Shown here piece after piece: positions 1-64,000 of a stretch of DNA of 64,000 bases. Positions within the stretch are counted from its first letter, which is position 1. Every line of letters begins with the position of its first letter. The stretch is from Patescibacteria group bacterium. Its GTDB lineage: Bacteria > Patescibacteriota > Minisyncoccia > Phycocordibacterales > UBA9973. The position numbers were made by a program, and so were the translations under genes. The stretch is taken from contig JAZJXT010000002.1 in the NCBI GenBank assembly GCA_040390725.1, positions 28,450 to 92,449 on the forward strand, written 5' to 3'. The notes beneath the pieces are model-generated. The model had not been told where the DNA came from, did not search any database, and was given only the letters and a program-made list of their open reading frames with translations.

Positions 1-183
1 CAGTTTCATCCAGAAAGTTCTCCCGGCCCACTCGATACTGATTGGATTTTTGATTACTTTTTAGAAAAGGCGGGGATTTCGCCGAAGCTTAAAAATTTTC
101 TGGCGGACAAAACGGGGCCAGTGCCCGCAGGCGAAAACTTTCAATCTTCAGCGAAATCTAAATACAACAATTATGAAAAATAA
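1..183 (+). CDS. carA: carbamoyl-phosphate synthase small subunit, C-terminal fragment (5' end outside window)
   Basis: Frame-1 translation QFHPESSPGPLDTDWIFDYFLEKAG... matches the conserved CarA C-terminus (FHPE..PGP.D...F..F). TAA at 181-183 overlaps the carB ATG at 173 (translational coupling). Confidence 0.6.
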   Translation, partial: QFHPESSPGPLDTDWIFDYFLEKAGISPKLKNFLADKTGPVPAGENFQSSAKSKYNNYEK

Positions 184-3100
184 ATTTAAAAAAATAATAG
201 TATTAGGGTCAGGAGCTTTGAAGATAGGTGAAGCTGGGGAATTTGATTATTCTGGTAGTCAGGCAATCAAAGCGCTCAAAGAAGAAAAGATAAAAGTTAT
301 TTTGGTAAATCCAAACATCGCGACTTATCAGACTTCGAAAACTTTGGCAGATGAAGTTTACTTTTTGCCGGTCAACGCTTATTTCGTAGAAAAAATAATT
401 AAAAAAGAAAAGCCTGACGGTATAATGCTTTCCTTCGGCGGGCAGACGGCCTTGAATTGCGGGCTTGATTTAGATAAAAAAGGAATTTTGAAAAAATATA
501 ATGTGCAAGTTTTAGGCAGTCCGGTGGCGTCTATTGAACTCACTGAAGACAGGCAGATGTTCGCAGAACATTTGAAAAAAATCGGCATACCTATTCCGCC
601 TTCCGGCGCGGCGGTGAATTTGGAAGAAGCAAAAGTTATTGCGAAAAAAATCGGCTATCCACTTATGGTGCGCGCGGCATTTGCTCTCGGGGGGCAAAAA
701 TCCGGAGTGGTTTATAATGACATCGAACTAAAAGAAATAGTCGAAGGCGCTTTAGCTATTTCAAATCAAGTTCTGATAGAAAAATATTTGCATCATTTTA
801 AAGAAGTTGAATACGAAGTTGTGCGTGATAAATTCGACAATACTGTGACGGTTTGTAATATGGAAAATTTAGACCCGCTAGGCATTCACACGGGGGATTC
901 TATCGTCGTCGCGCCGAGTCAGACTTTGAATAATAATGAATACCACGGATTGCGCGAAGCAAGTATAAAAATAGTTAAAAGTTTGGGAATAGTCGGTGAA
1001 TGCAATGTGCAGTATGCTTTAAATCCGAAACCAAAAAATGGCGAACCTGATTATTTTGTTATCGAAGTAAATGCCAGACTTTCACGATCATCAGCACTTG
1101 CTTCAAAAGCGACAGGTTATCCGCTCGCATATGTCGCTGCAAAGCTCGCGCTAGGGAAAAGTTTACTTGAAATACAAAATAAAATTACAAAAGTGACGCA
1201 GAGTTTTTTTGAACCGGCGCTGGATTATGTGGTGGTGAAAATGCCTCGATGGGATTTGATAAAATTCAAAGGCGCGGAGGAAAAAATAGGGTCTGCAATG
1301 AAGTCCGTCGGTGAAGTGATGGCAATAGGGAGAAGTTTCGAAGAAGCATTGCAAAAAGCTGTGCGAATGCAGTCAGGAATTTTAGAAAGTGTGACCGACA
1401 GTGATTTTATAGATAAAGCTGAACAGAAAAAATATGTAGATACGCCGACGCCGAGGAGGCTTTTTGCTGTTGCGGGTGCGTTGCTAGATGGGCAAAGCGT
1501 TGAATCTTTGCACGACACTACCGGTATTGATAATTGGTTCCTATCCAGAATAGAAAGTATCGTAAAAGCGGAAAAAGAATTTATAAAAAATAAAAAGTTA
1601 GATAAAGAAATTTTTACAGAATTAAAACAACTTGGTTTTTCAGATAAAAAAATAGGACAGCTTTGTGGAAAAACAGAATTTGAAATTCGCAAAATACGAA
1701 AAAATTTCAAAGTTTTGCCTTCGGTATTCGCTATCGATACTTTGGCGGGGGAGGTGCCGGCCAAGACGAATTATTTATATATGACATATCACGGTGGGCA
1801 TCACGACGTAGCCCCGCTCGGTCAGAATGCCATAGCAGTCCTCGGTAGCGGGCCGTATCATATCGGTTCATCGGTGGAATTCGATTGGTCTTCAGTCTAT
1901 GCGAATTTGGCTTTGAAAAAACACGGTAAGAAATCAATAATAGTTAATTGCAATCCGGAAACTGTTTCGACTGACTATGATATGTCGGACAGATTGTATT
2001 TCGAAAATATTTCTTTTGAAACTGTTTCAGATATTTATGAATTCGAAAAGGCGGGCGGGCTGATAATCTCTGTCGGTGGGCAAAGACCGAATAATTTGGC
2101 GAAAAAACTTTCGAAAGAAGGATTTAAAATTTTAGGCACAAAAGCCGAAGACATAGACCGCGCGGAAGACAGAAATAAATTCTCAGCATTGTTAGATAAA
2201 TTAAATATTCTTCAGCCGAAATGGCAGAGTTTTGTAAATATAAAAGATGCGGAGAAATTCGTAGACGAAGAGGGTTTCCCAGTTTTGGTGCGTCCTTCAT
2301 ATGTTCTCTCTGGTAGTGCAATGCGGATTTGTTATAACAAAAATGAACTATATGATTTTGTGACCAAGGCCTCGATACTTTCTCCGGAATATCCTGTCAC
2401 TATTTCCAAATTTATGGAAAATGCTAAAGAATTGGAATTCGATGCTGTTGCGCAAAAAGGGGAAGTGATGATTTATGGGATTTCCGAACACGTAGAAAAT
2501 GCCGGAGTGCACTCTGGAGATGCTACGATAGTTTATCCGACGCAGAGAGTTTACGCTTCGACGGAATTCCAATTGCGAGAAATTTCTAAAAAAATATCTC
2601 ACGAATTAAAAATCACCGGACCATTTAATATACAATTTTTAGTCAAAGACAACAGACCATTTGTTATCGAAGTAAATGTGCGTGCATCGAGAACTTTGCC
2701 ATTTCTTTCCAAGGCAATGGATACGAATTTCCCGGAGATAGCTGTGGATGCATTTTTAGGCAAAGCGAAAAAACACGAATATGTGTATCCGAAAAGTGTC
2801 TTGGTAAAATCTTCACAGTTTTCATTCTCACGTTTACTCGGCGCTGACCCTGTGCTCCGAGTAGAAATGTCTTCGACTGGTGAAGTGGCTTGTTTTGGAA
2901 AAGATTATGATGAAGCATTATTAAAATCAATCCTCTCTGCGAATAAATTTGATTTCAATAAAAAGGCAGTTCTGTTTTCTCTAGGTGGCACGGTGAATAA
3001 AGCAAAATTTTTGGAAGCCGCGCAAACTATATCAAGCCTTGGTTATAAAATTTATGCGACTGATTCTACTGCGGAATTCTTTAAAAATAATGGCGTAGAA

Positions 3101-3382
3101 GCGCAGACTGTCAGCAAGGCATCGGAGCAATCACCCAATACGCTCGATGTGATAGACGGCAAAAAGGTGGCATTTGTGGTAAACTTGAGTGAGACGAAAA
3201 ATAGTGAGAGTAAAAAAGCAGACAATATAAATACCGACGGTTTCCGTATCCGCCGAGCGACAGTCGATAATCAAATTCCATTATTTACTGACCTTCACCT
3301 CGCGCGCGCATTTGTGAAAGCTCTCGCGCATTATAATATAGAAGATTTGGAAATAAAAAGTTATAGAGAATATATAGATTAA
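173..3382 (+). CDS. carB: carbamoyl-phosphate synthase large subunit
   Basis: 1069-aa ORF. N-terminus IIVLGSGALKIGEAGEFDYSGSQA; two ATP-grasp halves; MGS-like C-terminal domain. Confidence 0.95.
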   Translation: MKNKFKKIIVLGSGALKIGEAGEFDYSGSQAIKALKEEKIKVILVNPNIATYQTSKTLADEVYFLPVNAYFVEKIIKKEKPDGIMLSFGGQTALNCGLDLDKKGILKKYNVQVLGSPVASIELTEDRQMFAEHLKKIGIPIPPSGAAVNLEEAKVIAKKIGYPLMVRAAFALGGQKSGVVYNDIELKEIVEGALAISNQVLIEKYLHHFKEVEYEVVRDKFDNTVTVCNMENLDPLGIHTGDSIVVAPSQTLNNNEYHGLREASIKIVKSLGIVGECNVQYALNPKPKNGEPDYFVIEVNARLSRSSALASKATGYPLAYVAAKLALGKSLLEIQNKITKVTQSFFEPALDYVVVKMPRWDLIKFKGAEEKIGSAMKSVGEVMAIGRSFEEALQKAVRMQSGILESVTDSDFIDKAEQKKYVDTPTPRRLFAVAGALLDGQSVESLHDTTGIDNWFLSRIESIVKAEKEFIKNKKLDKEIFTELKQLGFSDKKIGQLCGKTEFEIRKIRKNFKVLPSVFAIDTLAGEVPAKTNYLYMTYHGGHHDVAPLGQNAIAVLGSGPYHIGSSVEFDWSSVYANLALKKHGKKSIIVNCNPETVSTDYDMSDRLYFENISFETVSDIYEFEKAGGLIISVGGQRPNNLAKKLSKEGFKILGTKAEDIDRAEDRNKFSALLDKLNILQPKWQSFVNIKDAEKFVDEEGFPVLVRPSYVLSGSAMRICYNKNELYDFVTKASILSPEYPVTISKFMENAKELEFDAVAQKGEVMIYGISEHVENAGVHSGDATIVYPTQRVYASTEFQLREISKKISHELKITGPFNIQFLVKDNRPFVIEVNVRASRTLPFLSKAMDTNFPEIAVDAFLGKAKKHEYVYPKSVLVKSSQFSFSRLLGADPVLRVEMSSTGEVACFGKDYDEALLKSILSANKFDFNKKAVLFSLGGTVNKAKFLEAAQTISSLGYKIYATDSTAEFFKNNGVEAQTVSKASEQSPNTLDVIDGKKVAFVVNLSETKNSESKKADNINTDGFRIRRATVDNQIPLFTDLHLARAFVKALAHYNIEDLEIKSYREYID

Positions 3383-3403
3383 GAAATAAAAATAAAAGAT
3401 AAC

Positions 3404-4324
3404 ATGGTTAAGCATATTTTAAACACAAAACAATTTACGAAGGATGAAGTGGAGCAGATTTTTTCTATGGTTCCTAAAATGGAAAAAATCTGCTCTGGAA
3501 GTGTGAAAGAAAAACCATTGGAAGGAAAAATAATAGCTACTATTTTTTTCGAACCATCTACTCGCACGCGACTTTCTTTTGAGACTGCGGCTCTCCGCCT
3601 CGGCGCGCAAGTTATCTCTTCGGAAAATGCATCTGCTAATTCTTCTGCGAAGAAGGGTGAAACAGCTGAAGACACCGCTCGAATTCTTTCTTGTTTTGCT
3701 GATGCGATAGTGGTGCGTCATTCTGAAGTTGGCTCAGTCGAGAAGATGGCAAGTGCAGCGACTAAGTCTATGATTAATGCGGGCGATGGTACCAATCAAC
3801 ACCCGACTCAAGGATTGCTCGACCTTTATACAATAAAAAAAGAACTCGGGAAATTGGAAGGTCTTTCCATAGCTTTTGTAGGTGATGTTTTAAATAGTCG
3901 AACTGTTCGTTCACTGTTGCCACTCCTCGCTCTTTACGGCGATAATACTATTTATCTTTTCCCTGTGGGCGGGCAAACTCTTACTGAAGAATATAAAAAT
4001 TATTTGCGTGAACACAAAGTAAAATTTGAAGAAGCAGAAAGCTTGTTAGAAATTTTACCAAAACTCGATGTGTTGTATATGACACGTTTACAAAAAGAGC
4101 GTTTCACCAATCCTGAAGATTACGAAAAAGAAAAAAATTATTTTATTTTAAAACCCGAGCATGTTCAGAAAATGAAAAAAGATTCTATCATTATGCATCC
4201 TCTTCCTCGAGTAGAGGAAATTGATCCTGCTGTCGACTCTGATCCTCGTGCCGCATATTTCCGCCAAGTTCAAAACGGGCTTCTTGTTCGTATGGCATTA
4301 TTACTTTATGTTTTTGGAATTTAA
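3404..4324 (+). CDS. pyrB: aspartate carbamoyltransferase catalytic subunit
   Basis: STRTRLSFE, HPTQGLLDL and HPLPR motifs. Immediately downstream of carB. Confidence 0.9.
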   Translation: MVKHILNTKQFTKDEVEQIFSMVPKMEKICSGSVKEKPLEGKIIATIFFEPSTRTRLSFETAALRLGAQVISSENASANSSAKKGETAEDTARILSCFADAIVVRHSEVGSVEKMASAATKSMINAGDGTNQHPTQGLLDLYTIKKELGKLEGLSIAFVGDVLNSRTVRSLLPLLALYGDNTIYLFPVGGQTLTEEYKNYLREHKVKFEEAESLLEILPKLDVLYMTRLQKERFTNPEDYEKEKNYFILKPEHVQKMKKDSIIMHPLPRVEEIDPAVDSDPRAAYFRQVQNGLLVRMALLLYVFGI

Positions 4325-4335
4325 TATAAAAAAAT

Positions 4336-4378
4336 CACCCCGCTTTGCTGTTTTGATTTAAGCAAGGCAGGGTGGTGT
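4336..4378 (-). terminator. imperfect GC-rich hairpin between convergent pyrB and a minus-strand hypothetical; U-rich only on the minus-strand side
   Basis: caccccgctttgct...agcaaggcagggtggtg arms, preceded on the + strand by an A-run (a U-run for the minus-strand transcript). Confidence 0.35.
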
Positions 4379-4381
4379 GAA

Positions 4382-4705
4382 TTAATTTCCCCTTAGAAAG
4401 GGTATGATTAGGGTATGTTCAATGCTCGGGCACGGTGTCTCATCGTTTGTTTTTAAAACTTTGTGTTTTAAGCCATCCTCAGAGGGATAATCTAAAAAAA
4501 CATGCACCTCATCGTCTATCTTAATAAGAAACATTAATGCCCCATTTCTTTTAGGGTTTTTCTCCTCAATTTCTTTAAGGTATCCTTCTATATATTGTCT
4601 ATTTAGACAATATATTTTTAGCTTTTCTTTAAAAGGCAACAACATTGTTGCTACGGTCCGTCCTTGGACGTGACATTCTTCGGTGTACAGGGGGTCGTCG
4701 TTCAT
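4382..4705 (-). CDS. hypothetical protein (107 aa)
   Basis: ORF only; no recognisable motif. Confidence 0.4.
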   Translation of the reverse strand: MNDDPLYTEECHVQGRTVATMLLPFKEKLKIYCLNRQYIEGYLKEIEEKNPKRNGALMFLIKIDDEVHVFLDYPSEDGLKHKVLKTNDETPCPSIEHTLIIPFLRGN

Positions 4706-4865
4706 ATCTTTTATTTTAAAATTTAAGTGAAAAAATCAAAATCCCCAAAGATTTAGGAACTTGAATTTTTCCACTAAATTTTTTAAATCAAAAAATTTTA
4801 CCCGAATACAATCATAAGGAGCCTTCCATTTAAGGATATTAGTCTTTTATAGCAGAAAGTCAAAT

Positions 4866-5942
4866 TTAGGATTTTTCCAACATATTGAAAACTTTTTCGT
4901 TGGTTAGAACCATCTCGGCGTGCATTTTTGCTCGTTCTGGGTCGGCATCTTTGTAGTGTTCTAGGATATGCGCAACTTCATTCGCAACTTGTTCATCGTC
5001 GGCTTTGATATTTTCTATTTTAGCTATATCGTTTAAAATAAGAGCAAGCTTGGCTTTTTTCTCACCATCTTTGCGGAATTCTTTTTTCAAATCTTCAACT
5101 GTTTTGTTTAAGTGCTTTAAATACTCATCGAATTTCAAACCCATTTGAGTGATGTCGGATTCCATTTTATATAATATTTTACCGACTTCAGATTCAATTA
5201 AAATTTCCGGTAAATCCGCCTTAGTTTCTTCGATTATTTTTTCAATAATTTTTAGACGAGTTTTTTCTTTCGCTTGATTTACTTTTTCGAGCTTTATATT
5301 CTCGCGAAGTTTTTCAGTAAAATCAGCCACGTCCTTGAAGGGTCCGAGAGCTTGCACAAAATCATTATTAAAAGGCGGAAGCTCAGGGGCAAGATTTTTC
5401 TCTTCTTCGGTGGGTGTATGCACTGTGCCGTCTTCGTGAGTGTGAGGTTCTTTCATGTGCATTTTCGGCGCGCGGGATTTGCGGATATCCATAATAGTGT
5501 TTTCCACATCTTCATCAGTCACTTCCACATTTTTTTCTGCATCTGTGGTGTCGGCAATTATTTTCTTTGAGATTTTTTTGTAATCAGGAAGTTTCATTTC
5601 CGGCAAGATTGCGGTTTTGATTTTAAAAGTCAAAGGGTTATTGCGGGCGAGTTTTGTAATCATTATTTCCGGACGGCTGATAGCATCAATTTTATTTTCT
5701 TCCAAAATTTTCGGATAATATTCTGCTAAAGCCATCTCTGCCATTTCTTCCAAAACTCTTATTTCTGGGATATTAGCAGTTAAGATATTCTCTGGGGCTT
5801 TGCCTTTCCTAAAGCCATCCATCTCGAAATTCTCGCCAAGTTTCTTTAAAGCGTTTTTATAATAAGCCTCAAAAACACCGGACTCTATTTCACCCTCCAT
5901 TTCCACCATACTTTGTGGCAATTTGTTTATTTTTATTTGCAT
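4866..5942 (-). CDS. tig: trigger factor (short form, 358 aa)
   Basis: N-terminal ribosome-binding signature GFRKGKAP. Overall TF-like N- and C-domains. Shorter than the canonical ~430 aa (reduced or absent PPIase domain). Confidence 0.8.
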   Translation of the reverse strand: MQIKINKLPQSMVEMEGEIESGVFEAYYKNALKKLGENFEMDGFRKGKAPENILTANIPEIRVLEEMAEMALAEYYPKILEENKIDAISRPEIMITKLARNNPLTFKIKTAILPEMKLPDYKKISKKIIADTTDAEKNVEVTDEDVENTIMDIRKSRAPKMHMKEPHTHEDGTVHTPTEEEKNLAPELPPFNNDFVQALGPFKDVADFTEKLRENIKLEKVNQAKEKTRLKIIEKIIEETKADLPEILIESEVGKILYKMESDITQMGLKFDEYLKHLNKTVEDLKKEFRKDGEKKAKLALILNDIAKIENIKADDEQVANEVAHILEHYKDADPERAKMHAEMVLTNEKVFNMLEKS

Positions 5943-5978
5943 AGGGCTATCCTATACTAAAATAGACTTTTTTTCAAA

Positions 5979-6063
5979 TTTCTACTATAACAAACATATG
6001 TCGACTATCGTAGAAAAGCAAATTGTCTACTATGTCTACATATGGAAGGATAGTAGACAATTT
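5979..6063. promoter_or_regulatory. cluster of GTCTAC-containing repeats including a perfect 14-bp inverted repeat aaattgtctactat / atagtagacaattt (6020-6033 / 6050-6063)
   Basis: Read directly. Additional half-sites tttctactata (5979-5989) and atgtctacata (6033-6043). Located upstream of tig (minus strand) and downstream of ppa. Confidence 0.4.
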
Positions 6064-6084
6064 TGGTGTTTTCGCATGTGGGCA

Positions 6085-6142
6085 TTAAGCAAGAACGGTT
6101 CTTGCTTAAATAGAACTGGGCAACAAACCCTTCAGCGGGTTT
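6085..6142 (-). terminator. two tandem perfect hairpins downstream of ppa (minus strand)
   Basis: ttaagcaagaac g gttcttgcttaa (6085-6109, 12-bp stem) and aaaccc ttcagc gggttt (6125-6142), followed by a G9 homopolymer at 6144-6152. Confidence 0.45.
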
Positions 6143-6175
6143 AGGGGGGGGGTTAAAATAGCAAACATTTATAAT

Positions 6176-6757
6176 TTATTTCTCCAATTTCGGCGCGTAT
6201 TCTTTTTGGTATCTTTCAGCGCATTCTTTGATCACTTTTATCGCTTCTTCTTTTTCGTGAAAAGTTTCCACGACACCGGTGCCGGGCTTTTTCATAGCTT
6301 TGTAATTCTCCCAATAGTATTTGGTTTCTTTTTCCCAATATTCACCGAGGTCTTTATAACTTTTTATGTGATCTGATCTTTTGTCGTCATTTAATACCGC
6401 GATTATTTTGTCGTCTACTTCTCCGCCGTCTATAAATTTCATTATGCCTATTATGCGCGCTTCTACTAATGAACCCGGCACGAGTGGCTCGCTGATGTTT
6501 ACTATTTCTACGTCTAGAGGGTCATTATCTTGATCCCAAGTTTGAGGGATAGCTCCGTAAGTAAAAGGATATGCGAGTGAAGAATATCCGACGCGGTCGA
6601 GTTTGAGTTGTCCGCTTTCTGTTATTATTTCATATTTATTTATTGAACCGGCTGAGACTTCGACAATTACATTTACAACATCATCTTTTGCAAAAGGCGA
6701 AATGACGTGTAAAAGGTTGAGCATGTATTTACTTGGGGGAACGTTTATGTTTGCCAT
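6176..6757 (-). CDS. ppa: inorganic pyrophosphatase (family I)
   Basis: DNDPLDV and EIV motifs. 193 aa. Confidence 0.9.
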   Translation of the reverse strand: MANINVPPSKYMLNLLHVISPFAKDDVVNVIVEVSAGSINKYEIITESGQLKLDRVGYSSLAYPFTYGAIPQTWDQDNDPLDVEIVNISEPLVPGSLVEARIIGIMKFIDGGEVDDKIIAVLNDDKRSDHIKSYKDLGEYWEKETKYYWENYKAMKKPGTGVVETFHEKEEAIKVIKECAERYQKEYAPKLEK

Positions 6758-6827
6758 AGGATTATTATACTTTAATCAAAAAAAAATGCAAAATTTTAAT
6801 TAAATGTATTTATGATACACTTAGGCT

Positions 6828-7313
6828 GTGAATAAAAATACTTTTGCATACATTGATGCTTCAAATTTAAAGTTTGGCGTAAAACAAAGTGGTTGGGATC
6901 TTGATTACAAATCATTCAGGTCTTGGCTTCGTGATAAATTCGGTGTTTCTAAGGCGATACTTTTTATGGGACTTATGCCTGACAATTTTGAATTATATAA
7001 TCATTTGCAAAGCATAGGTTATGATATTTCTTTTAAACCTACTATTACTAGCAAGGAAGGCAAGACAAAAGGAAATGTGGATGGTGAACTTATTTTAACC
7101 ATTGCAAAAGATTTTTTTGAAAATAATTTAGAGAGCGCTGTGCTCGTAGCTGGTGATGGGGATTATCATTGCATTGTGGAATTCTTAAAAGAAAAAAATA
7201 TACATATTAGTATTGTGTCTCCAAACAGAAAATATTTGTCGCTTTTATTGAAAAGAACGAATGTGCCTATAATTATTCTTGATAAATTTATTGAGAAACT
7301 AAAGATAAAATAA
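6828..7313 (+). CDS. NYN-domain (LabA/PIN-like) protein
   Basis: AYIDASNL ... GNVDGEL ... VLVAGDGDY acidic-residue pattern of NYN/LabA-like nucleases. Confidence 0.7.
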   Translation: MNKNTFAYIDASNLKFGVKQSGWDLDYKSFRSWLRDKFGVSKAILFMGLMPDNFELYNHLQSIGYDISFKPTITSKEGKTKGNVDGELILTIAKDFFENNLESAVLVAGDGDYHCIVEFLKEKNIHISIVSPNRKYLSLLLKRTNVPIIILDKFIEKLKIK

Positions 7314-7317
7314 AAAA

Positions 7318-7356
7318 GCCCCCAGATATGCCGTGACATATCAGGGGTCTTTTTCT
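7318..7356 (+). terminator. rho-independent terminator
   Basis: gcccccagatatg-ccgtgac-catatcaggggtc stem (one mismatch) followed by tttttctt. Confidence 0.6.
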
Positions 7357-7439
7357 TGTTTATGAGTATATATTATCATATGTAAAAAATGATGCAAGTT
7401 TTTGCTTTATAATTAAAATTTTGTTATTATTTTATTCAT

Positions 7440-7925
7440 ATGGATGAATCTTGGGTGCCACAACCGTTAAAAGAAGATAATAGACCTGATTATATCAAAA
7501 ATAATGAGGTCAGTACTGGCGAAATAGAATATGGCGGGAAAAAATATTTTTTTACTGTTTTAAAAAAGGAAGTGGGACCAAAAACATTACCTGGTTTTTT
7601 AGGTAAAGATGGCGAACATTTTTTTATTTCAGAAGAAGCGCCTGAAAAATTTAGAGTCTTACAATTAACTCATGAGATTATTGAGTTTACAGAGCTAGAA
7701 GGCAAAAAGGGGAGATGCCTTGAAGCATTAAAACGGGAACTTTTATTAGTACCAGATGAGATTAGAAAGGAATACATTGAATATCGAAGAAATCTTTTTA
7801 ATAATTTAATTCAATATTACAAGAAATTATTAGAAGATAAAAAATTAGAACAGAAAATAAAAGAAAGTTATGAAGATATTGAGAAGGAAATGAAGGGAAG
7901 CTATGAGTATTTGTGTACTTTATAA
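7440..7925 (+). CDS. hypothetical protein (161 aa)
   Basis: ORF only; charged C-terminal half. Confidence 0.4.
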   Translation: MDESWVPQPLKEDNRPDYIKNNEVSTGEIEYGGKKYFFTVLKKEVGPKTLPGFLGKDGEHFFISEEAPEKFRVLQLTHEIIEFTELEGKKGRCLEALKRELLLVPDEIRKEYIEYRRNLFNNLIQYYKKLLEDKKLEQKIKESYEDIEKEMKGSYEYLCTL

Positions 7926-7942
7926 TTAAGTAATTTATTCTG

Positions 7943-9112
7943 CTACTCTTCTTTTGCCACTTCTTCAGTTTCAACTTTATCTCCGTCAGTTTTTGCAACA
8001 GTTTTACCGTCACCTTTTATGTCTATTCTCCAGCCGGTTAATTTTGCGGCTAGGCGCACATTTTGTCCGCCTTTACCGATAGCGAGTGAGAGCTGATCAT
8101 CAGCGACTTCTACTACTGCTTTGTGTTCTTTTTCATCAACATCAATAGAGAGAACTTTGGCAGGGGAAAGGGAATTGGTAATAAATTCTTTTGGATCCGC
8201 AGACCAAGGAATGATATCTATTTTTTCTCCGCCGAGTTCGGCTGTGACAGTATTCACGCGAGCTCCTCTTTGGCCGACGCAAGAACCTACTGGGTCAATG
8301 TGTTCGTCATTTGAGTGAACGGTTATTTTCGAACGAGCTCCAGCTTCGCGAGCGATGGATTTTATTTCCACTACTCCGCTGGCAATTTCTGGCGCTTCAA
8401 TGGCGAAAAGTTTTTCCAAGAATTTCGGATGCGTACGAGAAAGGCGAAGGTTGATGCCTCTTGGGGTGTCTTCGACAGAATACAAATACACGCGAATTCT
8501 TTGACCACGCTGTAAATATTCTCCGGGGATTTGTTCTTCGGCTGGCAAAATACCTGTCGCTCTGGAAAAATCAATGTATGCATTGCCTCGTTCTATTTTT
8601 TGGACAACACCGGAAATTATTTCTCCTTCTTTTATGCCGTATTCATCAATGATAGATGTGCGTTCTGCTTCACGGATTCTTTGGATAATGACTTGTTTTG
8701 CAGTTTGAGCGGCGATGCGTCCATAATCTTCTTTTGCTTCGAGGGCAAAAATGATTTCATCGTTAAGCTCTGCGCCTTTTTTTATTTTCTTCGCATCTTC
8801 GAGTAAGATGTGGTGTTCGTCGTTGAAATAAGGGCGTTCGTCTTCGTCTTTTACTTCGTAATCTTTTTCATCTTCATTTTTTTCATCCATTCGGACGATA
8901 GTGTCATCAACGACGATTTTGATTTGGAAAAAATCGGTCTTACCTGTTTCCATGTCGAATTTCGCGCGGATGATTTGTCCTTTTTTGCCGTAATCTTTTT
9001 TGTACGCGGCGGCCATGGCTTGTTCGATAGCGTCCAATATTTTTTCTTTTGGAATTTTCCTTTCTTGTTCCAATTGTTCTAATGCTGATTTGAATGTTTT
9101 TATGTCTAACAT
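7943..9112 (-). CDS. nusA: transcription termination/antitermination factor NusA
   Basis: N-terminal NusA domain (MLDIKTFKSALEQLEQERKIPKE), S1 domain, and two KH domains (GQRGARVNTV..; AIGKGGQNVRLAAKLTGW). Confidence 0.9.
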   Translation of the reverse strand: MLDIKTFKSALEQLEQERKIPKEKILDAIEQAMAAAYKKDYGKKGQIIRAKFDMETGKTDFFQIKIVVDDTIVRMDEKNEDEKDYEVKDEDERPYFNDEHHILLEDAKKIKKGAELNDEIIFALEAKEDYGRIAAQTAKQVIIQRIREAERTSIIDEYGIKEGEIISGVVQKIERGNAYIDFSRATGILPAEEQIPGEYLQRGQRIRVYLYSVEDTPRGINLRLSRTHPKFLEKLFAIEAPEIASGVVEIKSIAREAGARSKITVHSNDEHIDPVGSCVGQRGARVNTVTAELGGEKIDIIPWSADPKEFITNSLSPAKVLSIDVDEKEHKAVVEVADDQLSLAIGKGGQNVRLAAKLTGWRIDIKGDGKTVAKTDGDKVETEEVAKEE

Positions 9113-9228
9113 AATTGATTTTGTTATATTTTTTAATAAAAAAAGCCCTGTTCTGCAGGACTTTACTGCACCCAGTATAGCATATTAAAATTTTTTACAC
9201 AAGTTATCCACAATGGCTCTATTATTGA

Positions 9229-9594
9229 TTGTCTTTTTGCTTGGTTTGGTTGTATAATATAAACAATATGTCTAAACGAAGTTTTATTGTGTTACTTATA
9301 TCTTTTATTGTTGTTGCTATTTTCGTGTTTTTATATTTTTATATAAATAATCAAGGTATTTTTAATCCAAATTCTTCCAATACTGCTGTAGTTCCAGCCT
9401 CAAATTCAAATGTATCATCTACACCTCAAATAGTGAAAGAGCTCACCGAGTATACACCACCGTCAAAAGACTTAAAAAGCACAAAACAAATCACTAAAGA
9501 GCTCTATTCATTTAAGGTTTCCACTGCTACTAAAACTTCTTCACGAACAGATTTATTAAAAGCATTACAAAGTGTTCAGCCTTCAAGTAATTAA
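9229..9594 (+). CDS. small membrane-anchored Ser/Thr-rich protein
   Basis: N-terminal TM (FIVLLISFIVVAIFVFLYFYI) then a low-complexity S/T-rich tail. Confidence 0.4.
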   Translation: MSFCLVWLYNINNMSKRSFIVLLISFIVVAIFVFLYFYINNQGIFNPNSSNTAVVPASNSNVSSTPQIVKELTEYTPPSKDLKSTKQITKELYSFKVSTATKTSSRTDLLKALQSVQPSSN

Positions 9595-9600
9595 AAAACC

Positions 9601-11094
9601 ATGAATAATAATTTTCAAAAACTTTTAACTTCCGGGATCATTGTTTCATTATTTTTTGTTTTTTTTGGTTTTTATAATTCCGTCAGCTCGAGCGCCATTG
9701 GACGAGGCTCGGGATATGCTTGGTCTGCCAATGATGGTGACGGCATGGGGTGGCTTTCTTTTAATTGTACTTCGGGTGGAAATTGCGGTGATACAAACTA
9801 TGAAGTTACCGCAGATAGAACCACTGGTGATATGACTGGGTATGCTTGGTCTCCTAATTACGGTTGGATTAAATTTGGAGGTTTGTCAGGCTTCCCGACG
9901 GGCGGAGGCACTACTCCTGCCAATGCAAAGCTTGATTATCATACCGGCATCATGACGGGTTGGGCTAGGTTTTGTTCGGTGGCTGCGACTCCTTCACTTT
10001 GTTCAGGATGGCCTGGAACCAATAATACTAATGGAGGATGGGATGGCTGGGTGAGTTTGAATGGTACTGGATATGGAGTCAGCAAGTCAGGTACTAATTT
10101 TACAGGTTTTGCTTGGGGTGGGGCTGATGTTGTCGGCTGGATTGATTTTTCAAATGTTTCTATACGTTATCCTCACAGTCCTGCTTCGGATCCTTTTGTT
10201 ATTTTGACTGTTAATAATCAGACGAATACTGAAGCAGACCCAGTCTTGGTTAATTCCGGAGAGCCATTTGTGTTGAGGTGGGATAGTGAAAATTCTAGTT
10301 CTTGTAATGGTGATTGGACTACTGATGCATTGACTATGCCGGCAGGGTCAGCGATATTGTCAGTAATTACAGACAAGCCTTTACCGAAAACTTACACCAT
10401 TTCTTGTGTTGGACAATCTGGAACCACTGATAGTGTTGTCAATGTCAGTATTGTGCCTTCTGACGTTGTGAATGCTGTTCCAAAACTTAATTTTTACTCT
10501 TCTCCTAATAATTACGTTCTTCTTCCAAATACTAAAACGACCTTGAAGTGGAATTCAAACGTTGCTATGGCTTGTAAGGCAGATAATGCTATTCAAAATA
10601 TTCGATCATCTTCCTCATGGTCTGGTAATGTAGGTGATTTATCTGCTTCGAATTCTTTCCAAAATTCTCTTGTAGTTGATGTTCCAGACAATACTCCATC
10701 TACCGAATATGGCATAGTTTGTACTGATGAAAGTGGTGCAGAATTTAAAAAGCAGGTTTATGTTTCTCAACAATTCCCTCCTGAAGGATTTAATATCGGA
10801 TATGATGCAGTGGATCCAACATCACATACCACCATGCTTCGCTTGAAAGATATCTTTAATCTTACTAGCAGTGATTGTACTACTACGGCATCCGTAGTAG
10901 GTACTGGATGGGATGGCACCATAAAGAGTGATGGTTCTGAGGTAAAGACTGTGACTGTTCCTGGAAGTGGCGCGACTTATACAGCTACATGTACTGGGTT
11001 GAATTCCGGGCTTCCTGTCATTAGATTTATTTCCTTGAAACAAGACAGTACCGCCGGCTCAACACAAATATCACCTTCATATATTGAACATTAA
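9601..11094 (+). CDS. secreted/membrane-anchored repeat protein (497 aa) with GYAWS...GWI.F repeats
   Basis: Signal anchor LLTSGIIVSLFFVFFGFY. Repeated GYAWSANDGDGMGWLSF / GYAWSPNYGWIKFGG / GFAWGGADVVGWIDFS units. Cys-rich C-terminal half. Confidence 0.55.
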   Translation: MNNNFQKLLTSGIIVSLFFVFFGFYNSVSSSAIGRGSGYAWSANDGDGMGWLSFNCTSGGNCGDTNYEVTADRTTGDMTGYAWSPNYGWIKFGGLSGFPTGGGTTPANAKLDYHTGIMTGWARFCSVAATPSLCSGWPGTNNTNGGWDGWVSLNGTGYGVSKSGTNFTGFAWGGADVVGWIDFSNVSIRYPHSPASDPFVILTVNNQTNTEADPVLVNSGEPFVLRWDSENSSSCNGDWTTDALTMPAGSAILSVITDKPLPKTYTISCVGQSGTTDSVVNVSIVPSDVVNAVPKLNFYSSPNNYVLLPNTKTTLKWNSNVAMACKADNAIQNIRSSSSWSGNVGDLSASNSFQNSLVVDVPDNTPSTEYGIVCTDESGAEFKKQVYVSQQFPPEGFNIGYDAVDPTSHTTMLRLKDIFNLTSSDCTTTASVVGTGWDGTIKSDGSEVKTVTVPGSGATYTATCTGLNSGLPVIRFISLKQDSTAGSTQISPSYIEH

Positions 11095-11186
11095 AAATAG
11101 CATGGTATACTTATTATTATAAAAATAAAATTATTATCAAAAAATTATTAGCCCCGACGCAAGTCGATTAAAATATTAAAAAAATT

Positions 11187-14100
11187 ATGAGTCACAAAAT
11201 AAAAACAGCTTTAAAATCAATATTCGTTCTCTCTATGGTCGTGTTGTCAGCGCATGCTTTTGCAGTATGGACACCGCCACCAGCAGGGATACCTCCAGCC
11301 AACAATACTACGGCTCCTGTGAATGTGGGTTCTGTGACTCAATATAAAACCGGTGGGCTCGTCGTCGGAGGTTTTCGTTCTACTGGGCCTGCATTTTTTG
11401 ATGATACTGTGCAATTCAAACAGGTGACGACTTTGCCTGATTGTACTGCGACTGATTCTAGCGGTAATTTTATATACAAAGGGGCACAAATATACTACAA
11501 CGGCAGTATGGAATTTTGTAATGGAGTTACTTGGTCAGTAGTAGGCACCAAAGATTGGCTGACTACAGCAATGGGCAATATTTACTATACAAATGCCGGC
11601 AATGTAGGTATCGGTACGCAAACTCCAGCTACCAAACTCGACGTAGTGGGAACCATTACATCAACTGGCTTGAATGTCGTAGGCAATACGGCGACAACTG
11701 GTTTGACTACGGGTGCAACTGGGCTCACAGTTAGCGGACCACTTTCTATTCCTGACGGTGCATCAGCAGGGAAGGTTTTGACTTCTGATGCTGCTGGTAC
11801 TGCAACATGGCAAGGCTTAATTGCATCTTGGAGTCTTTCTGGCTCTAGTCTTTTCCCTACAGATTTTGCAAATGACAATGTCGGCATCGGCACTGATAGT
11901 CCTGCTGAACGCTTGCAAGTCAGTGGAGGTAATATTTTGACAGATAATAAATGGGCATTTGAAGCTAAAAATGCTTCGGGTGTAAAAGAGGCTTGGATGT
12001 GGCCTAGATATACTGATAATGTAATGTACACTAATTATGGTGCAAATGGTTGGAATATTCGCGACAACGGTGGAGCTCCTGTTATGTTTATGGACAAGAA
12101 TGATAATGTTGGCTTAGGTAATATTCTTCCAACTAATAAACTTTCTGTGACCGGGAATGCGGACTTCTCGGGTAATGTTGGGATAGGAACAAAAACTCCA
12201 AGCGCTCAGCTTTCTGTACTTGGTAATATTGCGATAGTAAGAGATCCAGGTTTTACAAATTACTCCCCAGGATCATCTTTGTCTCTTGAGTCTTGGAGTG
12301 ATGGAACTTCCACTAGTCATGATGATGATGTAGGGGCACAAGTTAGCGCTGCTGATTGGCTGGCTGGTACTGATGGTGCTCCGGGCACAGATAAAATTGT
12401 AAAGTATGCTTGTCCTTCCGGTAGTGGTGGTAGTACTTATCATAATGATTATTACAGAATTGACCTCGGTTCAGGAGCTTATGATTATCGAAAAATCAGT
12501 GATGTTTTTTGTGTTGCCGGTACAGATAAATTCTCTTTGAGAACCGACAGAGGCAATTTGCAATTTTTAGATACTAATTCTAATCCTAAATTTATTATGA
12601 CTCAGTCAGGTAATGTCGGTATCGGCGTCACTGCTCCTGCTGTAAAGCTTGACGTAAACGGCGCAGTAAAATTCGGCGATGATACTACGATTGTTTGTGA
12701 TACCACTCATCCGCAAAACGCAGGAATACAGAGATATGACAAAGTAGATAATATAATGAAAGCTTGTAACGGCACCACATGGATAGCTGTCGGAGCAAAT
12801 GCTGCACCTTCATCTTCACTCTGGTCTGCAGGTACGGGTGATGATGTTTTCAAAACACTAAATACTGGCAATACTGGTATCGGAACCCAAACTCCAGCAG
12901 CAAAATTGCATTTGAGCGGAGGTAATTTCTTGATGGATAATAGCGCGACTTTGCAAGCTTACAATCACGCTGTGCCGGCGATGATTAATGATTGGATGTG
13001 GCCTAGATACCATGATCCTGTTTCCGGTACTGACATCATGTACACTAATTTTGATGTAAATGGATGGAGCATTCGCAACAATACTGCGCACCCTGTGATG
13101 TTTATGAAAGACAATGGCAATGTCGGTATCAACACAATAAACCCGGTAAACAAGCTTTCAGTTAACGGAGATGTTAATATCGGTGATTCTATAATTCCTG
13201 GAAAGCTCGGTATAAATACCACGACTCCTACTTCTTCTTTGGATGTAAATGGAGACATCACTGCTTCTAGGGGTGTTTCACTTGTGAATAGTTCAGCGCT
13301 TAGTTTTTATTCTGGCACAAAGGGAACAAGTGTATATGAGCTTCCATATTTGCCTGCGACGGGCAATGATACTTGTGGCACTTTAAATTCTGATACTGAT
13401 GGTGATGGCAGTGTTGTTCCAAACAACGATCGTGTCATGTGTGATGGTTTAATTTCAGGACCTAGATGTTATGATCGTGTTCATCAAAGCACTGGAGATG
13501 TGGGCGCTTATGTGACATGTGTGGCTGATGCGGGTACTTATACTATTGCAAACAATACTAATAATTTACAATTTTCAAATGGCACAGGCACTAATGCGGG
13601 TGTCAGAGTCACTTTAGATAAAGACGGCAAGATGGGCGTGGGTACGACGATTCCACAGGCAAAACTCGACGTCAACGGCGGAATTAAATTCGGTTTAGAT
13701 GGCTTGGCTACGGATACTATTTGTACTGTTGCCGGTGTGCAGAGGTACAATGGTGCTATGCAATATTGTGATGGAACAAATTGGGTTCCTGTCGGGTCTC
13801 CTATGTTTTGGAATGTTATCGGTACGGGTTCTGACCTCGCTACTATAAATACTGGTAATGTCGGCATCGGTACGGGCACGAATCCTCCATTAGCAAAGCT
13901 TGATGTAAATGGTGCAGTTAAATTCGGTGATCAAACTGTTGTAAAAGATATTACTACTCCAAATTCAAATGTGCCGGGCTTTCCAAATGTCACTTGTAAT
14001 GTAGCCGGTACCCAGAGATACAATTCTGTTTCTGCAAAGATGGAATCTTGCGATGGTCATTATTGGTCAAGCGTTGGAGATAAATCTCTTTGGAATGCTG

Positions 14101-17100
14101 ACACGACTGGTGTCATGGTTTCTTTGGCTACTCCTGGACAAAAAGTCGGTATCGGCACAGCTACTCCTCATTCTGCTCTCGAAGTTGTCGGTAATTTACA
14201 AATCACAAGCCCTATCAGTGGTCCTAGTTCCAACAGTATAATTTTAGGAAGTGGAAAGTATGACAATTATGGTGGATGGCCTCTTATTCCAATGCTGACA
14301 ACTTCTGGTGATCCATTACCAGCAGACCCTGGATCAAGTGCGGATACTTGTGACAGTAATGAAAATGCTGTATATAGTTGTCCGGATAGTGTTACAAAGA
14401 ATTGTACAGATGTTACTTCGGGTACATTTAAGTCTTCCACTAGTAGTGCTCCTAGGGACGCATGGTATAAGCGAGATGTGTCTTGTGTTTCTCCTGATGA
14501 GCCTTTATATCAAATACAAAATAATTCTGGGGATTTGAAATTCATAAATAATAATGGTCCGCAAGTTACAGTTAATCAAAATGGCAATGTCGGCATAGGC
14601 ACTACCACTGCTCCGGGTGCAAAACTCGATGTAAACGGTGGCATCAAATTCGGCCTTGATGGTTTGGCTACGGATACTACTTGTACTGTTGCCGGTGTGC
14701 AGAGATATAATCCTGCTAATTCAAATGGAATGCAATTTTGTGATGGCTCACACTGGAAAGATGTCGGTTCTCCTGCTACATGGAATGAAGTTGCTGGTGT
14801 GCTTTCTCCATTTACTCTGACAGATAAAATCAGTATTGGTAATGTTGCTCCTTTTGAAATAGATCCAGGCAATGTTTCTTCAAATTCCTCAAATGCTGGA
14901 TTCCTTCGTTTTGGTGATAATTCTGGATGGAAATTCCATTTTGGAAGAGCTAAAGAATCCACTTCTTCCGGTTTCAATACTGACACTACCGGTTCTATTA
15001 TGACGATGCAAGACAATGGCAATGTGGGTATTGGTACTACATCTCCGAAGGCAAAATTTGAAGTTGCAGGAAATAGTGGAGATGACTTAATTAACATTAG
15101 AAATCTTTCTACCAGTCAGCCAAATGCAACTTCTTGGGCATTGCGTCCGGTTACAAATAGTAAGACTGCTTATGCTACAGATTTGCAATTCTTCGAACAC
15201 GGACTAGACGGAGCTAGAGTTACCTTCCAAGGTAATGGTGGAAATGTAGGTATCGGTACGACAAATCCTACCGCTAGGCTCGATGTTGCCGGAGCAGTTA
15301 AATTCGGTGATGAGCACGTAGTTACTACTTGTGATTCTACTACGAATGGTACACAAAGGTATAATAGTTCTGGAGTAATGCAATGGTGTAATGGTGTAAA
15401 CTGGCAGAGTTATGGTAGTGGTGTGGGCTGGATAGCTAATGGCAATGATATTTATAATGGTAACAATGCTGGAAATGTAGGGATAGGCACCGGAGCAACT
15501 CCTGTAAAAAATAAACTTTTTGTTAATGGTGATGTTGGTACTTCTGCTTCTATTATTAGTGGCGGTATGATGTATTTGCAAGGCAATGATTATGAACATT
15601 TAGGTAATTTGAAATATGTCAGCCAAGGAATCTTTCTCGGAGGAGATGGATTGAGTCATGGAGATATTTCATGGCTTCCAAATTCCAATACCCTTAACCT
15701 AGGTACAGGTGATGATCCTACAAAGGCAGCTAATTATCCTGATCAATATGGCCCTGTAAATCTTTCCTTGGGTGGACAAATCAGAATCGGTGGCTCTACT
15801 GCGGTTTTTGATTACAATGGACACAGTGTTACTACTGTCCCTCATCCTCCTACGAAGGGGCAAGTTTTGACAGCGTTAGATTCTACCGGTCTTGCTTCTT
15901 GGCAAGCACCCCAAGCTGGCCCTTGGTCAGTTGTAGGTGATGATATTTCAAATTCAAATACCGGAATGGTTAAAGTGAATGGTTCAATAGCTACAATATT
16001 GGGATTAAATAATAATGCGAACATCAGCCAGTATGATTTGGGAGCAAACAAGATTGGTGCCGCTACTTCTATTTATTCTTATGGACGCATTTGTGCCGGA
16101 AATAATTGGGGAACTTGTGACAGTGCTACTCAGTCCGGTGTAGTTATAGAATCTTCCGGTCAAGGTAAATTTGGAGCCGTTGATATTTCTGGGAATGGGC
16201 CGTCATACTTTGCTGCCGGGAATCTCGGAGTAGGCACAAATTCTCCTAACGCTAAACTTGATGTGAGCGGTGATGTGCAGGTTTCAGATGGTGTTTCTGT
16301 GGTAGATAGCTCAGCGGTTAGTTTTTATTCCGGTGATAAACATATCAACTCTCATACGGATTGGACTAATAAAAGTTCAAATAGTGCGACGCGTACCCCT
16401 GATACTTGTCCTGGTGCTGATACAAAACTTAAATTTGAGTGTATAGGTTCTAATACTGTGAATTCTTGTACAGACACCGCTGATTATCAGGAATATACTT
16501 CCGGACAACTTACCTTTGATGGTTGGGCAACTCGCACAGTTTCTTGTGTGGCTACTACCGGTGTTTATTCTGTAAAGAATAATAATAGCACTTTGCAATT
16601 CTTGAATGATAAAGGCACTGCTAAGTTAACTTTGGATCAAAATGGCAATTTGGGTGTAGGTGGCAATGTTAGTCTAGGGGCTGGCGGTAGTCTTCTTCAG
16701 ACTTCACCATTATACTTACTCGGTGATGCTAATGGATATACTGCTCTTAATTTAGACCCTAGCCAGTACGCCAGCCAGGGTATTCGTTTCGGAGGAGATG
16801 GAAAATCTCACGGAGACATGGCATGGATTCCAGGCTTAAATACATTTTATCTTGGAACAGGAGATAATCCGCAAGATATGCTCACAGGTGTTCCAAATAG
16901 ATACGGTCCGGCTAATCTTACTTTGGCGGGTGCTCTATCTATCGGCGGGCAAATTACAATTGCCGGCGGTTCCCCTGGTGCCGGAAAAGTTTTGACATCA
17001 GACAGTACAGGTAAGGCGACTTGGCAACAGCTCCCTCCTTCATCTGTATCTCCTTGGCTAGTAGGAACGAATCCAAACACACATAATACTACTATTAGTA

Positions 17101-17372
17101 CTGCGGCTAATACTGAAGTTACAGTAAATGGAAATTTGACAATTGCTAATGGCGCTAATGGGGTCCTTACTACTTCGGGAGATATTAACGCTGGTCAGAA
17201 TTTAAATGTTGCAGGAAGTTTAATTTTACTAAAAAAGTGTTACACTAATGATAAAAAAACTACTTTTACTAATTTCTATGGTACTAGTACCCCGAATCTA
17301 TATGGTAGAGCACTTTTTTTAAATGGAGATGGCAGTATTTACCCACAGCATGTAGATGGTTGTGATAACTAA
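11187..17372 (+). CDS. giant secreted tail-fibre-like repeat protein (2061 aa)
   Basis: Signal peptide (LKSIFVLSMVVLSAHAFA). At least 15 'GNVGIGT.TP.AKLDVNG' units. About six copies of the C...G.QRYN...C.G..W..VG module. Large internal duplications (WMWPRY...VMFM twice; GDG.SHGD..W.P..NT..LGTGD..YGP.NL twice; G.VLTSD..G.A.WQ three times). Confidence 0.7.
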   Translation: MSHKIKTALKSIFVLSMVVLSAHAFAVWTPPPAGIPPANNTTAPVNVGSVTQYKTGGLVVGGFRSTGPAFFDDTVQFKQVTTLPDCTATDSSGNFIYKGAQIYYNGSMEFCNGVTWSVVGTKDWLTTAMGNIYYTNAGNVGIGTQTPATKLDVVGTITSTGLNVVGNTATTGLTTGATGLTVSGPLSIPDGASAGKVLTSDAAGTATWQGLIASWSLSGSSLFPTDFANDNVGIGTDSPAERLQVSGGNILTDNKWAFEAKNASGVKEAWMWPRYTDNVMYTNYGANGWNIRDNGGAPVMFMDKNDNVGLGNILPTNKLSVTGNADFSGNVGIGTKTPSAQLSVLGNIAIVRDPGFTNYSPGSSLSLESWSDGTSTSHDDDVGAQVSAADWLAGTDGAPGTDKIVKYACPSGSGGSTYHNDYYRIDLGSGAYDYRKISDVFCVAGTDKFSLRTDRGNLQFLDTNSNPKFIMTQSGNVGIGVTAPAVKLDVNGAVKFGDDTTIVCDTTHPQNAGIQRYDKVDNIMKACNGTTWIAVGANAAPSSSLWSAGTGDDVFKTLNTGNTGIGTQTPAAKLHLSGGNFLMDNSATLQAYNHAVPAMINDWMWPRYHDPVSGTDIMYTNFDVNGWSIRNNTAHPVMFMKDNGNVGINTINPVNKLSVNGDVNIGDSIIPGKLGINTTTPTSSLDVNGDITASRGVSLVNSSALSFYSGTKGTSVYELPYLPATGNDTCGTLNSDTDGDGSVVPNNDRVMCDGLISGPRCYDRVHQSTGDVGAYVTCVADAGTYTIANNTNNLQFSNGTGTNAGVRVTLDKDGKMGVGTTIPQAKLDVNGGIKFGLDGLATDTICTVAGVQRYNGAMQYCDGTNWVPVGSPMFWNVIGTGSDLATINTGNVGIGTGTNPPLAKLDVNGAVKFGDQTVVKDITTPNSNVPGFPNVTCNVAGTQRYNSVSAKMESCDGHYWSSVGDKSLWNADTTGVMVSLATPGQKVGIGTATPHSALEVVGNLQITSPISGPSSNSIILGSGKYDNYGGWPLIPMLTTSGDPLPADPGSSADTCDSNENAVYSCPDSVTKNCTDVTSGTFKSSTSSAPRDAWYKRDVSCVSPDEPLYQIQNNSGDLKFINNNGPQVTVNQNGNVGIGTTTAPGAKLDVNGGIKFGLDGLATDTTCTVAGVQRYNPANSNGMQFCDGSHWKDVGSPATWNEVAGVLSPFTLTDKISIGNVAPFEIDPGNVSSNSSNAGFLRFGDNSGWKFHFGRAKESTSSGFNTDTTGSIMTMQDNGNVGIGTTSPKAKFEVAGNSGDDLINIRNLSTSQPNATSWALRPVTNSKTAYATDLQFFEHGLDGARVTFQGNGGNVGIGTTNPTARLDVAGAVKFGDEHVVTTCDSTTNGTQRYNSSGVMQWCNGVNWQSYGSGVGWIANGNDIYNGNNAGNVGIGTGATPVKNKLFVNGDVGTSASIISGGMMYLQGNDYEHLGNLKYVSQGIFLGGDGLSHGDISWLPNSNTLNLGTGDDPTKAANYPDQYGPVNLSLGGQIRIGGSTAVFDYNGHSVTTVPHPPTKGQVLTALDSTGLASWQAPQAGPWSVVGDDISNSNTGMVKVNGSIATILGLNNNANISQYDLGANKIGAATSIYSYGRICAGNNWGTCDSATQSGVVIESSGQGKFGAVDISGNGPSYFAAGNLGVGTNSPNAKLDVSGDVQVSDGVSVVDSSAVSFYSGDKHINSHTDWTNKSSNSATRTPDTCPGADTKLKFECIGSNTVNSCTDTADYQEYTSGQLTFDGWATRTVSCVATTGVYSVKNNNSTLQFLNDKGTAKLTLDQNGNLGVGGNVSLGAGGSLLQTSPLYLLGDANGYTALNLDPSQYASQGIRFGGDGKSHGDMAWIPGLNTFYLGTGDNPQDMLTGVPNRYGPANLTLAGALSIGGQITIAGGSPGAGKVLTSDSTGKATWQQLPPSSVSPWLVGTNPNTHNTTISTAANTEVTVNGNLTIANGANGVLTTSGDINAGQNLNVAGSLILLKKCYTNDKKTTFTNFYGTSTPNLYGRALFLNGDGSIYPQHVDGCDN

Positions 17373-17420
17373 TTAGCAAGTAGCTCGTAAGGATTTTTCT
17401 TACGCTTGTGTTGTTCTTAC

Positions 17421-17449
17421 AAAAAAATCCCCATGACGGGGATTTTTTT
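17421..17449 (+). terminator. rho-independent terminator after the giant gene
   Basis: aaaaaaatcccc atgac ggggattttttt: perfect stem flanked by an A-run and a T-run (bidirectional). Confidence 0.6.
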
Positions 17450-17463
17450 GGTATAATAAGTGT
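17449..17463 (+). promoter_or_regulatory. extended -10 (TGgTATAAT) abutting the pilB start codon; a leaderless or near-leaderless pilB mRNA is possible
   Basis: tataat at 17452-17457 with TG at 17449-17450; ATG at 17464. Confidence 0.3.
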
Positions 17464-19215
17464 ATGCAAGTAAATGAAGATCAGTTAAAAAAATTTATTT
17501 TGGAAGCAGGGCTTGTGACGCGGACGGATTTGGAAGAAGTCGCAGAGAAAGAGGTAAAGACAAATCAAAAATTTGGCAATATTTTATTGTCAGAAGGAAA
17601 AATTTCTGAAACAGATTTAAAAAGAATGGAAGCTTTGGTTTTAGGAATTCCATTTGTGAATTTGGCAAATGAAAAAATAGATTTTTCTGTTATATCTTTG
17701 GTTCCCGAACCTATCGCTCGCAATCACAATATTATTGCTTATAAAAAAAGTGACAAGGGTCTCGAGGTTGCGATGTTTGATGTGGATGATTTACCTGTGA
17801 TTGATTTCGTAAAGAAACATTCCGGTTTGAAAATATTGCCTAGGCTTACTGATAGTTCTTCTATCAAAACTGCTTTGGCGCAATACGGCAAAACTTTGCA
17901 AATGGAATTTGATGATATTATTCAAAAAGAAAATTCTTCTTTCAAGAAAATAAATGAGATAGAAGATGGTGAGAAATCAGAAAAAGAATTAAAAGAAATG
18001 GCGGAAGATTTGCCTGTGGTAAAAATAGTCGATTCTTTGATTTCTCATGCCATATTGCAGAATGCTTCCGACGTGCATATCGAGCCGGGGGAAAATAATC
18101 TCGTTGTGCGATACCGAATAGACGGTATATTGCATGATGCTATGACTTTGACAAAAAGTGCGGCTAGCGGGGTCACCGCTAGAATAAAAGTTTTAGCCAA
18201 TTTGAAACTAGACGAAAAAAGATTACCTCAAGATGGCAGATTTAAAATAGAAAAAAATGGAGATAAAGTTTCCTTTCGTGTTTCCACCTTGCCGACTTTT
18301 TATGGAGAGAAAACTGTTATTAGAATTTTGAAAGAAGGCGCACATGGATTTTCTTTGGAAGGCCTCGGTTTTCACGGTGAAGGATTGGAGAGGATTCACA
18401 ATTCTTTGAAACAAAGAATAGGTATGGTATTGGCTACGGGCCCTACGGGCTCGGGTAAAACAACAACTCTCTATACGATGCTCGATATTTTAAACAGGCC
18501 GGAAGTGAATATTTCCACCGTTGAAGATCCTATCGAATATCAAATGCCGAGAGTAAATCAAACGCAAGTAAAACCGGAAATAGGAATGACTTTTGCAAAT
18601 GGCTTGCGCAGTTTATTGCGACAAGATCCTGATATAATAATGGTGGGGGAGATACGTGACGGAGAAACTGCCGGACTCGCAGTGAATGCATCTCTTACCG
18701 GGCACTTGGTTCTTTCTACAATCCACACGAATTCTGCTGCGGGTGCGATACCGAGACTTATAGACATGGGAATATTACCATTTTTGATAATTTCTACGGT
18801 AAAAACAATCATAGCTCAGAGGTTGGTGCGTCAGCTTACAGCAAATAAAGAAAAATATTTTTTATCTGCGGATGAAATAAAAAATTTGGCAAAAATTATA
18901 GATTTGGACAGGATGCTCCAAATGTTAAAAAATGAAAAAGTCGTAGGAGTGAAAGACACTTGGGAGAAAATTCCTTTTTATAAAGCAGTACCGAGCAGTG
19001 AAACACCTGACGGGTATTCAAATCGTATAGGTATTCACGAAGTTTTAAAAATGTCTCTGGCTATAAAAGAAATAATTACTCGCGGAGGAAGCCAAGACGA
19101 GATAGAGAAACAAGCAAAAGAAGAAGGCATGATGACAATATTAGAAGATGGAGTTTTCCAGTCAGTCTTGGGCAATACGACACTGGAAGAAGTATTTAGA
19201 GTTGTTTCAGAATAA
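17464..19215 (+). CDS. pilB: type IV pilus assembly ATPase PilB/GspE
   Basis: GspE_N-like N-terminus; Walker A GPTGSGKTTTLY; Asp and His boxes. Confidence 0.9.
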   Translation: MQVNEDQLKKFILEAGLVTRTDLEEVAEKEVKTNQKFGNILLSEGKISETDLKRMEALVLGIPFVNLANEKIDFSVISLVPEPIARNHNIIAYKKSDKGLEVAMFDVDDLPVIDFVKKHSGLKILPRLTDSSSIKTALAQYGKTLQMEFDDIIQKENSSFKKINEIEDGEKSEKELKEMAEDLPVVKIVDSLISHAILQNASDVHIEPGENNLVVRYRIDGILHDAMTLTKSAASGVTARIKVLANLKLDEKRLPQDGRFKIEKNGDKVSFRVSTLPTFYGEKTVIRILKEGAHGFSLEGLGFHGEGLERIHNSLKQRIGMVLATGPTGSGKTTTLYTMLDILNRPEVNISTVEDPIEYQMPRVNQTQVKPEIGMTFANGLRSLLRQDPDIIMVGEIRDGETAGLAVNASLTGHLVLSTIHTNSAAGAIPRLIDMGILPFLIISTVKTIIAQRLVRQLTANKEKYFLSADEIKNLAKIIDLDRMLQMLKNEKVVGVKDTWEKIPFYKAVPSSETPDGYSNRIGIHEVLKMSLAIKEIITRGGSQDEIEKQAKEEGMMTILEDGVFQSVLGNTTLEEVFRVVSE

Positions 19216-19216
19216 A

Positions 19217-20434
19217 ATGAAATTTTTTTACACTGCAAAATTACAAAATGGAGAAATTTTAAAAGGAGAAATGGATTCTTCAGATCGTTTTACTCTTTCA
19301 CGCGAGTTGCGAACACGCGGGTATATTCCTTTGTCTGTTTCAGCAAGGGGAGTAAATTCTTTTGATGTAATGAAAGAATTTACTCGTATTTTTGGCCGTA
19401 TTAAAGTCTCTGAGCAAGTTATTTTAACCAAGAATTTAGGCAACATGCTCAAGGCCGGGTTGGCATTGTCTCGCGCATTGTCTGTTTTGGAAAAACAAAC
19501 AACAAATGAAACATTAAGAAAAATTTTAATAGCACTTACAGGGGAAATAAATTCAGGTGGGACATTTTCTTCCGGGTTATCAAAATTTCCAAAAGTTTTT
19601 TCAAAACTTTTTGTTTCGATGGTTCGCGCCGGCGAGGAGTCGGGCAATCTCGCCGGCGCATTGGCTGAAGTCGGTGCGAATTTGGAGAAATCAAATGCTT
19701 TGACTAAAAAAATAAAGGGTGCGCTCATTTATCCGGGAGTTATTCTCTCTGCTATGGTTGTCGTCGGAGTATTGATGTTTGCGTTCGTGGTGCCGACGCT
19801 TGCAAAAACTTTCATTGAGCTCGGCGTAGCATTGCCGGCATCTACTCAGTTTATAATATTTTTAGGTAATTTCTTTTCAAATTATTTAATTTTATCTTTT
19901 GCTTTGATTATTGGTTTTGTTTTCGGCATCGTGGCTCTTTTCCGAGCGTCTTTCATGGCTAGGCCCATTGATTTTGTAGTTTTGCGTATTCCAATTATTA
20001 GTAATTTGGCCAAGGAATTAAATACTGCCCGCACAGCGAGGACCATCGCATCGCTTATTATTTCCGGAGTTCCCATTACCCGCGCAGTGCAAATAGCCGA
20101 AGATGTGGTTCAAAATGTATATTATAAAAAAGTTTTAAAGGATGCGCGCATAGCCATAGAAAAAGGTGCGCCATTTTCGGAAGTTTTTACAGAACATCCG
20201 GAACTTTATCCGGTGATGATGTCGGAGATGGTAGAAGTCGGAGAAGAGACGGGCAAGCTTTCCGATATGTTGCTCGAGATTGCTGTTTTTTATGAAAATG
20301 AAATAGAAAATAAAACAAAAAATCTATCCACTATCATAGAACCATTTTTGATGATAATAATCGGTACAGGAGTAGGATTTTTTGCAGTGTCTATGATCAC
20401 ACCTTTGTACTCTATACTTAATAATATAAATTAA
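19217..20434 (+). CDS. pilC: type IV pilus inner-membrane platform protein PilC/GspF
   Basis: Starts MKFFYTAKLQNGEIL at the ATG (19217) two nt after the pilB stop; the 19148 start in the ORF track overlaps pilB and is rejected. Two GspF repeats with TM segments. Confidence 0.9.
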   Translation: MKFFYTAKLQNGEILKGEMDSSDRFTLSRELRTRGYIPLSVSARGVNSFDVMKEFTRIFGRIKVSEQVILTKNLGNMLKAGLALSRALSVLEKQTTNETLRKILIALTGEINSGGTFSSGLSKFPKVFSKLFVSMVRAGEESGNLAGALAEVGANLEKSNALTKKIKGALIYPGVILSAMVVVGVLMFAFVVPTLAKTFIELGVALPASTQFIIFLGNFFSNYLILSFALIIGFVFGIVALFRASFMARPIDFVVLRIPIISNLAKELNTARTARTIASLIISGVPITRAVQIAEDVVQNVYYKKVLKDARIAIEKGAPFSEVFTEHPELYPVMMSEMVEVGEETGKLSDMLLEIAVFYENEIENKTKNLSTIIEPFLMIIIGTGVGFFAVSMITPLYSILNNIN

Positions 20435-20435
20435 A

Positions 20436-20903
20436 ATGAGAAATTTTTATCAAAAGGGAATAACATTAGTTGAGACTTTGGTTGCAGTGGCTATCATTGT
20501 TCTCATTCTTGCTATTGTTTTGCCTTCTTTTAATACAATAAAAAAAAATAATATTTTGAAAAGTACCACTGAAGATATTTTTTCAGCTCTGGACAATGCT
20601 CATTCACAGACTCTCTCGTCTGTGAGTTCGTCCACGTATGGGGTGCACTTTCAGTCTGATAAAGTTGTGATTTTTAAAGGCACAGTTTATTCATCGAATG
20701 ATGTAAATAATAAAACTGTAAATATAAACTTTCCGGCAAGTATTTCAAATGTAAATTTTAATAGTGTGAGTGCAATTTCCGGTGATATATACTTTGCTCA
20801 TCTGACTGGAGTGCCGAGCAAGACCGGTACGGTGACCATTGCTGTTTCTTCCAGTACAAAAATAATTACGATTTCAGCAACGGGGAATTTTAGTATAAAT
20901 TAA
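20436..20903 (+). CDS. prepilin-type N-terminal cleavage/methylation domain protein (pilin/pseudopilin)
   Basis: KG|ITLVETLVAVAIIVLILAIV: class III signal with Glu+5. Confidence 0.8.
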   Translation: MRNFYQKGITLVETLVAVAIIVLILAIVLPSFNTIKKNNILKSTTEDIFSALDNAHSQTLSSVSSSTYGVHFQSDKVVIFKGTVYSSNDVNNKTVNINFPASISNVNFNSVSAISGDIYFAHLTGVPSKTGTVTIAVSSSTKIITISATGNFSIN

Positions 20904-20905
20904 TC

Positions 20906-21343
20906 ATGATAAATTTTCTTAAAAATATAAAAGAAAAAAGAAATAAAGCCGGATTTTTAATGGTTGAAGTCATTGTGGCTATTTCTATTATTACCGCTTC
21001 TGTTTTGTCAGCGATGGCAGTCGCCCAAAAGGCAGTATCTATTTCCAGACAATCAGTTCATTCCGCACAAGCCGCATTCTTATTGGAAGAAGGTTCAGAG
21101 AATGCCCGAATATCGAGAGATAATGCATGGGCCAATGTTGCAAGCATAAACACAACAGAGACAATAGGTATTTTTACAAGGACGGTGGTGGCTTCTAGTG
21201 TATTGCGAAATGTGACGACGGGAGCTATTGGCTCCGGAGTCAGTGATGCCAATACAAAATTAATAACTGTCACGGTTTCTTGGAAGGAGGGAGCTACGAC
21301 TTTATCAAAAACTTTACCATTTTATTTGGTAAATATTTTTTAA
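20906..21343 (+). CDS. prepilin-like protein
   Basis: AG|FLMVEVIVAISIITASVL. Confidence 0.7.
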   Translation: MINFLKNIKEKRNKAGFLMVEVIVAISIITASVLSAMAVAQKAVSISRQSVHSAQAAFLLEEGSENARISRDNAWANVASINTTETIGIFTRTVVASSVLRNVTTGAIGSGVSDANTKLITVTVSWKEGATTLSKTLPFYLVNIF

Positions 21344-21350
21344 TAATTAT

Positions 21351-21866
21351 ATGCAAATATTTTTCAAAAATAAAAAATTAATAAATAGCGGCGGGTATGC
21401 TTTGGTGGAAACTATTTTTTACATTGCTATTTTAGGTATTCTTTCTACGGCTGTTATCAGTGCTTTGGTGACTATGGGAAAAACATTCAAAGAAACTGTC
21501 GCACAAACGGCATTATTGCAAAGTTCCTCTATTATGGAAAGAATGTCCAGAGAAGTACGGCAAGACTATAGCGCAACTTTAGTCAGTTCAACTGATTTAA
21601 TCTTAAAAGATTCCGCCGGAGTAAATAAAACGGAATTCAAGCTTTCTGGTACTGATTTGCAATTATTGGAAGGTTCCGGTTTAACTTTTACCGGTAACTT
21701 GAATTCTCCAAATGTTACAGTTACAGCTTTGAGTTTTACACAGATTACAACCACACAAGGAAAAGCATTTAAAGTGGTCATGTCAGTCAGATACACTTTA
21801 GGGTCAGTTGTTCGCACTGCGGATTTTTATGATACAGTTACATTGAGGGGAAGTTATGTGCATTAA
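21351..21866 (+). CDS. prepilin-like protein
   Basis: GG|YALVETIFYIAILGILSTAV. Confidence 0.7.
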   Translation: MQIFFKNKKLINSGGYALVETIFYIAILGILSTAVISALVTMGKTFKETVAQTALLQSSSIMERMSREVRQDYSATLVSSTDLILKDSAGVNKTEFKLSGTDLQLLEGSGLTFTGNLNSPNVTVTALSFTQITTTQGKAFKVVMSVRYTLGSVVRTADFYDTVTLRGSYVH

Positions 21867-21868
21867 TT

Positions 21869-23188
21869 ATGAAAATAAAAAATAAAAAAATAAAATATAA
21901 TTCCGGCGCGGCGATGCTCATATCTGTGATATTTTTTCTTTTTATTTCTTTGGCGATTATTGCCGGACTTGTTTCTCCTTCAGTGCGAGAATTTAAAATT
22001 GCCAGGGATTATTTGCAGTCCAGGCAAAGTTTCTTTTTGTCTGAATCTGCTATTGAAGATTCTTATTATCGTATAAATAATAGCTTGCCACTTGGTTCGA
22101 CAGATACTTTGACTATCGGCAGTACTACGGCGACAGCTACTATTGTGGCTGACGATGTTAATAATAAAACCATTACATCTCTTGGTGATTTATCTTCAAG
22201 ACAAAGAACAAATCAATTAAAAATAAATTCCAATTCTTCGGTAGTTTTTGCTTATGGAACACAGGCAGGTGAGGGGGGAATTATTTTTTTACAGAATACA
22301 GGATTAGTCGGTAATTTGTATTCCAATGGACCTATTGCGGGATATAGTAATGCTTATGTGACAGGTAATGCGTATGCTGCTGGCAGTTCAGGAACAATCA
22401 CTACGAGTGGCGGTTCTTTTTGCATAGGGGGTTTTACTTCAAATAATCATTGTACATTAAATTCTAGTGATGCTCATGCTCATACAATAACAGGGACGAC
22501 AGTAGCAGGTACTCTATACTGCCAAACAGGTTCTTCTAATAGTACTTCTTGCAATACAACCCAAGCAGACCCGGCAGTTATTTCTTTGCCTGTAACTGAT
22601 GCAAATATTACTACATGGAAACACGATGCTGCTACAGGAACTATTATTAATGGTGATTATACTGTCTCTGCGGATACTACTCTCGGCACAGCAAATGCCA
22701 CGGAAATTACTGGAAATCTTACAGTGAATAGCCGTACTACTCTTACAATTGCAAATACTATTTATGTTGTTGGAAATATTGTAATTAACGGTGATTTACA
22801 AATGGCATCTATTTACGGACCACACAGCGCAGTGATTATTGCAGATGGCTTGATTTCAACTGGTGGAGGTGTTCATGTTTATGATTCCGGAACTGCTGGG
22901 AGCTATGTAATGTTACTTTCAACTAGCACTTGCGATGAAAATACTTCTACTGGCCCTTGTAGCGGGCATAATGCTATGGATATAGGAAATAGCTCTGATA
23001 TTATGATTATTAATGCGCAGAATGGAACTGTTTATATGGCTAATGGCGGAAACGCAAAAGAAGTTGTTGGACAAAAAATACGCTTAAAGAATAATACTGT
23101 TGTTACTTATGGTACTGGTTCCACTACTGCTAATTTTTTGAGTGGTATTGGTAATGTTTGGCGGGTTTCGAGCTGGCTCGAGATATAA
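21869..23188 (+). CDS. large pilin-like / pilus-associated protein (439 aa)
   Basis: Pilin-like hydrophobic N-terminus SGAAMLISVIFFLFISLAIIAGLV lacking Glu+5. Thr/Gly/Asn-rich C-terminal beta-rich domain. Confidence 0.5.
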   Translation: MKIKNKKIKYNSGAAMLISVIFFLFISLAIIAGLVSPSVREFKIARDYLQSRQSFFLSESAIEDSYYRINNSLPLGSTDTLTIGSTTATATIVADDVNNKTITSLGDLSSRQRTNQLKINSNSSVVFAYGTQAGEGGIIFLQNTGLVGNLYSNGPIAGYSNAYVTGNAYAAGSSGTITTSGGSFCIGGFTSNNHCTLNSSDAHAHTITGTTVAGTLYCQTGSSNSTSCNTTQADPAVISLPVTDANITTWKHDAATGTIINGDYTVSADTTLGTANATEITGNLTVNSRTTLTIANTIYVVGNIVINGDLQMASIYGPHSAVIIADGLISTGGGVHVYDSGTAGSYVMLLSTSTCDENTSTGPCSGHNAMDIGNSSDIMIINAQNGTVYMANGGNAKEVVGQKIRLKNNTVVTYGTGSTTANFLSGIGNVWRVSSWLEI

Positions 23189-23210
23189 AAAGTTATGATA
23201 TAATAGGTGA

Positions 23211-23975
23211 ATGAAGAAGATAGTTATAGGCAATTGGAAAATGAATCCGCTTTCTAGTAAAGAAGCGGAGAAAATTTTTTCCGGTATTGTTAAAAATTTA
23301 AAAGTTAAAAAAACAGAGGTGGTTATTTGCCCGCCGTTTTTGTATTTGGAAAAGCTGGGGAAAATTTCAAAGAAAGTTTCCTTGGGAGCACAGAATGCTT
23401 TTACAGAAGATGGTGGTGCGTACACTGGGGAAGTTTCTGTAAAAATGCTCGCGAATATGGGTGTGAAGTATGTGATATTAGGACATTCAGAAAGGCGCAG
23501 TCCGCCGGCCGGCGGAGGGGAATCTAATCAAGATGTAAATAAAAAAATAAAAGCATCACTATCTGTTGGGCTTATTCCGGTAGTTTGTATTGGAGAAAAA
23601 GAACGGGATGAAAATCACGAGTATTTGAATTTTGTGCGTGAACAAGTCGAGCAAGGTTTTACAGGAATTTCCAAGAATTTAATTTCAAATATTATTATTG
23701 CTTATGAGCCTGTATGGGCTATCGGCAAGAATGCAAAGAGAGAGGCGTCTCCTGCGGAGTTTCGCGAGATGAGTATTTTTATCAGGAAAATTTTGTCTGA
23801 TAAATTTGGCGCAAAAAATATTGAAAAAATCAGAATTATTTACGGTGGTTCCGCGCATCCGGAAAATGTTGCTGGATTTTTAGCAGAAGGCGCGGATGGT
23901 TTTTTGCCAGGCAGGGATAGTTTGGATCCGAAGAAGTTTTTATCAATTGTTAATACAACAGAAAGTATCTTTTAA
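23211..23975 (+). CDS. tpiA: triosephosphate isomerase
   Basis: IGNWKMN, ILGHSERR and AYEPVWAIG motifs. Confidence 0.9.
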   Translation: MKKIVIGNWKMNPLSSKEAEKIFSGIVKNLKVKKTEVVICPPFLYLEKLGKISKKVSLGAQNAFTEDGGAYTGEVSVKMLANMGVKYVILGHSERRSPPAGGGESNQDVNKKIKASLSVGLIPVVCIGEKERDENHEYLNFVREQVEQGFTGISKNLISNIIIAYEPVWAIGKNAKREASPAEFREMSIFIRKILSDKFGAKNIEKIRIIYGGSAHPENVAGFLAEGADGFLPGRDSLDPKKFLSIVNTTESIF

Positions 23976-24069
23976 AAACCGCACATAATTTTCTGCTGAA
24001 AATTTGCTATGTTCGGCTCGTCAGCCTGCGCAATGCTTTTTAAAAAATACTTTCTGTTTTCTTAAAGTT

Positions 24070-25218
24070 ATGAATAGTATAAAAAGTTTAAAAAACATAA
24101 AAGGTAAAAAAGTTCTTGTGAGAGTTGATTTCAATGTGCCTGTTTTGAACGGTAAGGTGGAAGACGATTTCCGAATACAAAAAGCATTGCCAACAATTAA
24201 ATTTTTACAGAAAAAAGGCGCGAAAGTTATTTTAATAACGCACTTGGGTAAAGGCGGGGAAACTCTTTTGCCGGTGGAAAAAGTTTTGAATAAATATGTA
24301 AAAGCTGTTTTTGTGGCTGATATTGTGGGAGAAAAAGCAGAAAATGCTGTGGATGCTATGAAAAATGGTGATGTAATTTTGTTAGAAAATTTACGTAATA
24401 ATGACGGCGAGAAAAATTGTGATAAAACTTTTGCGAAAAGTTTGGCAAAATTCGGGGATATTTATGTGAATGAAGCCTTTCCTGTGTCACACAGAGCTGA
24501 TGCTTCTATTGTTTTGTTGCCGAAGCTTTTGCCGGCGTATGCGGGTTTGCAGTTAGAAAATGAAGTGAAAAATCTTTCGAAAGTTTCCAAGAGCGTAAAG
24601 CATCCATTTCTTTTTATTTTAGGCGGTGCGAAATTTTCTACCAAGATGCCTTTGATTAAAAAATATTTAAAAACTGCGGACAATATTTTTGTTGGCGGAG
24701 CATTAGCGAATGATTTTTTGAAAGCGAAGGGTTATGAAGTTGGCAAATCTTTGACGGACAATGGTGATTTTGGAATTAAGAAATTTATAAATAATAAAAA
24801 ACTTATTTTACCGGTGGATGCTGTAGTCACCTCACCCCAGCCCTCTCCTTATAAAGGAGAGGGGGAATTCGTAAATAAAAAAGCAAGTGAAGTAAAAAAA
24901 GATGAAATTATTTTAGATGTCGGCAGTGAATCAGTAAAAAATTTAGCACCGATTATTAAAAAAGCAAAAATGATTCTCTGGAATGGGCCTTTGGGAAAAT
25001 ATGAAGAAAAAGAATGCAGAGCGACAAAAGAAGTTTTGAAAATGGTGATGAATTCAAAAGCTCAAGTGACTATAGGTGGCGGAGACATAGTCGCTGTTTT
25101 ATCTCAAATGAAAATTAATACTGACAAAAGAAAAAATTTATTTGTATCTACTGGCGGAGGAGCAACTCTCGACTTTCTTGCTAATGGCACCTTGCCAGGA
25201 ATTAAAGCGTTAAAATAA
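24070..25218 (+). CDS. pgk: phosphoglycerate kinase
   Basis: VLVRVDFNVP and ILWNGPLG motifs. Start moved to the ATG at 24070 (MNSIKSLKNIKGKKVLVRVDFNVP). Contains the in-frame palindromic insert at 24828-24865. Confidence 0.9.
   Translation: MNSIKSLKNIKGKKVLVRVDFNVPVLNGKVEDDFRIQKALPTIKFLQKKGAKVILITHLGKGGETLLPVEKVLNKYVKAVFVADIVGEKAENAVDAMKNGDVILLENLRNNDGEKNCDKTFAKSLAKFGDIYVNEAFPVSHRADASIVLLPKLLPAYAGLQLENEVKNLSKVSKSVKHPFLFILGGAKFSTKMPLIKKYLKTADNIFVGGALANDFLKAKGYEVGKSLTDNGDFGIKKFINNKKLILPVDAVVTSPQPSPYKGEGEFVNKKASEVKKDEIILDVGSESVKNLAPIIKKAKMILWNGPLGKYEEKECRATKEVLKMVMNSKAQVTIGGGDIVAVLSQMKINTDKRKNLFVSTGGGATLDFLANGTLPGIKALK
24828..24865 (+). repeat. RPE-like palindromic element, copy 1 (in-frame within pgk; encodes TSPQPSPYKGEGE)
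   Basis: cacctcaccccagccctctccttataaaggagaggggg; core is a perfect 10-bp inverted repeat ccctctcctt/aaggagaggg. Identical reverse-complement copy at 62919-62955 and a 2-mismatch copy at 57294-57329. Confidence 0.6.
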
Positions 25219-25303
25219 ATTTTTGTCATTTTAAAAAATTGACAAATTACTAGATATATATTAATCTTCTTCTTAGAAACATTCTTTGAAAAGGAAAGTT
25301 GAA

Positions 25304-25753
25304 GTGTTAATACGTCAGCTGAAATTCGGCTTATGTTTTAACATTTTAACTATATTATTAATTATGAACACGATTTCTAAAGAAAACACCGCTATTGTCG
25401 CAAGCGTGCTCAATGAAGAAAATATTGAGACCCTTGCTGTTGCTCTAGGGCAGCAAATCTTGCCTTTTTTTAAAGCAAAATCATATTTGGAAAAATTCAA
25501 GTCCCCTGCTCTTAAGCACGTAGTATTTTTTAGAGATGGAACACAAACATCTGATATTAAATTTCATATTTACGATCAAAAAGGGAATGAAAGAGTTGAG
25601 TTTGATTATTTTATTTCTGTGAAGGATAGCTTGACTCATAATTTTTATGGTCAGGACTCTTTCAAAGATGCAGGCTCTATCTTGGAAAGAGAATTTCTTC
25701 TTTCTGTTTCTTTTTATTGGTTTGAGTTGGCTTTAAAGAAGGATAAAAAATAA
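25304..25753 (+). CDS. hypothetical protein with N-terminal hydrophobic segment
   Basis: GTG at 25304 preceded by AAGGAAAG (25291-25298); alternative start ATG 25364. No recognisable domain. Confidence 0.4.
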   Translation: MLIRQLKFGLCFNILTILLIMNTISKENTAIVASVLNEENIETLAVALGQQILPFFKAKSYLEKFKSPALKHVVFFRDGTQTSDIKFHIYDQKGNERVEFDYFISVKDSLTHNFYGQDSFKDAGSILEREFLLSVSFYWFELALKKDKK

Positions 25754-25772
25754 TTGATTACTAGTATCTCGG

Positions 25773-25803
25773 CTGATTTCTGAAAGGGAATCAGTCATTT
25801 TTT
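25773..25803. terminator. weak hairpin + T-run between convergent genes
   Basis: ctgatt ... aatcag stem then tcattttttttat. Confidence 0.35.
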
Positions 25804-26199
25804 TTATACTTTTGCAATAATTTTTTCAGCAACTTCTAATTTTACTGTTTTGTTAATGCAGTCCACAATAGCAGTATATTTAAATTTTTCCATAAAACTT
25901 ATTCCCATTAACGGTCGGTTGTTTGAAATTAAAACAGTGACAAGCAATTCTTGTCCTTCCATATATGCAATAGCAGAAGCTGTTTGGAGAACAACAATTC
26001 CTCCGTTTGCATTTTCAACTTTTTCAATGCCATCTATTTTTAATCCCAATTCCTGGGCAATCTTGGGCGTGACAACTAAATCTCCGGTAAATCCCGTATC
26101 AACTACAAAATACGGAGTTTGAACGGACTGACCCCATAATATTACTGTCGGGACATAAGGTAAGGGATGTTTTAAATCATCAAATTTTCCTGTTACCAT
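25804..26199 (-). CDS. retropepsin-like (clan AA) aspartic protease
   Basis: FVVDTGFTGDLVV active-site D-T-G motif; ~130-aa size typical of the bacterial retropepsin-like family. Confidence 0.65.
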   Translation of the reverse strand: MVTGKFDDLKHPLPYVPTVILWGQSVQTPYFVVDTGFTGDLVVTPKIAQELGLKIDGIEKVENANGGIVVLQTASAIAYMEGQELLVTVLISNNRPLMGISFMEKFKYTAIVDCINKTVKLEVAEKIIAKV

Positions 26200-26200
26200 A

Positions 26201-26473
26201 TTATTTATTTTGGAAAAGATGAGAGATAGTTTCCGCTGTATCTGAACCGATTTTTACCACATAAAATATATTATCAGGGTGTTCCATTTTTGCATTTCTT
26301 ACTGCTTCTGCTGATGTATCACCTAAATATACTTTCTTACTACCAGTATCAATAGCCAAGAATTTACCATTCTCGGCAGGCTGATAGTTATTTTTAACGG
26401 ATTCATATATTTCTACTCCGTCAGTTACTATTTTTTCTATATTGTTGGTTTTGAGTAATTCGTCTGTGCTCAT
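26201..26473 (-). CDS. small hypothetical protein (90 aa) adjacent to the aspartic protease, probably co-transcribed
   Basis: 1-nt intergenic gap with the protease gene; contains AIDTGSKKVYLGD. Confidence 0.4.
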   Translation of the reverse strand: MSTDELLKTNNIEKIVTDGVEIYESVKNNYQPAENGKFLAIDTGSKKVYLGDTSAEAVRNAKMEHPDNIFYVVKIGSDTAETISHLFQNK

Positions 26474-26530
26474 AGTCCAAGTATATTACATTACCGCTTG
26501 CCATTCAACAAGTAGGCAGTGTGGATAAGA

Positions 26531-26941
26531 TTAAAGTTTTGAAGTAATTTTTTCTGAAATAGATTTCATTTCGCCGTCTTCATAAGGGCGTTTGCCGTGC
26601 CAGGGTTCGAAACCATCGTTGGAGAAGCGGGGTATGACATGAATGTGCGAGTGAAAAACCAATTGTCCGGCGGCGTGATTGTTATTCATTGCTATATTTA
26701 TGCCGTCAGCTTTTACGGCATCTTTGATTGCAAGTGATATTTTTTTGGCGACTTTTATCATATCTGCCATTACTTCTTCGGGCGTTTCATAAATATTTGG
26801 GTAGTGTGTCTTAGGAATGACGAGCGCGTGGCCTATGTTTACCGGAGCAATGTCTAAAAAAGCGAGAGTTTTATCGTCCTCGTAAATCTTTGTGCTGGGA
26901 ATTTTACCCTCTATAATTTTGCAAAAAATGCATTCTTCCAT
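26531..26941 (-). CDS. HIT-family (histidine triad) nucleotide hydrolase
   Basis: HSHIHVIP histidine triad; N-terminal CIFCKI. Confidence 0.85.
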   Translation of the reverse strand: MEECIFCKIIEGKIPSTKIYEDDKTLAFLDIAPVNIGHALVIPKTHYPNIYETPEEVMADMIKVAKKISLAIKDAVKADGINIAMNNNHAAGQLVFHSHIHVIPRFSNDGFEPWHGKRPYEDGEMKSISEKITSKL

Positions 26942-26978
26942 AATTTAATTATACTAAATATGTGTTAGAATTGCATCT

Positions 26979-28727
26979 ATGCAACAAAGTGAGTTATTGA
27001 TGAAATTATTAGAAAAAAGAGGCATAACTATCCCTGCCGAAATTGAGAAATTTTTAAACTCCAGCTACGAGAGCGATATGCACGACCCTTTTTTAATGCG
27101 CGATATGGAAAAAGCTTGCGTGCGGATTTTTGAGGCGATGGAAGCCAAAGAAAAAATACTGGTTTATGCGGATTATGATTGCGATGGCATTCCGGGCGCG
27201 GTTATTTTAAATGATTTTTTTAATAAATTAAATTATCAAAACTTTGAGGTGTATATTCCGCAGAGGAATTCCGAGGGATATGGTTTGAATTTGGAAGCGG
27301 TAAAAAAAATGGATGAGGATAGGGTGAAACTTTTGATTACTATTGATTTAGGTATCACAGCCGTGGCGGAAATAGCTCAAGCGGAAGTGTATGGCATAGA
27401 CGTGATAATTACTGACCACCATATTCCTCATGAAGTATTGCCGAGGGCTTATGCTATTTTGAATCCAAAAGTTGATAACTATCCGGAGAAAATGTTGTGC
27501 GGGTCTGGGGTTGTTTTTAAATTAGTGCAAGGGTTTTTGAAAAAGTATGGCGATTACTATCGCGGGGGCGGAGTTTATAATTTTTTGCCTGCGGAACTCG
27601 CCTCCGCTTCGCTACAGCTCAAACAGTCCTCGTCTGCAAAATTACAAACTCCGCCCCCGCGAGACTGGGAGAAATGGCTTCTCGATATGGCAGGGCTCGC
27701 TACACTTTCTGATATGGTGCCGTTATTGGGTGAGAACAGGGCGATTGCGAGTTTTGGAATAAAAGTTTTTAGGAAATCTCCGCGTCCGGGTTTGCAAAAA
27801 CTTTTAGCGAAAATGAATATAGAGCAGAAATATATTTCGGAAGACGATATAGGTTTTATGGTAACGCCACGACTCAATGCAGCATCAAGAATGGATGATC
27901 CGCGTCGAGCTTTTGAATTACTGGCTACGCAAGATGAAACGGAAGCCGGAGTATTGGCAAACCATTTGACGAAAATAAATGATGACAGGAAAAAAATCGT
28001 TGCGGGGATAATGAAAGATGTAAATAAAAAATTCGACAAAAGAGAAATAAAAAATGTGATAGTGATAGGGCATCCGGAGTGGCGGGTCGGGGTTCTCGGT
28101 TTGGTTGCGGGGAAAATTTGTGATGAACATAAAAAGCCGGTTTTCGTGTGGGGGAAAGATGAAAATGATTGCATTAAAGGCTCGTGTCGTTCTGACGGTT
28201 CTGTATCTGTGGTGGAACTTATGACGGAAACAAAAGAATATTTCTTGGATTTCGGCGGACACGAAGGCGCAGGAGGTTTTACTGTGCACAGTGAAAAAAT
28301 ACATTTCTTGGAAGAAAATTTATCTCAATCTTTTCAAAAAATTATAGAGAAAACTATAGTTAAAGAAAAAGTATCGCTTCCAGGCTTTGATGTTAAATTA
28401 AATTTAGGTGATGTAAATATGAAAAATTGGAAAGAGATAGAAAAAATGGCGCCATTTGGTTGTGAAAATCCAAAACCAGTTTTTCTTTTTGAAAATGTAA
28501 AAATAGAAAAATTAAAAAAATTTGGAAAAAACAATTCACAAGAACATTTGGAGATTATTTTTTCTGATGCTACAGGTAAAGCTAAAGCGATTGCATTTTT
28601 CTCCGGCTTGGAATCTTTCAAAAAATCATTAGCCGAAAATTTAAATGTAAACTTATTGGCAACTTTTGATTTATCCCGTTTCCTAAGGAGAGAAGAGCTA
28701 AGATTAAGAATTGTTGATATTTTTTAA
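26979..28727 (+). CDS. recJ: single-stranded-DNA-specific exonuclease RecJ
   Basis: DHH motifs (YADYDCDGI, ITDHH) and DHHA1 region (GGHEGAGG). Contains a 102-bp in-frame palindromic insert at 27561-27662. Confidence 0.9.
   Translation: MQQSELLMKLLEKRGITIPAEIEKFLNSSYESDMHDPFLMRDMEKACVRIFEAMEAKEKILVYADYDCDGIPGAVILNDFFNKLNYQNFEVYIPQRNSEGYGLNLEAVKKMDEDRVKLLITIDLGITAVAEIAQAEVYGIDVIITDHHIPHEVLPRAYAILNPKVDNYPEKMLCGSGVVFKLVQGFLKKYGDYYRGGGVYNFLPAELASASLQLKQSSSAKLQTPPPRDWEKWLLDMAGLATLSDMVPLLGENRAIASFGIKVFRKSPRPGLQKLLAKMNIEQKYISEDDIGFMVTPRLNAASRMDDPRRAFELLATQDETEAGVLANHLTKINDDRKKIVAGIMKDVNKKFDKREIKNVIVIGHPEWRVGVLGLVAGKICDEHKKPVFVWGKDENDCIKGSCRSDGSVSVVELMTETKEYFLDFGGHEGAGGFTVHSEKIHFLEENLSQSFQKIIEKTIVKEKVSLPGFDVKLNLGDVNMKNWKEIEKMAPFGCENPKPVFLFENVKIEKLKKFGKNNSQEHLEIIFSDATGKAKAIAFFSGLESFKKSLAENLNVNLLATFDLSRFLRREELRLRIVDIF
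27561..27662 (+). repeat. 102-bp element with 20-bp terminal inverted repeats inserted in-frame in recJ
   Basis: cgcgggggcggagtttataa (27561-27580) vs ttacaaactccgcccccgcg (27643-27662): 19/20 complementary. 102 bp = 34 codons, encoding RGGGVYNFLPAELASASLQLKQSSSAKLQTPPPR. Confidence 0.55.
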
Positions 28728-28779
28728 CGAGTTTTTTTGCTTATTTTTAGGAGGTTTGATATAGTTTACTTGTAAATAT

Positions 28780-29502
28780 ATGCTTGAATTTATACCAAAT
28801 GAGTTTCCAAAAAAGAATAGAAATCTTCCACCTGAAAGTGAGATCCTTTGGAGTGGTGGAGGAAGTCCATTAGTAGATGAGAATAAAGAAGATTTTGAAC
28901 TAATGTTAGTTAATAAGACTATTGAGTTAATTGAACAAAATCCAAATTTAGCGTTTATTCTTTCCGGAAATGGTAATGTTATAGATAAAAACGACAAAAG
29001 AAGAAATGGCGGTAAGGATTATTTTTTCGACAAAAAACAACAAAAAATGGCTCCTTATCCAAAGGATAGTTTGTATCAAGGATTAGATTTTAATATTCTT
29101 GATATTCCTGGTAATAAAAATGGAGAATTAAAAACCTTTGGGATGTATTGGAATTTTTTAAAAGCATATAAAAAAAATTTTTCACATGAAAAACAACAAT
29201 TACCTTTTAATATTATTAGTTTAAGATTGCCATTTAAAGCATTAACAGATAATCCTTATTGCATAGAAAATAGACCAAGCACTCATTTATCATTTGGATT
29301 AATGTATCCTAATAATAAACCTGAAATCTTTGATTCTTTTGGAGAAGAAAAAATAAAAGAATATTTAAAAAATCCAGATACAGATGAAGCAAAAAAATTT
29401 CTTTTAAAATTATTTGATACCTGTGCTAAAAAATGGATTCCAGAATATTGGAATTTTTATATTGGGCAACTGAATTTATATAAAAAGAATATACAAAAAT
29501 AA
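28780..29502 (+). CDS. hypothetical protein (240 aa), very AT-rich
   Basis: ORF only; Lys/Asn-rich; no recognisable domain. Confidence 0.4.
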   Translation: MLEFIPNEFPKKNRNLPPESEILWSGGGSPLVDENKEDFELMLVNKTIELIEQNPNLAFILSGNGNVIDKNDKRRNGGKDYFFDKKQQKMAPYPKDSLYQGLDFNILDIPGNKNGELKTFGMYWNFLKAYKKNFSHEKQQLPFNIISLRLPFKALTDNPYCIENRPSTHLSFGLMYPNNKPEIFDSFGEEKIKEYLKNPDTDEAKKFLLKLFDTCAKKWIPEYWNFYIGQLNLYKKNIQK

Positions 29503-29505
29503 TTT

Positions 29506-29973
29506 ATGCAAAATGAAAAGATAATTATTTATACAGATGGCGCAGCGAGGGGGAATCCGGGTCCGGCTGGATGGGGGGTTGTTATTATTTCTGGTGATAA
29601 ACTTTTTGAAGTTGGTGGAAGAGCTGATAATGCCACTAATAATCAAATGGAACTTTCTGCGCCTATTGGTGCTTTGAAATATTTGAAAAATAAAAATTTT
29701 ACAGGCGAAGTGGAGATTTTTTGTGATTCGAAATATGTGATATTGGGCATTACAGAATGGATTTTTAATTGGCAGAAAAATAATTGGCGAAATTCTGCGA
29801 AAAAGCCGGTTCTAAATAAAGAGCTTTGGCAGGAACTTTATGATCTCGTAAAAGACTTTAAAATAAAATGGACTTATGTGGAAGGGCACGCGGGCATAAA
29901 ATACAATGAACGGGCGGATGTGATAGCTACGAGTTTTGCTGACGGGGAACCGGTAGAGCTTGCCGGCAATTAA
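29506..29973 (+). CDS. rnhA: ribonuclease HI
   Basis: IIIYTDGAARGNPGPAGWGVVI ... CDSKYV ... ERADVIA. Confidence 0.9.
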   Translation: MQNEKIIIYTDGAARGNPGPAGWGVVIISGDKLFEVGGRADNATNNQMELSAPIGALKYLKNKNFTGEVEIFCDSKYVILGITEWIFNWQKNNWRNSAKKPVLNKELWQELYDLVKDFKIKWTYVEGHAGIKYNERADVIATSFADGEPVELAGN

Positions 29974-32139
29974 ATGCGAGATAAAATATTTTATTTTACT
30001 TGTTTTGGTTTCGCCCTAGGAGTGCTTTTGCGCTCTTTTGTTTTTGTGAATTTTTATACGGCTATTTTTGCCGGAGTGATTGCTGTTTTTCTTTTATTAT
30101 TTTTCACTTTGATTTCTAAAAATAATCAGGGCATAGTCGCCAGTATTTTTATCATAACTTTTTCACTGGGAATTATACGTTTTCATATTGCCGACGAGCC
30201 TGCACCGTATATTTATGAGTCTCAAGTCGGCAGTAGTGTAGAATTCTCCGGTGAAATAATCGACGAGCCGAGCATTAAAGAAAAAAATATCAGTTTAACT
30301 GTACTTTTGGCTCCTCAAGGTTCTGCCTCGGGCTTACTAGAGGCAAAACCTTTTCCCGCCAAAACAGAAATTTTAATCACTACTGATTTTGCAGGGGATT
30401 ATAAATATGGTGATGAAATAAATTTCAAGGGTAAGCTAGAAAAACCGGAGAACTTTATGACGGATCAAGGGAAGGAATTTGATTATGTAAATTATCTGCG
30501 TAAAGATGGGATTTTTTATGTGATGAAATATCCAAAAATTGAAGTTATTTCACGCGGGCATGGGAACTTTTTAAAAAATATTTTATTTTCTGCGAAAGAA
30601 AAGTTTTTAGAAAAAATGAATATGGCAATATCTGAGCCGGAGTCATTGTTAATGGGCGGGCTTATCTTGGGAGAGAAATCTTCATTTAGTCAGGCATTGC
30701 GACAATCTTTCGTAAATACCGGCACGATACATATAGTAGCTCTTTCTGGATATAACGTGACCATTGTCGCTGAATGGATTATGAAACTCTTCTCATTCTT
30801 GCCGAAAAATTTAGGCATAGGAATGGGTATTTTGTCTGTGATTCTTTTTATAATAATGTCAGGCGGGAGTTCTACGGCTATTCGCGCCGGAGTGATGGCA
30901 GTTTTGGCACTCTTCGCTCGTGCGACAGGGAGGAATTATGATGTAGGGCGAGCATTAGTACTCGCCGGGATAATAATGATTTTATTTAATCCTTTTGTTT
31001 TGGCTTTTGATGTGTCTTTTCAACTTTCTTTTATCGCTACCATTGCTGTGATTTTCTTGTCGCCGAGAATTGAAAAATATTTTCTTTGGGTGCCCAAGCG
31101 TTTTGAGTTGCGGGATATTATTTCTGTCACCTGCGCGGCGTATATTTTTGTTCTTCCTTTTATTTTATACAAAATGGGTAATTTGTCGCTCGTAGCGTTG
31201 CCGGCGAATATTATGATTTTGCCTTTTATTCCTATTACGATGATATTTGGTTTTCTCACAGGTTTTGCCGGAATTATTTGGCATTTCTTGGCTTTGCCTT
31301 TCGGCTATGTTTCGTATTTTTTATTGCATTACGAACTCAGCACTATTAGTTTCTTTTCAAATTTACCTTTTGCGTCATTTTCTATCCCTAATTTTCCATT
31401 AATTTTAACTTTAGTAATTTATGCATTTATGCTCTGGAAAATTTTTAGGTATCCTTTGCCGGAAAAAAAAGAAGAAATTAAAAAAGAGAAAAAATTCAGA
31501 ATAAACGATATTTTAAAATCTAAATTTAAGTTTTTAATTTTGTTATTTATTTGTTCGGTAATTATTTTAAGTAGTTTTTATTTTTATTATTCAAACAGAG
31601 AACAAAATAATATTGCTGAGCAAAAACTGCAAGCACTTTTATTAAAAACTCCGACGCATCTTCTTGTTCTTGAATCAAGGGATAAAGACAACGATTGTCG
31701 GGTTAGGGGGCCTTTGCCTGATCCTGATTGCAGTCCGGGGGCAGTATTTACCGATAAAACATTGGAACAAATATGCGTGCGTGGGTATACAAAAACTGTC
31801 CGTAATGTTTCTACGAATTTAAAAAAGAAAATTTATGCCGAATATAGTATAGCGTATCCGGCACCAAAAGGTTCTTACGAAGTAGACCACATTATTCCTC
31901 TTGAACTCGGAGGTAGTAATGACATATCAAATTTATTTCCAGAATCAGCCGAGCCTATGCCAGGCTTTCGTGAGAAAGATTTAGTAGAAAATTATTTGCA
32001 CCAAGAATCTTGCGCCGGCAACGTCGCCTTGTCTGTCGCGCAATATCAAATAGCCACTGACTGGCTAGCTGTTTATAATAGCTTGAGTCCTGATCAAATC
32101 ACCGCATTAAAAAATCAATATCACAATTGGTCGTATTAA
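29974..32139 (+). CDS. comEC: ComEC/Rec2 DNA-uptake channel protein with a C-terminal HNH-nuclease-like domain
   Basis: DUF4131/OB region, then the competence domain (LMGGLILGEKS...VNTGTIHIVALSGYNVTIV, multiple TMs). The C-terminal ~150 aa has YEVDHIIPLELGGSNDISNLFP (HNH-like) in place of the beta-lactamase-like domain. Confidence 0.8.
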   Translation: MRDKIFYFTCFGFALGVLLRSFVFVNFYTAIFAGVIAVFLLLFFTLISKNNQGIVASIFIITFSLGIIRFHIADEPAPYIYESQVGSSVEFSGEIIDEPSIKEKNISLTVLLAPQGSASGLLEAKPFPAKTEILITTDFAGDYKYGDEINFKGKLEKPENFMTDQGKEFDYVNYLRKDGIFYVMKYPKIEVISRGHGNFLKNILFSAKEKFLEKMNMAISEPESLLMGGLILGEKSSFSQALRQSFVNTGTIHIVALSGYNVTIVAEWIMKLFSFLPKNLGIGMGILSVILFIIMSGGSSTAIRAGVMAVLALFARATGRNYDVGRALVLAGIIMILFNPFVLAFDVSFQLSFIATIAVIFLSPRIEKYFLWVPKRFELRDIISVTCAAYIFVLPFILYKMGNLSLVALPANIMILPFIPITMIFGFLTGFAGIIWHFLALPFGYVSYFLLHYELSTISFFSNLPFASFSIPNFPLILTLVIYAFMLWKIFRYPLPEKKEEIKKEKKFRINDILKSKFKFLILLFICSVIILSSFYFYYSNREQNNIAEQKLQALLLKTPTHLLVLESRDKDNDCRVRGPLPDPDCSPGAVFTDKTLEQICVRGYTKTVRNVSTNLKKKIYAEYSIAYPAPKGSYEVDHIIPLELGGSNDISNLFPESAEPMPGFREKDLVENYLHQESCAGNVALSVAQYQIATDWLAVYNSLSPDQITALKNQYHNWSY

Positions 32140-32147
32140 ATAAAATT

Positions 32148-32744
32148 TTATTTTGCTGCTAAAAAGTTATTTTCAATAACTTCCCAGTTTAGATTTTCAA
32201 AAAATGCTTCGATGTATTTTTTCTTTTCGCTTGTTGCATAGTCGTAGACATAAGCATGTTCCCACATATCAATTCCTAAAACCCAAGACAGTCCGTTTAG
32301 TTGGCCCAAGTGTTGCTCGTCTATCCATGCTGGCACGAGTTGCTCTGTTTGTTTATCCCAGTAAATTACCGCCCAGCCTATTCCTCTGGTCATCGCAAGA
32401 GTTTTAAATCCACCGAGCCATGCTTCCATTGTGCCTGCTTGTTTTTCCATTTCTTTTTTGAGTTCCGAATTTTCTGGCAATGATTTTGCTCCACCTTCTA
32501 GCGAGGAGAAATAATATTCATGATTACGCATACCATTAAATTCAAATCCGACTCGGCGCATAAGTTCTCCGACAACATATGTATTTTTTTCTGGATCACT
32601 TGTCATAAGTTCACCGACTTTTTCATAAATTAAATTTATATTTTTTACATAGCCTGCGTAGAGCTTTAAATGCTCCTCGATATTTTTTTTAGAGATGCCT
32701 TTTAATTCCGCAATATTAAACTTTCGTTCGTCAAATTTTTCCAT
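32148..32744 (-). CDS. Fe/Mn superoxide dismutase
   Basis: HEYYFSSL, DMWEHAYVYDY and WIDEQH motifs. Confidence 0.9.
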   Translation of the reverse strand: MEKFDERKFNIAELKGISKKNIEEHLKLYAGYVKNINLIYEKVGELMTSDPEKNTYVVGELMRRVGFEFNGMRNHEYYFSSLEGGAKSLPENSELKKEMEKQAGTMEAWLGGFKTLAMTRGIGWAVIYWDKQTEQLVPAWIDEQHLGQLNGLSWVLGIDMWEHAYVYDYATSEKKKYIEAFFENLNWEVIENNFLAAK

Positions 32745-32820
32745 ATATTTTATATTTGCTTATTTTTTTACAGTTACTTATAATACACTAATTATACATT
32801 AATTATTTAAGAATTAAAAT

Positions 32821-34065
32821 ATGAAAGACAAAAAAATCGAGCAAGCTATAAAAGGCGAAGCCAAGAGGCAATCAGAAGGTTTGGAACTTATTCCATCGGA
32901 AAACTATGTTTCCGCTGATGTTTTGACTGCAAATGGGTCTATTTTTACCAATAAATACTCTGAAGGGTACCCAGGCAGGCGCTATTATGGAGGGCAAGAT
33001 TTTACTGATACTGTGGAACGTCTCGCTATCGAGCGTGTTTGTAAACTTTTTAAATGTAAATTTGCTAATGTTCAGCCTCACTCCGGTGCACCGGCGAACC
33101 TCGCTGTATATGCGGCGCTTCTCGAGCCGGGGGATACAGTTCTCGGAATGGATCTTTCGCACGGAGGGCATTTGACGCATGGGCACCCTATGACTTTGCC
33201 AGCAAAGATTTATAAATTCGTCACTTATAAAATGAAGAATCCTGACACGGGTGAGATTGATTATGAAGATATGCTAAGAGTAGCAAAAGAAACTAAACCA
33301 AAATTAATCATTGCCGGATTTTCTGCATACTCTCGTACTCTTGATTATAAAAAATTCGTGGATATCGGGCGTGAAGTCGGAGCTATAACTATGGCAGACA
33401 TGGCGCACATCGCGGGGCTCATAGCGGCGGGAGCACTTAGGAATCCTTTTGATGATGGTTTTGATATTATTACTTCGACAACGCACAAGACCTTGCGTGG
33501 ACCTCGCGGAGGAATTATTTTGACTCGTGAGAGTGAAGAGATTGCTAAAAAAATAGATAAAGCTATTTTCCCCGGCATCCAAGGCGGTCCGCATATGCAT
33601 ACTATCGCTGCGAAGGCTGTGGCTTTCGGAGAAGCTCTTACTCCTGCATTTAAAAAATATGCAAAACAAATTTTGAAAAATGCGAAAGCGATGGAGAAAG
33701 TGATGAAGAAAAATAATGTGCGAATGATCGGTGGAGGTACTGATAACCATTTGATACTTGCTGATGTTTTTGGATCCCTCGGCGTCACAGGAAAAGAAGC
33801 GCAGACTGTTCTCGATGAAGTCGGTATCACACTTAATATGAACTCTATCGCAGGAGATACTAGAAAACCGCTCGATCCTTCTGGTATTCGTTTTGGTACG
33901 CCGGCTATCACTACTCGAGGATTTAAAGAAAAAGAATGTACGCTAGTAGCAGAGCTTCTGCTTGAAACTTTGAGAAACAAAGACAATAAAAAGAAAAAAG
34001 AAGAAATCTCCAAAAAAATAAAACAACTCGCAAAGAAATTCCCAATACCTAAAAAGTTTGTATAA
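32821..34065 (+). CDS. glyA: serine hydroxymethyltransferase
   Basis: LELIPSENYVS, TTTHKTLRGPRGG (PLP lysine region). Confidence 0.95.
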   Translation: MKDKKIEQAIKGEAKRQSEGLELIPSENYVSADVLTANGSIFTNKYSEGYPGRRYYGGQDFTDTVERLAIERVCKLFKCKFANVQPHSGAPANLAVYAALLEPGDTVLGMDLSHGGHLTHGHPMTLPAKIYKFVTYKMKNPDTGEIDYEDMLRVAKETKPKLIIAGFSAYSRTLDYKKFVDIGREVGAITMADMAHIAGLIAAGALRNPFDDGFDIITSTTHKTLRGPRGGIILTRESEEIAKKIDKAIFPGIQGGPHMHTIAAKAVAFGEALTPAFKKYAKQILKNAKAMEKVMKKNNVRMIGGGTDNHLILADVFGSLGVTGKEAQTVLDEVGITLNMNSIAGDTRKPLDPSGIRFGTPAITTRGFKEKECTLVAELLLETLRNKDNKKKKEEISKKIKQLAKKFPIPKKFV

Positions 34066-34129
34066 TTTAACACAATTTCTCTGTTTTATAAAATTAGTTT
34101 TTTAGCATTTTTTTTGCTATATTTTCTAT

Positions 34130-34834
34130 ATGGTAAAAAAGGGCAAACTCATAGTAATAGATGGTACGGATGGTAGTGGAAAGGCTACACAGACTGATTT
34201 ATTGATTAAACAGCTAAAAAAAGAGGGAAAAAAGGTGAAAGTTGTGGATTTCCCGGAATATTATGATAATTTTTTTGGTGATTTTATCGGACACTGTCTC
34301 TCCGAGCAGTATTTTAATTTTGTGAAAGTGCATCCCAAGATAGCTTCGGTGCTTTACGCTGCGGATCGTTTTGAGTCAAAAGAAAAAGTGGAGAGTTGGC
34401 TGAAAGAAGGCAATATAGTTATTGCAAACAGATACGCGAGCGCAAACCAAATACATCAAGGCGGGAAAATTTCAAATACAAAAAAGCGTGAAGCATTTAT
34501 CAAATGGCTGGATGAGATGGAATATAAAGTTTTTAAAATTCCTCGTCCCGATGCGGTATTTTATTTGAGTGTGCCTATATCTATAGTTTTGAAATTAATA
34601 AAAGAAAGAAATAATGGAAAAAGGCGAAAATATTTAGGCAAGAAAAAAACAAACAAAACTGATGTGCACGAAAAAGATGTGCACTTTTTGGAGAATTCTA
34701 GAAAGAGCGCATTATGGCTCGCCAAGACGCAAAAAAATTGGATAAAAATCGAGTGTGTGAAAAATGGAGATTTACTGTCTAGAGAAATTATCCATCAAGA
34801 AATTTACGAAAAAATTAAAAAAGTTTTGAAATAA
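34130..34834 (+). CDS. tmk: thymidylate (dTMP) kinase
   Basis: P-loop IVIDGTDGSGKATQ, DRY-like ADRF, extended LID region. Confidence 0.75.
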   Translation: MVKKGKLIVIDGTDGSGKATQTDLLIKQLKKEGKKVKVVDFPEYYDNFFGDFIGHCLSEQYFNFVKVHPKIASVLYAADRFESKEKVESWLKEGNIVIANRYASANQIHQGGKISNTKKREAFIKWLDEMEYKVFKIPRPDAVFYLSVPISIVLKLIKERNNGKRRKYLGKKKTNKTDVHEKDVHFLENSRKSALWLAKTQKNWIKIECVKNGDLLSREIIHQEIYEKIKKVLK

Positions 34835-34838
34835 ATTT

Positions 34839-35261
34839 ATGAAAATAAAAGTTAAAAAATTAAAAGATGGGGCGAAGTTACCGACTTATCATCATCCGGG
34901 TGATGTCGGTATGGATATGTATGCCATGGAGGAAATTATTGTTGGCCCTGGTGAGCACGCGCGTATATGGCACGGTTTTGCTTTGGAATTCCCGATAGGA
35001 TATGGCGCATTGGTCATGGATAAGGGCAGTATTTCAAAGGCAGGATTGCATACTATGGGGGGAGTTTTTGATGCCGGGTATAGGGGTGAATACAATACGC
35101 ATTTGGTAAATTTATCTGACAAGCCTTATACTATAGAAGTGGGGGATAAAGTTTCGCAACTTGTGATCACACCTATTGTTGTTGCTGACTTAGAAGAAGT
35201 TGATTCACTTAGCGAGTCGGCTCGCGGTGAGGGAAGGTTTGGGAGTACGGGTAAAAAATAA
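34839..35261 (+). CDS. dut: dUTP diphosphatase
   Basis: Five dUTPase motifs including C-terminal RGEGRFGSTG. Confidence 0.9.
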   Translation: MKIKVKKLKDGAKLPTYHHPGDVGMDMYAMEEIIVGPGEHARIWHGFALEFPIGYGALVMDKGSISKAGLHTMGGVFDAGYRGEYNTHLVNLSDKPYTIEVGDKVSQLVITPIVVADLEEVDSLSESARGEGRFGSTGKK

Positions 35262-35262
35262 A

Positions 35263-37050
35263 ATGAGTATAAAAAATAAGCTAGAAAATTTAATAAAAGA
35301 TGCGTTAAAAAAGTTAGAAATGAATTCGCCAGACGGCGAAGTTAATTTTGTCGTAGAACATCCGGAAGATTTTAAGAATGGGGATTACTCTACGAATGTG
35401 GCATTGGTTTATGCTAAGAAATTAAAAATGAAACCTGTTGATTTGGCGGAGAAAATTTTAGCAGAACTTTATGAAGATACAGATGAAAAGGGCATTAAGG
35501 GTGTGGAAAATATAGAGATAGCCGGCGCGGGGTTTATAAATTTTTATTTAACACGTGAATTTTTCAGTGATTCTATAAAAGATATTTTACACAAGAATGA
35601 AGACTGGGGCAGGAATAATTTATTGGAAGGAAAAAAAGTAATGGTGGAATACACTCAGCCGAATCCTTTCAAGCCTTTTCACATAGGGCATTTGATGAGC
35701 AATGCCATCGGAGAGTCAGTTTCGAGAATTGTAGAATTCTCCGGCGCGAAAACTATCCGTGCGAATTATCAGGGTGATGTTGGTCCGCATATTGCGAAAG
35801 CGATTTATGGGATTATGAAAGACCCTGAGTACTTAGAGGCAAGACCTCTCAGTAGAGGTCTTGCCTCTAAGTCGGCATCTTGGATTGGGGAGTGTTATTC
35901 AAAAGGCAGTGATTTGTATGACAATGATCCGGAAGCAAAAAAAGAAATTGATGTAATAAATAAAAAAGTTTACGACAAGAGCGATGAAGAAATAAATAAA
36001 GTTTATGATTGGGGGAGGAAAGTCACCCTCGAAGCATTTGAAGAACTTTATAAAATTCTCGGCACGAAATTCGACTATTATTTTTTTGAAAGCGAGATGG
36101 CACCGATAGGTGAAAAAATTGTCCGCGCAAATGTGCCGAATGTTTTTGAAGAATCCGACCCCACACCAGAGCAAGCTCAGTACGGGGCAAGAGGCGCTAT
36201 TATTTTTCGTGCTGAGAAGTATAACCCTAAATTGCATACGCGAGTGTTCTTAACTTCACAAGGCATACCGCTTTATGAGACGAAGGAAATAGGTTTGACG
36301 ATGACGAAATTTGAAAAAGAAAATCCTGATATTTCTATTGTTGATACAGCTATTGAGCAAGGCGAATATATGAAAGTTGTTCAGCAGGCTATCGCACTCA
36401 TGCATCCGGAATTGGAAAAGAAAATGTTGCATATCACGCACGGTATGATGCGCCTCGCATCGGGCAAAATGTCTTCCCGAAAAGGTAACGTAGTCACAGG
36501 TGAGTCATTGTTGCGAGATTCTATGGATGTCGTATTGGAAAAAATCCAAGATAGAGATTTTACCGAAGAAGAAAAGAAAAAAGTCTCAGAAGTCGTCGGC
36601 GTGTCGGCGCTCAAATATTCTATTTTGCGTTCTTCTGTCGGCTCGGATATTGTTTATGATTTTGATAAATCAATTTCGTTTGAAGGGGATTCCGGCCCAT
36701 ATTTACAATATTCCGCTATCCGCGCGAAATCAATCCTCGCAAAAGCCAAAAGTGAAAATTTGGAGGCTAAACCTCCAAAAGAAGTTCCAGAACAAATTTC
36801 AGATTTAGAAAAAATTCTTTATCGTTTCCCCGAAGTTGTCGCGCGCTCATATGAAGACCTCGAACCGCACAATATCGCCACATATTTGACCGAGCTTTCA
36901 TCATCCTTCAATTCTTTTTACGCCAATACACAAATCTTAAACAATGAAGATAAATTTTCTTCATATTATTTAGCACTCACCAAAGCATTTTTCATCACAA
37001 TGCAAAACGGCCTTTGGCTTTTGGGAATTAAATTGCCGGAGAGGATGTAA
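35263..37050 (+). CDS. argS: arginyl-tRNA synthetase
   Basis: Start at the ATG at 35263 (MSIKNKLENL), 1 nt after the dut stop. PNPFKPFHIGHLMSNAIG (HIGH), DALR-type C-terminus. Confidence 0.9.
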   Translation: MSIKNKLENLIKDALKKLEMNSPDGEVNFVVEHPEDFKNGDYSTNVALVYAKKLKMKPVDLAEKILAELYEDTDEKGIKGVENIEIAGAGFINFYLTREFFSDSIKDILHKNEDWGRNNLLEGKKVMVEYTQPNPFKPFHIGHLMSNAIGESVSRIVEFSGAKTIRANYQGDVGPHIAKAIYGIMKDPEYLEARPLSRGLASKSASWIGECYSKGSDLYDNDPEAKKEIDVINKKVYDKSDEEINKVYDWGRKVTLEAFEELYKILGTKFDYYFFESEMAPIGEKIVRANVPNVFEESDPTPEQAQYGARGAIIFRAEKYNPKLHTRVFLTSQGIPLYETKEIGLTMTKFEKENPDISIVDTAIEQGEYMKVVQQAIALMHPELEKKMLHITHGMMRLASGKMSSRKGNVVTGESLLRDSMDVVLEKIQDRDFTEEEKKKVSEVVGVSALKYSILRSSVGSDIVYDFDKSISFEGDSGPYLQYSAIRAKSILAKAKSENLEAKPPKEVPEQISDLEKILYRFPEVVARSYEDLEPHNIATYLTELSSSFNSFYANTQILNNEDKFSSYYLALTKAFFITMQNGLWLLGIKLPERM

Positions 37051-37054
37051 ATAT

Positions 37055-37558
37055 ATGGAATTTAAAATAATAAAATTACCAAAAGAAAGATGGGAGGAAT
37101 ATAAAAAACTTCGTATTTTTGCAGTCACTGTCGATACTTTGGCTTTTTGGACAACACCTGAGGAGGATAAAAAAAGAACAGATGAGGATTGGATGAAAAA
37201 CCTCGGTGATAATTCACCACAGCCAATGTTCTTTATTGAGAGTAATGGTGAGCTTGTTGGGATGATTAGAGTTGCAATAAATTCAGGAGAAAAAGTAAAA
37301 CATAATGCTTTTATTTATTCTTTTTTTGTAAAACCGGAAATGCGTGGTATGGGTGCAGGTAAAGCTTTGCTCGAACAAGCGATTTCTTTTTTGAAAGAAC
37401 ACAATGTAAAGAATGTTTATTTAAACGTGACAGTTACTCAAGAAAATGCAATAAGATTATATAAAAAATGGGGATTTAAAGTTATTGGTAAGTATAAAAA
37501 TATTTTAAATTATGAGGGTAAATATTACGATGAGGATATTATGTGTTTGAGTTTGTAA
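37055..37558 (+). CDS. GNAT-family N-acetyltransferase
   Basis: VKPEMRGMGAGKALLEQAI acetyl-CoA-binding motif. Confidence 0.75.
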   Translation: MEFKIIKLPKERWEEYKKLRIFAVTVDTLAFWTTPEEDKKRTDEDWMKNLGDNSPQPMFFIESNGELVGMIRVAINSGEKVKHNAFIYSFFVKPEMRGMGAGKALLEQAISFLKEHNVKNVYLNVTVTQENAIRLYKKWGFKVIGKYKNILNYEGKYYDEDIMCLSL

Positions 37559-37604
37559 AAGTAAATCTTTTACAAAAAGATTTAAAATGTAGTATCATAG
37601 ACGA

Positions 37605-39230
37605 ATGACTCAAGCAGAAGCACTGAATATTTTGAAGACGGGGGCGAATGTTTTTTTGACTGGGGAACCTGGTGCGGGGAAAAGTTATACGATAAATTCT
37701 TTTGTGGAATATTTGCGCGAGAGGGATATAGAGCCGGCGATAACAGCGAGCACGGGAATAGCCGCGACGCATATAGGCGGGATGACTATACATTCTTGGA
37801 GCGGTATAGGCATCAGGAAAAAACTCGATCAATATGATTTGGATAAAATAGCGAGCAGTGAATATATTGCGCGCAGGGTGCGGAGGACGCGCGTTTTGAT
37901 AATTGATGAAATTTCAATGCTGACGGCGGACATGCTCGATATGATAGACGCGGTGTGTAGGGAAGTGAAACAAAGCTCCGAGCCTTTCGGCGGAATGCAG
38001 ATAGTTTTGGTGGGAGATTTTTTCCAACTTCCGCCGATTGTGAAAAATGATACGGACGAAAAACAAAAAACTCTTTTAGTGGAAAAGAAGAAGAGCGTTT
38101 TTGCTTATGATTCAAATGCTTGGGCTCGGGCGGGACTGGTAATGTGCTATCTGACGGAACAACACAGGCAGGATGACAAAGATTTCTTGGATTTTCTTTC
38201 CGCTATTCGCGCGGATAAAATAAATGACGAGCATATGGAATACGTGACGGCGCGACAGACTATTTTAGACGATGTGCCGGATAATGTGACGAAATTATTC
38301 ACGCATAATTTTAATGTGGACACGGTGAATAATATGGAATTGGAAAAAATTACGGAAGAGAAAAGAAAATTCGAAATGATTTCCGAAGGACGCGACGCAT
38401 TGGTGATGGCATTGAAAAAAGGATGCCTCTCGCCGGAGAATTTGGAACTCAAAATAGGCGCGGTGGTGATGTGCACGAAAAATAATCAAAAAGAAGGATA
38501 TGTGAACGGCACATTGGGCATAGTGGAAGATTTTGACGAATTCACCGGCTATCCGATAATTAAAAAAAGAAATGGCAAAAGTATAAATGTTTCTCCGCTT
38601 GACTGGGTGGTGGAAGAAAATGGAAAAATTTTGGCGATGATTTCGCAAGTGCCTTTGCGCCTGGCATGGGCGATGACGGTGCATAAAAGCCAAGGGATGT
38701 CGCTCGATGCGGCTATTATGGATTTGTCGCAAGTCTTTGAATACGGGCAGGGGTATGTGGCGCTCTCTCGCGTGCGCAGGCTTTCCGGACTTTATCTTCT
38801 CGGCATAAATGAGCGTGCATTCAAAGTGCATCCGGAAATTTTAGAAAAAGATATTTTCTTTAAAGAGCAATCAGCCGAAGCGGTAAAAGTCTTCGGCAAA
38901 CTTTCCGAAAGTGAACTTCAAAAAATGCATGATAATTTTGTGTTGGCTAGTGGAGGGGAAGTAAAGATAGAGTATAAAAGAGAAGAGCAGATGCGCGCGC
39001 CGAGTACGGCGCGCGCCCTGGATAATTCTGAAAGTTCTCCAGTTAAACCTTTTGAAAAAATAAGAGAACAACACCCCAATGCTTATCGTCCTTGGGATAA
39101 AATACAAGACGAAGAATTAGAAAAATTATTCAGCGAAGGAGTACCAACAGCTGACCTTATGAAAAAATTTGGCAGGAAAAAAGGAGGAATAACTGCCAGA
39201 CTTGAAAAACTTGGTTTAGTTAAATCATGA
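37605..39230 (+). CDS. PIF1/RecD-family ATP-dependent DNA helicase with C-terminal HTH-like tail
   Basis: Walker A GEPGAGKSY, ASTGIAA, DEISML, and the PIF1 signature region. Confidence 0.8.
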   Translation: MTQAEALNILKTGANVFLTGEPGAGKSYTINSFVEYLRERDIEPAITASTGIAATHIGGMTIHSWSGIGIRKKLDQYDLDKIASSEYIARRVRRTRVLIIDEISMLTADMLDMIDAVCREVKQSSEPFGGMQIVLVGDFFQLPPIVKNDTDEKQKTLLVEKKKSVFAYDSNAWARAGLVMCYLTEQHRQDDKDFLDFLSAIRADKINDEHMEYVTARQTILDDVPDNVTKLFTHNFNVDTVNNMELEKITEEKRKFEMISEGRDALVMALKKGCLSPENLELKIGAVVMCTKNNQKEGYVNGTLGIVEDFDEFTGYPIIKKRNGKSINVSPLDWVVEENGKILAMISQVPLRLAWAMTVHKSQGMSLDAAIMDLSQVFEYGQGYVALSRVRRLSGLYLLGINERAFKVHPEILEKDIFFKEQSAEAVKVFGKLSESELQKMHDNFVLASGGEVKIEYKREEQMRAPSTARALDNSESSPVKPFEKIREQHPNAYRPWDKIQDEELEKLFSEGVPTADLMKKFGRKKGGITARLEKLGLVKS

Positions 39231-39243
39231 TTCGTGATATCAT

Positions 39244-39274
39244 TACAACATTATCAATAATGTCATAATGTACA
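39244..39274. promoter_or_regulatory. ACATTAT/ATAATGT palindrome and direct repeats immediately upstream of the ArsR-like regulator (candidate autoregulatory operator)
   Basis: acattat ca ataatgt (39248-39263), then a second ataatgt (39266-39272); 12 nt before the ATG. Confidence 0.35.
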
Positions 39275-39284
39275 AAGTAAAAAT

Positions 39285-39560
39285 ATGAAAAAGGGAATTA
39301 ATTATAAATATTTGGAAAGAATAATAAAAGGCGGAGCTAATCATCGCCGACTCCAAATACTTTTTCTCTTGGAAAAGAATCCGGGCCTGTCTGTGGAGTT
39401 GGTGTCTGAAATGTTGAATGTAAACTTCGTTACCATAGCTAGTCATTTACAGAAATTGCATCACTCCGGTCTTATTACTAAAAAATACATCGGGCGAACA
39501 GTTATTCACGATATCACGCCGAGAGGAAAGAACATTATGACATTATGTAGAATGTTGTAA
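39285..39560 (+). CDS. ArsR/SmtB-family winged-helix transcriptional regulator
   Basis: HRRLQILFLLEKNPGLSVELVSEMLNVNFVTIASHLQKLHHSGLI. Confidence 0.65.
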   Translation: MKKGINYKYLERIIKGGANHRRLQILFLLEKNPGLSVELVSEMLNVNFVTIASHLQKLHHSGLITKKYIGRTVIHDITPRGKNIMTLCRML

Positions 39561-39628
39561 TGTGGATTTTGAAATAGTTATCCCCATATTTCTTTCCCTA
39601 ATTTTCGAGTAAGTTATATAATTTAGCA

Positions 39629-42600
39629 ATGTTCAAAATTAAATACTCGAAGTTTTTGTTTCTATTTTTTACTTTCTCTGTCGCCGTTGGCATTTTTTCT
39701 TTTTCACATCAGGCTTTCGCTTCGACTGTTGTGACTGACGATATTATTGATGATACGACTTGGACTCTGGATGGCAGTCCGTATTTGGTGGATGGTTATG
39801 TGCCTGTTTATTCTACGCTTACCATAGAGCCGGGCGTAGTAGTGCAAAATGGCAGTTTAGATATTTTTGGAACTTTAAAGGCCGAAGGCACGAGCGACCA
39901 GCATATTTCTTTTACTTCATCTATAATTTATTTTGACGGATCTACAGGATCTTCCTTAAAATATATTGATATTTCTCACGAGCATGTCGGGATGTCTTTT
40001 TGGGCTAGTGATGCATCTATTTCAAATATTAATGCGCAGTATAATGATACGGATTTATATATAGAAGGAGGTAGTAGTATTTCTATTTCTGATTCTAGTT
40101 TTTCCAATGCGAAATACGATTCTATTTATATAGAGGACGGTTCTTTGAGTGCAAATAATTTAACAATTGAGGGAGGGTCGCAATATTATGAAGCAGTCCG
40201 GGTGCGGTTTGGTCAGGTTTCTATGGTTGATTCAGTTATTCAAAATATACCTGACGGCGAAGCTTTGGCTGTCGGTAGACTTAGCAATGTAGACCTGGAG
40301 AGAACAAATATTAAAAATGTGGGCAGAGGATTCTGGGTTGATGAGAGTAGTACTACGAATATAAATGATTCTACTTTGGACAACACTTACGTTTACGCTT
40401 TTGCTTGCGCATCTTTTAATGCTGATAATAGTATATTTAAAAATAGTATTTGGGGCGCGATTATTGATTTTGGACAAGGATGTGAATTTAACATTGTAAA
40501 TAGTAAATTTATAAATAATCAAGACGGATTTTATATTTTTAACAATGGAAGTTATCCGGAATCTGTCTACAATATTTCCAATTCTGAAATTTCCGGCAAC
40601 ACACAATACGGAGTTTATTCTCAAGCTTCGTATCCTGTAGATTTTACAAAAACTTGGTGGGGCGATGCATCCGGTCCGCAACATCCGGACTTAAACTCCA
40701 CCGGCCTTGGCAACGCAGTTTCTGATGGCGTCCTTTTTGACCAGTGGTGCAAAAATGAAACTTGTAAAACAAAAACCCCGGTGATAATTATTCCGGGAAT
40801 CTTAGGGTCAATTCTTTCTAAGAATTATGGGGATAGTAGCGAGATGTGGCCGAATATAAATACATTACTCACTTCTTTCTTTGATGGATTTATGGATGAT
40901 TTGGCTTTGCAGGCGGACGGCACCGAAGACCCGGCCATGCCTGTGAGCGTCGGCGATATTTTGCGCAAGGTTGATGTATTGGGTAATACTGTCACAGATA
41001 CTTGGTCAGGACTTATAGATAAATTAACTACATCTGTGATCGGCGGATATGTCGAAGGCACCGACCTTTTTGTTTTTCCTTATGATTGGCGCAAGAGTGA
41101 TGCAGATACAGCAGTGCTTTTGAAAGATAAAATTGACGCAGTGCTGGCACAAACAGGCGCGGAAAAGGTGGATATTATTTCACATTCAATGGGTGGGCTT
41201 ATTGCCGAGAAATATATTGCGGATAACGGTAAAGATAAAATAAATAAATTATTTTTCATAGGCACGCCTCACCTCGGCGCGCCAAAGGCATTCAAGGCTT
41301 TGATGTATGGGGATGATATGAATATAAAATTTGGAAGTTATAGTGTTCTTTATCCAGCTGAAATGAAAAAGATTTCTCAAAATATGCCGTCTGCTTTTGA
41401 TTTATTACCGAGTCGTATTTATGTGGATGGTAATCCGAATGCGAGTATAGTTTTGCCGAATCAATATGTCTATGACGCAGTCGCAGGTAAATGGCTCAAT
41501 TATGATGAGACGAAAAATTTTATGATTACGGATGGCAGGAATGCGGATATTTTTCCACAAGCGGATGACTTGCATCAAGTAGTGGATAAAGTAGACCTGA
41601 GCGGAGTGGATGTTTATAATTTTGCCGGTTGTGGGATGACGAAAACTCTTTCTACCATTACTGCTAAAAAAGAAAAATCCTGGACTTCGCTTTGGCAAAA
41701 AGTCGTGGATGATTATGATTTAGGTTTTACCAATGGTGATGAGACTGTGCCACTGATTTCCGCTTCCGGTCAGTATCAAAATCAATATTTTATAAAAGGC
41801 GCGACTCATTCAGAGTTGCCATCTACTGCTGGAGTGCCAGAAACTATTTTAGCTTTGCTTTCGGGGGATGCTGTTCCTATGGAAACAAATATTTCTACTG
41901 ATAGTAATAATTTCTGTGATGTGACAGGGCGTGTAGTTTCTACACATAGTCCTGTGACTATGCATATTTATGATGACAATGGACACCACACAGGACCGAC
42001 AGATAATGGCGACATAGAATACGGCATTCCTGGTGTGTCGTATGATGTGATAGGGGGTGATGCTTTTGCGTTCTTGCCTGAAGGTGGTAATTATAAAGTA
42101 GTAAATAAAGCGACGGACACGGGAGCGTATGATTTTTATATAAAAGATATAGGGGCGAATGATGCAATAACAAATGAAACATATTTTAATGAAATTCCTC
42201 TCACGAATTTGGCATCAAGTTCAGAAATAGATTTTACACCTTCAGGTAATGATTATAAAATTAAAATGGATCAAGATGGCGATAATACTTTTGAAAAAGA
42301 ATTTGCGCCATCGTCCAGCCTGGGTGCAACGCAAGCAAATGATTTAACTGCGCCGGAAACTACAGCGAGTGTCGCAGGCAGGAATCTTTCTTTTTCTTCG
42401 ACTGATGAAAATTCCGGAGTATTAAAAACAGAGTATTCTATTGATGATGGTGTTAGTTGGGTTTTATATAATTCTGCATTCAATGCATCAGGAAAAACTG
42501 TGAAATATTTTTCTACTGATAAGGCTGGCAATATTGAGAGTATAAAAGAAATAATAGTGCCGAAACGTCATACTGCGTATGTTGAAGATGTAGTGGAAGA

Positions 42601-42958
42601 CCCTAAGCCGGTTGAAAATCAAGAAGTCGCTCATTCTTCAGAATGCAGTGGGTGTAATGTTTTATCTCAAAATCCTGTTGAAATAACTCCTATTGCAAAG
42701 GAAATTGTTGCCGTGGCTACAGTAACATCGGATAAAATAATTATTCCCGAGCAGAAAAAAGTTTTATCTAAAAATCAAAAAACTATTGTCAAATCTGAGC
42801 AAGTTTTTAAAGCTAGCAAGGAGGTGGCAAAAAATGCTAAAATAGAAGTATTGCCGGAAATGATTACGGCGTCAGCCATAAATGCCGACAATAGCGCAGG
42901 ATTTTGGAGCAGAGTCGGGAATTTTATTAAAAGCATATTTTACAGAAAGAAAAAATAA
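39629..42958 (+). CDS. large secreted protein (1109 aa): parallel beta-helix repeats + lipase/esterase (alpha/beta-hydrolase) domain + Ig-like 'DKAGN' module
   Basis: Signal peptide ending HQAFA|ST. Beta-helix-type repeats (residues ~60-330). Lipase motifs PVIIIPGILGS, IISHSMGGLIAEKY (GxSxG), GTPHLGAP. C-terminal YSIDDGVSWVLY...STDKAGNIE. Confidence 0.7.
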   Translation: MFKIKYSKFLFLFFTFSVAVGIFSFSHQAFASTVVTDDIIDDTTWTLDGSPYLVDGYVPVYSTLTIEPGVVVQNGSLDIFGTLKAEGTSDQHISFTSSIIYFDGSTGSSLKYIDISHEHVGMSFWASDASISNINAQYNDTDLYIEGGSSISISDSSFSNAKYDSIYIEDGSLSANNLTIEGGSQYYEAVRVRFGQVSMVDSVIQNIPDGEALAVGRLSNVDLERTNIKNVGRGFWVDESSTTNINDSTLDNTYVYAFACASFNADNSIFKNSIWGAIIDFGQGCEFNIVNSKFINNQDGFYIFNNGSYPESVYNISNSEISGNTQYGVYSQASYPVDFTKTWWGDASGPQHPDLNSTGLGNAVSDGVLFDQWCKNETCKTKTPVIIIPGILGSILSKNYGDSSEMWPNINTLLTSFFDGFMDDLALQADGTEDPAMPVSVGDILRKVDVLGNTVTDTWSGLIDKLTTSVIGGYVEGTDLFVFPYDWRKSDADTAVLLKDKIDAVLAQTGAEKVDIISHSMGGLIAEKYIADNGKDKINKLFFIGTPHLGAPKAFKALMYGDDMNIKFGSYSVLYPAEMKKISQNMPSAFDLLPSRIYVDGNPNASIVLPNQYVYDAVAGKWLNYDETKNFMITDGRNADIFPQADDLHQVVDKVDLSGVDVYNFAGCGMTKTLSTITAKKEKSWTSLWQKVVDDYDLGFTNGDETVPLISASGQYQNQYFIKGATHSELPSTAGVPETILALLSGDAVPMETNISTDSNNFCDVTGRVVSTHSPVTMHIYDDNGHHTGPTDNGDIEYGIPGVSYDVIGGDAFAFLPEGGNYKVVNKATDTGAYDFYIKDIGANDAITNETYFNEIPLTNLASSSEIDFTPSGNDYKIKMDQDGDNTFEKEFAPSSSLGATQANDLTAPETTASVAGRNLSFSSTDENSGVLKTEYSIDDGVSWVLYNSAFNASGKTVKYFSTDKAGNIESIKEIIVPKRHTAYVEDVVEDPKPVENQEVAHSSECSGCNVLSQNPVEITPIAKEIVAVATVTSDKIIIPEQKKVLSKNQKTIVKSEQVFKASKEVAKNAKIEVLPEMITASAINADNSAGFWSRVGNFIKSIFYRKKK

Positions 42959-42962
42959 AAAC

Positions 42963-43310
42963 ATGAAAGACCAAATAAATAATTTTTTTCATACGGACAA
43001 ATGGTGGGGGAAGACCATTTTTATAATTTTGATTTATGCAGTTTATTGGTGCGTGTTTTATGGAGTTTGGTTTTTAATTCCACCTGATAATTTTGATAAA
43101 AATACTGATATAAGTGGAATTTTGTTTTTAATACTTAATTTAGCAGTTGTGCCTATTATTAGTTTTTTCATTCCGTATTTTATAAAAAAACTTTTTACGA
43201 TAAATAAAGTAGTATTGTATGTCTTACATAGTTTTCTTTTATTAATATCTGTTGCATTATTTATATTTTTAGCTATTATCTCAGCTTTATCTCATATTCA
43301 AATTGGTTAA
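42963..43310 (+). CDS. small polytopic membrane protein
   Basis: Start at the ATG at 42963 (MKDQINNFFHTDKWW); three hydrophobic segments. Confidence 0.45.
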   Translation: MKDQINNFFHTDKWWGKTIFIILIYAVYWCVFYGVWFLIPPDNFDKNTDISGILFLILNLAVVPIISFFIPYFIKKLFTINKVVLYVLHSFLLLISVALFIFLAIISALSHIQIG

Positions 43311-43393
43311 TTCGTAAGAACAGTCTCTGTGCGGTTAATAAAATGCTTATTTACCAAAATACCCAGTAAATACTGGATATTTTGTATTTTTAC

Positions 43394-43422
43394 TTGACTT
43401 TTAGGTTGTAAGGTGCTATACT
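43394..43422 (+). promoter_or_regulatory. sigma70-type promoter TTGACT-N17-TATACT
   Basis: ttgact (43394-43399), 17-nt spacer, tatact (43417-43422); ~145-nt leader before the lipoprotein ATG at 43569. Confidence 0.5.
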
Positions 43423-43568
43423 TTGCATAGTATTTTGCTCGTTGAAAAACATATTGATATTTTCCCTATATTAACTAAGTTCACTATTAAATTAGCGATT
43501 TCAGTTAATACAGGGAAATGCCGAACACCCTTTTCCAAAGTAGGCACTTATGTCAATTTCATACACCA

Positions 43569-44168
43569 ATGAAAAAATTCATTTTAATTTCAACCGTGGC
43601 TTTCTTTATGGTTCTGGCTTTAACAAGTTGTTCAGATAATAAAGAAGAAAAATCAGTAAAACAGGAGGCACTTGCTGTGGGGGTAGTAAAAACAGAAACC
43701 CCTAAGGTTTCTGTTTCAGAAATATCCTCAAGCGAATTACTTTCAAAAATTGATACTTCAAAAATTAAAACCTTCGATGACTATTACGCTTTGAAGCAAA
43801 AACTTTTTGACGAGTATTATGCATTAAAGCAAGAGTCATTCGATGATTATTACAGCAATAAACATCGTGCTTTTGATCAGTATTGGACTAAAAAACAAAA
43901 TGCTTTGATGGTTGTTCGTGAAAAACATAATTCAAAGTATCTTGAATGGTTGGATACTGAAAAGATGAGTAGGTATGATAAGCAGATGGTAATTGAAAAA
44001 TCACCTGAGTTTGCTGATTATATTTTGGTTGAAAAAACTGAATATAAAAAGTATGAAGAAATTGAAAAATCTTTATACGTCGCATATGAGCAAATCGAGC
44101 AGGGTAGTTATAAAGAATATACCCAAAAAGAACAGTTAGCTTATAAGGCATATCAGATTAATCATTGA
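43569..44168 (+). CDS. lipoprotein with FDDYYALKQ repeats
   Basis: Lipobox LALTS|C; repeated FDDYYALKQKLFDEYYALKQESFDDYYSNK; Tyr/Glu/Lys-rich. Confidence 0.55.
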   Translation: MKKFILISTVAFFMVLALTSCSDNKEEKSVKQEALAVGVVKTETPKVSVSEISSSELLSKIDTSKIKTFDDYYALKQKLFDEYYALKQESFDDYYSNKHRAFDQYWTKKQNALMVVREKHNSKYLEWLDTEKMSRYDKQMVIEKSPEFADYILVEKTEYKKYEEIEKSLYVAYEQIEQGSYKEYTQKEQLAYKAYQINH

Positions 44169-44184
44169 GGAAATTCTCAAGAAG

Positions 44185-44217
44185 TAGCCTACCATTTATT
44201 GGTAGGCTCTTTTTTTT
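44185..44217 (+). terminator. rho-independent terminator
   Basis: agcctacc atttatt ggtaggct followed by cttttttttt. Confidence 0.65.
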
Positions 44218-44315
44218 GCTATTGCAGTTATGGTATTAGCTCGGTTTTTGTTCTTTTAATAATGATTTGTGGGAAGAAATGAGCCGTTGGCGGGGGAATT
44301 TGTTATAATAAAAAT

Positions 44316-44903
44316 ATGGAAATTTTAAAAATTATTTTTGCCGTTTTAGGAACAGTCGTTTTTATTTTTGGCTATGTTCCGTATTTTCGTGATATATTTA
44401 AAAAGCGTACAAAGCCTCACGCGTACACTTGGTTGATTTGGTCTATCACTCAAGGCACGGCTGCCGCAGGAATTTTATATGGAGGCGGAGGTGTCGGCGC
44501 TACCCAATTAATCGTCGGCTTGATTCTTGTTTTTTTGGTTTTTGTTTTATCTCTTAAATATGGAACAAAAAATATCACTTGGCATGACACGGTCCTATTG
44601 ATTTTAGCCTTGATTGCAGTATTTGTCTGGTGGCAATTACACGATGCCGCGCTCTCTATGTTAATGGTTACAGGCATAGACGCGCTCGGATATATTCCAA
44701 GCTATAGAAAATCTTGGCAAAATCCCTGGGATGAAACTTTATCTTCTTGGCTTATTTTTTCTGTCGGAAATGTGTTTGCGATAATGGCTCTTGAAAAATA
44801 TAATCTTTTAACCTTTTCCTATCTTTTAATGAGCATAACTTTGAATATAATTATGATTTTTTTGTGCGCATGGCGAAGACGGAGGATACCAAAGCCGGCG
44901 TAG
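44316..44903 (+). CDS. polytopic membrane protein (195 aa), unknown function
   Basis: 5-6 predicted TM segments; Gly-rich loop GILYGGGGVGA. Confidence 0.45.
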   Translation: MEILKIIFAVLGTVVFIFGYVPYFRDIFKKRTKPHAYTWLIWSITQGTAAAGILYGGGGVGATQLIVGLILVFLVFVLSLKYGTKNITWHDTVLLILALIAVFVWWQLHDAALSMLMVTGIDALGYIPSYRKSWQNPWDETLSSWLIFSVGNVFAIMALEKYNLLTFSYLLMSITLNIIMIFLCAWRRRRIPKPA

Positions 44904-44977
44904 ATTTAAAAAACTCGCATCTTTTTAATGTAAATAATCATTTGTAATTCAGCCCTATTTTGTGCTATATTTCAGTA

Positions 44978-47900
44978 ATGTCTGAAGAAAAAAATAATAA
45001 AAATACAAAATCAATAAATGCAGAGAGGGAGGAGAAAATTCTGAAATTCTGGGCGGAAAATAAAATTTTTGAAAAATCTATTGAAAAAGAAGCGCCGAAG
45101 GGGAATTATGTTTTTTATGATGGTCCGCCTTTTGCAACGGGGTTGCCACACTACGGGCATATCTTGGGAAGCACTGTGAAAGATGTCATCGGGCGGTATC
45201 AGACGATGCGTGGATTCCGTGTGCCTAGGCGTTGGGGTTGGGATTGTCACGGTTTGCCTATTGAAAATATCGTGGAAAAAGATTTGGGAATTTCCGGACG
45301 GAAAGCCATTGAAGAATTTGGTATTGATAAATTTACCGAGCACGCGCGGAGTAAAGTGCTGACTTATGTGGAAGAATGGCGAAAGACTGTGAACCGCATG
45401 GGGCGATGGGTGGATTTTGATAATTCTTATAAGACAATGGACAATACTTTTATTGAAAGTGTGTGGTGGGCGCTCGGCGAATTGCATAAAAAAGAATTGT
45501 TGTATGAGGGTGTGCGAGTACTCGCGTATTGTCCGAGGTGTGAGACGCCTATCGCAAATTCTGAAATTGCGATGGATAATAGTTATAAAGATATTACTGA
45601 TATTTCTGTGTACGTGAAGTTTAAGATAATCACCGACCAAGAAATTTCTAGGTCCTCGGGTCGCGTCGCTTCTGAGGTTTTTCCTGCGGAAAAACAAACG
45701 AAGCTAGCTCAACCAGACGCTAAAAATTCCTTGGTCGGCTCGTATCTTTTAGCTTGGACGACGACGCCGTGGTCTTTGCCGGGGGATACTGCTCTAGCGA
45801 TAAATAAAAATATAAAATATGTGAAAGTTGAACACAATGGCGAATTTTATATTTTGGCGGAAGATAGAATAAAATTCGTGCCGACATTGAAAGATATAGA
45901 ATTTAAAAAAGGAGAAAATATGTGGGATGTAAATGCGGAGGAACTTATTGGTAAAAGTTACGAACCGCCTTTTGATTATTATAAAAATGCAGACTTGCCG
46001 CACAAAGAAAATATTTGGAAAATTTGGCATGCAGATTTTGTGACTATTGATGCGGGTACGGGTATAGCGCACGAGGCGCCGGCTTTTGGTGAGGAAGATA
46101 TGAACTTGGCAAAGGAAAATAATATTCCTTTTATTCGACATGTCGAGCCGAACGGAGTTTTCTCAAAAGAAGTGACGGATTTCGCTGGAACAAAAGTAAA
46201 ACCAAAAGAAGACCATCAGTCGGGAGATGTTTTGATAATAAAATATTTAGCAGGGAAAGGTTTGCTTTTTGCGAAAGAAAAAATAATCCACTCGTATCCG
46301 CATTGTTATAGATGTGATACGCCTTTGCTTTATTACGCTTTGCCGTCGTGGTTTGTAAATATTCAAAAAGTAAAAAATGATTTGCTTGAAAAAGCGCAAG
46401 AGATGAACTGGATTCCGGCGCATTTAAAAGACGGACGTTTTAAAAACATAATGGAAAACGCGCCGGATTGGACTATTTCTAGGAATAGATATTGGGCAAG
46501 TCCTTTGCCTATTTGGAAATCAGAAAGTGGAAAAATAATGATGGTGAGTTCACTCGAAGATTTGAGAAATAAAACAAAAAAATCAGGAAATAAATTTTTC
46601 GTAATGCGTCACGGGGAAGCAGATCATAACGTGAAACAGCTTTGCAGTAGTGGACCAAATGACCCGCATCATTTGACGGAAAATGGAAAAGCAAAGGCAA
46701 AAGAATCCGCCCAGAAATTAAAAAATGAAAAAATAGACTATATATATGTATCGCCATTTGTGCGCACAAAAGAAACAGCAGAAATTGTCGCAAAAGAAAT
46801 AGGTTTATCCTCGGATAAAATAATTATAGATAATCGTTTACATGAAGTAAATTGGGGGGATTTTGATGGTAAAACTTTTGCAGAAGGCATGGCTTTTGTT
46901 AAAGAAAAAATGATGACCGCAGATGTACCATTGCCAAATGGCGAGTGTTGGCAGGATGTGAAAAATAGAGTGGGGGATTGTATTTACGACGTTGATTCAA
47001 AACATAAAAATTCTAATATTTTATTTGTCGGGCATGGAGGCACATTGGAAATCTTGCCAACTATTGCAAAAGGTTTTAACCAAACAGAAACTATGCAAGA
47101 AGTAATGCGGACAGTAGGAGGGAAAGTTTATGTCCCTGGAGAATTTTATGAATTAAATTTTGTTTCCATACCGCATAATGCAAAATATGAACTCGACCTG
47201 CACCGACCTTATATAGATGCAATAATTTTGGCAGACGAAAAAGGAGAAGAGTATAAAAGAATTCCTGAAGTTATCGATTGTTGGTTTGAGTCCGGCTCGA
47301 TGCCTTTTGCGCAGGACCATTTTCCATTTGAGAATCCAAATTGGCAGAAAGAAAATTTCCCCGCAGGTTTCGTGGCGGAATACATAGCGCAGACGAGGAC
47401 ATGGTTTTACTATACGCATGCAATTTCTACGATGCTCTTTGAGCATGCGCCATTTAAAAATGTCGTGACCACTGGCACAGTGCTCGCGGAAGACGGCAGT
47501 AAAATGTCTAAATCAAAAAATAATTTCCCTGACCCTTGGATATTGTTTGAAAAATACGGCGTGGATGCTTTGCGTTTTTATTTGATGTCTAGTCCTTTGA
47601 TGAAAGGGGAAGATGTGAACTTCTCTGAAAAATCTGTGCAGGAAATCTCCAGTAAAATAATAGGCCGACTCGATAATGTTTTTGCTTTTTATGAATTATA
47701 CAGAGACAGAAATTTAGAAAGTGAAAATGCAAAACCTGAAAGTAAAAATGTTTTGGATATTTGGATTCTATCTCGATTGGAACAATTGATTTCTGAAGCA
47801 ACAAAAAATATGGAAGCTTATGATTTGGCTTTGGCGACGCGACCTTTTGAATTATTTATGGAAGACCTTTCGACTTGGTATTTGCGTCGTTCACGCGAGA

Positions 47901-48568
47901 GATTAAAAGATGGTGACAAAGATGCCAGACAAACTTTATATTTTGTTTTGAAAAATACTGTAAAATTACTCGCTCCTTTTACACCGTTTATTTCGGAAGA
48001 TATTTGGGCAAAATTAAGAAACGAAAACGATGTAGAGAGTGTGCATTTAGCTGAATGGCCAGAAGTATCAGTGGTTAATATTTCTACGGATGAAATGCAA
48101 ATTGCAAAGATGCAGATTGTAAGAAATTTTGTTTCTCTTGGCTTAAAAGAAAGACAAAAAGCGGGAATCCCTGTCAGGCAACCGCTTAAATCAATCAGTG
48201 TTTCAAATATGGTTTTAGAAAGTTATTACAAAGATCTTATTAAAGATGAGTTGAATGTAAAAGAAGTTTTGGAAATATCTTTAAATGAAGGTGAAGTAAA
48301 ACTTGATACAGAAATAACTCCAGAATTAAAAATGGAAGGGGATTATCGCGAGCTAGTGCGAGCTGTGCAAGACATGCGAAAAGCAAAAGGTTTAATGCCG
48401 AGCGATATTATTACGTTGACTATTGATACTGATACAAAAGGTCAAGAAATAATAAATAAATTTAAAGAAGAATTCTTGAAAGTTGTCGGCGCGAAAGAAA
48501 TAATGTTTGGCGAAAATGATGGAATGGAAGTAAAAATTGATTCTCTAATTTTTAAGATTAAAATATAA
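44978..48568 (+). CDS. ileS: isoleucyl-tRNA synthetase carrying an internal histidine-phosphatase-like domain
   Basis: PPFATGLPHYGHILG (HIGH), KMSKSKNN, WTISRNRYWASPLPIW, zinc knuckles CPRCETP/CYRCDTP. ATG at 44978. Residues ~520-740 form an RHGE...HGG phosphatase-like insertion. Confidence 0.9.
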   Translation: MSEEKNNKNTKSINAEREEKILKFWAENKIFEKSIEKEAPKGNYVFYDGPPFATGLPHYGHILGSTVKDVIGRYQTMRGFRVPRRWGWDCHGLPIENIVEKDLGISGRKAIEEFGIDKFTEHARSKVLTYVEEWRKTVNRMGRWVDFDNSYKTMDNTFIESVWWALGELHKKELLYEGVRVLAYCPRCETPIANSEIAMDNSYKDITDISVYVKFKIITDQEISRSSGRVASEVFPAEKQTKLAQPDAKNSLVGSYLLAWTTTPWSLPGDTALAINKNIKYVKVEHNGEFYILAEDRIKFVPTLKDIEFKKGENMWDVNAEELIGKSYEPPFDYYKNADLPHKENIWKIWHADFVTIDAGTGIAHEAPAFGEEDMNLAKENNIPFIRHVEPNGVFSKEVTDFAGTKVKPKEDHQSGDVLIIKYLAGKGLLFAKEKIIHSYPHCYRCDTPLLYYALPSWFVNIQKVKNDLLEKAQEMNWIPAHLKDGRFKNIMENAPDWTISRNRYWASPLPIWKSESGKIMMVSSLEDLRNKTKKSGNKFFVMRHGEADHNVKQLCSSGPNDPHHLTENGKAKAKESAQKLKNEKIDYIYVSPFVRTKETAEIVAKEIGLSSDKIIIDNRLHEVNWGDFDGKTFAEGMAFVKEKMMTADVPLPNGECWQDVKNRVGDCIYDVDSKHKNSNILFVGHGGTLEILPTIAKGFNQTETMQEVMRTVGGKVYVPGEFYELNFVSIPHNAKYELDLHRPYIDAIILADEKGEEYKRIPEVIDCWFESGSMPFAQDHFPFENPNWQKENFPAGFVAEYIAQTRTWFYYTHAISTMLFEHAPFKNVVTTGTVLAEDGSKMSKSKNNFPDPWILFEKYGVDALRFYLMSSPLMKGEDVNFSEKSVQEISSKIIGRLDNVFAFYELYRDRNLESENAKPESKNVLDIWILSRLEQLISEATKNMEAYDLALATRPFELFMEDLSTWYLRRSRERLKDGDKDARQTLYFVLKNTVKLLAPFTPFISEDIWAKLRNENDVESVHLAEWPEVSVVNISTDEMQIAKMQIVRNFVSLGLKERQKAGIPVRQPLKSISVSNMVLESYYKDLIKDELNVKEVLEISLNEGEVKLDTEITPELKMEGDYRELVRAVQDMRKAKGLMPSDIITLTIDTDTKGQEIINKFKEEFLKVVGAKEIMFGENDGMEVKIDSLIFKIKI

Positions 48569-48570
48569 TT

Positions 48571-49179
48571 ATGAAAAAATTAGTACTTTTTGATTTTGAT
48601 GGGGTGTTGGTGGACACTTTGAATATTTGCTACACCATTAGTAGTGAAGTAAATGAGTGTATGGATATAGAAGAATATAAAAAGTTTTTTGAAGTTAATA
48701 TAAATGATGCACTAAGAAAAGATGGAAGCAAGAGGATACTTAATCCTAATTTTCATGAAAGATTTTTAGATAATATACGGAAAGTAAAAATCCCGGAAAT
48801 TTTGAAAGTGACATTAAGAGATTTATCTAAAAAATATAAAATTTTTATTGTGTCTTCAACTTCTACGGAAACTTTAAAACATGTATTAGCTATTGAAGAG
48901 GTGTCTCAATATTTTACAGAGCTATTGGGTAGAGATGTTCACGCAAGTAAAGTTGTAAAAACAAAAATGCTTTTGGAAAAATATAATGTTAAGCCCACAG
49001 ATGCGGTATTTATTACCGATACTACTGGGGACATAAAGGAGGCAAGAGAGTGCGAGGTAGAATCCATCGCGGTGACTTGGGGTTTTCATGAAGAGGAAAC
49101 ATTAAAAAAAGCCAATCCGGCAAAAATAATAAACAATCCGGAATACTTACTCGGTGCGATAGAAGATATGTTAAAATAA
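48571..49179 (+). CDS. HAD-superfamily hydrolase (phosphatase)
   Basis: LVLFDFDGVLVDT motif I; motif II/III pattern (VSST...TDTTGD). Confidence 0.8.
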   Translation: MKKLVLFDFDGVLVDTLNICYTISSEVNECMDIEEYKKFFEVNINDALRKDGSKRILNPNFHERFLDNIRKVKIPEILKVTLRDLSKKYKIFIVSSTSTETLKHVLAIEEVSQYFTELLGRDVHASKVVKTKMLLEKYNVKPTDAVFITDTTGDIKEARECEVESIAVTWGFHEEETLKKANPAKIINNPEYLLGAIEDMLK

Positions 49180-49180
49180 G

Positions 49181-49765
49181 TTGATGCATCACATTTATCA
49201 CACAGAAGGAATAATTTTAGGTAGTAAGGCTTATGGCGAAGCGGGGAAATGTTATTACATTTTTACAAAAGATTTAGGGATGATTTTTGCTTCGGCGCAG
49301 GGGGTGCGGAAAATTTCTTCGAAACTTCGCTATGTTCTGCAAGATTTTTCTTATATAAAATTAGATTTGGTAAGGGGGAAAGATTTTTGGCGATTAACGA
49401 GTGCTTCGAAAACAAATGCTTTGGAAAATATTTCTAAAAATCCGGAAACTTTTGCCGTCGTTTTCAATGTGTCGCGACTTTTAAAACGTCTGCTCGCCGG
49501 TGAGGAAAAAAATGAGATATTATTTACTGACTTAATAAATGGATTTTCTGTTTTGGAAAAAGCAGAAAACAAAGAAGATTTGCAAAATATCGAAGCGATA
49601 ATAGTTTTGCGTGTATTACACAACTTGGGTTACATAGGTGGAAGTGAAAAACTCAGCGCCCTAATACAATCGCCATTTGAAGAAAATCTTATTTTTGAAG
49701 CCGGAAAAAGCCGAACAAAAATGCTTTCTGAAATCAATAAGGCTCTCAAGGAAACACATTTGTAA
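49181..49765 (+). CDS. recO: DNA repair protein RecO
   Basis: N-terminal OB-fold signature TEGIILGSKAYGEAGKCYYIFTKDLGMIFASAQGVRK. Confidence 0.7.
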   Translation: MMHHIYHTEGIILGSKAYGEAGKCYYIFTKDLGMIFASAQGVRKISSKLRYVLQDFSYIKLDLVRGKDFWRLTSASKTNALENISKNPETFAVVFNVSRLLKRLLAGEEKNEILFTDLINGFSVLEKAENKEDLQNIEAIIVLRVLHNLGYIGGSEKLSALIQSPFEENLIFEAGKSRTKMLSEINKALKETHL

Positions 49766-49820
49766 GTCTTTGTTCTCCGGGAGATTTTTATAATCTTGTT
49801 TAGGGTGTTATACTTAAGAA

Positions 49821-51746
49821 ATGCTAGAGAATGATAATGAAAAGCTTAATAGATTGGAAGACCTAAAGATGAGGCTTGTCAGCAAGGGTTATAGGCCAGA
49901 AGGTCCTCGTCGTGAAATATTTATTCCTCACCGAAAACAAGAAGTGCCGGATTCTTGGAAAAAAGAAGAAGATGATGATGAAAGCATGGAGGATAAATTT
50001 TTTACTAAAACATCAATGTTCAAGAAATTTTTTATTTTTTCAATTATTTTTTTTGTTTTGGCTTGCGGGCTCGCTTCTTACTTTTTCTTTTTTGGAGGAA
50101 ACACAGTTTCAAATGACAATATAGACATAGCTGTTTTGGGTAATACTTTTACTGCCGGCGGGGAAGAGCTCCCTTTGCAGATTGAGATTACAAATAAAAA
50201 TAATACTGATCTTCAACTAGTGGATATGGTTCTAGAATACCCAAAGGGCACTGCTGACCAGTCTGGCAATACGGAACATTTTCGTCAATCACTGGGCACT
50301 ATTCCTGCCGGTTCTATTCATACGGAAAATGTTAAAATAATTTTGTTTGGTGAACAAAACAGTATTCAGCCGGTAAAAATTTCTCTCGAGTATCGAGTCG
50401 AAGGTTCTAATGCAATTTTTGTTAAGGAAAAAGATTATGAAGTTTCTATCAGCTCAGCGCCCATCAACCTTTCCGTCGATGCGCCTGCTGAAGTCAGCCC
50501 AAATCAAGATGTCACTTTAAATATTAAAGCGACTTTAAATGCTACAAAAACTGCTTCAAAAATGTTGCTCAAAATAGATTATCCGATAGGTTTTCAATTT
50601 GAAAATGCGACTCCTAGTCCTTTTTCAGGGAATAATGTTTGGAATCTAGGAGACCTTGCCCCAGGGTCAGAGACCAGTATTTCAGTGACTGGCAAGATGG
50701 TAGATGTATCAGAAGGGGAAGATAAAACTTTTCATATTTGGAGCGGTTCACAGAGTGAGACAGATAAATCTGTGATCGGGGTTGTATTTAGTTCTTTGGG
50801 GCAAACAATAAATATCAAGAAACCATTTATCGCGGCGCAACTTTTTGTAAATGGTGTGTACCAGAGAGAGTACGCAGCAGATTCCAAAACCCCTATTCGG
50901 GGTGAGATACGTTGGGTAAATAATTTACCCGTAAAGATGAACGATCTTGTTATCAAAGCTAAAATTTCCGGCAATGCGATGGATAGAAAAACAATTACTT
51001 CCAGTCAAGGATTTTATGATTCCACTCAAGACACGATAGTCTGGGATAAAAATTCTGACAATAATTTTTCTGAAGTTTCCCCGGGTGACAGAGGCACGGT
51101 TTCATTTTCTGTTTTACCTTTGCCTCTTTTTTCTGGAGGTGGGATGTTGGTTGATCCTAGTATCAAAATCGATGTTTCTATCGCAGGCAAGCAAGCTCTA
51201 TCAGGTAATGCTTTGCAAGAATTAAATAATTCAGAATCTAAAATCGTGAGAATAATTTCTGACGTAGGGTTTGCAAATAAAGCATTGTATTATTCAGGAC
51301 CTTTTACCAATACCGGACCTATTCCGCCAAAGGTGGAAAAAGAAACGACATATACTATAGTATGGTCTCTTTCTAACACTGCGAATAATATTTCCAAAGC
51401 GCAAGTGAGGGCTACTTTGCCAGAGTGGATAAATTTTGTCGGACACATTTCTCCTGACACCGAAGATTTAACTTTTAATTCTGGAACAAAGGAAATTGTT
51501 TGGAATGTCGGTGGTATTCCAAAGGGTACAGGTATTACCGAGGCTGATAGGGAAGTTGCTTTTCAAGTTTCGCTTACGCCATCACTTTCACAAGTGGGCA
51601 CTGCTCCGGTTATTATCAACGATGCCACTTTGACCGGACACGATGATTTTGCTAATGTGGATGTGCGGGTAAACAAAACGTCCCTCAATACAAAGCTATC
51701 GAGTGATTCAGCGGCAGGGATCGGTTCGGAGAGAGTGTCTGAGTAG
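49821..51746 (+). CDS. membrane-anchored extracytoplasmic protein (641 aa), unknown function
   Basis: Charged N-terminus, single TM (FFIFSIIFFVLACGLASYFFFF), then a long beta-rich ectodomain. Confidence 0.5.
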   Translation: MLENDNEKLNRLEDLKMRLVSKGYRPEGPRREIFIPHRKQEVPDSWKKEEDDDESMEDKFFTKTSMFKKFFIFSIIFFVLACGLASYFFFFGGNTVSNDNIDIAVLGNTFTAGGEELPLQIEITNKNNTDLQLVDMVLEYPKGTADQSGNTEHFRQSLGTIPAGSIHTENVKIILFGEQNSIQPVKISLEYRVEGSNAIFVKEKDYEVSISSAPINLSVDAPAEVSPNQDVTLNIKATLNATKTASKMLLKIDYPIGFQFENATPSPFSGNNVWNLGDLAPGSETSISVTGKMVDVSEGEDKTFHIWSGSQSETDKSVIGVVFSSLGQTINIKKPFIAAQLFVNGVYQREYAADSKTPIRGEIRWVNNLPVKMNDLVIKAKISGNAMDRKTITSSQGFYDSTQDTIVWDKNSDNNFSEVSPGDRGTVSFSVLPLPLFSGGGMLVDPSIKIDVSIAGKQALSGNALQELNNSESKIVRIISDVGFANKALYYSGPFTNTGPIPPKVEKETTYTIVWSLSNTANNISKAQVRATLPEWINFVGHISPDTEDLTFNSGTKEIVWNVGGIPKGTGITEADREVAFQVSLTPSLSQVGTAPVIINDATLTGHDDFANVDVRVNKTSLNTKLSSDSAAGIGSERVSE

Positions 51747-51784
51747 TTGGTTAAGAATTATAAATTAAAAATTAAGATTTACTA

Positions 51785-53008
51785 ATGATAAATAAAAATG
51801 ATGATAATTTAATGGAGAAAATAGTTTCGCTTTGTAAAAGGCGCGGTTTTGTTTTTCCCGGTTCAGAAATATACGGAGGGTTTGCTGGTTTTTATGATTA
51901 TGGGCATCTCGGCCTAGCATTACAGAATAATATAAAGAATTCTTGGTGGAAAAAATTTGTGGATAATAGGCGCGATATGTACGGTATAAATTCCGCGATA
52001 ATTTTGAATCCAAAAGTTTGGGAGGCGACGGGGCACGTGGCGAATTTTGCGGATCCGCTCGACGGCAAAGCTTTTAATACTATGTTAACAACTAACGTAG
52101 GTGCCGGAGAAGAATCAACCTTATCATATCTGCGCCCGGAGACTGCTCAGGGAATATTTGTTAATTTTAAAAATACTGTAGATGCGTATCATCCGAAGCT
52201 TCCTTTTGGCATGGCGCAAATCGGCAAGGCATTCAGGAATGAAATTGCTCCGCGGGATTTTACTTTTAGGCAGAGAGAATTTGAACAGATGGAAATAGAA
52301 TATTTTGTACGCGCTGAAGATTGGGAAAAATATTTTACTTATTGGCAAGATGAAGTGAATGAATGGATAGAAGAAATAGGGCTCGATATGAGCAAAATGC
52401 ACGAGCTCGAAGTAGAAGAAGCTGACCGTGCACATTATTCAAAAAGAACGATAGATTTTGAGTTTGATTTTCCTTTTGGCAGGAAAGAACTTTTTGGTTT
52501 GGCGTATCGTTCTGATTTTGATTTAAAAACTCACAAGATTGAATATGTGGATGAAGATGCAGGAGGAAAGATTATCCCGCATGTCATAGAGCCGTCTTTT
52601 GGGTTGGACCGCGCATTTTTGGCTTTGCTTATTTCCGCTTACACGGAAGATAATTCCAAAGACGAAATGCGTCCGTATTTGAAATTCAAGCCAAGCATCG
52701 CACCGATTATTTGTGCAGTTTCACCTTTACTAAAAAATAAACCTGAGCTAGTAGAGTATGCGAATGTAAAAGTTTTTGCTATGCTCAAAGCTGAATTTGG
52801 CAGAGTGGCTTGGGATGACAATGGTAATATCGGCAAACGCTATCGCCGACAAGATGAAATCGGCACGCCATTTTGCATAGTTATAGATTTTGAGACACTG
52901 GAAGGCGACACAAAAGATACCGTAACAATCCGCGACCGCGATACTGGCGAGCAGGAGAGAGTGAAAGTTTCCGAACTTGTGGGGTATATAAAAAGTAAAT
53001 TGGAATAA
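51785..53008 (+). CDS. glyQS: glycyl-tRNA synthetase (alpha2 dimeric type)
   Basis: RRGFVFPGSEIYGGFAGFYDYGHLG class II motif 1; FRNEIAPR motif 2. Confidence 0.85.
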   Translation: MINKNDDNLMEKIVSLCKRRGFVFPGSEIYGGFAGFYDYGHLGLALQNNIKNSWWKKFVDNRRDMYGINSAIILNPKVWEATGHVANFADPLDGKAFNTMLTTNVGAGEESTLSYLRPETAQGIFVNFKNTVDAYHPKLPFGMAQIGKAFRNEIAPRDFTFRQREFEQMEIEYFVRAEDWEKYFTYWQDEVNEWIEEIGLDMSKMHELEVEEADRAHYSKRTIDFEFDFPFGRKELFGLAYRSDFDLKTHKIEYVDEDAGGKIIPHVIEPSFGLDRAFLALLISAYTEDNSKDEMRPYLKFKPSIAPIICAVSPLLKNKPELVEYANVKVFAMLKAEFGRVAWDDNGNIGKRYRRQDEIGTPFCIVIDFETLEGDTKDTVTIRDRDTGEQERVKVSELVGYIKSKLE

Positions 53009-53009
53009 A

Positions 53010-53447
53010 ATGATAGAAAATTACAAAAATGTAATAATTGCACCTTCTTTTGAACACTTAAGTGCGTTGCAGAAAGAAGAGGATTTTAAAAAAATAAATA
53101 AAAATAGGCTTATTAAAATTGAAGAAAATCTTGTTGCTGTTGAGATGATAATGATAGAAATAGAAGAGGATATAAGTGATCAAGAACATAAGATTAAAAA
53201 TTTAAAATTTATTACAAAGGATAATGACGAAAGTAGTAAAATTAAATTGCGGAGTGCAAAAAGTGTTTTAAGAAATTTTAAAAATGAATTGGCGAAAAGT
53301 ATTTCTCTCAGAAATGACCTTCTTAATTCTATTGATGAAATTAAGTTACAAAATGATATTGCCTCGTTAAATTTAGAGGAGGTTGAAAAACAAATAAAAA
53401 CATTTAAAGAAAATTTATTAAATATATCAAAAGGTTCACAGAATTGA
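53010..53447 (+). CDS. hypothetical coiled-coil protein
   Basis: ORF with heptad-like charged repeats. Confidence 0.4.
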   Translation: MIENYKNVIIAPSFEHLSALQKEEDFKKINKNRLIKIEENLVAVEMIMIEIEEDISDQEHKIKNLKFITKDNDESSKIKLRSAKSVLRNFKNELAKSISLRNDLLNSIDEIKLQNDIASLNLEEVEKQIKTFKENLLNISKGSQN

Positions 53448-53450
53448 AAT

Positions 53451-54719
53451 ATGAAATTCAAAAAAATAATTTTAAAGAATGGGCTCAGGGTGGTGATGGT
53501 GCCGATGAAGGATAACCCGACGGCGACTGTTTTGGTGTTGGTGGAAACGGGTTCTAAATACGAAAATAAAAAGAATAATGGCATATCACATTTCTTGGAG
53601 CATATGTGTTTTAAGGGTACGGAGAAAAGGCCGAAGGCTATAGATATTTCAAAAGAATTGGATGCACTCGGCTCGCAATATAATGCATTTACGGCGCAGG
53701 AATACACAGGCTATTATGCTAAAAGTGATGCTCGACATTTCAAACAGATTTTCGATATTGTTTCTGACATTTATTTGAATTCCACTTTCCCCGATGCAGA
53801 AATTGAAAAAGAAAAAGGCGTGATAATCGAGGAAATAAATATGTACGAAGATATGCCTAGCAGGCATGTGCAGGATTTGTTTATGGAATTACTTTATGGT
53901 GACCAACCGGCAGGATGGAATATTGCAGGGGAGAAAGAAAATATTTTAAAAATGAAACGCAGTGATTTTGTCGATTATAAAAAAGCACATTACGTACCGG
54001 AAGCGACGGTGATGATAGTCGCAGGGAAAGTGACGGAGAAAGAAATAATGCAAGAAGTTAAAAAAGTTTTCGGAAAAATTCCAAGAAGCAAGAAACATGG
54101 AAAATTAAAAGTAAAAGAAAAACAAACAAAGCCGGAAGTTTTGGTGAAATTTAAAAAGACGGATCAGACGCATTTTGTGCTAGGTGTGCGAACTTATGAT
54201 TTATTTAATAAAAAAAATGTGGCGCTGGCTGTGCTCGGGGGGATACTAGGTGGGGGAATGAGCTCCAGGCTTTTCCAAAAACTGCGCGAGGAAATGGGTG
54301 TGGGGTATTATGTGCGCGCTTATAATGATGCGTATACTGACCACGGAGTTTTTCAAATTTCCGCCGGAGTGGACAATAAAAGAATCGATGAAGTTATCCA
54401 AGCGGTTCTTTTGGAATGTATAAAACTTAAAATAGAAAAAGTTTCCGAAGAAGAAATGAATAAAGTAAAAGAATGCTTGATAGGTAATATGAAGCTTTCT
54501 TTGGAATCGAGTGATGATATTGCCAATTTTTATGGCGGTCAGGAACTCTTGAAAAAAGAAATAAAATTAGCAGAAGACAAAGCGCAGGAAATCCGCAAAG
54601 TCACAGCAGAACAAATAAAAGACTTGGCTAATAAAATTTTCACAACCAAAATGCTTAACTTGGCAGTCATAGGACCATTTAAAGAAAAAGCTAAGTTTGT
54701 AAAAATTCTAAAATTTTAG
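53451..54719 (+). CDS. M16-family (insulinase/pitrilysin-like) zinc peptidase
   Basis: Inverted zinc motif HFLEHM; distal E...E; two-domain M16 layout. Confidence 0.85.
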   Translation: MKFKKIILKNGLRVVMVPMKDNPTATVLVLVETGSKYENKKNNGISHFLEHMCFKGTEKRPKAIDISKELDALGSQYNAFTAQEYTGYYAKSDARHFKQIFDIVSDIYLNSTFPDAEIEKEKGVIIEEINMYEDMPSRHVQDLFMELLYGDQPAGWNIAGEKENILKMKRSDFVDYKKAHYVPEATVMIVAGKVTEKEIMQEVKKVFGKIPRSKKHGKLKVKEKQTKPEVLVKFKKTDQTHFVLGVRTYDLFNKKNVALAVLGGILGGGMSSRLFQKLREEMGVGYYVRAYNDAYTDHGVFQISAGVDNKRIDEVIQAVLLECIKLKIEKVSEEEMNKVKECLIGNMKLSLESSDDIANFYGGQELLKKEIKLAEDKAQEIRKVTAEQIKDLANKIFTTKMLNLAVIGPFKEKAKFVKILKF

Positions 54720-54757
54720 ATTTTCCTAATTTATTATGTTTGTGTTATAATGCTCTC

Positions 54758-55834
54758 ATGCATGAGAATGGAAAAATGACTACTGTTTCTGTCAGCACCA
54801 ACACCATGATCCGGGCTGTTTTGGTCGGATTGGGATTTTTTCTCATATACTTATTGAGAGATTTGGTTTTGGTTATTTTGACTTCTATCGTCATAGCTTC
54901 ATTTGTGGAGTCTGCTGTTCCAAAGTTTAAAAAAATAGGATTAGGGCGCGTATCCGGAGTTTTTCTTTTGTATCTTATTTCTCTTTTGATTTTGGCTGCC
55001 CTGTTTTATCTTTTTGCCCCGCTTCTCATCACTGAGTTATATAATTTCTCAACATTGCTTTCGTCTTATCTTCCAGATTCCAATTTGCTGAATTTTTTCC
55101 AAAATGACGCTTTTTCCGGGGCTAAAAATATAGTGACGAGTCTTTCACATAATTTTTCTTTAGAGACATTATTGGCGACTTCAAAAGCCTTTGTCGCAAA
55201 CTTGGCCGGTGGATTTTTCCAAACTCTTTCTTCTGCCTTTGGAAGTATTTTTAATGTGACGATGATTATTGTTATTTCTTTTTATCTTTCGATTCAAGAA
55301 AAGGGTATAGAAAACTTTTTGCATATTGTTGTGCCACCAAAACATGAAAATTATGCCGTGGATTTATGGGAACGTTCTCGAAGAAAAATCGCGCTCTGGA
55401 TAAAAGGACAAATGTTATTGGGTCTTCTTATCGCTATTTTAATATATTTATTGCTTTCACTTTTAGGCATATCATACGCGCTTTTGTTGGCTTTACTTAC
55501 CGGCATGATGGAGCTCGTGCCTTATGGGATGCTGATAGCCATGGTCCCGGCGGTCGGCCTCGGATATTTATCAGGAGGATTTACGGGTTCATTTATGGTT
55601 TTAGGCGCATACCTTATTATTCATCAATTTGAAGTTTATTTATTATCTCCTTTGATTGTCAGAAAGGTGACAGGGCTTTCTCCGCTCGTGGTTATACTTG
55701 CGGTGCTCATTGGTTTTGACTTGGCGGGGTTTTGGGGGCTTATTCTTGCTATTCCTTCCGCTGTAGTTATTATGGAATTTTTAAATGATGTTGAAAAAGA
55801 CAAACTTTTTGCCCGTATTAGCCATGAAAAATAG
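54758..55834 (+). CDS. AI-2E family transporter (PerM/UPF0118)
   Basis: Eight predicted TMs with an AI-2E-like pattern. Start uncertain (ATG 54758 or 54776; the ORF track uses TTG 54740). Confidence 0.7.
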   Translation: MHENGKMTTVSVSTNTMIRAVLVGLGFFLIYLLRDLVLVILTSIVIASFVESAVPKFKKIGLGRVSGVFLLYLISLLILAALFYLFAPLLITELYNFSTLLSSYLPDSNLLNFFQNDAFSGAKNIVTSLSHNFSLETLLATSKAFVANLAGGFFQTLSSAFGSIFNVTMIIVISFYLSIQEKGIENFLHIVVPPKHENYAVDLWERSRRKIALWIKGQMLLGLLIAILIYLLLSLLGISYALLLALLTGMMELVPYGMLIAMVPAVGLGYLSGGFTGSFMVLGAYLIIHQFEVYLLSPLIVRKVTGLSPLVVILAVLIGFDLAGFWGLILAIPSAVVIMEFLNDVEKDKLFARISHEK

Positions 55835-57290
55835 TTTTTACCTTACAACCACATTGCCTTATGTAAATGCAGATCTGCATTTAGGGCATGCGCTTGAATT
55901 TGTGCGTGCAGATGTCATCGTGAGATATAAAAAACTCGCAGGCTTTGATGTGTATTTTAATACCGGCACGGATGAACACGGTATGAAGATATTTGAAAAG
56001 GCTAAAGAGAAAAATATTTCTGCACAAGAATTTGTAGATCAAAGTTTTTTAAATTTTAAAGAATCGGTTAAAATTTTCGGCATGGTTGATGATTTGCATT
56101 ATATACGCACTACTGATAAAAAACATGAAAACATTGCGAAAGATTTTTGGATGAAATGTTTTAACAATGGGTATATTTACAAGAAAAATTATGAGACGAA
56201 ATATTGCGTGGGCTGTGAATCAGAAAAGACTGATTCTGACCTCGTAAATGGCGAATGCCCTGATCATCCAGGTAAAAAGCTCGAAATAATCCAAGAAGAA
56301 AATTACTTTTTTAAGTATAGTGAATTTACTGATAAGTTAAATAAATTTTATGCTGAGCGTCCTGATTTTGTCGTGCCGGATTTTCGTTTTAATGAAATAA
56401 AAGCTTTTGTCGAAAGAGGATTGCAGGATTTTTCTATTTCAAGATTGAAAACAAAAATGCCTTGGGGGATAGAAGTGCCGAACGATAGTGACCATGTGAT
56501 GTATGTGTGGTTCGATGCTTTGACGAATTATATCTCGACTTTGGCAGATGATGGAGTAGATACTCTCGATGCACTGGTTGCTAGTGAAAAATTCCAAAAA
56601 TATTGGGTTAATGGAAATCCGACGCAATATTGCGGGAAAGATAATTTACGTTTTCAGTCTGCGATGTGGCAAGCGATGCTCATGTCTGTAAATATTCCTA
56701 ATTCGCATCAGATAGTTATCAATGGATTTATTACCGGTGACGGGGGAGTAAAAATGTCTAAAAGCTTGGGTAATGTTGTAGACCCCAAAGATATTGTAGC
56801 CGAATATGGCATTGATGCTTTGCGATACTTTTTACTCTCAGAAGTTTCTTCTTTTGAAGATTCGCCTTTTACTATCGAGCGTTTTAAAGAATGTTATAAT
56901 GCCAAACTCGCGAATGGTTTGGGTAATTTAACGAGCAGAATTATGAAAATGGCAGAGACTAATTTAATTTCACCAGTTTCCATAGATGATAATTTTTATC
57001 CGAAGTTAGACGTAGGAGTTGATTTAGAAATGTTTGACTTATCCAATGCTATGAAAAAAATTTGGGCGTACATGAGTACTATGGATGGTCACATACAAGA
57101 CAAACAACCTTTTAAATTAATTAAAACAGATAAAGAAAACGGAGTTAAAGAGATTACAATACTTACACAAATGCTTTTTTGTGTTGCCAAAGAGCTTGCT
57201 TCTTTTATGCCTGAAGCTTCGGAAAAAATATTAAAATTGATTAAAGAAAATAAGAAGCCTGAGCAGCCTTTATTTCAGAGGAAAGATTAA
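55824..57290 (+). CDS. metG: methionyl-tRNA synthetase (short form)
   Basis: ATG at 55824 (MKNSFYLTTTLPYVNADLHLGHA; HLGH); zinc knuckle CVGCE; KMSKSLGN. Confidence 0.9.
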   Translation: MKNSFYLTTTLPYVNADLHLGHALEFVRADVIVRYKKLAGFDVYFNTGTDEHGMKIFEKAKEKNISAQEFVDQSFLNFKESVKIFGMVDDLHYIRTTDKKHENIAKDFWMKCFNNGYIYKKNYETKYCVGCESEKTDSDLVNGECPDHPGKKLEIIQEENYFFKYSEFTDKLNKFYAERPDFVVPDFRFNEIKAFVERGLQDFSISRLKTKMPWGIEVPNDSDHVMYVWFDALTNYISTLADDGVDTLDALVASEKFQKYWVNGNPTQYCGKDNLRFQSAMWQAMLMSVNIPNSHQIVINGFITGDGGVKMSKSLGNVVDPKDIVAEYGIDALRYFLLSEVSSFEDSPFTIERFKECYNAKLANGLGNLTSRIMKMAETNLISPVSIDDNFYPKLDVGVDLEMFDLSNAMKKIWAYMSTMDGHIQDKQPFKLIKTDKENGVKEITILTQMLFCVAKELASFMPEASEKILKLIKENKKPEQPLFQRKD

Positions 57291-57293
57291 GAA

Positions 57294-57329
57294 CCTCACC
57301 CCAACCCTCTCCTTATTAAGGAGAGGGGG
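57294..57329 (+). repeat. RPE-like palindromic element, copy 2 (intergenic, metG-tatD)
   Basis: cctcaccccaaccctctccttattaaggagaggggg; 2 mismatches to copies 1 and 3; perfect 10-bp stem. Confidence 0.55.
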
Positions 57330-57343
57330 AGGAAGAAAAGATT

Positions 57344-58222
57344 ATGACACCAAAATACATCGACATACATTCACATACGAATTTCAAAGCCTTTGATGAA
57401 GATAGGGAGGCAGTACTTCAGCGTGCTTTGGACACTGAGACTTGGGTTATAAATGTCGGCACGCAGATAGACACTTCTAGGTTTGCAGTAGAAATGGCAA
57501 ACAAATATAGTGAAGGCATTTATGCAATTATTGGGCTTCACCCTATACATACCGGCGCATCGTATCACGATACAAAAGAGCTCGGTGAAGAAGGGAAAGC
57601 ATTTACTTCGCGCGGGGAAGTTTTTGAAAAAGAAAAATATCGGGAACTTTTACGCGACCCGAAAGTCGTCGGCATCGGCGAATGCGGACTTGATTATTAC
57701 AGATGCACTACGGAAACAATCTCAAAACAAAAACAAGCATTCATAGAGCAGATAGAACTTGCGAATGAATTTAATAAACCTTTGATGTTGCATATTCGAA
57801 ATAATCCAAACGTCCACCCCGCCATAAATGGCACCCCTCAAGAGGGGAATTTAAATGCAAGTGCTTATTTTGATGCATTGGAAATTTTAAAAGCTCATGC
57901 GAAAGTAAAAGGGGACGTGCATTTCTTTGCTGGAAGCTGGGAAGAGGCAAAAGGTTTTATTGAACTTGGTTTTACATTGTCTTTTACCGGAGTGATAACA
58001 TTTACTCATGATTATGACGAAGTCGTCCGCAATACTCCACTCGATATGATAATGTCCGAGACTGATTCACCGTACATTACCCCTGTGCCGTATCGAGGCA
58101 AGCGCAATGAACCTGTGTATGTTTCAGAAGTTGTAAAAAAAATTGCGGAAATAAAAGGTTTACCTGAAAATGAAGTATCTAAGGCTATCATTGCAAACGC
58201 CAAAAGGGTATTCGGGATTTAA
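57344..58222 (+). CDS. tatD: TatD-family metal-dependent hydrolase/DNase
   Basis: IDIHSHT, GECGLDY and MSETDSPY motifs. Confidence 0.85.
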   Translation: MTPKYIDIHSHTNFKAFDEDREAVLQRALDTETWVINVGTQIDTSRFAVEMANKYSEGIYAIIGLHPIHTGASYHDTKELGEEGKAFTSRGEVFEKEKYRELLRDPKVVGIGECGLDYYRCTTETISKQKQAFIEQIELANEFNKPLMLHIRNNPNVHPAINGTPQEGNLNASAYFDALEILKAHAKVKGDVHFFAGSWEEAKGFIELGFTLSFTGVITFTHDYDEVVRNTPLDMIMSETDSPYITPVPYRGKRNEPVYVSEVVKKIAEIKGLPENEVSKAIIANAKRVFGI

Positions 58223-58266
58223 GGCAATAATTTGCATTTTAAAAGTTTTCTGCTATTATAGGATTC

Positions 58267-58767
58267 ATGCAAGAAATGGAAAATAAAGATGAAAATATGG
58301 ATGGAGATGCTCGAGTTTATGAAGTCGGGTATCTTTTAGCGCCTACTATTCCAAGCGAAGAAGTCGCTAGTGTTTATGGTAATCTAAAAGAACTCATTAA
58401 CTCTTTGGGTGGTCAGGTAATAGCAGACGAGATGCCTAGGCAGATAAATTTGGCTTACCAAATGCTCCATGTTTTTCAGAATAAGAGACAAAAATTCGAC
58501 ACAGCGTATTTTGGCTGGATGAAGTTTTCTGTGGTTCCTGCAAAAGTCGCCGAGCTCAAGAAGAGTTTAGATTTAGACCCAAACTTTATCAGATTTTTAA
58601 CTATGAAGACTGTTAAAGAAAATACTTTAGCTACAAAGAAATTTGTACGTCCTGATATGGCAAAACGAAAACCTTTTACTGCAAAGAAAGAGGGTGAGAC
58701 AGAAGAAGTTGTAGAAATCAATAAAGAAGAGTTGGATAAAGAAATCGAAGCGATGGTGTCAGCTTAA
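58267..58767 (+). CDS. rpsF: 30S ribosomal protein S6 (with N- and C-terminal extensions)
   Basis: RVYEVGYLLAPT...LGGQV...RQINLAYQM core; operon context rpsF-ssb-rpsR. Exact start uncertain. Confidence 0.7.
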   Translation: MQEMENKDENMDGDARVYEVGYLLAPTIPSEEVASVYGNLKELINSLGGQVIADEMPRQINLAYQMLHVFQNKRQKFDTAYFGWMKFSVVPAKVAELKKSLDLDPNFIRFLTMKTVKENTLATKKFVRPDMAKRKPFTAKKEGETEEVVEINKEELDKEIEAMVSA

Positions 58768-58782
58768 AAATTTTAAAATATT

Positions 58783-59244
58783 ATGTATTTAAACAAAGCA
58801 ATTGTAATAGGAAATCTAACCCGCGACCCGGAACTTCGTTCTTTGCCGTCTGGGATCAAGGTCTGTACATTTTCTCTTGCTACAAATCGTGTTTGGAAAG
58901 ATAAAAATGGCGCGAAACAAGAATCTGCGGATTATCACAATGTTGTAGTATTCGGACGCCAAGCAGAAACAGTTGCTCAATACATGAAAAAAGGGAATTC
59001 AATTTTAGTAGAAGGCAGAATGCAGACACGCAGTTGGGATGACAAAACTTCTGGCGAGAAAAAATATCGTACAGAAATAGTCGCCGACAGAACACAATTC
59101 GGACCGAAAGGGGGAGCAGCGCCAAGCGGAGGTACTAGTATGGGTTCTGGTCAGACACACACACCGACAGGAGCGAGCGCAGAGGAAACAGACAGCATCG
59201 AGTATCCAGAAGAAGATATTAACCCAGAAGATATACCATTTTAA
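58783..59244 (+). CDS. ssb: single-stranded DNA-binding protein
   Basis: OB-fold (NKAIVIGNLTRDPELR); Gly/Ser-rich linker; acidic C-terminal tip EDIPF. Confidence 0.9.
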   Translation: MYLNKAIVIGNLTRDPELRSLPSGIKVCTFSLATNRVWKDKNGAKQESADYHNVVVFGRQAETVAQYMKKGNSILVEGRMQTRSWDDKTSGEKKYRTEIVADRTQFGPKGGAAPSGGTSMGSGQTHTPTGASAEETDSIEYPEEDINPEDIPF

Positions 59245-59257
59245 TTAATTAATAAGT

Positions 59258-59298
59258 CCCGATGTCGGACATATGGGAACCATATGTCCGACATCGGG
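59258..59298 (+). promoter_or_regulatory. perfect 19-bp inverted repeat (3-nt loop) between ssb and rpsR
   Basis: cccgatgtcggacatatgg gaa ccatatgtccgacatcggg; 13 nt upstream of the rpsR ATG. Confidence 0.5.
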
Positions 59299-59311
59299 GC
59301 AAAAAATACTT

Positions 59312-59512
59312 ATGAAACAAGATTACTTTTCAGCAAACAATATAAAATTTATAGACTATAAGGATATTGAAATCCTAAAGAAATTTTTGAACCCAAACGG
59401 CAAAATAATGAGCCACAAGCGTACTGGTGTAACAGCTAAAAACCAGCGCGCTCTAGCTACTGCTGTTAAGCGTGCTCGCTTTTTCGGACTCTTACCTTTT
59501 GTCGCTAAATAA
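59312..59512 (+). CDS. rpsR: 30S ribosomal protein S18
   Basis: [28 protein letters not shown]. Start at the ATG at 59312 (the ORF-track start lies inside the hairpin). Confidence 0.85.
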
Positions 59513-59604
59513 GATTTCTATATAAAGTTACTTTCTGGCTAGCATTAAATTTATTTTAATGATATTATGCAGTTATTATAATTTAAATAATTAACAAAAA
59601 TTAC

Positions 59605-60279
59605 ATGAAAAATACATCATTTTTTGAACAAGTTTCAGCGATTATTAAAGAAAAGTCTATATTAAACCACCCTTTTTATAAGTGTTGGCAAATGGGCAAG
59701 CTGACAAAGGAAGAAATGCAGGATTATACAAAGCAATATTATCACTTAGAAAATGCTTTTCCTCGTTTTATGTCCGGTATTCACACCAATTGCGAAAATG
59801 CAGATATGCGTCAAAATATGTTGAAAGATTTAATCGGCGAAGAAGGCGAAGCCACAAATCATGTCAATCAATTATTTGCTTTTGGAAAAGCATTCGGTTT
59901 ATCAAAAGAAGAACTTATGAACTCTAGGGCGAATCAAAATACAACTGATGCTATTAATACAATTTTGTCTTTGACTCAAGATAAAGATATCAATAAAGGT
60001 TTGGCTGCGCTTGCGACCTATAAAGAACAAATTGCGAAAGTCGCCGTGACAAAAGAATTCGGCTTGAAAGAATTTTATGGAGTAGAGGGCGACGAAGCTT
60101 TGCAATTCTTCCGAACTCACGCAAAGAAAAATGTCATTTGGCACGAAATGCTCGATGAGATGATAAATGATAAAGAACAACCTATTGCATTAAATTCTGT
60201 TGGGACTCTTTGTGATGCATGGTGGCACTATTTGGATGGCGTTACTACTCCTGCGATGAGAGAAATGGTTTGTGCTTAA
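59605..60279 (+). CDS. heme-oxygenase-like fold protein of the PqqC/TenA/CADD family
   Basis: HPFYKCWQMGKLTKEEMQDYTKQYYH... helical pattern with conserved E/H positions typical of the family. Confidence 0.55.
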   Translation: MKNTSFFEQVSAIIKEKSILNHPFYKCWQMGKLTKEEMQDYTKQYYHLENAFPRFMSGIHTNCENADMRQNMLKDLIGEEGEATNHVNQLFAFGKAFGLSKEELMNSRANQNTTDAINTILSLTQDKDINKGLAALATYKEQIAKVAVTKEFGLKEFYGVEGDEALQFFRTHAKKNVIWHEMLDEMINDKEQPIALNSVGTLCDAWWHYLDGVTTPAMREMVCA

Positions 60280-60291
60280 TTAGATTTTCTA

Positions 60292-60996
60292 ATGCAAATC
60301 AAAGCGATAAAAACAAAAGTTTTCAAAGAAAACGAAGACTTGTTTTTATTTGTGCTCAAATATATAAAAAAAATTCCGGAGAATTCTGTGCTAGTAGTTA
60401 CTTCAAAAATTGTTTCTTTGGCTGAAGGCAGGGCAGTGCCATTGAAAGATGAAAAACAAAAAATAAAAATAATAAAACAAGAAAGTTCTTTCGCGCTAAA
60501 AACAAAAATAACTTGGCTCACTATTAAGGATGGGATGGTGATGGCCGCCGCTGGTGTGGATGAATCAAATGCTGACGGGAAATTAATTTTACTGCCAAAA
60601 GATAGTTTCAAATCTGCGGAAATTTTGCGTAAAAAATTGATGCAGAAATTTAAAGTAAAAAATATTGGTGTATTAATTACTGATTCTAGGCTGATGCCCC
60701 TGCGCGCAGGAGTCGTCGGTGTCGCGCTCGGTTATGCAGGATTTAAAGGCATTAAAAATTATATCGGGAAACGCGACATTTTCGGTAGGAAATTCAAAAT
60801 GGAGCAGACGGACGTGGCAGATAGTTTAGCGACTGCAGCGGTATTGTGTATGGGGGAAGGGGCTGAATGCCAACCGTTGGCTTTGATGACGGACGTGCCG
60901 GCCGTTTTTACAAATAAAATAAACAAGAAAGAATTAATAATAGATCCGAAAAAGGACTTGTATCTGCCTTTGTTTGGGAGTATATTAAAGAAATGA
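60292..60996 (+). CDS. CofE-like gamma-glutamyl ligase family protein
   Basis: VVTSKIVSLAEGR...AAAGVDESNADGK...LITDSRLMPLRAGVVGVALGYAGF pattern of F420-0:gamma-glutamyl ligase (CofE) homologues. Confidence 0.55.
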   Translation: MQIKAIKTKVFKENEDLFLFVLKYIKKIPENSVLVVTSKIVSLAEGRAVPLKDEKQKIKIIKQESSFALKTKITWLTIKDGMVMAAAGVDESNADGKLILLPKDSFKSAEILRKKLMQKFKVKNIGVLITDSRLMPLRAGVVGVALGYAGFKGIKNYIGKRDIFGRKFKMEQTDVADSLATAAVLCMGEGAECQPLALMTDVPAVFTNKINKKELIIDPKKDLYLPLFGSILKK

Positions 60997-61499
60997 AAAA
61001 GGTTGTCAAAAAAATGGTGAAAAGTAAAAGACCGTCTTGGGATGAGTATTTTTTGCAAATGGCAGAGCTGGTGGGTACTAGAGGCACGTGCGACAGGGGG
61101 CACGCCGGTATTGTGATTGTGAAAGATAAAAGAATGCTCGCGACTGGGTATGCAGGTTCACCTGTGGGCTTAGCGCATTGCGATGATGTCGGGCACGAGA
61201 TGCATATGGTGACAAATGAAGATGGTTCGTGTTCACAACATTGCGTGCGCACTACGCATTCGGAAACCAATGCCATTGCGAACGCCGCGCGTTTCGGTGT
61301 TTCCGTAGATGGAGCGACTATGTATTCTACGATGGTGGCTTGTTATGCTTGCGCGAAAGTCGTCGTAAATGCGGGGATAAAAAGATTTGTAGCATTGAAG
61401 GACTATCACAAAAGCGCCAATACAAAAAAGATTTTCAGAGAAGCAGGAATAAAATTGGAAATAATAAATAAAGAAATTACTAAATACCCAAATCAATAA
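60993..61499 (+). CDS. dCMP deaminase (cytidine/deoxycytidylate deaminase family)
   Basis: HSETNAI and ...CYACAKV zinc-binding motifs. Start overlaps the upstream stop (ATGA). Confidence 0.85.
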   Translation: MKKVVKKMVKSKRPSWDEYFLQMAELVGTRGTCDRGHAGIVIVKDKRMLATGYAGSPVGLAHCDDVGHEMHMVTNEDGSCSQHCVRTTHSETNAIANAARFGVSVDGATMYSTMVACYACAKVVVNAGIKRFVALKDYHKSANTKKIFREAGIKLEIINKEITKYPNQ

Positions 61500-61509
61500 T
61501 CTAAATAAA

Positions 61510-61836
61510 ATGATAGATCTCAAACAATTACAAAAAGAAATAATGCAAAATAAGTTAGAGAAGGGTTTTAATACTGATGTGACCCATGAATTTTGTCGAG
61601 CCTACGAAGAACTCTCGGAGGCATTTTCAAAATATAATAAAGGTCAAGACGGGATAGCCGAAGAATTTGCAGATGTCGCCATATTTTTACTAGGTATGTG
61701 CGAAACACTAGGTTTTGATTTGGAGAAAGAAATAAAAAATAAAGTTCAAAAAAATAAAAATAGAAAATATAGAAAAGAAAAATCACCAGACGGCAAAGAT
61801 ATTTTTATACGTATAAAGACCGACGAAGATCCTTAG
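61510..61836 (+). CDS. MazG-like nucleoside triphosphate pyrophosphohydrolase (small)
   Basis: EELSEA...EEFADVAIFLLGMCETLGFDLE...K...KNRKY EExxE/ExxD pattern. Confidence 0.6.
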   Translation: MIDLKQLQKEIMQNKLEKGFNTDVTHEFCRAYEELSEAFSKYNKGQDGIAEEFADVAIFLLGMCETLGFDLEKEIKNKVQKNKNRKYRKEKSPDGKDIFIRIKTDEDP

Positions 61837-61884
61837 AAAATTGTCTACTCTCACTATCATATGAGTTTCATAGTAGACAAAATT
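61837..61884. promoter_or_regulatory. inverted repeat aaaattgtctact-N20-agtagacaaaatt (same motif as at 6020-6063)
   Basis: Read directly; upstream of the 62064 gene, immediately after the MazG-like stop. Confidence 0.4.
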
Positions 61885-61911
61885 AATTACAGTTTTTTGT
61901 TAAGTGCACCA

Positions 61912-61940
61912 TTGACATTAAAAGTTTTATATGCTACATT
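61912..61940 (+). promoter_or_regulatory. candidate promoter TTGACA-N17-TACATT
   Basis: ttgaca (61912-61917), 17-nt spacer, tacatt (61935-61940). Confidence 0.35.
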
Positions 61941-61985
61941 TTTTGTGATGCTAGTTCGTTGAAAAGATCTTGTTTTTGATGAAAA

Positions 61986-62039
61986 TTTTGAAAACTATCA
62001 TAACAACTATTTACTTGGTTTGTATGATAGTTTTCAAAA
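61986..62039 (+). promoter_or_regulatory. perfect 17-bp inverted repeat in the 5' leader of the 62064 gene
   Basis: ttttgaaaactatcata -N20- tatgatagttttcaaaa. Confidence 0.4.
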
Positions 62040-62063
62040 TTAATTTCACAAATTCAAATCAAA

Positions 62064-62630
62064 ATGAAAAGAATAGTTATCATGGCTGTAATCAGCTTGA
62101 GTATTTGTTTATCCGTTTTTTCTCAGGAAAATAAAAATGGATGGTTTGCAAATCTTCAAACGCAAACAGGTGACAGTATTAGGTTATACTTAATTTCTAA
62201 TATAAGTGTAGCTTATACAAAACAGTTCAATAATGTTGCAAAAGCAGCTGGACCTTTAACAAAAAGTGATGACGAAATTTTTAAGGTTGCTGAGCTCTAC
62301 AAGGCACCAGAGAAAGATTCGATTGAAACAGTTGTTTTAGTTAACTTTCCTAATGGTGATGGAAGTTGGTCTAAAGCTCTCAGCTGGGGAGTTAAGAATA
62401 ATCTTCGTATAACAGACCCACACCTTGTTTTTGCAATCGCAGAGAAGTTCCCAAAGCTTAACTGGAAACCTCCTTTTGGTAGTTGGACATACCTTATTGA
62501 GACAACAGGTTGCACTTTTAATGAAAGTAGACAAATGTGCTGTGTTTTGTTTAATGGTTTGGATAGAGCATCTTTATTGCTTTACCAAAAAGCCGGGCAA
62601 AAAAATACCTGGTTTGCTTTTCGAAAATAA
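62064..62630 (+). CDS. secreted hypothetical protein (188 aa)
   Basis: Signal peptide MKRIVIMAVISLSICLSVFS|QE; no recognisable domain. Confidence 0.45.
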   Translation: MKRIVIMAVISLSICLSVFSQENKNGWFANLQTQTGDSIRLYLISNISVAYTKQFNNVAKAAGPLTKSDDEIFKVAELYKAPEKDSIETVVLVNFPNGDGSWSKALSWGVKNNLRITDPHLVFAIAEKFPKLNWKPPFGSWTYLIETTGCTFNESRQMCCVLFNGLDRASLLLYQKAGQKNTWFAFRK

Positions 62631-62657
62631 AAAGTAATTTAAAAAAGAGAAATCTTC

Positions 62658-62688
62658 CCTGTAATAAAATACAGGGTTTTTTATTTTT
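62658..62688. terminator. bidirectional rho-independent terminator between convergent genes
   Basis: ccctgta ataaaa tacaggg followed by ttttttatttttt; A-run upstream. Confidence 0.6.
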
Positions 62689-62694
62689 TAAAAA

Positions 62695-63243
62695 TTACTT
62701 TTTTTCATAAACCACAAAAGAATACGGCAAGGGGTTTTTGTCGTCGGGTTGGTGATTTTCGCGCCAGGTTTCTTTCCAGATGTTTTTATCTATTGCAGGG
62801 AAAAACACATCGGCAGTTTTGTCTTCGGCACTTATTTCTGTGATGTCTAGGTGCGTCGCCACTGTATTTATGGCTTGTCGGTAAATATCCGCTCCGCCTA
62901 TTATGTAAACTTTTTCTTCCCCCTCTCCTTTATAAGGAGAGGGCTGGGGTGAGGTGCTTACTTTTTTAACTGCCTCCTCTAAAGAATGCACTACGTCTAT
63001 GCCGAGGCGTAGATAGCTTTTATCTCGTGTGATTATTATATTTCTGCGGGATGGCAAAGGTCGTCCAAGTTCGCCAGAAGGGCTTTTGCCCAATGATTCA
63101 AAAGTTTTCCTGCCCATTATTACCGGATGCCCCAAAGTTTTATCTCGAAAATATTTTTGATCTGCCGGCATTTTCCAAACTAAATCATTACCCTTGCCGA
63201 GCTCATTATTTTTTCCTATGGCTGCTATTAGTGAAATTATCAT
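62695..63243 (-). CDS. folA: dihydrofolate reductase
   Basis: MIISLIAAIGKNNELGKGNDLVWKMPADQKYFRDKTLGHPVIMGRKTF. Contains the in-frame palindromic insert (STSPQPSPYKGEGEE). Confidence 0.9.
   Translation of the reverse strand: MIISLIAAIGKNNELGKGNDLVWKMPADQKYFRDKTLGHPVIMGRKTFESLGKSPSGELGRPLPSRRNIIITRDKSYLRLGIDVVHSLEEAVKKVSTSPQPSPYKGEGEEKVYIIGGADIYRQAINTVATHLDITEISAEDKTADVFFPAIDKNIWKETWRENHQPDDKNPLPYSFVVYEKK
62919..62955 (-). repeat. RPE-like palindromic element, copy 3 (in-frame within folA)
   Basis: Reverse complement is cctcaccccagccctctccttataaaggagagggg, identical to the pgk copy; same orientation relative to its host gene. Confidence 0.6.
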
Positions 63244-63264
63244 AAGTTTAAAATGCTTAATTTT

Positions 63265-64000
63265 TTAAACCGCAATCGGGGCTTTGATGCCTTCGTGCGG
63301 ATTGTAATCAATTAATTCAAAATCTTCTATAGTAAAATCTTCTATATTTTTTTTATTTGGATTTATTTTCATTTTCGGTAATGGGCGTATGTCACCACGG
63401 CGGGAGAGTTGCAGTTTGGCTTGTTCTAAATGATTGGAATACAAATGCACATCACCTCCGGTCCAGACAAATTCTCCGGCTTCGAGTCCGCAGATTTGCG
63501 CCATCATCATGGTGAATACGGAATACGATGCGATATTGAAAGGCAAACCTAAAAAAGTATCGCAGCTTCTTTGGTAAAGCTGGCAAGATAATTTTCCATC
63601 AGCTACATAAAATTGAAAAAAACAATGACACGGAGGCAGGCCGGCTTTTGACATCTCTTCAATGTCGGCTACATTCCAAGCGGATACAATCAGTCGGCGA
63701 GAGTCGGGAGTATTTTTAATTTGTTCAATGACATTTTTTAATTGGTCAATGTGTTTTCCATTTGGCGCTGGCCAATTCCTCCATTGGTATCCGTAAATAG
63801 GTCCGAGGTTGCCATATTCTTTTGCAAAATTTTCATCAGTTTTTACTTTTTCCACAAATTCCGCCATACCTTTTTTCCATTCTTCACCATTGATTTTCGG
63901 AATTGGTAAATTATTTCTTTTCAAATACGCTTTGTAAGGCCATTCATCCCAAATGTGCACATTGTTGTCCGCAAGATATTTTAAATTCGTATCGCCTCGC
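63265..64000 (-). CDS. thyA: thymidylate synthase (ThyA), N-terminus beyond window end
   Basis: [23 protein letters not shown] (catalytic Cys), DVHLYSNH. The ORF continues upstream past 64000 (IWDEW region is internal in ThyA). Confidence 0.9.

Follow-up and report, generated by a model that had tools for sequence, protein, structure and literature searches.

Three copies of a 38-nt element in a CPR genome

The window, by which we mean the whole 64-kb stretch of DNA that was analysed, comes from a CPR bacterium with 37% GC and contains three copies of a 38-nt element with the consensus ACCTCACCCCA[G/A]CCCTCTCCTTAT[A/T]AAGGAGAGGGGGA. The first copy (24829–24866, plus strand) lies in frame in pgk (24070–25218, plus strand; 382 aa from the ATG at 24070) and encodes the peptide TSPQPSPYKGEGE at PGK residues 254–266. 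The third copy (62918–62955, minus strand) lies in frame in folA (62695–63243, minus strand; 182 aa) and encodes the same peptide at DHFR residues 97–109. These two copies are identical across the 38 nt, and both are in the sense orientation and in the same frame. The second copy (57293–57330, plus strand) is intergenic, with metG (55785–57290, plus strand) as its upstream neighbor and a putative tatD-like hydrolase ORF, named by eye from its sequence (57344–58222, plus strand), downstream. It is placed 3 nt past the metG stop codon (57288–57290) and 14 nt before the tatD ATG (57344), and differs from the coding copies in having the spacer CAA and the loop-region variant TTATTAA.

Each copy is built of three blocks. 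In the pgk copy, reading along the plus strand, these are a third block, A-CCTCACCC (24829–24837); the spacer CAG (24838–24840); a pyrimidine arm, CCCTCTCC-TT (24841–24850); the loop ATA (24851–24853); a purine arm, AA-GGAGAGGG (24854–24863); and the tail GGA (24864–24866), which is common to the copies. A search with the 36-mer CCTCACCCCAGCCCTCTCCTTATAAAGGAGAGGGGG found it at 24830–24865 (plus strand), its exact reverse complement at 62919–62954, and a third match with 2 mismatches at 57294–57329 (plus strand), with no matches in 100 shuffles. The earlier note had described a near-identical triplet of a multi-copy mini-element with a perfect 10-bp inverted repeat, carried in the same orientation and frame in pgk and folA, and both the searches and the translation of the two genes agree with this description. 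The loop is 3 nt long, and a search pattern with a 4-nt loop consequently gave no match in the window. No half-site remnants of the motif were found in the window, and an Rfam covariance-model scan of the whole window at the gathering score matched 0 families.

That the copies resemble one another by chance, or arose as artefacts of assembly or chimerism, can be set aside almost entirely; nothing was found in favor of this. In addition to the shuffles of the 36-mer, a generic three-block scan recovered exactly the 3 window copies and gave 0 hits in 20 shuffles. Independent assemblies from many projects hold the same element with reading frames that are always open, and the window folA product, insert included, is 100% identical to a deposited Patescibacteria DHFR (P0121, from a 98.9-kb contig).

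A hairpin with a mirror-related third block

The two arms form a perfect 10-bp inverted repeat around a 3-nt loop, and the folding energy of this hairpin as RNA is about -17 to -18 kcal/mol. Read along its G-rich strand, the element runs CCCTCTCC(T) - loop - (A)GGAGAGGG - N3 - GGGTGAGG(T), a hairpin with a pyrimidine and a purine arm and, after it, a mirror-image block of G, T and A; the G-strand oligonucleotide of the element is CCCTCTCCTTTATAAGGAGAGGGCTGGGGTGAGGT. The element had been taken for a simple palindrome, a view that overlooks the 5′ CCTCACCC, which is the third, mirror-related block and covaries with the hairpin in the way that a purine-motif triplex predicts. When the DNA is single-stranded, this block could fold onto the purine arm and form nine triads, each of them G·G:C, A·A:T or T·A:T.

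The covariation is clearest at the ninth triad. Where the ninth stem pair is C:G, the base 5′ of the third block is C at 110 of 112 loci, and where the pair is T:A, that base is A or T at 136 of 138, counts that are drawn from related sequences and whose p-values are inflated for this reason. The base one position further out (-2) is free. At an orthologous KsgA site, a variant carries three coordinated changes in each block. Among 311 non-canonical Y/R hairpins, the mirror block is present in 103, with dozens of different sequences, whereas a control offset gave 11 of 311. The third block also shows a T-to-A pattern that fits a T·A:T triad; with the ninth-triad covariation and the KsgA variant, this lends indirect support to the folding of the G-rich strand into a purine-motif triplex. 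We also considered GC content as a cause of the ninth-triad covariation and ruled it out: low-GC loci with C:G keep C (7/7), and high-GC loci with T:A mostly keep A or T.

Membership in the BoxC/PIT/TMECO class and spread across bacteria

This combination of a C-rich block, a complementary G-rich block and a mirror-related second G-rich block is that of a repeat of E. coli known as BoxC, PIT (potential intrastrand triplex) or TMECO (Bachellier, 1990s; Hoyne/Maher 2000; Holder et al. 2015, PMC4666352). All three blocks are present in the window element, which on its sequence belongs to this three-block “intrastrand triplex” class. It shares with the E. coli repeats the same architecture, nearly the same blocks (CCCTCTCC / GGAGAGGG / GGGTGAGG), a 3-nt second loop of CTG or TTG as in types B and A, a length of 34–37 nt, and a dispersed, multi-copy distribution. 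An E. coli copy adjoining tauD matches the 5′ part of the window element at 19 of 19 nt (CCTCACCCCAGCCCTCTCC), and a 38-nt match at 89.5% identity occurs in 2989 of 5426 complete E. coli genomes. The published TMECO pattern, CCCTCNCCC-N3-6-GGGNGAGGG-N3-GGGNGAGGG, has 9-nt stems and allows ≤1 mismatched triplet (Holder 2015, PMC4666352). None of the window copies match it perfectly; all 3 match with exactly 3 mismatches, and these are the three members of the ninth triad, changed together from C/G/G to T/A/T. Since the mismatches all fall in one triad, they amount to one altered yet valid triplet rather than a mismatched one, and the published 9-nt pattern overlooks the window copies. The suggestion that such an element had not been described before therefore fell away, as it is the known BoxC/PIT/TMECO motif and is common across phyla and phages. 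Our search of the literature for a CPR-specific description, PIT elements and in-frame palindromes returned nothing past Holder 2015 and general reviews.

The window copies differ from the E. coli repeats in their host and their placement. The published survey found the TMECO pattern in 262 proteobacterial genomes, whereas the host here is a CPR bacterium. In E. coli K-12, 23 of 23 copies are intergenic (Holder 2015, PMC4666352), whereas 2 of the 3 window copies, and about two thirds of the exact copies in CPR-like contigs, are translated in frame. Intergenic-only placement is a trait of the E. coli copies and not part of the motif definition, and the window copies depart from it. For the E. 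coli elements, the triplex formed in vitro and none was detected in vivo by DMS footprinting, and no polymerase effect and, in earlier studies, no promoter or terminator activity was observed (Holder 2015, PMC4666352).

We observed the core of the element at >120 genome loci in Nitrospirota, Cyanobacteria, Armatimonadota, Bacteroidota, Proteobacteria and about 10 CPR lineages, and in >120 IMG/VR viral contigs of 35–73% GC. The exact 38-mer occurs as 56 copies in 51 metagenome contigs. Thirty-seven of these copies lie inside long ORFs, 36 of them in the sense orientation, and the other 19 are intergenic or at ORF ends. The genic hosts include PNPase, UvrA/B/C, aaRS, MnmA, MurB and FemAB. Every genic copy is free of stop codons, and the loop variant tracks the frame (TTATAAA in f2; TTATTAA in f1 and most of f0), which argues for read-through translation. 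The earlier note had treated the shared frame of the two coding copies as a hallmark. Other hosts use frames f0, f1, f2 and r1, with r0 also used in the broader family, and we ruled out a single preferred frame as a signature; as 3 of the 6 frames of the element are open, two window copies in one frame are weak evidence alone. The spacer is shared by 46% of pairs of same-locus copies vs 15% of pairs between loci, and the loop by 22% vs 2.6%. Occasional inverted doublets were found (L130 and L172, and the A+B pairs of E. coli), and Nostoc loci have fixed flanks (agccttgtaaaa|motif|agcaagaatctt). Some metagenome copies have a recurrent 5′ flank AATTCA and 3′ flank GGAATT, not seen at the window copies, which may reflect a more extended subfamily or a duplicated AATT.

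The earlier note had likened the element to the Rickettsia palindromic elements (RPEs). The analogy holds for behavior, in that a structured repeat lies in frame in conserved genes at fold-compatible positions and has intergenic copies too, but not for family membership. According to Delihas 2011 (PMC3184786), which reviews the work of Ogata et al. 2000, RPEs are about 105–146 nt long and restricted to Rickettsia. Set against that description, the window element is 36–38 nt long with a 10-bp stem and three blocks, is found in many phyla, matches another known family and is probably unrelated to RPEs in sequence, and its blocks are more tightly constrained at the nucleotide level than the host gene is. 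These differences bear on a classical miniature transposable element of the RPE or MITE type, in which a transposase would act on terminal inverted repeats and leave a target-site duplication. In-frame insertion into loops of conserved proteins, the several near-identical copies, and subfamilies with lineage-specific flanks, such as AATTCA|element or the Nostoc flanks, are what such an element would give. We nevertheless consider it very unlikely, because the element is asymmetric, is far shorter than an RPE, occurs well beyond one genus, and has no terminal inverted repeats beyond the internal hairpin; a search at the 3 window copies for target-site duplications, terminal repeats and a mobilising enzyme found none.

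Other short repeats resemble the element in part. REP/REPIN sequences are extragenic, have a GTAG or CGTC tag and co-occur with a gene for the RAYT transposase that mobilises them (Bertels & Rainey 2011, PMC3116915; Nunvar; Di Nocera 2013, PMC3733652). The element is likewise a short (20–40 nt), GC-rich, noncoding hairpin repeat with genome-specific subfamilies and occasional inverted doublets; unlike them, it has genic copies in the window, flanks without a GTAG or CGTC tag, and a conserved third mirror block that has no REP counterpart. The GC clusters and byp elements of the yeast mitochondrial genome, which is AT-rich and reduced, are GC-rich hairpin mini-elements in coding regions, as are the copies described here. 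The byp elements are reportedly passed over by ribosomes, with no need for an open frame (a finding attributed to Lang et al. in 2014), whereas the genic copies of our element are all stop-free with a loop variant that suits the frame. Cyanobacterial small dispersed repeats (SDRs), reportedly described by Elhai et al. in 2008, are mobile-looking repeats of about 20–30 nt that also occur inside genes of Nostoc/Anabaena, and may be compared with the Nostoc loci that carry the BoxC-type motif with fixed flanks.

Insert sites, nucleotide conservation and possible modes of spread

Both coding inserts are predicted to sit in surface loops. In AF2 models, each with low pLDDT at the insert, the PGK insert forms the tip of a beta-hairpin and the DHFR insert lies between helix 88–97 and strand 111–115, in line with the structural position that had been proposed. 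Orthologous PGKs have a 4–5-residue beta-turn (e.g. KSGDK) where the window PGK has its 13-residue insert. The net gain is about 8 residues, rather than 12–13, so the old turn was replaced or trimmed. The insert is absent from 120 of 120 closest PGK orthologues, and the expectation that it is lineage-specific was thus confirmed. The same expectation failed for folA, where about 18 of 120 related CPR DHFRs carry the element at the same position and 102 lack it. Nor is the intergenic copy confined to this genome, as an orthologous copy is present in a syntenic contig (L269) that is ~70% identical. Together with L161, this contig has a further copy inside metG that the window metG lacks. In an NJ tree of DHFR, the motif-bearing genes fall in about 9 clusters, a pattern in which losses and repeated gains are inseparable over 160 residues. 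Degenerate copies exist (TSSYPLLQGEG, TSPQPPPFQGGG...). We also looked at the DHFR loops TPLAQ/TSLTE as decayed motifs and found no convincing relic in the DNA of one example (L246). Junction-spanning tryptic peptides of the inserts would be ...VSTSPQPSPYK for DHFR and LILPVDAVVTSPQPSPYK for PGK.

The nucleotide blocks, as judged by codon comparison, are held at synonymous sites and are better conserved than their host genes. Five DHFR genes that share 54–64% aa identity all agree in 8 of the 9 motif codons, compared with 7 of the 50 codons outside the motif whose amino acid is invariant. This bears on the idea that the peptide TSPxPSPxxGEG is itself a selected protein module, for example a flexible linker or short linear motif, for which one can point to the same peptide in many proteins and in the same DHFR loop of several species. 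That idea is already disfavored, and we regard it as highly improbable. Fixed synonymous sites are not what it predicts, and at least four other frames of the same DNA are in use and give the unrelated peptides PHPSPLLIKERG, LTPALSLLRRG, PPLLNKERAGVR and PSPYQGEGWGEV. One DHFR (P0134), to judge from its peptide TSPSPLLEGEG, appears to retain the motif but to read it in a different frame. Furthermore, 1 of 3 window copies and the 19 metagenome copies noted above are intergenic or at ORF ends, and the inserts have low pLDDT.

We lean, by a little over an even chance, toward reading the three sequences as copies of a pan-bacterial BoxC/PIT/TMECO repeat that is spread by a structure-dependent process, with the peptide as a passenger. 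The family would multiply or be homogenised within genomes by selfish copying or conversion that depends on structure, which would keep the three blocks constant while the 3-nt spacer and loop drift. The common unit is about 36 nt, GC-rich and open in 2–3 stop-free frames. In gene-dense CPR genomes, sense copies that enter a surface loop or take its place may be read through, and the resulting 12–13-residue Pro/Ser/Gly-rich loop may be tolerated as a passenger without function. Against this reading, no mobilising enzyme, duplicated target site or terminal repeat turned up at the three window copies, and the gain in PGK falls short of a whole insert.

A different reading, in which the element is a host-beneficial cis-acting signal held by purifying selection and its multiplication is secondary, strikes us as unlikely but worth weighing seriously. 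Candidate signals include a DNA structure in replication, repair or recombination, a protein-binding site, and an mRNA hairpin for stability or translation pace at domain boundaries. Such a signal would account for the synonymous-site conservation in diverged DHFRs, the extreme sense-strand bias (36:1), the stable RNA hairpin, the identity of the core from E. coli to CPR, and the recurrence of the element in the metG-tatD spacer and at the same sites of PNPase, KsgA, UvrC and DHFR orthologues that have diverged. The same-site occupancy in these four proteins could equally reflect purifying selection as copying, and perfect block conservation likewise fits purifying selection for a host function. 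However, the host genes are unrelated in function, most related DHFRs and every PGK orthologue compared do without the element, degenerate copies exist, and the E. coli repeats showed neither the promoter, terminator or polymerase effects nor the in vivo triplex that were looked for (Holder 2015, PMC4666352). The T-to-A pattern in the third block is also at odds with an RNA pyrimidine-motif triplex, which leaves a plain hairpin alone at the RNA level and the third block then unexplained.

A broader claim, which we advance only tentatively, is that a 36-nt element near-identical from E. coli to CPR, cyanobacteria and phages is actively kept intact, even in essential genes of minimal genomes, whether by selection or by transposase-independent, structure-guided copying or conversion. 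If this is true, the three-way covariation would show for the first time, on evolutionary grounds, that the triplex or a protein that recognises the three-block shape has a role in vivo, and CPR genomes would offer a natural setting where an element of non-B DNA is regularly turned into protein.

Several of these observations appear to be new: the in-frame placement of about two thirds of the exact copies in CPR-like contigs within housekeeping genes, the use of several reading frames in CPR hosts with a nearly always sense orientation, the synonymous-site conservation of the blocks while the host DHFRs share 54–64% protein identity, and, in many phyla, covariation between the third block and the hairpin of the kind expected from a purine-motif triplex. 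BoxC/PIT/TMECO elements have been studied for about 30 years without a known function or mode of spread, and in CPR bacteria sense copies are regularly translated as part of loops in essential enzymes. Comparative data of this kind offer a way to ask whether a non-B DNA structure is read in living cells. Lineage-specific CPR protein insertions of this origin could confuse annotation, alignment and structure prediction, and the findings suggest that reduced, AT-rich CPR genomes may generally carry GC-rich palindromes within their coding DNA.

Copies of the repeat and its likeness to BoxC/PIT/TMECO

The repeated sequence described in an earlier note is present as claimed: CCTCACCCCAGCCCTCTCCTTATAAAGGAGAGGGGG lies at 24830-24865 (plus strand), its exact reverse complement at 62919-62954, and a third copy with 2 mismatches at 57294-57329, and no match to CCTCACCCCAGCCCTCTCCTTATAAAGGAGAGGGGG was found in 100 dinucleotide-preserving shuffles. 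Aligning the flanks of the three copies gave a common unit of 38 nt, ACCTCACCCCA[G/A]CCCTCTCCTTAT[A/T]AAGGAGAGGGGGA, with neither similarity outside this unit nor a target-site duplication at the three window copies. Its stem, a perfect inverted repeat of 10 bp with a 3-nt loop, is predicted to fold as RNA at about -17 to -18 kcal/mol. Copy 1 (24829-24866, plus strand) is inside pgk (ORF 24070-25218) and copy 3 (62918-62955, minus strand) inside folA (62695-63243, minus strand), both in sense and in one common frame yielding TSPQPSPYKGEGE; copy 2 (57293-57330, plus strand) is intergenic, 3 nt past the metG stop and 14 nt short of the tatD start.

The E. coli TMECO motif, previously named BoxC and later the PIT element, is CCCTCNCCC-N3-6-GGGNGAGGG-N3-GGGNGAGGG (Holder et al. 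2015, PMC4666352). MG1655 has 23 copies, all intergenic (23/23), and 3610 copies were found in 262 proteobacterial genomes; in vitro the motif folds into a purine-motif intrastrand triplex, and triplex formation in vivo, promoter activity and terminator activity were all undetected (PMC4666352). Reverse-complemented, the window element reads CCCTCTCC-TTTATAA-GGAGAGGG-CTG-GGGTGAGG, and each of the 3 window copies has exactly three mismatches to the published pattern, which are the members of the ninth triad. Using BLAST, we found a 38-nt match of 89.5% identity in 2989 of 5426 complete E. coli genomes, and the copy adjoining tauD is identical to the window over CCTCACCCCAGCCCTCTCC (19/19). Together, the pattern match and the E. 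coli similarity place the element in the pan-bacterial BoxC/PIT/TMECO class, in which the window element's 5′ 'CCTCACCC' counts as the third block and not as flank.

A loosened pattern, CCTCACCC-N3-CCCTCTCC-loop-GGAGAGGG, was found in at least 120 IMG/VR contigs (GC 35 to 73% among the matches listed), and a pattern with a T/A-extended stem at no fewer than 120 loci in species-representative genomes. Among the matches listed, hosts outside the CPR include Nitrospirota, Cyanobacteria (Nostoc, Rivularia and others), Armatimonadota, Bacteroidota/Ignavibacteria, Geobacterales and Rhodovibrio, and CPR hosts include Paceibacterota and Nomura-, Moran-, Uhr-, Falkow-, Gracili-, Sacchari-, Doudna-, Dojka- and Gottesmanbacteria. 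The motif was already published as TMECO/BoxC/PIT (PMC4666352), so the element itself was described before. The proposed likeness to Rickettsia palindromic elements (RPEs) survives as a fair analogy of behaviour; membership as a classical RPE, or as a MITE, fails on size, symmetry, target duplication and distribution. What we find undescribed in the accessible literature is that the element is present in CPR and that it routinely sits in frame within essential genes, together with the comparative evidence for the third block.

The window holds other repeats as well. A long stretch at 9900-17000 consists of diverged internal repeats (families D1-D9, recurring motif AATGTCGGCATCGGCAC, units spaced a few hundred to ~2700 nt apart), an arrangement that suggests at least one very large, repetitive protein of a surface or fibre-like kind. 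At 38990-39018, the C-terminal region of a helicase-like ORF (37605-39230, plus strand; P-loop motif by eye) contains an all-GC hairpin of 9 bp, GCGCGCGCC-GAGTAC-GGCGCGCGC, in a genome of 37% GC. Cumulative GC skew rises near-monotonically over 1-64000, so a single replichore probably contains the whole window, and no tRNA genes were found in the 64 kb.

Covariation of the three blocks

In an unbiased IMG/VR sample, loci with a C:G ninth pair have C directly 5′ of CCTCACCC in 106 of 108 cases, and in the genome sample loci with a T:A pair have A (123) or T (11) there and C only twice. Pooling the samples, C precedes the third block in 110/112 loci with the C:G pair versus 2/138 with the T:A pair. 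The base one further out (-2) is unconstrained. Such covariation is what a G-strand purine-motif triplex would predict (G*G:C; T*A:T or A*A:T). GC content was rejected as its cause, since at low-GC loci the C:G pair is still accompanied by C (7/7), and at high-GC loci the T:A pair mostly by A or T.

Coordinated change was also observed within a single gene. A KsgA orthologue (locus L279) carries the variant ACCCCCTCC-caa-CCTCCCCC-ttattaa-GGGGGAGG at the site of the canonical element in loci L259 and L261, with three coordinated changes in each of the 3 blocks and every pair and triad kept. Additionally, among non-canonical pyrimidine/purine hairpins in all fetched loci, an upstream mirror block (≤1 mismatch) is present in 103/311, as against 11/311 at a control offset; these hairpins comprise dozens of distinct block sequences, and a T of the pyrimidine arm is often A in the third block. 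Across these loci the three blocks are seen to co-evolve; nominal p-values are inflated, as related sequences were compared at loci picked for motif content, but direction and effect size are clear.

The L279 site also has a canonical copy in reverse orientation some 45 nt upstream of the variant, then 10 nt and the forward variant with its different blocks; L259 and L261 have a single forward canonical copy there, so elements are replaced or stacked at one site.

Residence within genes

The exact 38-mer occurs as 56 copies in 51 metagenome contigs (GC 30-45%), 37 of them deep within long ORFs and 19 intergenic or at ORF ends. By frame, the genic copies divide into 20 in f2, the window's frame (TSPQPSPYKGEG), 13 in f0 (PHPSPLLIKERG), 3 in f1 (LTPALSLLRRG) and 1 in reverse orientation (r1). 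Since the forward orientation has two open frames and the reverse has one, the 36:1 ratio of sense to reverse is a real bias (about 6e-6, by our own arithmetic). The loop tracks the frame: f2 copies have TTATAAA where TTATTAA would make a stop, f1 copies have TTATTAA where TTATAAA would make a stop, and most f0 copies have TTATTAA, as would be expected of an element that is translated and not bypassed. Hosts identified by Pfam are PNPase, UvrA, UvrB, UvrC, a class I aminoacyl-tRNA synthetase, an RluA-type pseudouridine synthase, MnmA, FemAB and MurB, with KsgA and MetRS recognised by eye. The element occupies the same site in diverged orthologues of PNPase (7 contigs), KsgA, UvrC and FemAB, a set that is no gauge of conservation because it was selected by exact match. 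Low-GC loci in a broader genome sample have genic copies in f0, f2, r0 and r1, with hosts including cyanobacterial proteins of about 1800 residues. CPR copies are commonly open, in sense and within surface loops of housekeeping proteins.

The nearest relatives of the window's PGK and DHFR are from Nomurabacteria, Paceibacteria and Patescibacteria, and a deposited DHFR from Patescibacteria matches the window protein at 100% identity, its insert as well. AlphaFold2 models based on alignments of orthologues agree with the earlier guess that both inserts are loop insertions: PGK residues 254-266 form a beta-hairpin tip between strands 250-254 and 267-271 (pLDDT <50 at 258-263), and DHFR residues 97-109 lie between helix 88-97 and strand 111-115 (block mean pLDDT 56). 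The suggestion that the insert is lineage-specific applies to PGK, where the peptide is present in 0 of the 120 closest orthologues (63-71% identity) and a 4-5-residue turn (e.g. KSGDK) is found at the place of the window's 13 residues, which makes a net gain of ~8 residues in the window. It does not extend to DHFR, where ~18 of the 120 closest proteins (55-64% identity) have the motif peptide in the same loop.

These DHFR motifs vary only at residues encoded by spacer and loop, TSP[Q/L]PSP[Y/G/E][K/Q]GEG, and a few proteins are degenerate at this position; TSPSPLLEGEG in orthologue P0134 resembles, from the peptide alone, a frame-shifted version of this motif. We compared the DNA of the window folA with four motif-bearing DHFR genes, three reached via protein records and one (L189) via a genome scan. 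Inside the three blocks every synonymous position is identical, and the differences are limited to the 3-nt spacer (CAG/CTA/CAA), the loop and the base that follows GGAGAGGG. Amino-acid-invariant codons are identical in 5/5 genes at 8/9 positions in the motif versus 7/50 outside (Fisher p = 2e-5), so the constraint acts on DNA or RNA and not on the peptide; the element is conserved at the nucleotide level. A functional-peptide reading fails on this synonymous conservation and on the diversity of frames. Motif bearers fall in about nine clusters of a neighbour-joining (NJ) tree, itself weak, a pattern that fits many losses or repeated gains alike.

We also observed other inserts and candidate inserts. 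A 103-nt palindromic segment at 27560-27662, in a RecJ-like DHH-family ORF (26979-28727, plus strand), has terminal arms of 25 nt with 96% complementarity (TCGCGGGGGCGGAGTTTATAATTTT ... AAAATTACAAACTCCGCCCCCGCGA) and encodes ~34 additional residues (RGGGVYNFLPAELASASLQLKQSSSAKLQTPPPR); it is closer to Rickettsia RPEs in size and shape than the BoxC-type element. The GC-rich perfect palindrome TCCGCCGGCCGGCGGA (23497-23520), encoding SPPAGGG directly past the GHSERR signature of triosephosphate isomerase in tpiA (23211-23975, plus strand), which adjoins pgk, may likewise be a small palindromic insertion, here too in a gene of glycolysis. A FemAB-family gene (loci L287, 4030-4200, and L290) contains an in-frame composite of ~120 nt, in which one canonical and one degenerate copy are combined with a CCTGCC-GGTA-GGCAGG hairpin; the outer inverted repeat GAATTCACCTCA...GGATGAGGTGAATTC encloses the whole (predicted -62 kcal/mol). 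That hairpin, together with loop inserts of the 'SLPAGQAG', 'LPAQAG' and 'PARYSG' types in other CPR DHFR and PGK orthologues (P0123, P0138; P0011, P0024, P0043, P0060), may represent a second hairpin-insert family. A second DHFR indel, folA residues 53-60 (63064-63087; KSPSGELG), has no obvious palindrome; a few orthologues have a counterpart (GRSPTGEPLG, GSGPNGEPG, GHSSTGELG) and most have none.

Possible multiplication or homogenisation of the family, and its persistence

Copies at one locus resemble each other: the 3-nt spacer is identical in 46% of same-locus pairs versus 15% between loci, and the loop in 22% versus 2.6%. Flanks are lineage-specific in Nostoc and in Geobacter/Nitrospira, and tandem arrays and inverted doublets were seen (L184, L130 and L172). 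The window's pgk and folA copies agree at 38/38 nt, spacer, loop and tail included, whereas orthologous folA copies of other genomes differ from the window at these positions, as would be expected had the pgk copy come from another copy in this genome or been converted by one. The metG-tatD spacer of a syntenic contig (L269, ~70% nucleotide identity) also holds the element. With the peptide absent from the 120 closest PGK orthologues, the pgk copy is apparently young, and the folA and spacer sites are common to relatives. Separately, the contig of a relative (L246) has a diversity-generating retroelement at 16051-17482, a reverse transcriptase (RVT_1) adjoining a bAvd gene, roughly 7 kb away from folA on that contig; it showed no link to the repeat.

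The main rival is that the element could be a cis-signal useful to the host and maintained in situ, which its same-site persistence and strong sense bias would favour; however, most orthologues do without it and the host functions are unrelated. We instead infer that the folded single strand, a hairpin with a third strand, would be the substrate of a copying or conversion process, and that this process would account for persistence of the family. Genic copies would then survive only where the site is a loop and the frame is both preserved by their length and free of stops, and the encoded peptide would be a passenger.

Follow-up and report, generated by a model that had tools for sequence, protein, structure and literature searches.

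The stand-alone retropepsin-like aspartic protease encoded in the window, that is, the whole 64,000-nucleotide stretch of DNA analyzed here, is one half of a two-gene module in which the other half is a small protein of 90 residues encoded immediately upstream. The pairing of the two genes is close to obligatory, and the window copy is an ordinary member of what is a widespread module. As a tentative explanation, we favor an autonomous toxin-antitoxin-like cassette, in which the small partner would keep the protease in check. To our knowledge, the sequences of prokaryotic stand-alone retropepsins (COG5550/TIGR03698) have been available for more than 15 years with no function attached to them. 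That such proteases travel with a dedicated partner of the DUF5678 type provides a testable hypothesis both for this protease family and for the domain of unknown function.

The protease and its partner

Both ORFs are carried by the minus strand, where the 90-aa partner gene (26201-26473), of a divergent DUF5678 type, is gene 1 of the cassette in order of transcription (the 5′ gene of the pair), and the 131-aa gene encoding the retropepsin-like (clan AA, DTGF-type) aspartic protease (25804-26199) is gene 2. The preliminary description of this DNA was accurate as to the positions of the two ORFs, their shared strand, the 1-nt gap and the upstream location of the 90-aa gene, but its heading referred to an overlapping partner gene, and there is no overlap, as the 90-aa ORF (26473-26201) and the 131-aa ORF (26199-25804) are separated by a single intergenic base, 26200. 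The NCBI entries identical to the two proteins, from a Patescibacteria group bacterium MAG, are annotated as hypothetical proteins. The neighbors of the pair in the window are the housekeeping genes HIT, RecJ and PGK. The HIT hydrolase gene (26941-26531, minus strand; PF01230, E 1e-29) is on the same strand, as had been noted, but it precedes the pair rather than following it, and a spacer of 57 nt lies between it and the partner gene. A consensus scan found in this spacer the promoter-like sequence TTGAAT-17-TATACT (26480-26508, minus strand), which ends 6 nt before the ATG and is compatible with a promoter of the cassette's own and a near-leaderless transcript, in a region where the scan finds no more promoter-like sites than in shuffled sequences. 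On the other side, between the protease gene and a convergent 155-aa ORF (25286-25753, plus strand), is a hairpin of 11 pairs (25771-25796) with a T-run as read on the plus strand; it is possibly a terminator and might serve the minus-strand cassette.

The active-site sequence FVVDTGFTGDLVV attributed earlier to the 131-aa protein is indeed present, with the putative catalytic residues D34-T35-G36 encoded by GAT ACG GGA (26092-26100, minus strand), and the proposal that this protein is a retropepsin-like aspartic protease is borne out by family match, profile and fold. Its best NCBIfam match is TIGR03698 ("clan AA aspartic protease, DTGF type"; E 8e-12), at 45.4 bits, which is below the curated cut-off of 57.35 bits; two other NCBIfam matches are far weaker, and the Pfam families gag-asp_proteas and Asp_protease_2 match weakly. 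The window protease is treated here as a divergent relative of TIGR03698, from a divergent Patescibacteria branch, and not as a curated member. The closest solved structure is that of the Rickettsia retropepsin ApRick/APRc (5c9b), which was found at E 5e-6 with a profile of diverse relatives searched against PDB sequences, and by Foldseek at E 4e-4 with TM 0.59-0.66. The AF2 model of the protease (pLDDT 84) is an all-beta barrel with strands at both termini (residues 2-6 and 118-123), a flap-like hairpin (57-62/68-80) and a short helix (100-105) following the LMG motif, and its top Foldseek matches, all with probability 1.00, are APRc 5c9b, XMRV protease, HIV-1 protease and the protease domain of Ddi1. 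The hydrophobic-hydrophobic-Gly ("ILG") motif is found at P96-L97-M98-G99-I100 (codons 25900-25914, minus strand), where G99 is invariant and P96 and L97 are nearly so. The DTG triad and the "ILG" motif correspond to the DTG/ILG template of clan AA (PMC2642776), and together with the predicted retropepsin fold and its flap hairpin they confirm the 131-aa protein as a single-domain retropepsin-like clan AA aspartic protease.

Among relatives of the protease, little or no variation is seen in DTGFTGDL, the usual context of the active site, or in the PL-x-G-I motif farther on. The DTG itself is kept in 104 of 104 non-identical orthologues, which indicates that the enzyme is under selection to work. 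Inspection of the sequence found no hydrophobic segment at the N-terminus of the protease, and for this reason it is probably cytosolic; like other retropepsins, it presumably works as a homodimer.

The partner is less easily placed, as the window's 90-aa protein alone has no Pfam match even at E ≤ 10. Its relatives, however, lead to PF18929 (DUF5678; gathering threshold 23.2 bits), which is matched by 27 of 47 orthologues at E ≤ 1 (best 7.8e-5) and by 17 of 99 more distant relatives at E ≤ 0.01 (best 2.8e-6), and its best structured matches in BFVD are DUF5678 proteins of Pandoravirus (TM 0.53-0.59, E 0.017-0.09). Judged by these profiles and by its model, the 90-aa protein is a divergent, predicted alpha/beta protein of the DUF5678 type. 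The AF2 model (pLDDT 76.8) has helices at residues 9-30 and 54-64, strands at 38-42, 47-51 and 70-74, and no regular structure after residue 74. Close homologues of the partner number 54, and an exhaustive profile search yielded 1175 cluster representatives at E ≤ 1e-3. Among these, the 150 matches listed are without exception small proteins that stand alone (57-183 aa) and are too short for a fusion to a protease; three, of ~180 aa, contain two matched stretches each. The partner is conserved along nearly its full length, with GKFLAI and YVVKIG invariant and only the last 3-6 residues variable. A RiPP-like arrangement of precursor and protease was also considered and was rejected on inspection, given conservation along almost the whole partner.

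The conserved part of the partner includes the C-terminal segment of residues 75-84 (IGSDTAETIS; codons 26222-26251, minus strand), for which no regular structure is predicted. Column entropy in the alignment is low at G76, S77, D78, A80, E81, T82 and S84, and distant relatives retain, near the C-terminus, the motif IG[FY]xxA[FY], rich in hydrophobic and aromatic residues. We infer from this that the segment is a candidate for the element that contacts the protease, where it may perhaps occupy the substrate cleft in the form of an extended strand.

The preliminary description had drawn attention to FLAIDTGSKKVYLGD in the 90-aa protein and to the DTGS box within it; the box is present, and it is the active-site meaning given to it that does not hold. 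These residues, D42-T43-G44-S45 (GAT ACT GGT AGT, 26339-26350, minus strand), are at the turn of the predicted beta-hairpin. Of 104 non-identical partner orthologues, the window copy is the only one with DTG, the usual sequence at the DTGS position being DIDS or DIES, with EIDS and others also found, and DTG occurs by base rate in 5 of the 57 gene-sized ORFs of the window (~0.02 expected per 90 aa). Because of its occurrence in 1 of 104 orthologues and of this base rate, the DTGS of the partner is best read as a chance tetrapeptide and should not be taken for an active site, and a tempting annotation error is corrected thereby. One of the possibilities that had been raised was that the 90-aa protein might supply the second DTG-bearing half of a catalytic heterodimer with the protease. 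The tetrapeptide in this one sequence is what speaks for such a heterodimer, which is refuted both by sequence conservation and by the predicted fold, a helix, beta-hairpin, helix and strand instead of a beta-barrel, and we regard it as so improbable that it can be set aside for practical purposes. Homology of the 90-aa protein to an unrelated family had been named as an outcome that would count against the earlier proposal; the family is DUF5678.

Conservation, spread and decay of the pair

The suggestion that the 90-aa gene is a partner of the protease was accompanied by a test, conservation of the pair, and the outcome was in favor of the pair. When genome loci were retrieved via the small protein, a homologue of the protease was directly downstream on the same strand in 73 of 80, and when 80 metagenome loci were retrieved via the protease, the best 80 of 392 protease matches, the small gene was directly upstream in all 79 that had room for it. 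The five distant small proteins that were followed up (31-36% identity) likewise all have a protease of the DTGF kind behind them. The stop-to-start spacer is between -4 and +11 nt in 120 of 124 intact pairs (1 nt in the window pair), a spacing that fits translational coupling and stoichiometric co-production of the two proteins. Partner and protease have diverged together (pairwise-identity correlation r = 0.85), both are under clear purifying selection, and mean identity among orthologues is 64% for the partner vs 58% for the protease. The mutual information between the two proteins, calculated with APC for 104 pairs, is dominated by phylogeny, the top pairs only mirroring the split into subfamilies.

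Such pairs also occur in Cyanobacteria, where genes annotated as "clan AA aspartic protease" on the plasmids pCC7120alpha of Nostoc PCC 7120 and several of Tolypothrix PCC 7712 and PCC 7601 are each preceded by a hypothetical gene of 90-105 aa with a 4-nt overlap. The two cyanobacterial plasmid partners that were compared with that of the window are remotely homologous to it (hhalign probability 88-94%). TIGR03698 is the only NCBIfam match for every partnered protease tested, at 21.6-68.9 bits, and of these proteases only the Nostoc PCC 7120 plasmid copy exceeds the TIGR03698 cut-off. These plasmids were reached by tblastn only with a more typical protease from Poribacteria; with the window protease, neither plasmids nor GenBank phages gave a tblastn match, and a scan of IMG/VR with a pattern of the protease gave none either.

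The cassette is independent of its genomic context. The largest cluster of flanking genes comprises 5 of 81 loci, and 147 immediate neighbors fall into 119 different Pfam families, none of which recurs more than three times. The closest relative of the window pair (73% identity) is on the opposite strand of a contig to which many short ORFs, together with GroEL/GroES-like, endolysin-like and HNH genes, give the look of a phage. Other copies are on mobilizable or conjugative plasmids, adjoining genes for ParA and tyrosine recombinase, one copy adjoins a PIN/AF2212-like pair, and another adjoins plasmid-type genes. Most genomes have one copy, two MAGs have two each (L004/L020 and L039/L052), and in Tolypothrix PCC 7712 three plasmids carry one copy each, the three being divergent.

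These observations bear on whether the two proteins are a housekeeping factor for protein quality control or processing together with its cofactor or adaptor, and not a selfish element, the positions of the pair varying only because CPR genomes are heavily rearranged. Ordinary housekeeping genes are indeed the neighbors in most Patescibacteria loci, including that of the window, one copy per genome is the rule, both proteins are under purifying selection, and RimB is a cytosolic bacterial retropepsin with a defined regulatory role (PMC11957791). This explanation is nevertheless hard to reconcile with the patchy distribution, with 93 confirmed matches among representatives of 185,579 species, with the pair on plasmids and in a phage-like contig, with several divergent copies in one strain, and with a protease gene that has repeatedly been lost or has decayed, and we consider it quite unlikely.

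The decay of the pair is lopsided. In 7 of 80 loci the small gene is without a protease gene, and it is intact in six of the seven. One of these loci, L079, has the small gene only, by comparison with its syntenic relative L080, and in another, L015, a deletion has joined the small gene to a C-terminal remnant of the protease. In about 10 further loci the protease gene is truncated or frameshifted and the small gene is kept, a count of decayed proteases that MAG assembly errors may inflate. The converse, in which the partner is truncated and the protease intact, occurred once in 79 loci (L148). The asymmetry is partly an effect of ascertainment, since the scan with the protease was limited to the best 80 of 392 matches.

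The same loci constrain a scheme of reversed polarity on the model of RosmerTA, in which toxicity would lie with the small protein and the protease, as antitoxin, would destroy or process it. There are antitoxins with a protease domain (RmrA; PMC10440598), and in the 79 loci with room upstream the protease is never without its partner, even if 1 of the 79 partners is truncated. The six intact small genes that have no protease and the approximately 10 that are beside a broken one should however be lethal to their hosts in such a scheme, and in L148 it is the small gene that is truncated and the protease that is intact, so that reversed polarity appears very unlikely.

What the partner may do to the protease

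The toxin-antitoxin-like cassette is our leading explanation because of the independence from genomic context, the association with plasmids and phage, the occurrence in multiple copies and the lopsided decay. The two genes would form a self-contained bicistronic unit in which the partner is produced in step with the protease, binds it and holds it inactive, possibly by means of its conserved C-terminal segment (IG-x-D-x-A-E-T). Upon loss or degradation of the partner, the free protease would cleave proteins of the cell or of an invader, and its release would stabilize the carrier element or abort infection. The binding, the inhibition and the toxicity of the protease are steps that we infer. 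The near-obligatory pairing, tight spacer, co-divergence and conserved active site, as well as the decay pattern, are all on the side of a toxin-antitoxin-like role. On the other side are the L148 exception and a partner that has no recognizable DNA-binding domain and whose conservation is no lower than that of the protease (64% vs 58%), as antitoxins usually evolve faster than toxins and most type II antitoxins carry a DNA-binding domain. Also on that side are the results from defense and virus collections: the PADLOC defense models gave no significant match (E ≤ 0.01) for either protein, the best being a generic "protease" at E 0.018, IMG/VR and GenBank phages gave none, and matches in PHROGs were non-significant only.

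The features that point to a dedicated partner, namely co-conservation, coupling and co-divergence, are expected to the same extent if the partner is not an inhibitor but a dedicated substrate or regulator of the protease. Retropepsins bind extended segments of their substrates, and the C-terminal IG[FY]xxA[FY] of the partner, which is devoid of regular structure, is a segment of this type. Cleavage triggered by a signal, for example in the C-terminal segment, would then toggle a switch or mature the partner. In ImmR/ImmA, too, the gene for the protease follows that of its substrate (PMC10440598). The partner, on the other hand, contains no HTH, known effector or DNA-binding domain: no match of the HTH, RHH, AbrB or Phd type was found in Pfam for the partner and its homologues, and the model of the partner has no structural match to a DNA-binding fold. 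There are no conserved downstream target genes, and intact partner genes persist where the protease is missing, which would be odd if their function required processing. A partner that is a dedicated substrate or regulator is the main rival of the toxin-antitoxin-like explanation, and we consider it rather unlikely on balance. Substrate and immunity protein, the two fallbacks of the preliminary description, remain as two live explanations.

In the literature searched, neither the pair nor any function for it is described, no toxin of a toxin-antitoxin system with an aspartic protease fold is described, and the paper on the NetFlax toxin-antitoxin network mentions neither domain. The more general proposal, that the DUF5678/TIGR03698 pair is a widespread undescribed toxin-antitoxin or abortive-infection module with a retropepsin-like effector that is inhibited in trans, is a possibility that we put forward with considerable doubt. 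If the proposal were true, it would provide the first aspartic-protease toxin. If the partner does inhibit, a retropepsin would have a natural inhibitor that is itself a protein, and toxins of a new enzymatic class would join the toxin-antitoxin and phage-defense repertoire; the enzyme lineage is one considered akin to the ancestors of the retroviral and Ddi1 proteases. If instead the partner serves as substrate, the two genes would amount to a minimal proteolytic switch.

Comparison with known systems

The window protease is like the proteins of TIGR03698/COG5550, for which we take A. fulgidus AF_0612 to be the archetype, in that these are stand-alone proteins of ~120 aa with a DTGF active-site motif and an ILG-type motif, and it differs in scoring below the curated cut-off of TIGR03698 (45.4 bits, the cut-off being 57.35). 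No conserved partner gene is described for TIGR03698/COG5550 in the literature searched, and of the prokaryotic single-domain clan AA peptidases in general "little is known" (Llorens et al., 2009; PMC2642776). The core of the partner, consisting of a beta-hairpin (GKFLAI-D...), a helix and a strand (FYVVKIG), fits the 49-position profile of DUF5678, to which the partner adds an N-terminal helix and the conserved C-terminal tail. There is no functional paper on DUF5678 in the literature searched, its sole mention being in an unrelated paper.

We know of no DUF5678 partner for APRc (RC1339) of Rickettsia conorii, which is, like the window protease, a bacterial single-domain retropepsin. APRc is joined to a domain embedded in the membrane, and its site of action is the cell surface (PMC4140852), whereas the window protease has no hydrophobic N-terminal segment. 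RimB (PMC11957791) and RloA-C (PMC12239564) are further small bacterial enzymes with the retropepsin fold, the former acting inside the cell and encoded in a dedicated operon, rimABK (PMC11957791), and the latter being secreted (PMC12239564). They belong to other families and operons and do not have a small upstream partner of this kind, and RloA (9g58) is a poor structural match of the window protease (Foldseek rank 46).

In their organization, two small co-directional genes with an overlap or minimal spacer, the smaller one first, the pairs are like type II toxin-antitoxin systems. They are also like them in being patchy and independent of context, with copies on plasmids and in a phage-like contig and several copies in a genome. 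The orphan first genes and decayed second genes among the 80 loci retrieved via the small protein may be a further likeness, the converse case being L148, among the best 80 of 392 protease matches. They are unlike them in that no known DNA-binding domain is found in the partner, and in that the literature searched has no toxin that is an aspartic protease, which also speaks against a toxin-antitoxin-like role.

Further parallels are ImmR/ImmA and RosmerTA (RmrT/RmrA; PMC10440598), two-gene modules of mobile elements in which one gene is likewise for a site-specific protease and the other for its small cognate protein, the protease acting on its neighbor or being controlled by it (PMC10440598). 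In RosmerTA the protease domain is the antitoxin (PMC10440598). Those systems combine a protease of the ImmA/IrrE type (COG2856) with an HTH partner, whereas a clan AA protease is combined here with a DUF5678 protein, and the resemblance would be one of function only.

The cassette in a phage-like contig and in split loci

The cassette comprises a gene for the divergent DUF5678-type partner protein followed by one for the retropepsin-like protease, and its closest relative, at 73% identity, is found in a 13.7-kb Logan contig from SRR29078246 (L169:1-8691), where this relative lies on the opposite strand to a surrounding run of short overlapping ORFs that includes GroEL-like, GroES-like and endolysin-like (PG_binding_1) genes together with two HNH genes. 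This contig is probably that of a phage of a Patescibacteria host, in which the cassette would be a moron-like insert. Separately, two loci on metagenome contigs, Ga0209542_10057869 (L113:2799-3001) and Ga0209541_10050268 (L126), depart from the otherwise tight spacing of the pair in that about 200 nt of extra DNA separates the partner gene from the protease gene.

Duplications and a stray DTG among partner relatives

In the search with the partner profile, three representative proteins of 179-183 aa (P0100, P0192 and P0217) each contained two profile-matching stretches, as though the DUF5678-type domain had been duplicated in tandem within one polypeptide. None of the 150 matches listed was long enough to be a fusion of a partner relative to a protease. 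A remote partner homologue on a plasmid of Tolypothrix PCC 7601 (L164:2187-2504) ends in ...FKINDTGVAGTI and also contains DTG, located in its C-terminal tail and hence at a different place from the DTG of the window's partner, while its sister in L163 reads INESGACGTI. As a second non-conserved DTG, it is a further sign that the tripeptide cannot serve as a diagnostic feature.

Neighboring ORFs

Convergent with the protease gene is a 155-aa ORF (25286-25753, plus strand) that has no Pfam match and whose sole NCBIfam match is non-significant (E 0.086). On a contig (L171) that carries a HIT gene identical to that of the window, along with ORFs matching the pair in size, a shorter version of 129 aa is called at the same position. 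Further along, after RNase H, a 721-aa multi-pass membrane ORF (29974-32139, plus strand) looks ComEC/Rec2-like from its sequence, and its terminal segment, inspected by eye in translation, has a candidate HNH-like signature (...EVDHIIPLELGGSNDISNLFP...).

Candidate in-frame palindromic elements

The window contains three copies of the palindrome CCCTCTCCTT-NNN-AAGGAGAGGG, versus 0.00 expected from shuffles. One copy is intergenic (57305-57327), and the other two are in-frame insertions in different housekeeping genes, within the PGK ORF (copy at 24841-24863, ORF 24004..25218, plus strand) and within a DHFR-like ORF (copy at 62921-62943, ORF 62695..63243, minus strand), the same peptide, SPQPSPYKGEGE, being added in both. 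The RecJ ORF (26979..28727, plus strand) also contains an insert of about 100 bp (27561-27661) with perfect inverted arms of 16 bp (CGCGGGGGCGGAGTTT) at its two ends. This insert is in frame, codes for ...YYRGGGVYNFLPAELASASLQLKQSSSAKLQTPPPRDWEKW... and has the appearance of an in-frame palindromic element of a second type. Rickettsia palindromic elements insert into coding sequences, and the in-frame occurrence of the CCCTCTCCTT-NNN-AAGGAGAGGG palindrome within coding sequences of the window recalls them.

Follow-up and report, generated by a model that had tools for sequence, protein, structure and literature searches.

The window analysed here (the whole stretch of 64,000 nt) carries within recJ a palindromic segment that is best read as a copy of a widespread hairpin element. 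We consider it probable (roughly 0.6) that recJ carries it as a passenger, a DNA element that forms a hairpin, is non-autonomous and is translated through.

The segment and its host gene

The host protein has Pfam domains DHH (59-189), DHHA1 (359-450) and RecJ_OB, matches solved RecJ structures in the PDB (down to E=7e-77), and finds its best homologue in RecJ of Candidatus Nomurabacteria (81% identity). Its catalytic residues are invariant, and its catalytic motifs are intact despite the insert. Reading of the RecJ ORF bears out the original prediction of 34 codons inserted in frame: the 102 nt at 27561-27662 encode 34 extra residues (RGGGVYNFLPAELASASLQLKQSSSAKLQTPPPR, residues 195-228). The extra residues are also evident by comparison, since alignments with PDB RecJ structures are continuous to residue 195 and restart at about 232-238, and about 100 of the 120 closest RecJ orthologues, which read ...KKYGEYF-KIK[DE]G-[AW]EKW, lack the segment. 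By Pfam coordinates the insert does lie between DHH and DHHA1, as had been proposed; structurally, however, it falls within the catalytic DHH domain, upstream of the conserved ATLSD motif, and not in an interdomain linker. In an AlphaFold2 model of the protein (mean pLDDT 83), residues 197-222 have pLDDT below 50 and are set between helices 175-195 and 230-244, so the insert is predicted to form a disordered loop.

At the level of DNA, the segment is richer in GC than the surrounding gene, as had been noted (0.50-0.57 versus about 0.30-0.48 elsewhere in recJ), and the 20-bp terminal inverted repeats are real (27561-27580 on the plus strand, 27642-27661 on the minus strand with 1 mismatch). The repeat is longer than was claimed: its 25-nt arms (Table 1) are complementary at 24 of 25 positions (96%) and lie 53 nt apart, giving an element of 103 bp. 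The lone mismatch in the arms is A/C on the plus strand and G-U on the minus strand. Each strand folds much more stably than shuffled sequences, the z-scores being -7.3 and -9.4 for RNA and -7.4 and -8.1 for DNA.

Table 1. Features of recJ and of the element within it (positions in the window). A1, alignment of 19 copies.
Feature	Position	Strand	Remarks
recJ	26979..28727	+	582 aa; host of the element; from ORF list, Pfam, PDB matches and best homologue
P1, left arm of outer stem	27560..27584		GC-rich, lineage-specific
Inner arm AATTTTTTGC	27579..27588	+	5' edge of the extended core; near-invariant across 19 copies
Core 5' half CTGCGGAACTCG	27589..27600	+	P2 5' strand, bulged A, internal loop; invariant in A1; within the pattern of at least 120 stretches
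P3, variable apical hairpin	27600..27618	+	contains GCTTCGC (minus strand GCGAAGC); 12 nt above usual length
Core 3' half CTCAAACAGTCCTCG	27618..27632	+	internal loop and P2 3' strand; invariant in A1; sole match within the window
3-nt bulge and inner arm TCTGCAAAATT	27633..27643	+	kept as KCTGCAAAAT in subfamily
P1', right arm of outer stem	27638..27662		pairs with left arm

The centre, rather than the GC-rich arms, is the functional unit

The 20-bp terminal repeat had been put forward as the signature of a family. It does not serve as one: no second copy exists in the 64-kb window at up to 3 mismatches (none of 100 shuffled sequences matched), and the repeat is different in every orthologue. 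What is conserved instead is a centre of 45-55 nt, in the order AATTTTTTGC-CTGCGGAACTCG-[mini-hairpin]-CTCAAACAGTCCTCG-TCTGCAAAATT, while the GC-rich arms differ in every species and at every locus. This conservation is seen in an alignment (A1) of 19 copies, some in the recJ of Nomurabacteria and others on unrelated GC-rich contigs. The length of P3 ranges from 7 to 33 nt among copies.

The arms vary together. In 24 of 27 arm pairs both sides have changed, and paired cells make up 89% of the arm helix and 91% of the whole structure, whereas sliding the partners lowers the latter figure to 35-50%; none of 500 shuffles reached the observed level of pairing. P2 covaries as well, appearing in variant copies as GCGAAT/ATTCGC, GCCTCGT/ACGAGGC, GATGTG/CACATC and GGAGG/CCTCC. 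The functional unit is the centre of about 55 nt, with its covarying P2, its invariant loop A-ACTCG...CTCARACAG and its small P3.

Of the closest RecJ orthologues, which come from Nomurabacteria and related lineages, about one-sixth have this centre at the same recJ site, and not always in the same direction. L138, on the one hand, and L155 and L146, on the other, have the same arms, flanks that are 81-85% identical, and centres that are exactly reverse-complemented; the reversed centre also occurs in P0119/L003. Since both orientations are found between identical arms in close relatives, the centre evidently inverts in place. The peptide that flipped alleles have at that site (...AAEDCLSEASSAGKK...) is unrelated, and the reading frame is open in all recJ alleles, whichever way the centre lies. 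It is this preservation of frame that points to translation of the element. It also makes removal unlikely, as an element that is removed has no need of a frame. An intein or self-splicing intron was considered and rejected, the 34 codons having no domain match and no match to an intron model.

Might the insertion simply be a functional, lineage-specific part of RecJ, a peptide loop under selection, with the palindrome incidental or a by-product of codon choice? A core peptide, NFL[PS]AELA.LKQSS[ST]AK, is indeed kept at one site in about 20 RecJ orthologues, and the frame is always preserved. Nevertheless, the idea is highly improbable: it is contradicted by the flipped alleles with their unrelated peptide, conservation extends to third-codon positions, the same DNA is non-coding in other phyla, and disorder is predicted for the loop. 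Under the passenger reading, the recJ copy may do nothing useful and persist through the tolerance of the loop.

Relative to the empty alleles L166 and L167, filled alleles lack four native codons (KIKD), which are missing and not duplicated, and filled and empty alleles are patchily distributed on a rough neighbor joining tree. This pattern is not neatly accounted for by a single ancient insertion followed by precise losses, nor by a series of independent insertions. The boundaries (...GATTACTA / element / GACTGGG...) show no direct repeat, and so no sign of the target-site duplication for which a check had been suggested.

The element has no further copies in the 64-kb window, and the suggestion of two element families in the genome is not supported. 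Over about 170 kb of related Nomurabacteria DNA, one or two copies were counted, none outside recJ; L001, with a second copy in its recJ, is the only exception to single-copy status. In being single in the window and nearly so in relatives, the element is unlike a proliferating repeat. As for the origin of the outer arms, the appearance of having been copied from local flank is suggestive in L003, L005, L006 and L042 and unconvincing for the GC-rich arms in the window; derivation from local flank sequence is conjecture.

Distribution across bacteria and the search for an agent

The same core is found in at least 120 species-genome stretches representing at least ten phyla. Copies are mostly intergenic, often as inverted pairs, others solitary, and most have no long ORF spanning them. 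In CPR bacteria, copies lie in frame within genes encoding IleRS and a GT2 glycosyltransferase and within recJ at two further sites. This breadth bears on whether the segment is native to recJ. A comparable segment is present in related RecJ proteins, and the terminal repeat has no other copies, two observations that the original prediction had said would count against an insertion; these do not show the segment to be native. The same core is found in non-coding DNA and unrelated genes across ten phyla.

Other searches returned little. BLAST of the core against plasmids gave only degenerate, unannotated relatives on Ralstonia megaplasmids, against phages nothing, and against E. coli genomes only 19-nt chance matches in a restriction-modification gene; the proteobacterial double element had no BLAST match among plasmids. 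Viral contigs yielded 4 matches among 2.9 million, which indicates that the element is not phage-borne. A phmmer search with the 34-aa insert matched only two giant repetitive proteins, and a word-index search of proteins yielded no candidates. The literature on in-frame palindromic elements or MITEs in Patescibacteria gave no description of the element, and 10-12-mers of the core matched only unrelated primers in full-text articles.

The segment had originally been likened to a MITE or to a Rickettsia palindromic element (RPE). The likeness to RPEs stands insofar as the segment is an extra, coding-tolerant palindrome that is read through, but two hallmarks of a MITE, a terminal repeat shared among copies and a target-site duplication, are absent, and the window has a single copy. 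A classical MITE, moved by cut-and-paste, defined by its terminal inverted repeats and mobilised by a DDE transposase that binds those repeats and leaves a target-site duplication, would fit the size of about 100 bp, the terminal inverted repeat and the lack of coding capacity. It might also seem to be favored by a proteobacterial pair of copies flanking an IS4-like DDE transposase. These two copies differ in their arms, however, and hence are not the ends of the IS4-like element. Moreover, the terminal repeat occurs once in the window and each locus has its own, there is no direct repeat at the boundary, and no transposase recurs near copies. The MITE reading is largely refuted.

When ORFs lying up to 2.5 kb from about 170 copies were clustered, no transposase or integrase recurred. 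A tblastn search of the window and of 1.25 Mb of loci (partial genomes), with L002 Y1 as the one query, found no Y1 transposase homologue beyond the query's own gene. That gene, beside recJ in L002, had raised the possibility of a Y1/RAYT link, for which the sampled DNA gave no support: it is flanked by its own unrelated REP family. The analysis turned up no enzyme that might mobilise the element, and likewise no donor copy, no target-site duplication and no recent insertion polymorphism, so that it is the distribution of copies from which we infer mobility.

Might the unit be an RNA? The segment could be a cis-acting structure in recJ mRNA, controlling processing, translation or stability, or else an antisense small RNA gene within recJ. 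The core would then be an RNA motif not described before, in which tandem G.A pairs beside P3 and a 5-6-nt bulge look like a K-turn, and a conserved protein would bind it. Three covarying helices around an invariant asymmetric internal loop are the classic signature of a functional RNA, and so strong a conservation of the core across phyla is easier to understand through function than through selfishness. The strand antisense to recJ is also the better folder, at -60.8 kcal/mol versus -48.5 kcal/mol for the mRNA strand. The asymmetry extends to other copies (related ones included, so that the counts are not of independent data points): with arms-only folding, the opposite strand is better in 119 copies and worse in 44 (33 versus 5 in low-GC genomes).

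Against an RNA, the centre flips at the same site in close relatives, so it has no fixed orientation on either the mRNA or the antisense strand, and copies of the module are also found within unrelated genes and, between genes, as inverted pairs. The element is flanked by no promoter-like site, and its one terminator-like match is no more than shuffled controls give. Rfam has no match in the window at gathering thresholds and, even at E<=10, only chance-level ones (mir-935 at 17 bits, where the gathering score is 73, and an lncRNA fragment). The apical C-GNA-G loops, which form the P3 tip on the opposite strand in 92 of 180 copies, are a motif of DNA stability and not of RNA (PMC13037366). All told, a structured RNA is an unlikely explanation. 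Resemblances, judged by eye, to hammerhead, group II intron domain V, SRP, boxA and attC were set aside, their defining nucleotides missing and no covariance model matching; the window has no tRNA or tmRNA.

Known systems and a possible mode of action

RPEs are palindromes of about 100-150 bp that lie in frame in housekeeping genes, are confined to Rickettsia, and fall into families by overall sequence. Like them, the present element is palindromic, in frame in conserved genes (RecJ, IleRS, GT2), a surface segment that is presumably translated through, and found at orthologous sites across species; like them, too, it occupies a tolerant region (pLDDT below 50 between two helices), although the host is a member of the Patescibacteria. 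Compared with RPEs as described, it differs in that only the apical 45-55 nt are conserved, the arms are locus-specific, the range is at least ten phyla, and the centre flips. RPEs were reportedly described by Ogata et al. in 2000.

MITEs (e.g., Correia/NEMIS and Nezha) are likewise small, non-autonomous and capable of forming hairpins, with some copies co-transcribed or in frame. Copies of a MITE share terminal inverted repeats that match the parent IS, and they make target-site duplications; the recJ element has neither shared terminal repeats nor a target-site duplication. Integron attC sites resemble it in being imperfect palindromes (60-140 nt) with covarying stems, and they function as a folded single strand. 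They have, however, a conserved base (RYYYAAC/GTTRRRY) and a variable tip, and form same-orientation arrays beside intI, whereas our element lacks R''/R' boxes, conserves its tip, and occurs solitarily or as inverted pairs.

REP/REPIN sequences, which go with RAYT (Y1, HUH) transposases, are also short imperfect palindromes, mostly intergenic, often alternating in orientation (as BIMEs) with IS insertions among them, and probably act as ssDNA hairpins with the enzyme supplied in trans. REPs are species-specific, and a conserved GTAG/GTGG tetranucleotide marks the 5' base of their 20-40-nt palindrome (PMC2817692). The present element has no such head, its conservation is apical and cross-phylum, and no association with RAYT was found in the sampled DNA. 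Finally, C-GNA-G is an extra-stable DNA mini-hairpin motif of ssDNA priming sites, as in phage G4 ori, RSF1010 ssiA and N4 early promoters (PMC13037366). Those signals, like our element, place an apical C-GNA-G mini-hairpin on one specific strand inside a longer imperfect hairpin, a sequence likeness established for the triloop motif only; each of them is one functional site on a phage or plasmid replicon, unlike our dispersed chromosomal repeats.

The strand asymmetry and the GNA loops are indirect signs, by which single-stranded DNA is more likely than RNA as the acting form of the module. The hairpin element probably acts when folded and single-stranded, the strand concerned being CGAGGACTGTYTGAG-[C-GNA-G hairpin]-CGAGTTCCGCAG, and perhaps an enzyme encoded elsewhere recognises the module and copies or moves it. 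Selection may be no more important for maintaining the palindromic arms than hairpin-templated correction or recombination. Purely selfish DNA is not usually conserved between phyla to the extreme seen in this core, and the module could have a host function.

A more ambitious proposal, possible but tentative, is that the module of about 50 nt represents an undescribed structured single-stranded nucleic-acid element that crosses phyla, spreading without a cis-encoded enzyme, gaining or rebuilding locus-specific palindromic arms, once inserted, through hairpin-templated copying of local sequence, flipping in place, and colonising in frame the essential genes of the gene-dense CPR bacteria. Its structure would consist of a covarying P2, an invariant CT-GTYTGA-G[P3]C-G-AG loop with tandem G.A pairs, and the C-GNA-G mini-hairpin. 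RecJ would have been struck repeatedly, and RecJ is a ssDNA exonuclease, which might be expected to attack a single-stranded intermediate.

If the passenger reading holds, the streamlined genomes of CPR/Patescibacteria would tolerate selfish hairpin DNA in essential genes, as does Rickettsia. Gene calling, protein alignments and phylogenies would be affected, because 20-65 residues of RecJ, IleRS and other proteins would not be the product of protein evolution. The flip of the centre would be a natural palindrome-mediated inversion in coding sequence, giving two alternative peptides from one locus. A module of 45-55 nt, conserved nearly to the letter and absent from Rfam, would imply a very widespread partner (enzyme or host process) whose targets are folded single strands, and the sequence of the module would offer a handle for pulling down that partner in culturable carriers. 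These are found in Dechloromonas (Dechloromonas hankyongensis), Ralstonia, Niveibacterium and Uliginosibacterium.

The element and its host gene

The open reading frame that carries the element is, as judged by its sequence, RecJ: PDB RecJ structures match it down to E=7e-77, and its nearest homologues belong to Candidatus Nomurabacteria and Paceibacteria (Patescibacteria, candidate phyla radiation, CPR). The original prediction described a 20-mer inverted repeat with one mismatch, read through in frame and richer in GC than the gene around it. All of this was found, and the repeat proved longer than claimed (see table). The element has a GC fraction of 0.50-0.57, above that of most of recJ, and reads as RGGGVYNFLPAELASASLQLKQSSSAKLQTPPPR within the stop-free frame. 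Both of its strands fold far better than shuffled controls, with RNA and DNA parameters alike. A search for other copies of the proposed terminal repeat found none in the 64-kb window at three mismatches or fewer. A covariance model (R1) was built from a 19-sequence alignment (recJ genes of Nomurabacteria together with unrelated GC-rich contigs) and run over the window, where it gave the recJ element 93 bits and the runner-up 30 bits; the element is thus single-copy there. Chance as the origin of the repeat is excluded by shuffle controls, as none of 100 yielded an extra match to the 20-mer and none of 500 reached the covariation observed in the alignment.

Positions of the features discussed (in the window unless a locus of a relative or other carrier, L-number, is named)
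Feature	Location	Details
recJ	26979-28727 (+)	582 aa
DHH domain	residues 59-189	Pfam
DHHA1 domain	residues 359-450	Pfam
RecJ_OB domain	residues 471-580	Pfam
20-mers	27561-27580; 27642-27661	1 mismatch
Full inverted repeat	27560-27584 / 27638-27662	25 nt per arm, 24/25 complementary, 53 nt apart
36-bp family	24823-24867; 57282-57337; 62911-62966	ACCTCACCCCAGCCCTCTCC-TTATAA-GGAGAGGGGGA; 88-96% alike, one inverted, each with a 10-bp palindrome
90-nt hairpin	71-160 (minus)	just upstream of ATG at 172
Perfect 19-20-bp hairpin	35829-35872	TACTTAGAGGCAAGACCTCT-CAGT-AGAGGTCTTGCCTCTAAGT; within 618-aa stop-free frame (35194-37047 +)
Perfect 21-bp hairpin	59255-59303	GAA triloop (…CATATGG-GAA-CCATATG…)
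Palindrome	23950-24065	29-nt inverted arms, 90% complementary, around 58 nt
Diverged direct repeats	~9900-16900	55-104-nt blocks, ~650-1600 nt spacing, 60-86% alike (families D1-D7, D10, D15)
Second core copy in recJ	L001 11340-11440	~residue 459, DHHA1-OB linker
bAvd and RVT_1 genes	L001 8197-9570	just upstream of HIT gene and recJ
Y1_Tnp gene	L002 5408-6061	IS200/RAYT-like, directly 3' of recJ; region 4807-6083
Palindrome ACTTGGGAGTT[C/G]AACTCCCAAGT	L002 4809, 5363, 5575, 6061	flanks and interrupts Y1_Tnp gene
Inverted pairs, Betaproteobacteria	L047 1815-3566; L065 70-1390; L059 3050-4355; L073 1798-5404	1-3.5 kb varied cargo
Degenerate relatives	L129 1380-1760	GGAGGC-AAACTCG-CTTCG-CTCAGACAG-CCTCC
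In-frame copy, isoleucyl-tRNA synthetase	L046, L095	Saccharibacteria
In-frame copy, GT2 glycosyltransferase	L042	Paceibacterota; reversed orientation
In-frame copy, RecJ of a Microsaccharimonas	L076	other site, ~25 residues upstream

Alignment to solved RecJ structures stops by residue 195 and restarts at 232-238, leaving an unmatched stretch of about 36-40 residues in the window RecJ as against 2-7 in the structures. The segment is absent also from about 100 of the 120 closest homologues, which read ...KKYGEYF-KIK[DE]G-[AW]EKW, while about 20 have an insert at the same place, confirming the extra residues expected relative to orthologues. By Pfam limits the insert does lie between the DHH and DHHA1 regions, as had been claimed. 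In an AlphaFold2 model (mean pLDDT 83, pTM 0.81), however, it falls inside the catalytic DHH domain and not in the DHH-DHHA1 linker: residues 197-222 have pLDDT below 50 and lie between helix 175-195 and helix 230-244, so the insert is a loop predicted to be disordered. The catalytic residues of RecJ are invariant in the alignment.

A conserved centre that inverts between changing arms

In the DNA of eight recJ homologues, the inserts share a near-invariant nucleotide sequence, AATTTTTTGC-CTGCGGAACTCG-[short hairpin]-CTCAAACAGTCCTCG-KCTGCAAAAT, third-codon positions included, and outer arms that are unlike in each species retain their complementarity. In the 19-sequence alignment, 24 of the 27 outer-stem pairs have changed on both sides, and paired cells make up 89% of the outer stem and 91% of the whole structure (35-50% when partners are slid). 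The conserved part of the element is thus its centre, not its ends. A classical MITE defined by its terminal repeats, the reading originally proposed, is refuted by the unshared arms and by the lack of any visible target-site duplication at the boundaries; what stands of that interpretation is the palindromic passenger tolerated in frame.

The centre occurs in either orientation. In L003, the DNA of RecJ homologue P0119, the element is read on the opposite strand (NFVAEDCLSEASYAGKKL). Among further recJ alleles obtained by a metagenome scan, L146 and L155 have the centre in the 'sense' orientation (...IFLPAELASLRQSSAAKTL...), and L138, L143 and L164/165 have it reversed (...VLAAEDCLSEASSAGNKIL...). 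L138 and L155 have the arms AAGAGAGAGGCGGAGGGTAAA...TTTACCCTCCGCCTCTCTCT in common and show 81-85% identity in the recJ flanks downstream; their centres are exact reverse complements save two substitutions. The two alleles thus differ by an inversion of the centre between its inverted arms, through recombination or template switching, and do not stem from independent insertions. Both orientations are stop-free, and the core, read by eye, has five open frames out of six. The flipped alleles, together with non-coding copies, refute a functional peptide loop of RecJ.

At related loci the element is found in recJ only. In the closest relative, L001, the same recJ gene has a second core copy; a lineage-specific core variant (..GCTACAGAAAA) is common to both copies, and their arms differ. 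The counterpart of that second site in the window RecJ, residues 461-466, is modelled with low confidence.

Distribution, mobility and origin

A scan for CTGCGKAACTCG-N(2-32)-TCANACAGTCCTCG, with one genome per species, found the core in at least 120 genome stretches. Carriers among the matches listed include Gamma- and Betaproteobacteria, Nitrospirota, Spirochaetota, Bacillota (Lachnospiraceae), Actinomycetota (Coriobacteriia), Bacteroidota, Myxococcota, Planctomycetota, Melainabacteria and several CPR lineages, and in every case listed the core is the tip of a longer hairpin with lineage-specific arms. In the same matches, most non-CPR copies have no long ORF spanning them, and many form inverted pairs 150-3500 bp apart, enclosing an IS4-like DDE transposase (its flanking copies with unlike arms), a membrane protein or unknown ORFs. 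The pairs tabulated for Betaproteobacteria, whose cargo comprises an IS4-like DDE transposase, an 8xMP membrane protein, an unknown 236-aa protein and two ORFs of about 460 aa, may be either cargo mobilisers or merely insertion hot spots. Among the CPR copies listed, many lie in frame within genuine genes. Counting the second copy of L001, RecJ has been struck at three sites at least, which is striking but anecdotal. Only four copies are in viral contigs, the phage collection has no core match, and E. coli genomes have only short chance matches. Degenerate relatives of the module are present on Ralstonia megaplasmids. In that of R. pseudosolanacearum GMI1000 (L129), these form an inverted pair inside long composite palindromes for which the record has no annotation; such degenerate matches occur in 128 Ralstonia plasmid records.

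No recurrent transposase or integrase family lies within 2.5 kb of about 170 copies. The sole Y1 gene nearby is that of L002, a Nomurabacteria-related genome. It has no homologue in the window, and the palindromes around it are a set of its own; gene and palindromes make up a REP/RAYT-like arrangement that has no relation to the recJ element. The bAvd and reverse-transcriptase genes of L001 are the signature of a diversity-generating retroelement.

Filled alleles (recJ genes with the element) lack four native codons (KIKD) and keep the following glycine, relative to the empty alleles L166 and L167. In a rough NJ tree they fall in at least seven clusters, with empty ones nested among them. The missing codons and this patchy pattern do not fit comfortably either one ancient insertion with precise losses or repeated independent insertions; allelic recombination between filled and empty genes is a plausible third option. 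One arm is similar to the native flank in L003, L005, L006 and the GT2 gene of L042, which suggests that hairpin-templated copying of neighbouring sequence may rebuild the arms. Such likeness is not evident for the window's own arms.

Form of the module and other palindromes

By a relaxed pattern search, the P2 helix of the core covaries (CTGCGGA/TCCTCG becomes GCGCA/TGC, GCGAAT/ATTCGC, GCCTCGT/ACGAGGC, GATGTG/CACATC or GGAGG/CCTCC), and the invariant portion is A-ACTCG-[P3]-CTCARACAG, where P3 is an apical hairpin of 7-33 nt. On the opposite strand, CT-GTYTGA-G[P3]C-G-AG, a pair of potential sheared G.A pairs would close the helix beside a 5-6-nt bulge, a geometry resembling a K-turn. Of 180 copies, 92 have C-GNA-G as the P3 tip on that strand, most commonly GCGAAGC, an extraordinarily stable DNA mini-hairpin of single-stranded DNA priming sites and N4 promoters (PMC13037366). 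When only the arms are folded, the same strand is the better in 119 copies as against 44 for the other, and in 33 as against 5 in low-GC genomes, related copies in both counts not being independent. The bias in folding and the C-GNA-G tips point, indirectly, to a strand-specific single-stranded form of the module, likelier DNA than RNA. Covariation and the invariant loop would suit a structured RNA, but a centre that flips in place, the variety of genomic contexts, the lack of promoter-like signals and an apical loop of the DNA type speak against that reading.

The recJ element is best read as a passenger copy of a hairpin module that is widespread and conserved at its apex. The arms stay palindromic while the centre flips, and a RecJ loop predicted to be disordered tolerates the element in frame. 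In this it is like the RPEs of Rickettsia, which are palindromic passengers tolerated in frame; the intergenic copies are similar to REP/BIME-type repeats. Defining tests for MITEs, REPs, attC sites and every Rfam family came out negative. No description of the element was found in the searchable literature, though one may exist elsewhere. There is a real chance, unproven as it is, that the module is something more fundamentally new.

The window has other palindromes. Of the 36-bp family mentioned in the original prediction, the first copy lies within a stop-free frame of 409 aa and the third within one of 189 aa, so this family, too, may have copies in frame in genes. The hairpin at 71-160 has a centre that begins with TTTTCGCCTGCGG, in which 12 of 13 bases agree with TTTTTGCCTGCGG of the recJ element, and that ends ...GTCCGCCAGAAAATTT; elsewhere the core is different. 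R1 gives this hairpin 30 bits, its minus strand folds much better than the plus strand (-41.9 as against -27.3 kcal/mol), and it may be a degenerate relative. The 19-20-bp hairpin, which belongs to another sequence family, is a further candidate for an in-frame palindrome. The 21-bp hairpin, in a stretch of short ORFs that is probably intergenic, is not followed by a T-run on the + strand. The palindrome with 29-nt arms, whose minus strand folds better, has no spanning ORF and overlaps the start of a stop-free frame (23989-25215). The diverged direct repeats may reflect one very large repetitive protein, or several, with modules of about 1 kb.
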